Source: Microcystis aeruginosa NIES-2549
Lineage (GTDB): Bacteria > Cyanobacteriota > Cyanobacteriia > Cyanobacteriales > Microcystaceae
DNA: 32,000 nt
Assembly (NCBI RefSeq): GCF_000981785.2
Contig: NZ_CP011304.1
Coordinates: 1,710,001-1,742,000 of the forward strand
Reading direction: 5' to 3'
How positions within the stretch are numbered: position 1 is the first letter of the stretch; every line of letters begins with the position of its first letter. The notes beneath the pieces are model-generated. The model ran no database searches. It had not been told where the DNA came from and saw only the letters and a list, made by a program, of their open reading frames with translations. Below are positions 1-32,000 of the stretch, piece after piece. The position numbers and the translations under genes are program-made.

Positions 1-1429
1 CCCCGCGTAAATCGGACTCTTCCAGGTCTGCATAACCGAGATAGGCATTATTTAAATTGGTATTTTTGAGAATAGCTTGACTGAGATTAGCCCGGCCCAG
101 ATCCGCATTGGATAGATCCGCTCCTTGTAAATTAGTGCCTGTTAATTTGCATTGAAAGAAATTTACCCCCAAAAGTTTTGCTTTAGACAGATTGAGATTC
201 GATAATTCCTCCTGGGCAAAATTGCGCCGGCCGTTATTGTAAGCATCGAGAATCGCTTTTTCATCTAAGCGGCGTTTTCTCTTCAGTAAGGTTATATCTG
301 CGCTGCTGTGGTCTTTGTTTCTGGATGGTATATTTATATTGGTTGTGAAAAAGGCCATCTGTCCCCCCAGCAGATTATCTGGAGAGGCCCCTGAATTTTT
401 ATTTTTGGGGCGAAATTTAAAGTTGAGAGGGCCAGAAACGGAGGAAGTGGCTATTGGACCTAAATGTTGTGGTGGTTTCGGGGAAGTAACCATTGGAGCC
501 GCGGTTAAACTTTGGGCTAGACTATCGGCATAAGCGGTCATGTCTAAAGCATCCATTACCTCTTGGGCGGATTTGTAGCGATGACGGACGGAGACTTCCA
601 GCATTGTTTTCAGGACTTTAGCAAACTGGGGACTCACCTTGACTAATTTTTCCCAGAGTAATTCACCTGTATTGACATCAACTTCGATAGCTTTAGGAGA
701 TCTGCCCGTGAGTAGATAGATACAGGTAACTCCCACGGCATAGATATCACTAGCATAGACCGGACGCATGGCCATCTGTTCGGGAGGGGCAAAACCTTGG
801 GTACCCACGGCAAAATTAGTGAAGGCAGTTTGAGAATTGACATTGGCAATAATAGTGTTAACTTGATTTTTGACAGCCCCAAAGTCAATCAGAACCAATT
901 TTCGATCCGTTTGCCGAAGAATTAGGTTAGCGGGTTTGATATCCCGATGAATTACCTTTTGTTTGTGGATATATTTCAAAATCGGCAACAGTTCACTTAA
1001 AAACTGTTTGACTCCCGCTTCGCTAAACGGTCCGCGTTTTTTTACCTCTTGGTACAGGTTATGACCTTTAACGTATTCTTGAACTAGATAAAACTGTTGA
1101 TTATCTTCAAAATAGTCCAATAATCGGGGAACCTGCGGATGAACGCCCAGTTTTCCCAGGGTTTCCGCTTCTCGCCCAAAAAGTTCCCTGGCCATCTGAA
1201 AAACATTAGGATCGTCAGTGGAAGGTCGCAGTTGTTTGACCACACAGATGGGGTTACCTGGTAGGGACAAATCCGATGAGACAAAGGTTGCCCCAAACCC
1301 TCCTTTCCCTAAAATGCCTAGGATCTGATAGCGGTCGTGCAGAAGAAGTTTTGAACCGCAACTCTCGCAGATTAACGCTTTTGGGGCGTTTTTCGGTTGA
1401 GGACAGTCGGGATTAAGGCAGTAGGTCAT
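1..1429 (-). CDS. Hanks-type Ser/Thr protein kinase with N-terminal Cys4 zinc-ribbon-like motif and C-terminal pentapeptide repeats; 3' end runs off the window
   Basis: Absent from the ORF track because there is no stop in the window. My translation from ATG (rc of CAT 1427-1429) reads MTYCLNPDCPQPKNAPKALICESCGSKLLLHDRYQILGILGKGGFGATF..CVVKQL..HRDIKPANLIL..DFGAVK..GTQGFAPPEQ. The distal part (window ~1-240) reads NLSKAKLLGVNFFQCKLTGTNLQGADLSNADLGRANLSQAILKNTNLNNAYLGYADL, which are pentapeptide repeats. Confidence 0.85.
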   Translation of the reverse strand, partial: MTYCLNPDCPQPKNAPKALICESCGSKLLLHDRYQILGILGKGGFGATFVSSDLSLPGNPICVVKQLRPSTDDPNVFQMARELFGREAETLGKLGVHPQVPRLLDYFEDNQQFYLVQEYVKGHNLYQEVKKRGPFSEAGVKQFLSELLPILKYIHKQKVIHRDIKPANLILRQTDRKLVLIDFGAVKNQVNTIIANVNSQTAFTNFAVGTQGFAPPEQMAMRPVYASDIYAVGVTCIYLLTGRSPKAIEVDVNTGELLWEKLVKVSPQFAKVLKTMLEVSVRHRYKSAQEVMDALDMTAYADSLAQSLTAAPMVTSPKPPQHLGPIATSSVSGPLNFKFRPKNKNSGASPDNLLGGQMAFFTTNINIPSRNKDHSSADITLLKRKRRLDEKAILDAYNNGRRNFAQEELSNLNLSKAKLLGVNFFQCKLTGTNLQGADLSNADLGRANLSQAILKNTNLNNAYLGYADLEESDLRG

Positions 1430-1884
1430 ATAGAGTCACCAGTTGACCAATACTTTTTTGCTAACTATAGTTTAACAATGCACTCTTTCGAGATTCTCCT
1501 CAAGAGGGAGGACTTACCAGAGTCTAAAACCCTAAAGAAGCTTTAGACAATCAAAGCGCGTGTAACGCCTTTTAGTGTGACTGCTTGGTTAACGCAGGGG
1601 CAACTTATCAAGATAGCGGTTGCTGGCTAACTGGGATTTTCACCTAAACTATCCCAGTTTATCACAGATTTTAACATTGGCTATCTAAATTACTCGTTAA
1701 AATTGCGGGAGAGAAGAGAGAAGGGAGCAGGGAGAAAAAGTTTGAGCATTTGTACTAAAATATCTAATACGCAGTTTAAATAGGGCTTGCTGAAAAAGGC
1801 CTAGGCTGGGGTCCGGCAGAAGGCAGAAGGCAGGAGTTTAAGGCTTTGTTGCCCTCTTTTTTATTGTACCAGTTTATGTACTAA

Positions 1885-2118
1885 AACAAGGATAATGCCA
1901 GGTTTTTGAAGGTTCCAATCCTAAAAAAACGGAATCCAGAGAACTTCCCTGTGCATAGTTTTCGGACTTTATTGGAGGACTTGGGGACAATTTGCTTGAA
2001 TACAGTAGAGTGTACGATTACAGAGGGAAGCTATCATTTTTCTAAGATAAATCGACCGACTGAACTGCAACAGAAGGCGTTAGATTTATTAGAGGTTTCC
2101 TTAATTTGTAACCAGTAA
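1885..2118 (+). pseudogene. C-terminal remnant of an IS4/IS1634-type transposase
   Basis: The 70-aa ORF (..SFRTLLEDLGTICLNTVECTITEGSYHFSKINRPTELQQKALDLLEV..) resembles the typical C-terminal tail of IS1634/IS4-group transposases. There is an in-frame stop just upstream (TAA 1882-1884) and no catalytic domain. The call rests on recollection of the family pattern only. Confidence 0.35.
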
Positions 2119-2285
2119 AGCTGCGGCGGAAATTCTCTTAATCCCTCCTAGAGCAGATGTTATGGCTTTTTGTCAACGGGGAAGTCCAGAAAGACAATAA
2201 AGCTTAACATTGGCTACTTCTGCCAATTGTCAACTAATGTTAGCTTTTCTTGATAATTCATCATCCCCTCATCCCTATCCCCTCA

Positions 2286-3776
2286 TCACTTTTTCCCTTT
2301 CATCAAAGCAGCCCGGGCCTGTTCGCGGTCATCGAAATGGATTTTTTCCGTCCCCAAAATTTGATAATCTTCGTGACCTTTACCGGCAATAATTACTCCG
2401 TCTCCCGGTTGCGCTGCTTGAATAGCCGTGTCAATGGCCAAAGCGCGATCGCTAATTACCTGAACAGTAATTTCTGGGGGAATGCCAGCGATAATATCCT
2501 CAAGGATTCGTTCGGGAGCTTCTGTGCGGGGATTATCGGAGGTAACTATGGCTAAATCTGCTAATTCTGCGGCTATTTTCCCCATTAACGGCCGTTTTGT
2601 CCGATCTCGATCGCCGCCACAACCAAAAACGCAAATCATCCGACCGGAAATAAAGGGACGTGTTGCTTTTAAAACATTCTCTAAACTGTCGGGAGTATGG
2701 GCATAATCGACAATGACGCTGATATCTTGGTCGGGAGCGATGCTAACCCGTTCCATCCGCCCTGGTACTCCTGAAAACTGGGGAATTTGGGCGATTACTG
2801 TCTCTAAATCTACACCACATTCTAACACTGCCGCCACCGCCGCTAAGAGGTTAGCCAGATTATATTGACCCACCAGAGGAGAAGCAAAGGCTATTTCCCC
2901 TTGGGGAGTCACCATCACCCCTTCCACTCCCGTGGGTTGATAGTGTAAATCCTTAGTATAAAAATCGGCACTAGGATCGGACACACTATAGGTTAAAACC
3001 TGTTGGGGAGACAGGGAGGCCGCTAAACGTTGACCATATTCATCATCAAGGTTAATAACCGCCTTACCTTGCAGATAATCGGCACTAAATAATTTAGCTT
3101 TAGCGGCAAAATAATCCTCCATGTCGAGGTGATAATCGAGATGGTCCCGGGTGAGATTGGTAAACACCGTCACGGGAAAAGTACAACCCTGTACCCGTCC
3201 CTGGGCCAGTGCATGGGAACTAACTTCCATGACGGCGATTTCATTGCCGGCGCTCACCGCTTTGGCCAAACTAGCTTGTAACTCGTTAGCGAAAGGGGTG
3301 GTATGATTGGCGGTTTCTTGGAATCCTTGCCAACGGGTGTAAAGAGTTCCGAATAAAGCGGTGGGAATCTCTGCTTGGCTGAGAAAATATTCAATTAGAT
3401 GGGTGGTGGTGGTTTTGCCGTTGGTTCCCGTCACACCGATTAATTTTAGGGTAAGGGCCGGATAATGATAGAATTTAGCAGCGATCGCGGCAGTGGCAGT
3501 AACTAAATCTGCCACAACGATTACGCAAGCATCCTCCGGGGGGGGAAATTTAGCGGCGGCTGCTGGGGAGATAAGCGCCGCTACGGCCCCGCTTTCCAAA
3601 GCGGAACGCCAAAATTCGCCGCCATCGACGCGAGTACCGGGTAAACCGATAAATAAATCTCCCGGTTGACAAGCATGGGAATTGGTGGAAATTCCTGTAA
3701 TCTCGGTAATAGAAGCGATAGGAGAAGAAATCGGGGAAACCAGAGGGATAGTTTTTAAAAGTTCTTGTAGTTTCAT
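2286..3776 (-). CDS. murE: UDP-N-acetylmuramoyl-L-alanyl-D-glutamate--2,6-diaminopimelate ligase
   Basis: 496 aa. Mur ligase P-loop GVTGTNGKTTTTHL, DNPRTE motif near the C-terminus, overall MurE architecture. Confidence 0.95.
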   Translation of the reverse strand: MKLQELLKTIPLVSPISSPIASITEITGISTNSHACQPGDLFIGLPGTRVDGGEFWRSALESGAVAALISPAAAAKFPPPEDACVIVVADLVTATAAIAAKFYHYPALTLKLIGVTGTNGKTTTTHLIEYFLSQAEIPTALFGTLYTRWQGFQETANHTTPFANELQASLAKAVSAGNEIAVMEVSSHALAQGRVQGCTFPVTVFTNLTRDHLDYHLDMEDYFAAKAKLFSADYLQGKAVINLDDEYGQRLAASLSPQQVLTYSVSDPSADFYTKDLHYQPTGVEGVMVTPQGEIAFASPLVGQYNLANLLAAVAAVLECGVDLETVIAQIPQFSGVPGRMERVSIAPDQDISVIVDYAHTPDSLENVLKATRPFISGRMICVFGCGGDRDRTKRPLMGKIAAELADLAIVTSDNPRTEAPERILEDIIAGIPPEITVQVISDRALAIDTAIQAAQPGDGVIIAGKGHEDYQILGTEKIHFDDREQARAALMKGKK

Positions 3777-3960
3777 AGTCAGGATTGAATCTAGGGATTG
3801 CTGCTTTTAGATTAGCCGATTATCAAAGAGGTTCCTAGGCTATTAATTTAACGATAAAAAAACTCAGCAGTAAGGATATCAACCGCGATAAGCTAAAAAA
3901 AACAAGGCTATAGCTTGTCAACTGTTGACGATTTTCTGCGGAGATTTTCGGGATATTTAT

Positions 3961-4707
3961 ATGCAATTCGTCGATTTTCTGGCTCTCATTCATCCTGTCC
4001 TAGCGATAGTGGTCGTTTTTCCTATTATCGGCCTCGTAGTTAACTTTGCTTGGCAAACCCGTCAACGTCGCCTAGAAACCAACGCGGGAAATAAAAGTAA
4101 AATTCCCCCAGTGGTCGGGCCAGAACATCTACGTTTAGGCCGCTGGTTAACGGGTACAGTGGTAGGGGTGAACCTTTTAGCACTAGCTTACTCGGTCGTT
4201 TACGGTTTTAATGGTTTTGTCGATAAACAAAAAGACGGAAAATTAGACCCCTTTCAGGTCATTTTTGTGATTTTGATGTTTTTTGTCACCATTGCCTCTT
4301 TGGCCTGTCTCTACCGCGCTAAACAAGGCCTCTGGCGCGGAATTTTTGCCACCTTGACTGGCATGGGTTTAATTATTATCGGTTCTCAGGATGGGGTCTG
4401 GCGACTCTCGGACCAATGGTACTGGTCCCACTACTATATCGGCATGGCCGCATCATTACTGATGATTTTCTCTCTGGCCATTGTCGAAGATATCTATAAA
4501 GACCGTTCCCATCGTTGGCGCATTGCCCATACAATTCTCAATTGTATCGCTCTGGCTCTCTTTCTGGGACAAGCCATGACCGGTTCCAGGGATTTGCTGG
4601 AAATTCCCCTCAGTTGGCAAAAACCAGCAATTTATCGCTGTGATTTCACCAATAAAACCTGTCCCGAACCGAAATCCTCAACCCCCCTGATCAACCCGAT
4701 AAGTTAA
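3961..4707 (+). CDS. Polytopic membrane protein, DUF4079-like
   Basis: About six predicted TM helices. Histidines lie in or near the helices (IHPVLAI, WSHYYIG, AHTILNC). ATG at 3961 is preferred over the TTG at 3925 used by the ORF track. The family assignment is from memory of DUF4079 proteins. Confidence 0.55.
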   Translation: MQFVDFLALIHPVLAIVVVFPIIGLVVNFAWQTRQRRLETNAGNKSKIPPVVGPEHLRLGRWLTGTVVGVNLLALAYSVVYGFNGFVDKQKDGKLDPFQVIFVILMFFVTIASLACLYRAKQGLWRGIFATLTGMGLIIIGSQDGVWRLSDQWYWSHYYIGMAASLLMIFSLAIVEDIYKDRSHRWRIAHTILNCIALALFLGQAMTGSRDLLEIPLSWQKPAIYRCDFTNKTCPEPKSSTPLINPIS

Positions 4708-4713
4708 ACTTTT

Positions 4714-6318
4714 TTAGGGACTGGGAGAGGGAGAGGGTATGGGTTCCTCAAACCAATTGGCAATCTTATCAAGTTGGGGCAAAGTGTTTAAGGGATTGGG
4801 TTTCAGGTTTTCGATTAAGTCAGTCCATTCTACTCCTTGTATCACAGCAACTGCGCCGCTATTTGGGGCACAGGTTGAAATTTTGCCCCAATTTTTACCC
4901 CAGGCGGCGCCGACGAAATCACCGTTACCGGTTTTACCGAGGGAATAGTCAGGAGCAAAGATAAACGCTTCTAGTCTTCGGTTTTGACCCACTCTCAGAC
5001 AAATTTGCGGCGCGGCGGCACCTAATCCATTATCGGCATAAATTTGTAGATTGCCCGGTTTACAGCCAGTCACGTTACCACAATTGTGTTCGATCTCACC
5101 ATCAATATTACCTTTAACATAAAAAACTACCCGTTGCCCCGGAGTAATGGTGATCTTATCGTTACCACTCAAGTTGATATTATTAACGATATACTCGTAC
5201 ACCTGTACGCTTTGACCGTTAATCGTGCGAGTAGTGGGTGTGTCTCCCTGTCTGGGAAAAGTTCTCTGAGCAACCGAAAGACTATCGTTAAGTGCCAGGT
5301 TTTGCTGACCAGAGGGAAGGCCAGTGGGAATCGGCGGTAAATTGGGGAAAGGGACACCGACAAATTGCGCTTTGTAGGGGGTATTGGGTGCGGGTGTGGG
5401 CTGTTGAATATTATTTTGGTTAATATGACATTCTAGGTTCGGTTGCAAAGTTCCTGTCGCCTCGACAAATCCCGTCGTCGTCGTGGTGTCGCTCATAACC
5501 ACATCCCCCTGAAATTTAGCACCGCCAGAATAATTTGGATTGCTGACCGTAATCTGGCTAGTTTGACTGAGATCTTCTGTGGCTCCCTCCCTTATCCACA
5601 AAGTCGGGACCGTAGTGCGAGTGAATGCGAGGGGACGGGAAGGAAAAATAGGGATAGTTACCACCACGCGGTTACGCGAGGCGGCATTATCGCCACTATC
5701 TCTATTGATATCAATGTTAGTTAGGTCTGTTGCGGCACTTTTGCGGGAAAGTCCTTCGAGGGTGAGAACTCCCCAACCCAAAATATTGGGGTCAGAGCTT
5801 GGGGTAAAATTGTATCCCACCACGCGATAATAACGATTATTACCTAGATCAAACCATTCACCACTAGCCAAATCTCTTAATCCTGGATTTACTGCTCGTT
5901 GTCCTGTGGGTGCGAGGATTTTGTAGGCAATTTCGTTATTACGATTGGGATTACCACAGGCGGTGGCAATGGCTAATTTTTTTAAATCTCTTTGGAAAAT
6001 GCTACTAGGATTACCAGTGGGTACTTCGGCCCACTCCCAACAATCGCCGGAATCACAATTACTGGGAACCGTTGCCATAACTCGAATGCTATTGAGTAAA
6101 TCCCGCACGCGAGCCACTCCAGCTTCGGCACTACTTAAAGCATCAGCCCGGGATTTTTGGGCAATTACTTTCGATTGATCCCCTTGGACGCGCATCATCA
6201 CAGTTATTCCTGTTCCCATTATGATAACTCCAATTAACAAGGCAAGAGGCAAGGCAAACCCTTTTTCCCTATTAGCCATCAGGTGAAGGTATAAACGATT
6301 TTTCATAGACCAGTCCAT
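4714..6318 (-). CDS. PilX_N-like (type IV pilus minor-pilin-like) secreted protein
   Basis: The N-terminus ..NREKGFALPLALLIGVIIMGTGITVMM.. is a short basic leader plus a hydrophobic helix, as in PilX N-terminal domain proteins (no Glu at +5). The remainder is Thr/Asn/Gly-rich and non-enzymatic in appearance, with a PSPSPSP tail. Confidence 0.5.
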   Translation of the reverse strand: MDWSMKNRLYLHLMANREKGFALPLALLIGVIIMGTGITVMMRVQGDQSKVIAQKSRADALSSAEAGVARVRDLLNSIRVMATVPSNCDSGDCWEWAEVPTGNPSSIFQRDLKKLAIATACGNPNRNNEIAYKILAPTGQRAVNPGLRDLASGEWFDLGNNRYYRVVGYNFTPSSDPNILGWGVLTLEGLSRKSAATDLTNIDINRDSGDNAASRNRVVVTIPIFPSRPLAFTRTTVPTLWIREGATEDLSQTSQITVSNPNYSGGAKFQGDVVMSDTTTTTGFVEATGTLQPNLECHINQNNIQQPTPAPNTPYKAQFVGVPFPNLPPIPTGLPSGQQNLALNDSLSVAQRTFPRQGDTPTTRTINGQSVQVYEYIVNNINLSGNDKITITPGQRVVFYVKGNIDGEIEHNCGNVTGCKPGNLQIYADNGLGAAAPQICLRVGQNRRLEAFIFAPDYSLGKTGNGDFVGAAWGKNWGKISTCAPNSGAVAVIQGVEWTDLIENLKPNPLNTLPQLDKIANWFEEPIPSPSPSP

Positions 6319-6485
6319 CTAAGAATGGTTACTTTTATTATAATACTGTCAAGTTTTGGTCAAGTGACAACTGTGAGAATACAAGAATAGCACTGTGAGT
6401 AAAATCACAAACAAAAGCCAGTTGACACGATAATTAGCAATTAGTTTTTCGATAAGTAGGTAGGCGTTAAAAATTATCAGATGCC

Positions 6486-6560
6486 CGCTTTATTAAGGGG
6501 GATCGGCACCACCCTTATCAAGGGGGGCAGGGGGGATCGAACCTAAAATCTATTTTTAAT
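6486..6560. repeat. Short G-run repeat (ttaagggggatcgg..cttatcaaggggggcaggggggatcgaacctaaaatctatttttaat)
   Basis: Related copies occur at 21791-21817 (reverse orientation) and 23405-23445 (same orientation), flanking the IS element. Confidence 0.6.
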
Positions 6561-6604
6561 TTAATTATAACCAGCTACTTAAGTATTTTCGACTTTTGAC
6601 TAAA

Positions 6605-8830
6605 CTAAAGGACTGTTTTTCGATTCAGAATTACCCGCCAAATCAAGCCTATCCCCCGACAAAAGCTGATAATTAACAACCAAAAAGATTGTAATTCTCC
6701 TGCCGTATTTTTCGGTTGCCAGCGCTGGGGACGACAGAATAAAAAAGTAATTAGCTTTCTCTGCTCTGATAGGGTAAGTGGCTGGAATTTAAGGGTTGCT
6801 TGCCAGATTTTTCCTCGTTTTTCTAGATTGACTAGATGAGCCGATAGGCGCAAATCTTCGCCTAAAATATCTAGGAGTAATTTTTCTGAGTATATGGGTT
6901 CCATCAGGTTAATTTCTGCTCCTATTTCCGAAAGTTTTTTCAGATTGCCCTGTATAATTATATCCGATTCTGTTATCAATTTAACGGGAGATTCCAGCAC
7001 TTGGTATTGAGTTTCTAAGGTGAGGGGAGCTTCCAATAAAGCCACTAAAGCAGTCATGATAATAACCACGTTATATATAGCCAAAATCAAGCCAAAATTT
7101 AGGGGACTTGCTTGATAATTGTGATGGTGCAAATTAAAGAAAATACTAATTAAAGTAATGGTGAGAAAAAAGAGCAATGGGTAGGATAAATGCCAATTAT
7201 ATTGATAATTTTGGCGAGCAATTCCCTTCGGTGTCACCTGAAATCCCTTGTCAAAGGGTTTCCAAAGAACATGGAGAACTGTTAGGGCTGTAGGTACACA
7301 AATAATCATCGATAGTACCTCAGAAAAAATAATCGAGCGCGAGCGACAATTTAACCAGTGATAAGTGGCTAACTGCATCATCATGTAGGGTAAAAAGATA
7401 TAGATTGTCTCATCAATAGTAATGTTAAAAGGTACTATATAACCAAAGGTATAAAGGAGAGGAATCAGCAGAGAAAATAAACGAGCTAAGGGAGAAAACC
7501 AAAATAATATTCCTTCTAAGTGTGCCAATCTTTGAGGTAGAGTTAATCCCGCAATTTTTAGGGGATTAGCTTTGATAAAAAAGGCCTGTAAAGTTCCCCT
7601 TGCCCAGCGCAATCTTTGCCGTAAATAAGCTGATAAACTTTCGGCAGATAAACCAGCACTGAGTTTTTCATTTAAGTAAATAACTTCATAACCTTGGGCA
7701 GAGATAGCAATTCCAGTAAAATAGTCTTCACTAATAGATTCTATATTAAAGTAGCCCACTTCTTCTAAGGCCTTTCTTCTGACAATAAAAGAAGTGCCAG
7801 CACAAACAGGACTACCCACCCCATCTTTAGCTGGTTGGATATGACGATAAAATAATTCTTCGTCGGGAGTAACGATATTTTCTAAACCTAAGTTATGGGC
7901 AATAGGATCGGCATTATAAAAGCTTTGGGGAGTTTGCACTAAGGCAATTTTTGGGTTTTGAAACCAGCCAACAGTTCTTTCTAGAAAGTTCTGACAAGGG
8001 ATAAAATCCGCATCAAAAACTACCACTAATTCCCCTTGGCTTTGTTTGAGAGCATGGTTTAAATTACCTGCTTTAGCGTTTTTTCTATCCTCACGAGTCA
8101 GATAATGACAATTTAATTTTTCTGCTAATTGATGAATTTCTGACCTCTGGGTATCATCGAGGATATAAATATTTTTATGGGGATAATTAAGGGCTTGACA
8201 ACCGATAATAGTTCTTTTTAAAATGAAGGCTGGCTCATTATAGGTGGGAATGAGGATATCTACCGTCGGTAAATACTGTTTATCGATTACCCCTTGGCTA
8301 TAAAAATCAGCTTCTTTGCGTCTATCCTTCGTGGTTAAGACTAAAAATAACTGAATCACGCTACTACTTAAAACCATCATCTCAATGCCTAAAAGGAGTA
8401 AACTAAAAAAGCCATTGAGAGGAGTAGAAAGATTTAAGGTTTCCAGAATTCTCCAGAGTAGATAGCGCAGGGTTATAGCTAGAGTGATAGAAATAATGAC
8501 TAATCTTGACCAAACTTGTGGACGCGGAGACAAGAAAACGATTAACTGCGTAAAAATTAGCAGGATAACCGTGGGTAATAATAATTGATAGCTATGAGCA
8601 ACCGTGGGAACTTTAATCCAAGCAAATGGGTTAAAAAATTCTTCTACTAAGCCAAGGATTAATCGATAAATATTGTGTTCTGGCCAACATAATGATAAAC
8701 TAACCATCATTAGCCCGCCGATCACTGCCAAAATAATTAAAATAACCGATATTATCACTAAAATCGATGTTAATACGGAGGAATATGCTGGTTTTTGAGG
8801 GAACGTAAAAATTGACTCTTGGTTAGACAT
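6605..8830 (-). CDS. Processive family-2 glycosyltransferase, BcsA/cellulose-synthase-like, with C-terminal PilZ-position domain
   Basis: 741 aa. Motifs ILIPTYNEP, ILDD, VVFDADF, SISEDYFTG (TED-like) and QRLRWARG (QxxRW). Multiple TM helices on both sides of the catalytic domain. The C-terminal ~100 aa soluble domain contains LSEIGA (xSxxG). Confidence 0.85.
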   Translation of the reverse strand: MSNQESIFTFPQKPAYSSVLTSILVIISVILIILAVIGGLMMVSLSLCWPEHNIYRLILGLVEEFFNPFAWIKVPTVAHSYQLLLPTVILLIFTQLIVFLSPRPQVWSRLVIISITLAITLRYLLWRILETLNLSTPLNGFFSLLLLGIEMMVLSSSVIQLFLVLTTKDRRKEADFYSQGVIDKQYLPTVDILIPTYNEPAFILKRTIIGCQALNYPHKNIYILDDTQRSEIHQLAEKLNCHYLTREDRKNAKAGNLNHALKQSQGELVVVFDADFIPCQNFLERTVGWFQNPKIALVQTPQSFYNADPIAHNLGLENIVTPDEELFYRHIQPAKDGVGSPVCAGTSFIVRRKALEEVGYFNIESISEDYFTGIAISAQGYEVIYLNEKLSAGLSAESLSAYLRQRLRWARGTLQAFFIKANPLKIAGLTLPQRLAHLEGILFWFSPLARLFSLLIPLLYTFGYIVPFNITIDETIYIFLPYMMMQLATYHWLNCRSRSIIFSEVLSMIICVPTALTVLHVLWKPFDKGFQVTPKGIARQNYQYNWHLSYPLLFFLTITLISIFFNLHHHNYQASPLNFGLILAIYNVVIIMTALVALLEAPLTLETQYQVLESPVKLITESDIIIQGNLKKLSEIGAEINLMEPIYSEKLLLDILGEDLRLSAHLVNLEKRGKIWQATLKFQPLTLSEQRKLITFLFCRPQRWQPKNTAGELQSFWLLIISFCRGIGLIWRVILNRKTVL

Positions 8831-9017
8831 AAATCCCCTTCTGAGTAAATAAATCTAACTACATTTTACAATTCTTAACAAAAACCCTGTGCATTTTTGG
8901 CAATGACAGGAGCGCTCTCCACCAAAATGCTAAATTTTGTATCAAACCCAAGATGAAACTAGCCAGAAAAAGTCTAGAAATAGTATACTCTGGTTAACCG
9001 TGAGGAAAAATCAATCT

Positions 9018-9200
9018 ATGATAGCCGTCAAAATCGCCGTTGTTAGCGCTCTCGTTTTAGTTGTGGTCAAATTCGTCGCTTCTGTTCTAGGTAAAGGCAA
9101 TATACCCCTACTTAATCAGGCTGTCACCGTGATTTTAAGCCTTTTTATCGGTTTTGAGTTGATTCAACTGGGACAAGCGGTGATTGAAAAGATTAATTAA
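9018..9200 (+). CDS. Small hypothetical membrane protein (60 aa)
   Basis: MIAVKIAVVSALVLVVVKFVASVLG..VTVILSLFIGFELIQLG gives two hydrophobic helices. GAGGA lies 12 nt upstream of the ATG at 9018. The longer track ORF starts at 8937. No family was recognised. Confidence 0.35.
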   Translation: MIAVKIAVVSALVLVVVKFVASVLGKGNIPLLNQAVTVILSLFIGFELIQLGQAVIEKIN

Positions 9201-9732
9201 GGGCTAAACGGGCCAGATAGAAGCTAGTAATAGTTTTAGCATCGATCGATTCTCCCTTGGTGATCGCTGATTCCATTTCCTCAAAACTCATAAAAACCAC
9301 TTCCAGATCTTCATCGGCATCTTGAGCGGGGGGCAAGCTTAATTTTTCCAGATCCCGGGCCAGAAAAGCATAGATGTATTCATCGGAATAACCCGGTGCC
9401 AGAGCAAATTTACCCAAAGATTGCCAATTGTGGGCCCGATAGCCCGCTTCTTCCTCTAATTCTCGTTTTACCGTCGTAGCAGGGTCTTCTCCTTCATCAA
9501 TCGTCCCGGCGGGAAATTCCAGAATGCGAGCTTGCAAACTAAACCGATACTGACGTACTAAAACTAATTGACCTTCCTTGGTGATTGGAACTGCTAAAGC
9601 ACCCCCCGGATGACGCACACATTCCCATTCTCCCTCGACACCGTTAGGTAAACGCAGTTTCGAGACTTCAAATTGAAAGACGCGACCCTGATAAAAAAGA
9701 CGTTGTTGGAGAAATTGAGGCGGTTCAGACAT
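9193..9732 (-). CDS. Nudix hydrolase (ADP-ribose pyrophosphatase-like)
   Basis: Nudix box GTIDEGEDPATTVKRELEEEAGY matches GX5EX7REUXEEXGU. Confidence 0.9.
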   Translation of the reverse strand: MSEPPQFLQQRLFYQGRVFQFEVSKLRLPNGVEGEWECVRHPGGALAVPITKEGQLVLVRQYRFSLQARILEFPAGTIDEGEDPATTVKRELEEEAGYRAHNWQSLGKFALAPGYSDEYIYAFLARDLEKLSLPPAQDADEDLEVVFMSFEEMESAITKGESIDAKTITSFYLARLALN

Positions 9733-9852
9733 AGAAAATTTGCAACTAGGACTTTAAGAATTAATATCAACAAATGTCACCTTTGTCACCGGTGTTTCAG
9801 GTTATAATGAGAAATGCTGTCTTTACAGGTTAAATCTTTTTCGAGAAACCCC

Positions 9853-10155
9853 ATGGCAAAAAAATCGATGGTAGAACGCGAGAAAAAACGCGCTCGTCTC
9901 AGACAAAAATACGAAGCTAAAAGAGCGGAACTAAAAGAACAATTCCGCACCGCCGAAGATTTTGAAGAAAAACTGGCAATTCACCAAAAATTACAGGAAT
10001 TACCCCGCAATAGCGCTCCTAGTCGTCACCGCAACCGTTGTTTAACGACCGGCAGACCGAGAGGATACTATCGCGATTTTGGTTTATCCCGCAACGTTTT
10101 ACGCGAATGGGCCCACCAAGGTCTTTTACCCGGTGTGGTCAAGTCTAGCTGGTAG
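9853..10155 (+). CDS. rpsN: 30S ribosomal protein S14
   Basis: [57 protein letters not shown]. The ATG at 9853 gives the canonical 100-aa protein; the track ORF starts earlier. Confidence 0.95.
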
Positions 10156-10185
10156 TCAGAAACAATATCTAGGGAAAATACCGGG

Positions 10186-10222
10186 ATAGAGGCGTGGTTT
10201 TTGCGTCTCTATTGCCGTTTTT
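10186..10222 (+). terminator. Probable intrinsic terminator of rpsN
   Basis: Hairpin atagaggcg-tggttttt-gcgtctctat (9-10 bp including G-U pairs) followed by tgccgttttt. Confidence 0.5.
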
Positions 10223-10303
10223 AGGCAATTTTTTGGCTCTCCCAGGTTTGGTGGGTAAAATGTATTCTAAGATACATTCCTCCTAGCGAGGGGGTGGAAC
10301 GAA

Positions 10304-10328
10304 CCACAAAGACACAAAGGACACAAAG
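10304..10328. repeat. Short tandem octamer (c/a)cacaaag(g) x3
   Basis: ccacaaag acacaaag gacacaaag read directly, followed by gatcgatcgatc. Confidence 0.6.
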
Positions 10329-10391
10329 ATCGATCGATCATAATGTAAGTTAAACTTATCACACAGAACCTAGAAGAGCCATTTTTTCGAT

Positions 10392-10421
10392 AAAAAAAAC
10401 TCTCGATCGAGCGATCGAGAG
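10392..10421 (-). terminator. Intrinsic terminator of pnp
   Basis: Perfect 9-bp stem ctctcgatc/gatcgagag with a 4-nt loop. On the minus strand it is followed by a run of 8 U (plus-strand A8 at 10392-10399), about 25 nt downstream of the pnp stop. Confidence 0.7.
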
Positions 10422-10444
10422 TTAACCATGAACAGAAAATTTAC

Positions 10445-12598
10445 CTAGACTACAGTAGCAGCTTTACGGGCAGCGGCGGCCTCATCGGGATGAATACCGA
10501 GACGGGTGAGATTGAGACGACCTTTACTATCGATCTCGCGTACCTTGACTAACACCTCATCCCCCACGGCCACTTCATCCTCCACCTTACCGACGCGTCC
10601 CTCGGCCAATTGGGAAATATGGATCATTCCCTCTTTGCCTGGCAAAACTTCCACAAAAGCGCCGATTTGGATAATGCGAGTCACGCGACCGAGATAAACC
10701 TCACCCTCATTGAGTTTGCGGGTCATATTGTAGATCAGTCGTTTAGCTTTTTCGGCCTGTTCCCCATCGGTGGAGGAAATAGTGACAGTACCATCGTCAT
10801 CGATATCGATTTTCGTGCCGGTCTGTTCAGTAATCCCTTTAACCGTCTTACCACCTGGCCCGATGACTAACCCGATCAGATCCGGATCGATCTTGATCGT
10901 CAATAACCGGGGTGCGTGGGGAGATAATTCCGTGCGGGGTTTTTCTAGGGTCGCTAACATCTTCTCTAGGATATGTTTGCGGGCCGGTAAAGCTTGTTCG
11001 ATCGCCTTGGCCACCACTTCCATGCTTAAACCGGGGATTTTCATATCCATCTGAAGAGCGGTGATGCCAGAATCAGTGCCAGCCACCTTAAAGTCCATAT
11101 CTCCCAGAAAATCCTCGATACCTTGGATATCGGTCAAAATCCGTACTTCTTCCCCTTCTTTAATTAAACCCATGGCCGCACCGCTAACGGGTTTTTTCAG
11201 GGGAACACCGGCATCCATCAGCGCCAGGGTAGAACCACACACGGAACCCATGGAGGTGGAACCATTAGAAGAGAGGACTTCCGACACCACCCGCAGCACA
11301 TAGGGAAATTCCTCCTGGGGGGGGAGGACAGGTACGATCGCCCTTTCCGCTAAAGCACCGTGACCGATTTCTCGACGGCCGGGAGAACGCATCGGACGGG
11401 TTTCACCGACGGAAAAGGGTGGGAAATTGTAGTGATGAAGATAGCGTTTTTCGTCTTCGGGATGGAGATCGTCGCCCAAATCCTGAGCATCACCGGGGGT
11501 GCCAAGAGTGGCGATCGAAAGCACTTGGGTTAAACCGCGATTAAACAAACCGCTACCGTGAACCCGACGGGGTAAAACTCCTACCCGGCAAGAAATCGGG
11601 CGTACTTCGTCCAGTTTGCGACCATCAACCCGCACCCCATCCTCAATAATTTGGGCGCGCATCAGTTTTTTGGTCAGATCCTTAAAGAGATTACCGATTA
11701 ACTTCGGCTCTTCCAGCGTTGGAGCTTTTAAGGGATCTTCATCGGGGAGAGCGGTTATAGTTTCCTTGAGCCGATTTTCGATCGCATCTAATTTCTCATC
11801 CCGTTCGGTTTTGCTGAGGGTAAACTGAGAGAGAATCTGTTTAATTTCCTCTTTAGCTTGTTCTCTCAGGAAATTCTGCACGGTTTCGTTTACTGCCGGT
11901 GCTTCTCGGGTGACGAGGGGAATACCCAACTGATCGATCAATTCCCGTTGAGCGGTGATCAGGTCGCGCACTGCTTCATAACCAAAATCGATCGCCTCAA
12001 TAATATCCCGTTCCGGTAACTGATTGGCTCCCGCTTCGATCATCACCACCCCTTCGGGACTACCGGCCACCACTAGATCCAATTCTCCGTTATGGATTTC
12101 CTTGTAGGTGGGATTGATGATAAATTCATCTCCCAACAAACCGACGCGCACCGCTGCCATCGGTCCTTGGAAGGGAATCCCCGCCAACAGAACCGCCACG
12201 GAGGCTCCGGTAACGGCCAAAACATCCGGGGGGACCTCCTCATCCATCGAGAGGGTCGTAGCGACCACCTGAATATCATCCCGCATCCAATTGGGGAATA
12301 GGGGCCGCAGGGGGCGATCGATCAAACGACCGGTCAGAATTGCTTTTTCCGGGGGACGACCTTCACGACGCAAAAATCCTCCCGGGATGCGCCCGGCGGC
12401 GTATAATCTTTCTTCATAGTCAACGGTTAAGGGCAGGAAATCTACTCCTTCTCTGGCTTTGGCTGTGGTTGCTGTCACTAAAACCGCCGTTTCTCCCGAT
12501 TGGATCAGAACACTCCCGCCAGCTTGGGGGGCTAAAAGCCCTATTTTTAGTCGAATATCCCTGCCATCAAAGGATATTGACTTGTCAAACTCTTCCAT
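10445..12598 (-). CDS. pnp: Polyribonucleotide nucleotidyltransferase (PNPase)
   Basis: 717 aa. Two RNase PH-like cores, a KH domain ([16 protein letters not shown]) and a C-terminal S1 domain ([33 protein letters not shown]). Confidence 0.97.
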
Positions 12599-12684
12599 GT
12601 AAAGCTATATTCCTTTCTTTCACTTTTCTCTGTGCTGTGGCAATCCTAGCATTTTTTGTACCCCTTTCCAGCAGGTTTAGTATT

Positions 12685-12765
12685 CAGTGATCAGTTATCA
12701 GTGATCAGTTATCAGTGATCAGTTATCAGTGATCAGTTATCAGTGATCAGTTATCGGTTATCAGC
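12685..12765. repeat. Tandem 14-mer cagtgatcagttat x5 plus a partial copy (two alternating heptamers CAGTGAT/CAGTTAT)
   Basis: Five perfect consecutive copies counted from 12685 to 12754, then the degenerate cggttatcagc. Confidence 0.95.
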
Positions 12766-12794
12766 TTTTTTCTCCCTGCTTCCATCTCCGATCT

Positions 12795-12900
12795 CCCCAC
12801 ACCCCACACCCCACACCCCACACCCCACACCCCACACCCCACACCCCACTACCCCACACCCCACACCCCACACCCCACACCCCACACCCCACACCCCAAT
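12795..12900. repeat. STRR-like heptamer microsatellite (CCCCACA)n, 15 C4 tracts
   Basis: Seven perfect CCCCACA, one 8-nt variant CCCCACTA (12844-12851), six perfect copies, then a terminal CCCCAAT. The complement is (TGTGGGG)n. Confidence 0.95.
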
Positions 12901-13217
12901 TCCTGCTTTTAAACAGGTTCTAACATTACTTGCTCAAACCGGCCAAAAAATGATAGCTTCAGATATAGGAATAATCTGGTTAAGAAAAAAAATGTCTTCC
13001 CTTGCCGCTTGCTGGCCTAAAAATATTTCTAAGTATTAGCAAAACTGACTGACTCTCAGCAGTTGGGCGGGATTTTTCCTAGCTCGAAGAACCCCAAACC
13101 AAGAAAATTAAGACAATTAAAAGGATTGCGTCTCTATTATCTGTCAGACGCTTCTAATCCAGTGAATTTGCGGGTTATCTTCAAATTAACCCCGTTTAAC
13201 CCTATTTATTATCGATC

Positions 13218-14318
13218 ATGGCTGAAAGTTATTTATTAAACAAACTGCAATCTGTAGAACAGACGTACAAAGAATTAACCCGTCGTCTAGCGGATCCCGA
13301 TGTCACCAGTAATCCGGGTGAATTGCATCGTCTGGCCAAATCCCGCGCTTCCCTAGAGGAAACGGTCAACACCTACGAAATTTGGCAAAAAAGTCAAGAG
13401 GATTTAATCGGGGCGAAACAAATCTTCAAAGAATCCGCCAGCGATCCCGAATTACGCGAAATGGCCGCCCTAGAAGTGGCAGCATTAGAGGCAAAAATCG
13501 CCACTTTGGAAGACCAATTAACAATTCTGCTGCTGCCCCGGGATCCCCTCGATGAAAAGAATATCATGCTGGAAATTCGCGCTGGAACCGGAGGTGATGA
13601 GGCCAGTATTTGGGCGGGGGATTTAGTTCGCTTGTACTCAAAATATGCCGAAACTCAAAAATGGAAAGTTAGCCTTTTGAGTGAATCTCCGGCGGATATG
13701 GGAGGATTTAAAGAGGCAATCTTAGAGATTAAAGGCGATAACGTCTATAGTAAGCTGAAATTTGAGGCGGGAGTCCATCGGGTGCAGCGGGTTCCTCTGA
13801 CGGAAGCGAGTGGTCGCGTCCACACTTCCACCGCTACCGTGGCGATTATGCCGGAAGTGGACGATGTGGAAGTGCATATCGATCCCAAGGATATTGAGTT
13901 AACCACGGCTAGATCCGGGGGAGCAGGCGGTCAAAATGTCAATAAAGTGGAAACTGCGGTCGATTTAATCCATAAACCCACGGGAATCCGGGTTTTTTGC
14001 ACCGAAGAGCGCTCGCAATTGCAAAACCGGGAACGAGCTATGCAGATTCTCCGGGCGAAACTGTACGATATGAAATTACAGGAACAACAGGAAGCGGTCA
14101 GTTCCATGCGACGCTCTCAGGTGGGAACCGGTTCCCGTTCGGAAAAAATTCGCACCTATAACTATAAGGATAATCGTCTCACCGATCATCGCTTAAATCA
14201 GAATTTTTCCCTCGATCGCATTTTGGACGGCGACATCGAAGAGGTGATCCAATCCTGTATCGCCAAGGATCAACAGGGAAAACTGGCAGAATTAGCGGCG
14301 GCCCAAGAGACAGCTTAA
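13218..14318 (+). CDS. prfA: Peptide chain release factor 1
   Basis: 366 aa. GGQ motif ([17 protein letters not shown]). RF1-type PxT tripeptide in [18 protein letters not shown]. Confidence 0.97.
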
Positions 14319-14319
14319 T

Positions 14320-14347
14320 CAGCGATCAGTTACCAGTGATCAGATTT
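14320..14347. repeat. Four heptamers of the CAGNNAT family (cagcgat cagttac cagtgat cagattt)
   Basis: Starts 2 nt after the prfA stop. Same heptamer family as 12685-12765. Confidence 0.7.
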
Positions 14348-14396
14348 TAGTTTTCAGTGAATTTCTTTTCACTGGTTACTGTTTACTATTCACCAC

Positions 14397-14452
14397 AAAA
14401 AGCTCCCCACTCCCTGCACTTTCCCCACTGGTGGGGGTGAGTGCGGGTGGGG
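14397..14452 (-). terminator. Probable intrinsic terminator of the transaldolase gene (convergent with prfA)
   Basis: GC-rich imperfect hairpin, ccccactccctgcac ... gtgcgggtgggg, with an inner ccccactggtgggg palindrome. On the minus strand it is followed by AGCUUUUU. Confidence 0.45.
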
Positions 14453-14485
14453 ACTGATGCCGGTTAGTTCAACTCACGACTAATT

Positions 14486-15661
14486 CTATGCTTCCACTAA
14501 ACGAAAGGCCGCACCCAAACCGACAGCGATCTCATCGGGAGAAATTTTCCCATCATGGTTAATATCGATCGCATCGAATACCGCATCGGTTCCCGCCCAT
14601 TCTTCCCGGGTGATGAAACCATCCCCATCATGATCATAGACTCGGAAAATATCTTCGGCGGCGTGTTCTAGGGTTGACTGACCTTCCAACTGGGTTAAAC
14701 GTTGAATCAGCAATTGTTCTAATAATTCTAAAGCTTTGGTAAAACCTTGAATACCTTCCGTTAGTTTTTCGGAAGCCATGGCATCTTCGGCGTGCATTTT
14801 CGCAAAAGTGGCTTGATCCACGGCAATTTTGACAATATCAAGGGTTGCAGCCTGGTCTGGATCGAGCTTACGGGGTAAATCGGCTTCTGTCCCTTGCAAT
14901 TGTTCGAGAAGTTTCGGGGAAATCGTTAAAAGATCACAGCCGGCTAACTCGCAAATTTCGCCGATATTGCGGAAACTTGCCCCCATAACTTCGGTTTTAT
15001 AACCAAACTTTTTATAGTAGTTATAGATCTGGGTAACGGATTGGACTCCGGGATCTTCAGCGCCAACGTAGTCTTTACCGGTTTCTTTTTTATACCAATC
15101 GAGAATCCGACCGACAAAGGGAGAAATTAAGGTTACTCCCGCTTCCGCACAGGCGATCGCCTGATGAAAACCGAATAATAGGGTTAAATTACAGTGAATT
15201 CCCTCTTTTTCGAGGACTTCTGCGGCTTTAATCCCTTCCCAAGTCGAGGCAATTTTAATTAAGACTCTTTCTCTAGAGATACCCGCTTGTTCATACTGGG
15301 AAATGAGATAACGGGCCTTGTGGATGGTAGCTTGGGTATCGTAGGAAAGACGGGCATCCACTTCGGTGGAGACGCGGCCGGGGACGATTTGCAGGATTTG
15401 CAGACCAAAACCGATGGCTAGGCGATCAAAAGCTAATGTGGCCACATCTTCTGGGGTGGCCTGCTCCCCTAGTTCTTTTCTGGCCGCTTGCAGGGTTTGA
15501 TCGACAATCGGCTGATATTGGGGCATTTGGGCCGCAGCCGTGATCAGGGAGGGGTTAGTGGTGGTATCTTGGGGGGTAAAAGCTTCGATCGCTTGGATAT
15601 CGCCAGTATCGGCAACAACCACTGTAAATTGGCGTAATTGTTCTAGTAGGGTTTTAGCCAT
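14486..15661 (-). CDS. tal: Transaldolase with C-terminal EF-hand pair
   Basis: 391 aa. TalB-like core (..[27 protein letters not shown]..). The C-terminal ~55 aa carries two canonical 12-residue EF loops, [12 protein letters not shown] and [12 protein letters not shown]. Confidence 0.93.
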
Positions 15662-15806
15662 AACTTCTCCAGATGCGTGTTAACGCGAGACTTTATCTGG
15701 ATCTTAGCGATTCGATCAAGAGGAAGGGAAAAATTCCCGATTGATTTAATTCCCAAGCACAGACCTGTCCAAAGTCGGGATAAGCCTGGAATCTTTGGGT
15801 CACTTC

Positions 15807-15836
15807 TTGCCCAAAGTCCTCTATTTGTGATAGTAT
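15807..15836 (+). promoter_or_regulatory. Candidate sigma-70-type promoter for rpmI-rplT
   Basis: TTGCCC (15807-15812), 18-nt spacer, TAGTAT (15831-15836), about 34 nt upstream of the rpmI ATG. Pattern match only. Confidence 0.25.
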
Positions 15837-15869
15837 TAGTGATTGTGTCGATTTAATAAAACGGAGTTT

Positions 15870-16073
15870 ATGCCCAAGCTAAAAACGCGAAAGGCGGCGG
15901 CCAAACGATTTGAGGCCACGGGAAGCGGCAAAAAAATCAAACGTCGCAAAGCCTTCAAAAATCACCTACTCGATCATAAAAGTGCCGAACGCAAGCGCCG
16001 TCGTTTGTCCCAGATTACCTTGGTACACGAGCGCGACGAGAAGGAAGTGCGCTTAATGTTGCCCTATTTGTAA
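15870..16073 (+). CDS. rpmI: 50S ribosomal protein L35
   Basis: [33 protein letters not shown].. The ATG at 15870 is preceded by ACGGAG. The track ORF starts earlier at an alternative codon. Confidence 0.93.
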
Positions 16074-16104
16074 ATTTTCCAGAAAAATCGTCTAAAGGAT
16101 TATC

Positions 16105-16452
16105 ATGTCTAGAGTAAAACGGGGGAATGTCGCCCGCAAGCGACGTAAAAAAATTCTCAAATTAGCCAAAGGTTTTCGCGGTTCTCACTCGCGCTTATTC
16201 CGTACCGCTAATCAACAGGTAATGAAGGCCTTGCGGAATGCCTATAGAGACCGTCGCAAACGTAAACGCGATTTTCGTCGTCTTTGGATTACCCGCATTA
16301 ACGCGGCTGCTCGTCAACAGGGCATCAGTTACAGCCAACTAACCGGACAATTAAAGAAAGCTAATATCCTCCTCAATCGGAAAATGTTGGCCCAATTAGC
16401 TGTCCTCGATCCCGTCGCTTTTGCTAAAGTGGTAGAAACAGCCAAAGGATAA
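16105..16452 (+). CDS. rplT: 50S ribosomal protein L20
   Basis: [43 protein letters not shown].. Confidence 0.96.
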
Positions 16453-16465
16453 TTTAGCCCCAAGC

Positions 16466-17422
16466 ATGACGGAAACTTGGCAAACGATTCAATTCCCCAG
16501 TTCAGAAAGTGCGATCGCTTTAGCGGGTCATCAAGAAGCTAACCTCAAATTGATAGCCAGGCAAACTGGGGCGAATTTAGTCCTCAGAGGCATGGAATTG
16601 CGGATTGCGGGGCAACCAACCCCCGTGGAGCGTGCCACAGCGATTGTGCGCTCCTTAAGTATTTTATGGCAAGAGGCCAAGTTAATCGCCGAAGCCGATA
16701 TTATGACCGCTATCCATGCCCTCGATACGGGGCGTTCTAGCGAGTATAAAGAACTACAGCAGGATATTCTCGCTCGTACCCGTCGCGGGGAGCTAATTCG
16801 GGCAAAAACCTTCCGTCAGCGTCAATATATCCAAGCGATTCAAAGTCACGATATCACCTTTTGTATTGGACCTGCCGGCACGGGGAAAACCTTTTTAGCC
16901 GCCGTTTTGGCCGTACAAGCTCTATTAGAAGATAAAGTAGAACGGATTATCCTCACCCGGCCGGCCGTGGAAGCGGGGGAAAAATTAGGCTTTCTCCCGG
17001 GGGATTTACAGCAAAAAGTCGATCCTTTTTTGCGTCCCCTCTACGATGCTTTATACGAATTTATCGAAGCGGCCAAAATTCCCGACCTGATGGAACGGGG
17101 TAAAATCGAAATCGCTCCCTTAGCTTATATGCGGGGACGAACCCTAGCTAATGCTTTTGTTATCGTTGATGAGGCCCAAAATACCACCCCAGCACAGTTA
17201 AAAATGGTCTTAACTCGCTTGGGATTCGGTTCGCGCATGGTAGTAACTGGAGATGTCACCCAAACCGATTTACCGCAACAACAGGAATCGGGGTTAATTG
17301 CCGCTCAAAAAATCCTAAAATCAGTAGAAGGGATCGCTTTTTGTTACCTATCCCGGGCCGATGTGGTGCGTCATCCCTTAGTACAAAAAATCGTCTCAGC
17401 TTACGAACAGCACGAAAAATAA
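16466..17422 (+). CDS. phoH: PhoH-like ATPase
   Basis: 318 aa. Walker A GPAGTGKT, Walker B FVIVDEAQN, and a KH-like N-terminal segment. Starts 13 nt after rplT. Confidence 0.9.
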   Translation: MTETWQTIQFPSSESAIALAGHQEANLKLIARQTGANLVLRGMELRIAGQPTPVERATAIVRSLSILWQEAKLIAEADIMTAIHALDTGRSSEYKELQQDILARTRRGELIRAKTFRQRQYIQAIQSHDITFCIGPAGTGKTFLAAVLAVQALLEDKVERIILTRPAVEAGEKLGFLPGDLQQKVDPFLRPLYDALYEFIEAAKIPDLMERGKIEIAPLAYMRGRTLANAFVIVDEAQNTTPAQLKMVLTRLGFGSRMVVTGDVTQTDLPQQQESGLIAAQKILKSVEGIAFCYLSRADVVRHPLVQKIVSAYEQHEK

Positions 17423-17428
17423 CAGATT

Positions 17429-18397
17429 ATGGATATTAAAAATGGTTTCGTCGATGCGGTGGGTAATACTCCTCTAATTCGTCTCAATAGTTTTAGCGAG
17501 GAAACCGGCTGCGAGATTCTCGGTAAGGCCGAATTTCTTAACCCCGGTGGTTCGGTCAAGGATCGCGCCGCTTTATATATTATTCAAGAAGCGGAAAAAG
17601 CCGGTACTCTCCAACCGGGGGGAACCGTTGTCGAAGGAACCGCCGGCAATACTGGCATCGGTTTGGCCCATATCTGCAATGCTAAAGGTTATAAATGCCT
17701 GATTATCATTCCCGATACCCAATCCCAAGAGAAAATCGACCTATTGAGAACATTGGGTGCCCAAGTGCGTACTGTTCCCGCCGTTCCCTACCGAGATGCC
17801 AATAATTACGTTAAATTATCGGGGAGATTGGCCAGTGAGATGGAAAATGCTATCTGGGCCAATCAATTCGATAATCTGGCTAATCGTCGCGCTCACTACG
17901 AAACCACCGGCCGGGAAATCTGGGAACAAACCGACGGTAAAATTGATGCTTGGGTGGCTGCCACAGGAACTGGGGGAACCTACGCGGGGGTGGCGATGTT
18001 TTTAAAAGACCAAAATCCGCAGGTGCGTTGTGTGGTGGCGGATCCGATGGGTAGCGGTTTATATAGTTATGTGAAAACCGGGACAATTACCCTGGAAGGT
18101 AGTTCAATTACGGAAGGGATTGGTAATAGTCGTATTACGGCTAATATGGAAGGCGCACCCATAGATGATGCCATTCAAATTGATGATCCCACTGCCATTA
18201 AAGTTGTTTATCAACTATTACAAAAAGATGGTTTATTTATGGGGGGTTCTGTGGGTATTAATGTCGCTGCTGCCGTGGCTTTAGCTAAACAAATGGGGCC
18301 AGGCCACACCATCGTTACTGTTCTTTGTGATGGTGGGTCCCGTTATCAATCTCGTTTATATAATCCTCAATGGTTGGCTGAGAAAGGATTGGCTTAA
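17429..18397 (+). CDS. PLP-dependent cysteine synthase family protein (CysK/CysM-like)
   Basis: 322 aa. PLP-lysine motif NPGGSVKDRAA, GTAGNTGIGLA, GTGGT loop. Starts 6 nt after phoH. Confidence 0.88.
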   Translation: MDIKNGFVDAVGNTPLIRLNSFSEETGCEILGKAEFLNPGGSVKDRAALYIIQEAEKAGTLQPGGTVVEGTAGNTGIGLAHICNAKGYKCLIIIPDTQSQEKIDLLRTLGAQVRTVPAVPYRDANNYVKLSGRLASEMENAIWANQFDNLANRRAHYETTGREIWEQTDGKIDAWVAATGTGGTYAGVAMFLKDQNPQVRCVVADPMGSGLYSYVKTGTITLEGSSITEGIGNSRITANMEGAPIDDAIQIDDPTAIKVVYQLLQKDGLFMGGSVGINVAAAVALAKQMGPGHTIVTVLCDGGSRYQSRLYNPQWLAEKGLA

Positions 18398-18547
18398 TCA
18401 GGAATTATCGGCTCATAAATTAGTGGAGATAATGGGAGGGGGAGGGCAACAATGAGGGAAGGCAGCAAGGGAAAATGAGGCGCTTCGGTTGGGCAAACAC
18501 TTGAGACAAGATAGACAATAATAGAATATTAAAGGGGGAAAATTAAG

Positions 18548-18778
18548 ATGAAACAGGCATTGACAGCCAGAATTTTTCAAGAGGGTAATTGGTTTGTGGC
18601 TCAATGTTTAGAGGTTGATGTGGCAAGTCAAGGAGAAACGGAAACTGAGGCGTTAATAAATCTTCAAGAAGCTTTGGAATTACACTTTGAACCGCCTTGT
18701 GCAACAGTGATTCCTCAATTGCAGAAAATCCCTGTACGGGCGAAGCATTTGGGCAATAACCTATCGCTGAAACCCTAG
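18548..18778 (+). CDS. HicB-like (UPF0150) antitoxin-fold protein, C-terminus replaced by a MITE-derived sequence
   Basis: MKQALTARIFQEGNWFVAQCLEVDVASQGETETEALINLQEALELHFEPP is a typical HicB N-terminal-fold signature. From 18734 the reading frame runs into the palindromic repeat (..PVRAKHLGNNLSLKP*). No hicA partner is adjacent. Confidence 0.55.
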   Translation: MKQALTARIFQEGNWFVAQCLEVDVASQGETETEALINLQEALELHFEPPCATVIPQLQKIPVRAKHLGNNLSLKP

Positions 18779-18808
18779 ATTTTCTATCCGAATGCTTCGC
18801 CCCTACCC
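18734..18808. mobile_element. MITE-like palindromic repeat family 1, copy 1
   Basis: Termini gtacgggcgaagcatt ... aatgcttcgcccctac are inverted. Homologous copies at 23476, 27896 and 29169. Confidence 0.8.
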
Positions 18809-18831
18809 ATCAATTCCTCATCTACCACGCC

Positions 18832-19059
18832 ATGAGTGAACAACGCGCCCAAGCCTCCCTAAACCTGAAAGACTATCTCAATTTTTTAAGGGAGACATTA
18901 CAAAAAATCTCTGAAGATCCTAATCCTCAAGTGATTTACCCCTTCTGGGCGCAAAATCTTGATAAGCTAGATGATAATTTAGCGCAAATTCTAGACAGTT
19001 GGGCGAGAGAGACATTAACGCAAGTCACTTTAGAAGAAGCTGAATATACTGATAACTGA
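18832..19059 (+). pseudogene. 5' remnant of a TPR/CHAT-type gene (N-terminal module only)
   Basis: YLNFLRETLQKISEDPNPQVIYPFWAQNLDKLDDNLAQILDSWARETL aligns by eye with residues ~84-135 of the 1291-aa TPR-CHAT protein (SFLQTLLQTVEESDGNRQVIYPLLDNNLHLLDENLVNLLRAWGNN). It stops after 75 aa, with leuS only 42 nt away. Confidence 0.45.
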
Positions 19060-19100
19060 AAAGGTTCTTAATTCCCTACCATTGTGATAATTACTGTCAT

Positions 19101-21653
19101 TTAAACCACGACAAAATTAACTAATTTGCCCGGGACAACAATCACTTTTTTGATTTCCTTGCCCTCTAAATAACGTTGGGCGATTTCTGATTCCAGGGCG
19201 AGGGTTTCTAGGGTGCTTTTATCGGCACTAGCGGGAACTTGTATCGTGCCTCTGGTTTTTCCCAAAATTTGGATGACAAGGGTAATCTCGTCCACAATCA
19301 GGGCAGTAGGATCAACTTTTGGCCAGGGTTGCAGGTGAATTGATTGGCTATGGCCTAAAGCTTGCCACAATTCTTCGCTAAGATGGGGAGCAAAGAGGGA
19401 AAGTAAGATTAATAGGGTTTCGATTCCTTCCCGATAAATGGGGGATGCAAAACACTTATTATCCCCTAAAGCGTTACTGAGTTTCATCAATTCGGAAATA
19501 GCGGTATTAAATTGATAATCTCCTTCTAAATCCTCGGAGATTTCTTTAATAGCGGTGTGAATTGCCCGTCTTAAATCCTTGTCAGTTTTCGAGAAAGTTT
19601 CTATTTTTTTGACTTGCTTGGGTTTATTTTCAATATATTCGCTGACTAAACGCCACACCCGATTAAGAAAGCGAAATTGTCCTTCTACCCCCGCATCATC
19701 CCACTGTAAATCTTTTTCTGGGGGTGCAGTAAAAAGTATAAACATTCGAGCAGTATCGGCCCCATATTTTTCCAAGACTTTCAGAGGATCAACGCCGTTA
19801 TATTTCGACTTAGACATTTTTTCAAAGAAGAAAGATAGAACTTCTCCCGTGTCTTTATCGCAATATTTATCCTCTTTATAGATAACATTTTCTGCGGGGA
19901 CATATTTGCCAGTTTCGGGATTTTTGTAGGTTAATCCCTGTACCATTCCCTGGGTTAATAGACGGTTAAAAGGTTCATCGACATTAACTAAACCTCGGTC
20001 TCTTAAAACTTTGGTAAAGAAACGAGAATAGAGTAAATGTAGGATAGCGTGTTCGATTCCTCCGACGTATTGATCCACGGGCATCCAATCATTAACCTTC
20101 TCGAATTGAAAGGGTATATCTTCATTTTTAGCATCGGTATAACGGAGGAAATACCAACTAGAATCGATGAAAGTATCCATGGTGTCCGTTTCCCGTTTTG
20201 CGGGAGTGCCACAGCGAGGACAATCCACATTTACCCAGTCTTCTAATTTGGCTAAAGGAGAAGCACCTCGACCGCTAAATTCGACATTTTCTGGTAAAGT
20301 AACGGGTAAATTATCGATAGGTACTGGCACGGTTCCACAGTTAGGACAGTGGATAACTGGAATCGGACAACCCCAATATCTTTGACGGGAAATTAACCAA
20401 TCCCGGAGACGATATTGTATTCTAGCTTTGCCGTAACCTTGGGCAGTGGCATAATCAATAATAGCGGTTTTTCCTGCTGTAGAATGCAGCCCATTAAATT
20501 GAGCGGAATTAATCATAATTCCCGCTTCTGTGTAAGCATCTTTTAACTCAATTTCGCCACTTTCTGGAGTAATAACTATCTTAATTGGCAGGTTATTTTC
20601 GTGAGCAAATTTAAAATCGCGACTGTCGTGAGCCGGGACTCCCATCACTGCACCAGTACCGTATTCGTAGAGGACATAATCAGCAATTAAAATCGGAATT
20701 TCTTCACCAGTAAAAGGATTAATTGCCAGTCCTCCGGTTTTAATACCGCGTTTGGGTTTATCTTCGGCAGTTCTTTCTAATTCGCTTTCGCTGGCTATCT
20801 CTTGAATAAAAGTTTCTACGGCCGATTTTTGTTCGGGAGTGGTAACTTGTAAAGTTAAGGGATGTTCGGGAGCAAGTACCACATAAGTCACTCCATAAAC
20901 CGTATCGGGACGAGTGGTAAAAACGGCAATTTTTTCTGTGGAATTAACAAGAGGAAATTCTAAATAAGCACCTACCGATTTACCAATCCAGTTGGCCTGC
21001 ATGGTTTTAACCCGTTCCGGCCAACCGGTAAGTTTATCTAAATCAGTGAGTAATTGTTCGGCATAATCGGTGATTTTTAGGAACCATTGCCGGAGTAATT
21101 TTCTTTCTACTTTAGCACCCGATCGCCAAGATTTTCCTTCACTATCTACCTGTTCATTGGCCAACACAGTTTGATCGATAGGATCCCAATTCACTGCCGC
21201 TTCTTTTTGGTAGGCTAATCCCGATTCAAAAAACTGTAAAAATAGCCGTTGGGTCCAACGATAATATTCTGGGGAACAGGTGGCAACTTCTCTTTCCCAA
21301 TCGATAGATAATCCTAACTGTTGTAATTGCCGTTTCATCTGGGCAATATTTTGATCAGTCCATTTTGCCGGAGGAACTCCCCTTTCAATAGCGGCATTTT
21401 CTGCGGGTAATCCGAAAGCATCCCACCCCATGGGATGCAGCACGCGATAACCCTGCATTCTTTTCAGACGGGCAATCACATCGGTAATAGTATAGTTGCG
21501 AACGTGACCCATGTGCAGGTTGCCCGATGGATAGGGGAACATGGAGAGGGCGTAAAATTTCGGTTTATCGGCGTTTTCTGGGGTTTTGTCCAATCCCATT
21601 TGCTGCCAAATCTTCTGCCATTTCTGTTCGATTTCTGCGGGGTTGTACTGCAC
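19101..21653 (-). CDS. leuS: Leucine--tRNA ligase
   Basis: 850 aa. HIGH-type motif ([10 protein letters not shown]), KMSKS present, CP1 editing domain length. Confidence 0.97.
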
Positions 21654-21790
21654 TGGGGTTTTTTCTCCTGAGTTTTATCTATCCTTCCTATTTTACAGCA
21701 GCCGGCTGGGGGCGATTGTCAGTCTTGCGGTTATCTACCCTAGCAAAAACCCGATGGGTTTTAAGTAAGTGGTTCTAATTAAATATGAAC

Positions 21791-21817
21791 ATAGATTTTG
21801 CCTCCGATCCCCCCTCT
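21791..21817. repeat. G-run short repeat, reverse orientation, abutting the left IS end
   Basis: The rc, agaggggggatcggaggcaaaatctat, resembles caggggggatcgaacctaaaatctat at 6529-6554. Confidence 0.5.
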
Positions 21818-23404
21818 CTATCCATTAGTCAGATCTTTCTTAACAAAAAGAGAAGAAACTTAAAAAAAGGGGAAACGATTGATAGGTATAGTTTTGAAAG
21901 AAGGAATTAAGGCCGAGGTGAGCAAAAAAATGGAGAAATGGGCAGCCCAAGAATTACAGTATGCAGACCTAGGGGACACGAGAAGAAAGAAAAGGTTAAT
22001 CAGTATCGTAGAAAACTTGGCCAGTCAATTTAATACAAGTGTTCTATAAGCTTCGGAAAATCTAGCGGCAGCGAGTGCCACCTACGACTTTTGGAATTCA
22101 CCCTATTTTCACCCCTCATATCTAATTGCCGCTCAAGCCAAAAGTACAGTAGAAAGAATCAAAGAACATCCAATAGTTTTGGCAGTTCAAGACACAACAA
22201 GTTTAGACTTTACGACGCAAAAAGCCAAAAAGGGAATGGGTTATCTAGACTGTAAAAAATCCTTTGGTCTCAAAGTTCATACCACATTAGGACTGTCACC
22301 GCAAGGAATACCTTTAGGACTGATTAATCAATATGTCTGGGCAAGAGAAGAAAAGAATTTAGGGATTGCCAAGCAGCGAAAAAAAAGAGAAACCCAAGAA
22401 AAAGAAAGTCAAAGATAGTTAAATTCTTTGTCAGAAACACAATAACAAATACCCGAAGAAATTCAAGTAGTAACAATCGGAGATTGTGAGGCAGACATAT
22501 TTGATTTATTTGCCCAGTCAAGAAATCCTAACTCTCATTTATTAATCCGAGGAACTCATAAACGAAAAGTTAACTATCTCGAAGACAAGGAAAAGTCAGG
22601 GCATCCAGAGACTAAATATTTACATCAATCCATCAGAGAAATAAAAGCCTGTGGTACCCTAGATGTGCAAGTAAAACGCAATCCTAATCACGAGGCTAGA
22701 CTAGCTAAACTAACAGTTAGATTTGCCAGTTTTGAAATACAAGTACCTAAGCATCACTCGAAAGCGAACCCTCGTCAACCGGTCAAATTACAGGGAATTT
22801 TAGCTGAAGAAGAAAATCCTCATCCCGGAGTTAATCCTATCAGTTGACTCCTCTTAACTAGCCTAGACATTAGTAGCTTTGAATCGGCGATAACCTGTGT
22901 GCGCTGGTATAGTTATCGCTGGTTGATAGAACGCTATCATTTTGTTTTAAAAAGTGGTTGTGGATTAGAAAAACTGCAATTAGAAACGGGTCGGAGAATT
23001 GAGATGGCTTTAGCTACCTATTCAATTGTAGCTTGGAGATTACTCTGGTTAACCTATCAAGCACGCTTACACGGAGAGGAGAGTTGTGAAAGTTTTTTGG
23101 AAGAACATGAATGGCAATCTTTGTGTGCCACTATTCATAAAAAGAGTCCGCCACCTGACAAGCCGCCCTCCTTTCGAGAAGCGGTCAGAATGATTGCTTC
23201 TCTTGGGGGGTTTTTAGGTAGAAAAGGCGACGGTGAACCAGGTGTTAAAACTATTTGGTTGGGACTGCGAAGGTTACATGATATCAGCGAGACTTGGAAA
23301 CTATCTCATCAAATTAGTTCCCCCATAGAACCCCCTTGAGCCATCTGGCACACTTTTCTCTTTTTGTCAAATTTTATGTTAAGAAAGATGTGACTAATGG
23401 ATAG
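21818..23404 (+). mobile_element. IS4-family (IS50/Tn5-like) insertion sequence, 1587 bp, decayed
   Basis: Terminal inverted repeats ctatccattagtcaGatctttcttaaca (21818-21845) and rc of 23377-23404, ctatccattagtcaCatctttcttaaca (27/28 match). The internal transposase frame is broken. I could see no target-site duplication. Confidence 0.85.
21930..23339 (+). pseudogene. Tn5-like DDE transposase, disrupted by stops and frameshifts
   Basis: Pieces read MEKWAAQELQYADLGDTRRKKRLISIVENLA..(TAA ~22047)..LAVQDTTSLDF..QEKESQR(stop 22416)..IGDCEADIF..(stop 22845)..YRWLIERYHFVLKSGCGLE..ASLGGFLGRKGDGEPGVKTIWLGL. These match the Tn5 Tnp landmarks (DTTS, CDREADI, YxxRWxIEExHKxxK, ARLGGF). There are at least three disruptions. 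Confidence 0.85.
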
Positions 23405-23445
23405 CCTTAATAAGGGGGGCGGGGTGATCTGAAAGTTTTTAATAC
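23405..23445. repeat. G-run short repeat, forward orientation, abutting the right IS end
   Basis: ccttaataaggggggcggggtgatctgaaagtttttaat resembles cccttatcaaggggggcaggggggatcgaacc..tttttaat at 6511-6560. Confidence 0.5.
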
Positions 23446-23475
23446 TTATCTACTTAATTAGGGTTTGCTGAAAAA

Positions 23476-23566
23476 GTAGGGGCGAAGCATTTGGGCATAA
23501 CCTATCGCTGAAACCGTAGATTTCCTATCCGAATGCTTCGCCCCTACCCCAAATTTTTCTCTAGCA
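23476..23566. mobile_element. MITE family 1, copy 2, plus the aatttttctctagcaa linker
   Basis: gtaggggcgaagcatttgggcataacctatcgctgaaaccgtagatttcctatccgaatgcttcgcccctacccc followed by aaatttttctctagcaa. The same MITE-plus-linker unit occurs at 27896-27988. Confidence 0.8.
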
Positions 23567-23669
23567 ACGCACCAAATAAATTAATGATAGGTGTGGTGCG
23601 TTACGACGGATTGTTAGATTTAAGTTTAAGCAGAGATTATCGCCGTCTAACGCACCCTACATTTTACTA
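23566..23669. mobile_element. MITE-like repeat family 2, copy A (left arm missing)
   Basis: 104 bp, aacgcaccaaataaattaatgat..cgccgtctaacgcaccctacattttacta, matches 27630-27733 with 3 mismatches by my count. Confidence 0.8.
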
Positions 23670-23703
23670 CATTTTACTTGCAACAAGGAAATAATTCCTA
23701 ATT

Positions 23704-26700
23704 TTAAGGAAGTCCCAGACAATAGAACGCCCCCCAGTAACGATAATCCTGAAAAGGCACTGCATCGGGAGCAAATTCGTCAAGCCACTTGATCAATTCG
23801 CCGATTTTCTGATAATTAGCCCCAGCAGTATTGACGTTGGGATCGTTAGTTTGGCGCATTTGTCGCCAAGTCTGATAAGCCTGCTGATAATCGACTGTCA
23901 AACTGTCCCGCCAGTCTTTTTGGCAAGTCTCCCGCAGCGCTTGACGAGCCTGATGTAGAGCCGTTAAACGTTCCTCTCCGGCCCGCCTGGCGCGATGGTA
24001 CTCCCGGGAAAACAGCGCCGTAGCTCGATCAGTCACCGCCCAATGACTACTAATCACAGCACGAGCGCCCCCCAACAGAAAGCCTGTACCTAAGCTGAGG
24101 GGTTCGTCCAGTAATTCCGGTCGCAGGTTTCCCTCTTCATCTCGGAAACCGGCAAAACTGAGACCGGTTTCACAACAGGAGAGAAACACTTCCGACAATT
24201 CGGGAAAACGCCACAGGGGACTAAGTAAATCCCGGAGGGTGACTTTTTGCTCCCCGTCTAGGACGAGGTGGGAGTTGAGGGGATCATCGGGGCGGCTGGT
24301 GGCGTGGTGGCTGGAGAGCAACGCCTGCACTTGTTTCAGCAATTGCAGATAAGAGTCGGGGGTGACAGTGCGCCCCTGTAGCCGCCGTTGGCGAGGCACA
24401 TTCCAGGTTTGGGCGACCCACTCACACTCTAGGGGAGTATAGGGCAAATCCTCTGTGGTGTTTTCCACAATCCCCAGGGTGTCGGGAGTGGGTTGCGATC
24501 GCTCTTGGCACAGTCCGAGAATTTTCGTACTGGGGACAAACTGAAGGCGAAAGCGATCGCCCAGTAGTTGACCTTGGGCGGTGGGTAGAAGGTCGAAGGG
24601 AATTTGGTGCAGGAACAGGTGGGGAATCAGAATTAACTCAGTGATGCCCTGGAGGTGCTGTTGGATGAGGGTGTCGAATTGCAGGCGGGTTGCCAGTTCT
24701 TGCAGACGAGTGGCCATAGCTTGGTGCCACTCATCCCGACGCTGCTGGCGGGATTGGGGGGTCTTTGCTTGATTAATCGCAATGTAGGGGTTAACCCAGT
24801 TGTCGATCAGCCAGTTTTGCAGGTCGTTGGCGGACTCCGGGGGATTGGGAATAGTGTGGCAGTTGACCCCTTCCCCGCCATCCCGGGAGGGGCGACGCAG
24901 GACAAAGATGTGGGTATGGGTGGCGGTGGTGTAGAAGCTGAGGAGGGCAGTCTGGGGGGATGGAAGCAGCGCCGTTAGCTCATCGAGTCGGGGTTGGGGT
25001 TGGGGTTGCTGAAGTTGGGCGGTGATGGCATCAAAGCGGTAGAGAGCGTCCCAGGCTTGACGTTCGGCGGCTTCGGCGGCCTGGAGTTGTTCCGTGGCAA
25101 AGCTGGCGCGGGTGTTACCGATGGGGTAGAGTTGGGGTTTCTGGGTGAATCCGGGCTGGTCGAGGGGGTTTTGACGGAGTTGGGATTGGATCTGACGGCT
25201 ATCCTTAACCTGCTGATACCAGGCTTGGATCTCTGGGGGAACGCGCCCATCGGCGTAGAGGTCGCCCACAGCGATCAGGTCGGCGAGGCGTTTGGAGCGG
25301 GAACGTTCGACGGTTCGCAACGCCAGGGAGAGATCGCCTTGGTTAACGGCGGCTTGGATTAGGTTTTCATAAACGCCGATAGACTCGCGGACAATCTCTT
25401 GGCGAAGGACTTCACTGGTTGCCCAGGCGCGGCTTTGTTCAACGGCTTCCACGGCGGCGCTGTAGCCTTCGATGGCGATGTTCCACCAACCCTGCTGGAA
25501 ACCGAGATTGCCTAAGCTGCGCCCAGTTCTCAGGGTGTCAGCCGGTAAGAGAGCGGGGTTGAGAAAGGAAAGTGCTTCTCGATAATTGGCGATCGCCCGT
25601 TCTAGGTTGGCTACCGGCTCTTTCCCCAGTTCGGCTTGGGTGCGGTAGGCATTGCCCAGATTAGTGAGGGTTCCGGCTAAATCCCTTTCTAATCCGGGTT
25701 GGCGGCGGATGGTGGTGGCTTCGGTGAGGGCAGCGATCGCCCGTTCTAGGTTGGCTACCGGCTCTTGACCCAGTTGGGCTTGGGTGTAGTAGGCTACGCC
25801 CAGATTAGTGAGGGTTCCGGCTAAATCCCTTTCTAATCCGGGTTGGCGGAAGATGGTGGTGGCTTCGGTATAGGCGGCGATCGCCCGTTCTAGGTTGGCC
25901 ACTGGCTCTTTCCCTAGTTGGGCTTGGACGCAGTAGGCATTGCCCAGATTAGCGAGGGTTTGGGCTAAATCCCTTTCTAATCCCATTTCACGGCGGATGG
26001 TGGCGGCTTCCTTGAGGGCGGCCATCGCCCGTTCTAGGTTGACCACCGGCTCTTTCCCCAGTTCGGCTTGGGTGACGTAGGCATTGCCCAGATTATTGAG
26101 GGTTTCGGCTAAATCCCTTTCTAATCCGGGTTGGCGGCGGATGGTGGCGGCTTCCTTGAGGGCGGCCATCGCCCGTTCTAGGTTGACCACCGGCTCTTTC
26201 CCCAGTTCGGCTTGGGTGACGTAGGCATTGCCCAGATTATGGAGAGTTTGGGCTAAATCCCTTTCTAATCCCGGTTGGCGGCGGATAGTGGTGGCTTCGG
26301 TATAGGCGGCGATCGCCCGTGCTAGGTTAGCCACTGGATCTTTCCCCAGTTCGGCTTGAGTGCTGTAGGCATTGCCCAAATTATTGAGGGTTCGGGCTAA
26401 ATCCCTTTCTAATCCCAGTTGGCGGCGGATGGTGGCGGCTTCGGTGTGGGCGGCGATCGCCCGTTCTAGGTTGGCTACCGGCTCTTTCCCTAGTTGGGCT
26501 TGGGTGCGGTAGGCTATGCCCAGATTAGTGAGGGTTTGGGCTAAATCCCTTTCTAATCCCAGTTGGCGGCGGATGGTGGTGGCTTCCGTGTAGGTGGCGA
26601 TTGCCCGTTCTAGGTTAGCCACCGGCTCTTGCCCCAGTTGGGCTTGGACGCCGTAGGCATTGCCCAGATTATTGAGGGTTTGGGCTAAATCCCTTTCTAA

Positions 26701-27579
26701 TCCCGGTTGGCGGCTGATGGTGGTGGCTTCGGTGAAGGCGGCGATTGCCTGTTCTAGGTTGGCCACCGGCTCTTGACCCAGTTGGGCTTGGGTGCCGTAG
26801 GCTATGCCCAGATTATTGAGGGTTGTGGCTAAATCCCTTTCTAATCCCGGTTGGCGGCGGATGGTGGTGGCTTCGTTGTAGGCGGCGATCGCCCGTTCTA
26901 GGTTGGCCACTGGCTCTTGACCCAGATCGGCTTGGGTGCAGTAGGCTATGCCCAGATTATTGAGGGTTTGGGCTAAATCCCTTTCTAATCCCGGTTGGCG
27001 GTAAGTTGTGGTGGCTTCGTTGTAGGCGGCGATTGCCCGTTCTAGGTTGGCCACGCAAAATTCGTATCCATAGACGGCAATGGCTAGGTTAATGCGTGGA
27101 TTACCTTTAGGAAATTCACGAAAAGCATCAGCAAGGTAATAGAGTATTGCCGCTAGTTGGTAAGTTTCCTCTGGACTGGCTTGTTCCTTGGTATTATTTC
27201 CCCAAGCACGGAGGAGGTTAACTAAGTTTTCATCTAAGAGATGGAGGTTATTGTCGAGCAGGGGATAAATTACTTGGCGGTTTCCGTCACTTTCCTCGAC
27301 AGTTTGCAGTAGGGTTTGTAAAAAACTGCCGTAGGGGTCTTGGTTGTCTCTGGGCGGTTCTAAAAATTGCTCTAACTGTTGCGCCATATTCAGCAACCAT
27401 CTCCCTTCATTGCTGTCTCCTTGCTGTTCTAAGAAGCCTGCATACTGCTTCATCACAGCGACTAAGCCTGCATCAACTAATTCCGCGTTAGCCTCTAATA
27501 GCGCTGGTTCCTGACCATTTTCGCACTGGAGGAGCGCTTGGATTAGGGCTAAGTAAGCTTCTATTCTTGCTTCGTTCAT
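23704..27579 (-). CDS. TPR-repeat protein with C-terminal CHAT (caspase-like His/Cys protease) domain
   Basis: 1291 aa. Ten 48-aa TPR-like units (NLERAIAAYxEATTIRRQPGLERDLAQTLNNLGxAYxTQAxLGxEPVA). The C-terminal region matches CHAT landmarks: LLSSHHATS (His codons 24304-24309), VFLSCCETG (Cys codons 24172-24177), GARAVISSHWAVTDRATALF. Confidence 0.9.
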   Translation of the reverse strand: MNEARIEAYLALIQALLQCENGQEPALLEANAELVDAGLVAVMKQYAGFLEQQGDSNEGRWLLNMAQQLEQFLEPPRDNQDPYGSFLQTLLQTVEESDGNRQVIYPLLDNNLHLLDENLVNLLRAWGNNTKEQASPEETYQLAAILYYLADAFREFPKGNPRINLAIAVYGYEFCVANLERAIAAYNEATTTYRQPGLERDLAQTLNNLGIAYCTQADLGQEPVANLERAIAAYNEATTIRRQPGLERDLATTLNNLGIAYGTQAQLGQEPVANLEQAIAAFTEATTISRQPGLERDLAQTLNNLGNAYGVQAQLGQEPVANLERAIATYTEATTIRRQLGLERDLAQTLTNLGIAYRTQAQLGKEPVANLERAIAAHTEAATIRRQLGLERDLARTLNNLGNAYSTQAELGKDPVANLARAIAAYTEATTIRRQPGLERDLAQTLHNLGNAYVTQAELGKEPVVNLERAMAALKEAATIRRQPGLERDLAETLNNLGNAYVTQAELGKEPVVNLERAMAALKEAATIRREMGLERDLAQTLANLGNAYCVQAQLGKEPVANLERAIAAYTEATTIFRQPGLERDLAGTLTNLGVAYYTQAQLGQEPVANLERAIAALTEATTIRRQPGLERDLAGTLTNLGNAYRTQAELGKEPVANLERAIANYREALSFLNPALLPADTLRTGRSLGNLGFQQGWWNIAIEGYSAAVEAVEQSRAWATSEVLRQEIVRESIGVYENLIQAAVNQGDLSLALRTVERSRSKRLADLIAVGDLYADGRVPPEIQAWYQQVKDSRQIQSQLRQNPLDQPGFTQKPQLYPIGNTRASFATEQLQAAEAAERQAWDALYRFDAITAQLQQPQPQPRLDELTALLPSPQTALLSFYTTATHTHIFVLRRPSRDGGEGVNCHTIPNPPESANDLQNWLIDNWVNPYIAINQAKTPQSRQQRRDEWHQAMATRLQELATRLQFDTLIQQHLQGITELILIPHLFLHQIPFDLLPTAQGQLLGDRFRLQFVPSTKILGLCQERSQPTPDTLGIVENTTEDLPYTPLECEWVAQTWNVPRQRRLQGRTVTPDSYLQLLKQVQALLSSHHATSRPDDPLNSHLVLDGEQKVTLRDLLSPLWRFPELSEVFLSCCETGLSFAGFRDEEGNLRPELLDEPLSLGTGFLLGGARAVISSHWAVTDRATALFSREYHRARRAGEERLTALHQARQALRETCQKDWRDSLTVDYQQAYQTWRQMRQTNDPNVNTAGANYQKIGELIKWLDEFAPDAVPFQDYRYWGAFYCLGLP
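25609..27048. repeat. Intragenic tandem array, 10 x 144 bp (TPR units)
   Basis: Period confirmed from coordinates: cggcggatgg at 25991 and at 26135. A 106-bp stretch, 25991-26096, recurs exactly at 26135-26240. Confidence 0.9.
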
Positions 27580-27605
27580 GATTGGTTTTAGGTTTTAGTA
27601 GTTTT

Positions 27606-27733
27606 TAGTAGGGTGCGTTAGCGATAGCGTAACGCACCAAATAAATTAATGATAGATGTGGTGCGTTACGACGGATTGTTAGATTTAAGTTTAAGCAGAA
27701 ATTGTCGCCGTCTAACGCACCCTACATTTTACT
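27606..27733. mobile_element. MITE-like repeat family 2, copy B (full length, ~128 bp)
   Basis: tagtagggtgcgttagcgatagcgtaacgcacc..gtggtgcgttacgacgg..cgccgtctaacgcaccctac. Two hairpins are built on the arms GGTGCGTTA/TAACGCACC, and the outer termini tagggtgcgtta/taacgcacccta are inverted. Confidence 0.8.
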
Positions 27734-27806
27734 ATTTGGGGATGGGGAGTGAGTGCGATCATGGATTTTAAGCTATAATCAAAGATGTTGATTTATCCCA
27801 TGAAGT
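27734..27806. repeat. 73-bp direct repeat R3, copy a
   Basis: atttggggatggggagtgagtgcgatcatggattttaagctataatcaaagatgttgatttatcccatgaagt. A near-identical copy lies at 27994-28065. Confidence 0.85.
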
Positions 27807-27809
27807 TTT

Positions 27810-27890
27810 TAGTAGGGTGCGCCCTTCGATAGCGTAACGCACCAAACAAATTAATGATAGATGTGGTGCGTTACGACGGATTGTTAGATG
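27810..27890. mobile_element. MITE family 2, copy C (left part only, variant left hairpin)
   Basis: tagtagggtgcgcccttcgatagcgtaacgcaccaaacaaattaatgatagatgtggtgcgttacgacggattgttagatg, then interrupted by family 1. Confidence 0.75.
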
Positions 27891-27895
27891 ATTGA

Positions 27896-27988
27896 GTAGG
27901 GGCGAAGCATTCGGACAATAACCTATTACTGAAACCCTAGATTTCCTATCCGAATGCTTCGCCCGTACCCCGAATTTTTCTCTAGCAA
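27896..27988. mobile_element. MITE family 1, copy 3, plus linker
   Basis: gtaggggcgaagcattcggacaataacctattactgaaaccctagatttcctatccgaatgcttcgcccgtacccc followed by gaatttttctctagcaa. Confidence 0.8.
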
Positions 27989-27993
27989 ACTCA

Positions 27994-28065
27994 ATTGGGG
28001 ATGGGGGGTGAGTGCGATCATGGATTTTAAGCTATAATCAAAGATGTTGATTTATCCCATGAAGT
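27994..28065. repeat. Direct repeat R3, copy b, immediately upstream of vapB; contains TATAAT
   Basis: attggggatggggggtgagtgcgatcatggattttaagctataatcaaagatgttgatttatcccatgaagt. TATAAT at 28033-28038, 32 nt before the ATG at 28070. Confidence 0.85.
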
Positions 28066-28069
28066 AACA

Positions 28070-28336
28070 ATGTTATCGATTAATCTAGATCGAGAAACCG
28101 AGAACTATCTAGCAGACATCATTTCCGAAGAGAATATTAGCTCAGAAGAACTTCTGAAAAAACTCATTTACGAACATTGGCAAAGCTTAAAACCGCGTAA
28201 AACTTTATTACAACGCCGGGGAGGTCATCCTCAGCATCTTTTAGAAAATGCTCCACCTGATTTGTCATTGCGAGAAAACCGCAAAAAAGTAGTAGCAGAA
28301 TATATACAAAACCATCATCAGCAAGATCATTCATGA
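28070..28336 (+). CDS. vapB: Ribbon-helix-helix (CopG/VapB-type) antitoxin
   Basis: 88 aa. The N-terminal MLSINLDRETENYLADIISEENISSEELLKKLIYEHW fits a beta-strand plus two-helix RHH pattern. There is a 4-nt ATGA overlap with the downstream PIN gene. Confidence 0.7.
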   Translation: MLSINLDRETENYLADIISEENISSEELLKKLIYEHWQSLKPRKTLLQRRGGHPQHLLENAPPDLSLRENRKKVVAEYIQNHHQQDHS

Positions 28337-28755
28337 CAAATTATCCCCCCAAAATTATTACAGATAGCAGTATTTTATTCGCCTATTACAGTTCCCAAGA
28401 TAATTATCATCGGGCTGTCGTCAACTTTTTTGAACAATGTTCCAGCGACTTGATTACAACTGTTGCTTGTATAACAGAAGTAATGTATCTTTTAAGCCAT
28501 AATTATCGAACACAAAATGAATTTTTAAGTGATTTATCCCACCAGCTTTATCAATGTATTCCCCTTTTACCACAGGATTTTGCCAGAATTATACAACTGA
28601 ATGAACAATACGCTGACCTACCGGGAGATTTTGCAGATCTATCTTTAATAACTATTTCTGAAAGACTTAATATTTCTGCAATTATTACCTTAGATAGTGA
28701 CTTTGATATTTATCGCCGTTATCGAAAAGAACCTTTTGAACGAATCTATTTATAA
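28333..28755 (+). CDS. vapC: PIN-domain toxin (VapC-like ribonuclease)
   Basis: 140 aa. Acidic PIN residues are in the expected order (IITDSSIL, ITEVMYL, FADLSLI, ITLDSDF). Translationally coupled to the antitoxin. Confidence 0.8.
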   Translation: MTNYPPKIITDSSILFAYYSSQDNYHRAVVNFFEQCSSDLITTVACITEVMYLLSHNYRTQNEFLSDLSHQLYQCIPLLPQDFARIIQLNEQYADLPGDFADLSLITISERLNISAIITLDSDFDIYRRYRKEPFERIYL

Positions 28756-28781
28756 CAATAAAATTTCAGGGCTATTTTATT

Positions 28782-29021
28782 CTAAAACGTCATGTCATTA
28801 AGGGGAAGCAACCCTTCATCTATATCAGGAAAATTGTCTGTAATGTCTGGCAAAGTAGTCAGCAAAGAAAGTAGAGAACCAGAAGAAATCGGCTCAATGA
28901 TTAAGCGATGACCTTCTTTGCGTAACAAAACCTCTGTGCTTGATAAGGCAAGTTCAGGAGGAATATTTAAGACTTGCTCTTGTCCACTTGTTAGTAAAGA
29001 AACCTGACGTAAGTTTTGCAT
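28782..29021 (-). CDS. AbrB/SpoVT-fold antitoxin (VapB/VagC-like), orphan
   Basis: 79 aa. QVSLLTSGQEQVLNIPPELALSSTEVLLRKEGHRLIIEPI resembles the SpoVT-AbrB swapped-hairpin antitoxin pattern (..SQAVRLPKE..V.I.r.G..liieP). No toxin ORF lies downstream on its strand; only 26 nt separate it from the convergent vapC stop. Confidence 0.65.
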   Translation of the reverse strand: MQNLRQVSLLTSGQEQVLNIPPELALSSTEVLLRKEGHRLIIEPISSGSLLSLLTTLPDITDNFPDIDEGLLPLNDMTF

Positions 29022-29082
29022 CTGTTGACCTCTTTTTTAATGATCACCTTACTATTTTATAACAGGGAACAGGGAACAGTAG

Positions 29083-29260
29083 TAGTAGGGTGCGCCCTTC
29101 GATAGCGTAACGCACCAAATAAATTAATGATAGGTGTGGTGCGTTACGACGGATTGTTAGATGATTGAGTAGGGGCGAAGCATTCGGACAATAACCTATT
29201 GCTGAAACCCTAGATTTCCTATCCGAATGCTTCGCCCGTACCCCCAACGCACCCTACATT
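29083..29260. mobile_element. Nested repeat: MITE family 2 (copy D) carrying MITE family 1 (copy 4, 29169-29245)
   Basis: The family 2 left part runs to gattgttagatg, followed by attga, then the family 1 copy, then the family 2 right terminus aacgcaccctacatt. The junction gattgttagatgattgagtagggg is the same as in copy C. Confidence 0.8.
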
Positions 29261-29275
29261 CTGATATTATTATTT

Positions 29276-30217
29276 TTAAATACATTTTCCCAATTCATCA
29301 AGCAAATCCATCGCCACATCCAGCCAGTCCACCGCACCCTCTGAAGACGGCTCAGGCGTTGCTTCCCTTACCCCTTCTGGACGCGAGACTAAGGGTTTAA
29401 AATTCTCATGATTCTCGTTGGCCTTCTCTTCTAAAAACTCCTTTAATAGCGTCGGACGTTCATAGTCCTGCCGATAGTCCCAGACCCAGTTTAACACCGT
29501 GATTACCTCCGCTCGCTGTTCCGCCGACCAGCCTTGTTTATCGATATACTGCGCCATGATTTGCTGACAGTTTTCCCACCGACGGTAAGCCTCCCACAGC
29601 GCCGATATAGGTTTCCTCATCGCCAAGGACACCGCGCCGCCTTCTGGGAAATCCTGACGCAGGTCCGAACTCAACAGAACCCCAGTTAACCAAGCTCCCC
29701 CTTCCCCTAACTCGATTAAAATATAGGCTAGAGTTGCCGGATTTAGGTCAATTTCGACACTAATTTGGCTTAAATCCAACAGTTCTTCACCAGAGTCTTG
29801 AGGAATCAATATAGCTTCCAGTTTACCTAGCTTGGGTAGTACCACATCTGCTGTTGGATTGAGCAGTTGTAGCACCGCTTGAGCGTGGTCAGCCGCCGCA
29901 GCATCTACCTCTATCCCATGCCCTTCTAAATAATATGTCAGCACCGCCGCCGCTAAGGTGTTCTGACGAATCAGTTCCCCAAAGCTGGGATTAGGGTGAG
30001 CCAGGGCCAGTTTATTGGCTCGCTTTTGAGCCGCTGCGTCCCAGGGAACCCAAACAGAAGAGGATGCTTGTCCGGTGCTGTCCTCCTCCTCCGTTGTGTC
30101 TGCGATCGCTAACCACGCCTGAAACTCAGGATCGTTTTCCAGTTCGTCATCGTCAATCCAGTCCTCTAGGGGGTTGAGAGGTTCATTGACATCTGAGGTT
30201 GAGGTAGAGATAGACAT
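29276..30217 (-). CDS. DUF1822-like acidic protein
   Basis: 313 aa. ..IRQNTLAAAVLTYYLEGHGIEVD..ADVVLPKLGKLEAILIPQD..LAYILIELGEGGAWLTGVLL.. follows the layout I recall for cyanobacterial DUF1822 (..NTLAVxAVxxYLxxxGIxxD..ADLxLPxLGKLECRPV..YVxVQxD..LLGF). The N-terminus is very acidic (DWIDDDELENDPEF). Family call is from memory. Confidence 0.55.
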   Translation of the reverse strand: MSISTSTSDVNEPLNPLEDWIDDDELENDPEFQAWLAIADTTEEEDSTGQASSSVWVPWDAAAQKRANKLALAHPNPSFGELIRQNTLAAAVLTYYLEGHGIEVDAAAADHAQAVLQLLNPTADVVLPKLGKLEAILIPQDSGEELLDLSQISVEIDLNPATLAYILIELGEGGAWLTGVLLSSDLRQDFPEGGAVSLAMRKPISALWEAYRRWENCQQIMAQYIDKQGWSAEQRAEVITVLNWVWDYRQDYERPTLLKEFLEEKANENHENFKPLVSRPEGVREATPEPSSEGAVDWLDVAMDLLDELGKCI

Positions 30218-30247
30218 AATTTTCTAGGAGGGAACGGGGGACATTAG

Positions 30248-30276
30248 AAAAGGAGTTTATTCGAGAAACTCCTTTT
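30248..30276 (-). terminator. Intercistronic hairpin (attenuator or terminator-like) between the sigma-like gene and the DUF1822 gene
   Basis: Perfect 11-bp stem aaaaggagttt / aaactcctttt with a 7-nt loop. On the minus strand the 3' arm ends in UUUU. Confidence 0.4.
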
Positions 30277-30287
30277 CTGGGTTAACT

Positions 30288-31280
30288 TCAGTCTTCCGAG
30301 AGAAGATCTTCTGCGGAAAAATGTTCTTGGAGCCAAGGACAACACTTGTCATTATAGAACCGGCGAATTGTGGTGTCGTCGCACCCCCACTGTTGTGCCA
30401 TTTCCTCCCAAGGGACGGATTCTGGGGGTAAGAGATTTAAGATCACCAGTTGGGCGTTAATGTGCCTTAATGCTTTGCTTCGGGGCTGAATCTGTTGGAG
30501 TTCTCTAGCACAGGGACCCTCCACTGCTTCTCTGATCTGCTCCCACCACGCTTGAGACGGCCTAGACCCAATGTTATCTAAAGGATCATTCGCCCTCAAG
30601 CGTTGCTCTTGGGCTTTTCTGATAGCTACTCCCTCCAGGGCGCGATAGATGCGTATTTCTAGCCACCCTTTAACGGTACACTGTCCACTCTGTTGTCGGT
30701 AATGGGGATTAAAGACAGAATCCTTACCTCTGGGGGTTGGTTGGCCTTTTAAGCTCAGGCCAAGATAGCGCCACACCTGGAATTGCGCTTGATTAATGTC
30801 CTCTTGCTTAAGTTCCTGTTTATCTTTGGCACTAATCTTCCCTTTAATCCAGGGAGCGGAGATCCAGTTTTTGATTTTAGGATCTAACTTCCTGCCAATG
30901 TCATCCTTAAGAGTATGCCAGAGGCGATCGAGTTGCTGCCAAGTTGGGTTATCCTTTGCCCGATAGTAAGGAGATTCAGGTATGACGCACTCATTGCCAC
31001 TGGGGTGACGGTTATCGAGGACAATCCGCACAAGAGCGCATAAGGGGAGGAGAATCTCTAGCGGTAGGCTGGTTAGCGCCCTTGGGGAGTTGAGAAATTG
31101 AATAATGTTATCTATAGATTCATAAAAGCGCTTTTCCGCTTGCAACCACTGCTCACTCCCTGAGGGGAGAAAGTTAGAGTCATTTTCTTCAAGGGGTTTG
31201 CCGGTTTCCGGCACAACATTACGGAGTCGTAGCCGCCAGTAGGTTGCCACCTTGACTAGGGGAATAAGCTCGTCGTTCAC
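30288..31280 (-). CDS. Divergent sigma-70/ECF-like protein with ~200-aa N-terminal extension
   Basis: 330 aa. The C-terminal VPWEEMAQQWGCDDTTIRRFYNDKCCPWLQE fits the region 4.2 HTH pattern (l.eEiA..lG.s..TV..r...a...L). TVKGWLEIRIYRALEGVAIRK resembles the region 2.4 W-L-x-x-I-x-x-x pattern. The N-terminal half has no family I recognise. Confidence 0.5.
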   Translation of the reverse strand: MNDELIPLVKVATYWRLRLRNVVPETGKPLEENDSNFLPSGSEQWLQAEKRFYESIDNIIQFLNSPRALTSLPLEILLPLCALVRIVLDNRHPSGNECVIPESPYYRAKDNPTWQQLDRLWHTLKDDIGRKLDPKIKNWISAPWIKGKISAKDKQELKQEDINQAQFQVWRYLGLSLKGQPTPRGKDSVFNPHYRQQSGQCTVKGWLEIRIYRALEGVAIRKAQEQRLRANDPLDNIGSRPSQAWWEQIREAVEGPCARELQQIQPRSKALRHINAQLVILNLLPPESVPWEEMAQQWGCDDTTIRRFYNDKCCPWLQEHFSAEDLLSED

Positions 31281-31394
31281 GGCATTGTCTTTTCCTTAAA
31301 ATTATTTTTTCCACAACTGCAAAAAAAGTCTAGTGGGTCTCATTAGTTAAGTAAGCGGACGAAAAGCCGCAATAACTTAACAAGGAGTTGACTG

Positions 31395-32000
31395 ATGGCA
31401 GCAACAATTCTAGCACCCTCGAAGCCGGATTTTTCCTCGATCGGAACTGAGCAAAAATCATTATTCGATCGGGTTATCAATCCCCAAGCCCTGTATAATC
31501 GTTTCGGATCTTCGTCTCAGGCATTGACCGCCCAGAATGAATTTAGTACTTCTGGACGGGGCGAAGATTATCTGGAAAGTATTCGGCTGTTTCCAGATGT
31601 TCGCTCTGAAGGAACCCTTGATTTATTGAGGCTGGCTCACCCCCAGGGTTCCCTCGAATTTGACGGTGACCATATTATCGCTGATCTTCTCGCTGGCGAT
31701 GGCTATATCGAAGAAACGTCGAAAAGGCATCTGTCTTCGGCACCCCTTTTCATTAATTCTGATAGTTCTCCCTTCATGGTGGAGAAGTGTCGTAAGAAGG
31801 GGATGTTCGCCATTTGTCAATTCGCTCAAGACGCTTTTTGGCTGAAAAATCAGTCAGTCGATGCCACAATTTTCGCTTATGGCACGCACCACATTGATCG
31901 GGTCTTTCGGAGTCAAGCAGCGAAAGAAGGAGCGCGGATTTTAAAATCTGGTGGACGTTGGGTCCTCCATGATTTTGAGGAAGATGGCCCGATGGCTCGC
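31395..32000 (+). CDS. Class I SAM-dependent methyltransferase-like protein, 3' end runs off the window
   Basis: Absent from the ORF track (no stop). The ATG at 31395 is preceded by AAGGAG. My translation is MAATILAPSKPDFSSIGTEQKSLFDRV..IIADLLAGDGYIEE..ARILKSGGRWVLHDFEEDG. The motif I-like D.LAGDG and the post-II-like LKSGGRWVLHDF suggest a Rossmann-fold methyltransferase. Confidence 0.5.
   Translation, partial: MAATILAPSKPDFSSIGTEQKSLFDRVINPQALYNRFGSSSQALTAQNEFSTSGRGEDYLESIRLFPDVRSEGTLDLLRLAHPQGSLEFDGDHIIADLLAGDGYIEETSKRHLSSAPLFINSDSSPFMVEKCRKKGMFAICQFAQDAFWLKNQSVDATIFAYGTHHIDRVFRSQAAKEGARILKSGGRWVLHDFEEDGPMAR

Follow-up and report, generated by a model that had tools for sequence, protein, structure and literature searches.

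Sequence comparison points to a conserved sigma-like/DUF1822/TPR-CHAT module in Microcystis that may act as a protease-controlled transcription switch

Results

Organization of the locus

Three minus-strand genes lie in series in the window, the 32-kb stretch of Microcystis aeruginosa NIES-2549 DNA that was analyzed here as a whole (Table 1). A sigma-like gene is followed on the same strand, after a 70-nt gap, by a DUF1822-family gene, and a TPR-CHAT gene lies beyond a second gap of 1696 bp (27580-29275). All three ORFs are intact in this strain. The original prediction, made from the letters of this DNA, had described these three genes together with a His/Cys dyad in the protease and a 1.7-kb gap of TA and MITE material, and our ORF calls and coordinates agree with it throughout. 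A degraded IS is present at the other end of the TPR-CHAT gene.

Table 1. Positions of the genes, domains, repeats and motif described in the text
Feature	Position	Strand	Details
TPR-CHAT gene	23704-27579	-	1291 aa; ORF call
CHAT (caspase-like) domain	23713-24702	-	aa 960-1289; Pfam coordinates
Catalytic Cys1136	24172-24174		
Catalytic His1092	24304-24306		
TPR array	25588-27054		144 nt x 10.2 copies (TRF); 48-aa unit
MITE-like and duplicated repeats	27597-28065		Between TA block and TPR-CHAT gene; repeat families D1-D4, hairpins I2 and I4
88-aa antitoxin and 140-aa PIN toxin	28070-28755	+	Opposite to module; PF01850
VapB-like antitoxin	28782-29021	-	79 aa; orphan here; NCBIfam VapB E = 7e-6 and 1.6e-4, both below cut-offs
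Nested MITE-like repeat, second copy	29083-29247		165 nt; just 3' of DUF1822 gene; 98% identical to 27810-27974
DUF1822-family gene	29276-30217	-	313 aa; ORF call
Sigma-like gene	30288-31280	-	330 aa; GTG start; ORF call
Sigma2-like region (about aa 155-230) and sigma4-like HTH (about aa 243-325)	30306-30818	-	hhalign-aligned columns
N-terminal extension of sigma-like protein	30819-31280	-	aa 1-~154; helical; outside known families
AACTGCAAAA, upstream half of promoter-like motif	31315-31324	+	Points to divergent methyltransferase gene

The gap upstream of the protease gene is occupied by TA genes and repeats. The PIN toxin (28333-28755; PF01850, E = 6.9e-10) overlaps the upstream 88-aa ORF by 4 nt, and the two can be classed from their sequences as a type II VapBC pair, with a small antitoxin gene next to that of the PIN-domain toxin. 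The VapB-like gene that is an orphan here recurs in the related locus L001, where a cognate 142-aa PIN gene comes next. The repeats comprise a 165-nt unit in two copies, a 63-nt unit in three copies, and 20-nt hairpin arms, and further copies of the MITE-like repeats occur at 23479-23620 and 18787. The same gap holds VapBC or HicAB genes in other Microcystis strains, an AbiEii-like nucleotidyltransferase in locus L021, and PDDEXK_2 genes in locus L038. Because the TPR-CHAT gene directly follows the DUF1822 gene at two other loci (L036 and L037) and the content of the gap differs elsewhere, the TA/MITE block is secondary, and in the window strain its insertions have moved the protease gene away from the sigma-like/DUF1822 pair. 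Both the description of the gap as secondary MITE, antitoxin, vapBC, and repeat material and the suggestion that the three genes were once contiguous are thereby upheld.

A sigma-related protein with an N-terminal extension

The 330-aa protein has no direct match among the Pfam and NCBIfam models, sigma models included. A profile search with it recovered ~37 proteins of ~200-220 aa, aligned at query positions ~150/200-332. Within the homologous ~220-aa family, TIGR02937 (sigma70-ECF) is matched by 10 of 29 members (best 2.9e-8) and Sigma70_r2 by eight, and some members bear the NCBI name sigma-70 family. Comparison of the window sigma-like family with this cyanobacterial ECF-like sigma family by hhalign gave 99.7% and E = 7e-27. 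Against sigma factors in the PDB the profile returned weak matches only (SigK, E = 0.28; RpoE, E = 0.62), and the 4.2 HTH of Escherichia coli RpoE shows only a weak alignment with the corresponding sigma4.2 segment of the related family. These alignments indicate that the 330-aa protein is sigma-related, the homology being transitive, through its C-terminal ~170 aa and the ~220-aa ECF-like family.

The original prediction had assigned the C-terminal third of the protein to sigma regions 2.4 and 4.2, behind an unrecognized N-terminal domain of ~200 aa. The relationship to sigma factors stands; the region concerned is really the C-terminal half (about aa 155-325, sigma2 plus sigma4), and the domain that precedes it measures about 155 aa. 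In alignments these first ~155 aa are missing from the ~220-aa canonical sigma relatives and are conserved among members of the subfamily from other genera, and they are best described as a lineage-specific extension. The AF2 model of the protein is poor, with the extension helical at low confidence, and a Foldseek search with this model was uninformative.

A divergent, acidic DUF1822 protein

The 313-aa protein matches PF08852 (DUF1822) with E = 9.6e-9 and 35.2 bits (cut-off 25), over profile positions 5-119 of 370 only. This match and a pI of 4.17 bear out its earlier description as a very acidic DUF1822-like protein; 16 of its first 54 residues are acidic and none is basic. Alignment with canonical members shows that only the N-terminal core is retained. 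The protein has gained the 54-residue acidic tail at its N terminus and a C-terminal half that is helical, and has lost both the conserved Cys-Arg that follows the invariant Glu and the beta-rich C-terminal domain. The AF2 model (pLDDT 81) is alpha+beta and weakly resembles restriction-endonuclease folds, its best Foldseek matches, the PvuII and HincII nucleases, being non-significant.

An anti-sigma-like role analogous to that of Csx30 had also been proposed for this protein, and the comparisons made here do not bear it out. The DUF1822 profile has no match among PDB sequences at E<=10, and no Csx30 chain appears among the 46 Foldseek matches of the model to the PDB, in a copy of that database whose content of Csx30 is unconfirmed. 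Overall, neither sequence nor fold comparison linked DUF1822 to Csx30, to CalpT, or to the classical anti-sigma domains, a result that excludes detectable homology to Csx30 rather than an analogous function.

The TPR-CHAT protease

From its N terminus, the 1291-aa protein has a helical domain, a 10-copy array of 48-aa TPR units, and a linker, and it ends in a CHAT domain (PF12770, E = 2.9e-38); TPR_12 is matched as well. The apparently intact dyad lies where it had been predicted, in an HH pair at aa 1091-1092 (24304-24309) and a CC pair at aa 1135-1136 (24172-24177). In an alignment of 13 CHAT domains His1092 and Cys1136 line up with the catalytic His and Cys, and both are kept in the orthologues.

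Linkage of the three genes in relatives

Linkage was counted from sigma-like/DUF1822 loci outward. On this count, TPR-CHAT orthologues adjoin the pair in five cyanobacterial lineages, namely Microcystis, Prochlorothrix hollandica, a Prochlorotrichaceae MAG, and two metagenomic lineages, and the orthology includes the non-TPR N-terminal domain, which is conserved in L036 and L037. At these two loci the CHAT gene begins ~115-190 nt after the DUF1822 gene; elsewhere insertions or other arrangements are found. The gene follows a 213-aa insert in L021 (E = 5e-53 to the window for the CHAT domain and 1.6e-146 for the full length), is split by PDDEXK_2 genes in L038, and lies upstream of the pair in L009. 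A CHAT protein adjoins the pair in all Microcystis loci that are long enough to show it. The sigma gene is directly upstream of DUF1822 in every non-Microcystis locus examined, and in eight canonical loci their reading frames share 4 nt, a sign that translation may be coupled in the way seen for sigma/anti-sigma pairs. The remark in the original prediction that DUF1822 neighbors sigma and CHAT genes holds in the loci examined, and this association had already been published (PMC8195603).

The protease could instead be one of many stand-alone cyanobacterial TPR-CHATs that shares a variable island with the sigma/DUF1822 pair, as the mobile DNA that fills the 1.7-kb gap and the degraded IS at the far end of the CHAT gene would allow. 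We consider this very improbable in view of the conserved linkage, which recurs in five lineages with different orders and inserts and with an orthologous non-repeat N-terminal domain, and which has a parallel in canonical DUF1822 pairs, where an N-terminal-CHAT sensor protein is present in 8 of the 10 evaluable loci. As judged by these comparisons, the sigma-like, DUF1822, and TPR-CHAT genes form a real, conserved three-gene module.

A candidate promoter motif

Relatives carry a bipartite promoter-like motif, AACTGCACAA-N16-TGATAAG, ahead of the sigma-like and CHAT genes and of neighboring operons. Six copies occur in L021 (0.06 expected), where they stand upstream of the sigma-like gene, of the CHAT gene, and of flanking operons, among them a divergent operon for a 173-aa protein, a trypsin-like protein, and a 262-aa protein; L038 has two (0.02 expected). 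A search that allowed up to 3 mismatches found no match to the full motif within the window, and the only part to survive there is the AACTGCAAAA half-site, which is conserved in other Microcystis loci. We regard the motif as a candidate promoter that may be read by the sigma-like protein of the module.

A copy of the motif before the CHAT gene is just as compatible with a protease that is the output of the system as with one that is its input. If the protease were the output, the sigma/DUF1822 pair would sense its stimulus otherwise and the sigma factor would transcribe TPR-CHAT, together with the trypsin-like operon in relatives, as stress, defense, or cell-death effectors. The L021 copies directly upstream of TPR-CHAT, the divergent operon, and other flanking units agree with this arrangement, as does the frequency of CHAT and caspase domains as effectors in conflict systems (PMC8195603). 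We nonetheless think it unlikely. In L036 and L037, the short spacing and the absence of a clear motif copy between the DUF1822 and CHAT genes make CHAT look co-transcribed with its supposed regulator, and the sensor domains carried by canonical CHAT proteins (CHASE2, STAND-WD40, periplasmic-binding, kinase) place CHAT at the input end. The two arrangements could coexist, with the protease at both ends of a positive feedback loop.

Selection and gene replacement within Microcystis

Within Microcystis the DUF1822 and CHAT genes are under purifying selection (dN/dS 0.26 and about 0.3, respectively; range 0.26-0.33), whereas the sigma-like gene, at ~0.68, evolves under weaker constraint. Its dN/dS reaches 2.2 against the closest strain, a figure that few substitutions lie behind. 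Many Microcystis strains have an unrelated 256-aa ORF in place of the sigma-like gene and keep CHAT and a modified DUF1822 gene; the DUF1822 proteins of these common sigma-less alleles are without the invariant A123-D124. Since CHAT persists where the sigma-like gene has been replaced, the protease cannot strictly depend on the sigma factor.

These observations raise the prospect of a decaying remnant, in which the linkage is ancestral and, in Microcystis, the sigma arm has ceased to act together with the protease. The elevated dN/dS values, the altered DUF1822 of sigma-less alleles, the frequent replacement of the sigma-like gene, and the TA/MITE insertions would all fit such decay, as would the CHAT genes split in L016, L035, and L038 and the loss of the full motif from the window. 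Decay is nevertheless quite unlikely in our judgment, given that all three ORFs are intact, that DUF1822 and CHAT remain under purifying selection, and that the sigma4-like region is strongly conserved across genera.

Discussion

The association of an ECF sigma factor, DUF1822, and an EACC2-caspase was described computationally by Kaur, Iyer, Burroughs and Aravind (eLife 2021), who proposed that the caspase triggers a signal whose end point is the coupled ECF sigma (PMC8195603). Those systems are mostly cyanobacterial, and canonical loci of this type were also recovered in the present analysis. The window resembles them in having an ECF-like sigma gene (by transitive homology) immediately upstream of a PF08852 gene (with a C-terminal half unlike that of canonical members) and a caspase/CHAT gene in the neighborhood, 1.7 kb downstream; the sequence of stimulus, caspase activation, and sigma-mediated transcription proposed for them is likewise proposed here. 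It differs in the protease. The published proteins carry an N-terminal EACC2-caspase followed by a variable C-terminal sensor, and CHAT in canonical loci occupies about aa 96-345, ahead of Pkinase, nSTAND1-WD40, CHASE2, or PBP domains, whereas the window CHAT, judged by its position, is C-terminal, and phmmer finds no match between it and the canonical CHAT domains at E<1e-3. The ~155-aa sigma extension and the remodeled DUF1822, with its acidic tail gained and its C-terminal beta-rich domain lost, set the window apart further. Among the cyanobacterial systems that combine an ECF-like sigma, DUF1822, and a caspase, the module is a TPR-CHAT variant, known here from sequence and distinct from the published EACC2-caspase form. 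Of the original interpretation, the module, its linkage, and its sigma relatedness hold up; the anti-sigma or Csx30-like role of DUF1822 gains no support, and the newness is reduced by the published association. With the general association predicted in 2021, the advance lies in the variant and the leads it offers, not in a new principle.

The type III-E Craspase (Cas7-11, the TPR-CHAT protease Csx29, Csx30, Csx31, and CASP-sigma; PMC10028731, PMC9825189) likewise has a TPR-then-CHAT protease with a His/Cys dyad, adjoining an ECF-like sigma and a small partner gene. There, cleavage of the sigma inhibitor Csx30 by Csx29 is experimentally shown (PMC10028731); for the window, the same logic is a proposed model. 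The window protease scores 48.3 bits against the Csx29 model NF041237, in the CHAT region only (cut-off 300), and is not a Csx29 equivalog. Csx31 is absent from the window. Neither Cas7-11, cas-like ORFs, nor a CRISPR array or spaced direct repeats occur in the 32-kb window, and the related loci inspected contain neither Cas7-11 nor a CRISPR array; guide-RNA target binding is ruled out as the activating signal.

Other systems share the logic of a protease, a sigma partner, and a transcriptional response. CalpL-CalpT-CalpS (10.1101/2024.05.08.593097, PMC11417357) combines a protease, a sigma-binding partner, and an ECF-like sigma; unlike the CHAT protein of the window, CalpL is a CRISPR-dependent type III SAVED-Lon protease with a cA4-binding SAVED sensor, and we detected no homology of the window proteins to this system. 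Sigma factors are also freed by proteolysis of an extension or partner in BldN/ECF121, in which the N-terminal extension is removed (PMC7826278), and through the cutting of RseA by DegS/RseP (cited in PMC10028731). Those pathways use other proteases, with RseA membrane-linked, and bear no family relation to the window proteins.

We favor, at a probability of roughly 45%, the reading that the module is a protease-controlled transcription switch in which the sigma-like factor is released by TPR-CHAT. The acidic DUF1822 protein and the sigma-like protein would be produced jointly, and DUF1822 would bind the sigma-like protein and keep it inactive or tethered. A signal received through the N-terminal domain and the TPR array would activate the protease, which would cut DUF1822 using His1092/Cys1136; the sigma N-terminal extension is an alternative candidate substrate. 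The freed factor would then steer RNA polymerase to a small regulon of local genes. In relatives this regulon would be marked by the bipartite motif and include the protease gene as well as two operons, that of the sigma factor and the divergent trypsin-like one. A bolder form of this switch, which we hold to be doubtful, is a CRISPR-independent counterpart of Craspase: TPR-CHAT would sense a cellular or phage cue and cut a restriction-endonuclease-like DUF1822, a new kind of anti-sigma, to free the extended sigma for an island-wide regulon under the same motif, further proteases included.

Experiments have established protease-gated sigma switches only in envelope-stress pathways and where a CRISPR effector acts as the trigger, as in Craspase and CalpLTS. 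If the protease-controlled switch is correct, the same protease-sigma logic would arise from TPR-CHAT without CRISPR, DUF1822, a family nearly confined to cyanobacteria, would gain its first function, and the large, unexplained cyanobacterial expansion of CHAT proteases would be tied to transcriptional control. The subfamily is small and is present in the cultured Prochlorothrix hollandica PCC 9006 and in Microcystis, and its defined catalytic dyad, natural sigma-less alleles, and candidate promoter motif offer testable handles. Since Microcystis is a toxic bloom former, a strain-variable regulator of stress or defense would be of ecological interest.

Conservation of the sigma-like, DUF1822, and TPR-CHAT genes

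The three minus-strand genes described in the original prediction, which encode a sigma-like protein, an acidic DUF1822 protein, and a TPR-CHAT protease, agree exactly with the positions of our ORF calls, and the window allele is intact across all of the module. The TPR-CHAT and DUF1822 genes are separated by a gap of 1696 bp that contains a VapB-like orphan antitoxin, an oppositely oriented antitoxin/PIN pair, and nested MITE-like repeats. Extra copies of these repeats lie just past the 3' end of the CHAT gene, as does a transposase remnant. The remainder of the window consists of housekeeping genes (leuS, pnp, prfA, tal, and ribosomal proteins), and no cas genes or CRISPR-like repeats are present in its 32 kb. 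Upstream of pnp lie two adjoining heptanucleotide tandem arrays, composed of CAGTGAT/CAGTTAT units and then CCCCACA units.

Features of the window and of related loci
Feature	Locus	Coordinates	Strand	Remark
Sigma-like ORF, 330 aa, GTG start	window	30288-31280	-	ORF call
DUF1822 ORF, 313 aa	window	29276-30217	-	ORF call
DUF1822 alpha+beta core, aa 55-200	window	29618-30055		AF2 model
TPR-CHAT ORF, 1291 aa	window	23704-27579	-	ORF call
TPR-encoding tandem array	window	25588-27054		144 nt x 10.2 copies, 88% matches
IS4/Tn5-family transposase, degraded/fragmented	window	21879-23339		Tnp_DNA_bind, DDE, and Dimer_Tnp_Tn5 pieces in different frames
Convergent antitoxin genes and slot	window	28070-29021
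Convergent antitoxin genes and slot	L001 (Microcystis)	11204-12152
Heptanucleotide arrays	window	12665-12914
Upstream half-site only	window	31315-31324	+	faces divergent methyltransferase gene
Motif sites	L021 (Prochlorotrichaceae MAG)	365-397, 1726-1758, 4438-4470	-
Motif sites	L021	4544-4576, 7522-7554, 10298-10330	+
Motif sites	L038 (Prochlorothrix hollandica PCC 9006)	9758-9790, 20505-20537	+
Divergent operon	L021	484-4371	-
Divergent operon	L038	5887-9625	-
Divergent operon	L037 (metagenomic lineage)	2-1813	-
Divergent operon	L036 (P. hollandica)	31-3469	-
Apparently split TPR-CHAT	L038	12424-18394
Common Microcystis allele	L015	9097-10684		example
Sigma/DUF1822 pair and M48 gene	L050 (Pseudanabaena plasmid)	4313-8532
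480-aa sigma-like protein	L007	182-1624

A comparison of the gap with that of another Microcystis locus, L001, shows that a slot of ~420 nt is flanked by convergent antitoxin genes (79 aa and 88 aa), which share 97-99% identity between the strains. In this slot, either of two unrelated PIN toxin genes (18% identity) is found, and the two point in opposite directions. With one PIN gene per slot, each strain combines a complete TA pair with an orphan antitoxin.

Related loci were obtained from a GTDB genome scan, look-ups of encoding contigs, and plasmid records, and were annotated with our own HMMs. A sigma-family gene lies directly upstream of DUF1822 in every non-Microcystis DUF1822 locus examined. 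In eight canonical loci, which combine a short sigma of ~220 aa with a full-length DUF1822, sigma and DUF1822 share a 4-nt overlap, an arrangement typical of co-translated sigma/partner pairs. Directly 3' of the canonical pair, 8 of the 10 evaluable loci encode a protein whose CHAT domain is N-terminal; the domain behind it varies between protein kinase, nSTAND1-WD40, CHASE2, ANF-receptor, and PBP-like types. This neighborhood has already been described among the EACC2-caspase systems of Kaur et al. (2021, PMC8195603), who proposed that sensing activates the caspase, with sigma-mediated transcription as the last step. On two Nostoc plasmids, a CHASE2 protein occupies the place directly 3' of the pair. 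On a Pseudanabaena plasmid (L050, AP017563), the next gene after a sigma-70-family/DUF1822 pair encodes an M48 metallopeptidase, and a CHAT protein is encoded ~4 kb beyond; the pair may therefore couple to more than one protease class. A tblastn search of plasmids with the window DUF1822 protein gave no match, DUF1822 was not found in a scan of viral contigs, and the sigma-like alignment, when scanned against metagenomes, recovered Microcystis-like contigs only.

The window module belongs to a narrow subfamily that combines an extended sigma and a short acidic DUF1822 with a TPR-CHAT protein orthologous to its own. All of the Microcystis strains have TPR-CHAT downstream, across a gap that varies by strain and contains VapBC forms or HicAB. 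The order in L021 is sigma-like, DUF1822, a 213-aa AbiEii-like nucleotidyltransferase, and an 885-aa TPR-CHAT that matches the window protein at E = 5e-53 over the CHAT domain and at E = 1.6e-146 over its full length. In L036 and L037, the gene directly 3' of DUF1822 codes for the non-TPR N-terminal domain of the window protein (MNEARIEAYLALIQALLQC... against MDEARMQAYLELIQELLSC... in the window). The TPR-CHAT gene of L038 is apparently split into a 451-aa N-terminal ORF and a 708-aa CHAT ORF, with two opposite-strand PDDEXK_2 genes filling the split and two more past the CHAT ORF, and in a further metagenomic lineage (L009) a CHAT C-terminus is found upstream of the sigma-like/DUF1822 pair. 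The recurrence of the same three genes in five lineages, with differing inserts and gene orders, supports a functional linkage among them. It also bears out the earlier suggestion that the module was once contiguous and that the TA/MITE block of Microcystis is secondary. Overall, the three genes very probably form a genuine conserved module.

Within Microcystis, dN/dS is ~0.68 for the sigma-like gene, 0.26 for DUF1822, and ~0.3 for TPR-CHAT; relative to the closest strain the sigma-like value is 2.2, calculated from few changes only. A common allele (L014-L019), whose protein clusters are many-membered, carries an unrelated 256-257-aa ORF without a family match in place of the sigma-like gene, as well as a DUF1822 gene that has its first ~74 aa exchanged and has lost the invariant A123-D124 segment. 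This allele retains TPR-CHAT downstream, and the CHAT gene is split in L016 and in L035, another Microcystis locus.

Characterization of the three proteins

The 330-aa protein has no match in Pfam, NCBIfam, PADLOC, or, by profile, the PDB sequences. An exhaustive profile search recovered a few long relatives of 349-391 aa, together with ~37 short ones of ~200-220 aa that align to query positions ~150/200-332 with E values from 5e-10 to 8e-4. Sigma70_r2 of Pfam matches 8 of 29 short relatives and TIGR02937 (sigma70-ECF) matches 10 of 29, at best with 2.9e-8; NCBI names some of them sigma-70 family sigma factors. In profile-profile comparison, the 330-aa and short families align with 99.7% probability (E = 7e-27) across 163 columns, which take in one sigma2-like and one sigma4 HTH-like block. 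This transitive sequence evidence indicates that the 330-aa protein is sigma-related, and the chain from the sigma matches of the short relatives to the profile-profile match identifies its C-terminal half as a predicted divergent ECF-like sigma core. The N-terminal ~155 residues are absent from the short relatives and conserved in other genera. When the short family was compared by hhalign with an E. coli RpoE sequence, only the 4.2 HTH aligned (E = 0.047, probability 1%), which is compatible with a sigma relationship but does not count as evidence for it. For the 330-aa protein, AF2 gave a poor model from 7 aligned sequences (pLDDT 60.7), and Foldseek run on this model returned noise only. 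The 480-aa sigma-like protein of a related locus, L007, has an internally duplicated sigma4-like segment (INAKQVILNRLP...FYEDHCFPWL twice) and a weak Pfam Death-domain match near its C-terminus (aa 433-464, E = 0.05); one short sigma relative matches the Death domain at 3e-6.

The 313-aa protein scores above the Pfam DUF1822 threshold over profile positions 5-119 of 370 only. It is very acidic (pI 4.17), with 16 acidic and no basic residues among the first 54. Its AF2 model, built from a 78-sequence alignment, is confident (pLDDT 81, pTM 0.73). In it, the acidic tail is disordered, the core is alpha+beta, and the C-terminal half is helical. Kaur et al. (PMC8195603) described DUF1822 proteins as TPR proteins, which does not fit this layout. 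A Foldseek search of the PDB with this model found nothing significant; the top matches were repeatedly the restriction endonucleases PvuII and HincII, at nonsignificant values (E 0.3-0.9, probability ≤0.35). The invariant block of the family, A-D-L-V-L-P-N-x-G-K-L-E-C-R, falls on a predicted beta-hairpin, and in the window's subfamily its Cys-Arg is exchanged for Ala-hydrophobic. In the model, this hairpin block appears to be placed where PD-(D/E)xK nucleases have their motif, which we regard as a lead rather than a result. No likeness to Csx30, CalpT, or anti-sigma proteins was seen by sequence or by fold.

The CHAT domain of the 1291-aa protein is C-terminal (aa 960-1289, Pfam E = 2.9e-38), preceded by TPR repeats that are encoded by a tandem array. 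The HH and CC codons noted previously are present, and the proposed His/Cys dyad is confirmed by an alignment of 13 CHAT sequences in which H1092 and C1136 occupy the catalytic His and Cys positions; both are conserved in orthologs. Our own ORF calls put the TPR-CHAT proteins of Microcystis at ~1056 to 1291 aa, depending on the strain, and automated annotation gives 909 aa for the Microcystis locus L003; these differences lie mainly within the repeat-bearing part. An adaptor helix shared by the TPR-CHAT N-terminus and the canonical sigma N-terminus was also considered and was rejected on the hhalign result (probability 0.14%).

A promoter-like motif and candidate regulon

In four non-Microcystis lineages, the sigma-like gene is preceded by the motif AACTGCACAA-N16-TGA(T/G)AAG with fixed spacing. 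A weaker copy in L009, AACTGCACAT-N16-CGATAGG, lies 5' of a 78-aa gene that itself precedes the sigma-like gene. Allowing up to 3 mismatches, AACTGCACAA-N16-TGATAAG has 6 matches in L021 against 0.06 expected; in L038 the motif has 2 against 0.02 expected. The full bipartite motif has no match in the window. Autoregulation is common among ECF sigmas, according to work cited in PMC10028731, and the motif is for this reason an obvious candidate promoter for the sigma-like protein. The operon divergent from the sigma-like gene is conserved in L021, L036/L038, and L037, and encodes products of 173-178 aa (with a weak YbjN-like match), a trypsin-like serine protease, and proteins of 262-274 aa and 316-416 aa. 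This position is occupied in Microcystis by a methyltransferase/fatty-acid desaturase/alcohol dehydrogenase cluster.

The L021 sites lie 5' of the sigma-like gene, the TPR-CHAT gene, the divergent 173-aa/trypsin-like/262-aa operon, a 402-aa gene, and two flanking units. With a site 5' of the CHAT gene, these data are equally compatible with a model in which the protease is the output of the module rather than its input.

Proposed protease-to-sigma coupling and relation to known systems

Of the readings considered, a protease-gated sigma switch has the most support, and we assign a probability of roughly 0.45 to the module working in this way. DUF1822 would act as a stoichiometric partner of sigma, TPR-CHAT would be a protease switched on by a signal, and the sigma-like protein would be the output that drives a local regulon. 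Experimentally established parallels are provided by Csx29, which cuts the sigma inhibitor Csx30 (PMC10028731), by removal of the BldN pro-sequence (PMC7826278), and by CalpL/CalpT/CalpS (bioRxiv 10.1101/2024.05.08.593097, PMC11417357). We favor DUF1822 over the sigma extension as the protease substrate because canonical systems have DUF1822 without the extension, and because its acidic tail, the sigma extension, and the TPR array co-occur in the subfamily. This joint occurrence also suggests that the three elements interact.

Unlike Craspase, the type III-E CRISPR system of Cas7-11, Csx29, and Csx30, the window module has neither Cas7-11 nor Csx30, and its TPR-CHAT protein falls short of the Csx29 cut-off (48 of 300 bits). 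The window protease likewise lacks the architecture of the EACC2-caspase systems, although the theme of ECF-like sigma, DUF1822, and CHAT is common to both. The interpretation offered in the original prediction is supported for the module and its former contiguity; the mechanism it suggests is putative, and the idea was partly anticipated in the literature (PMC8195603). The module is a variant of a kind of system that is so far known from computational work.
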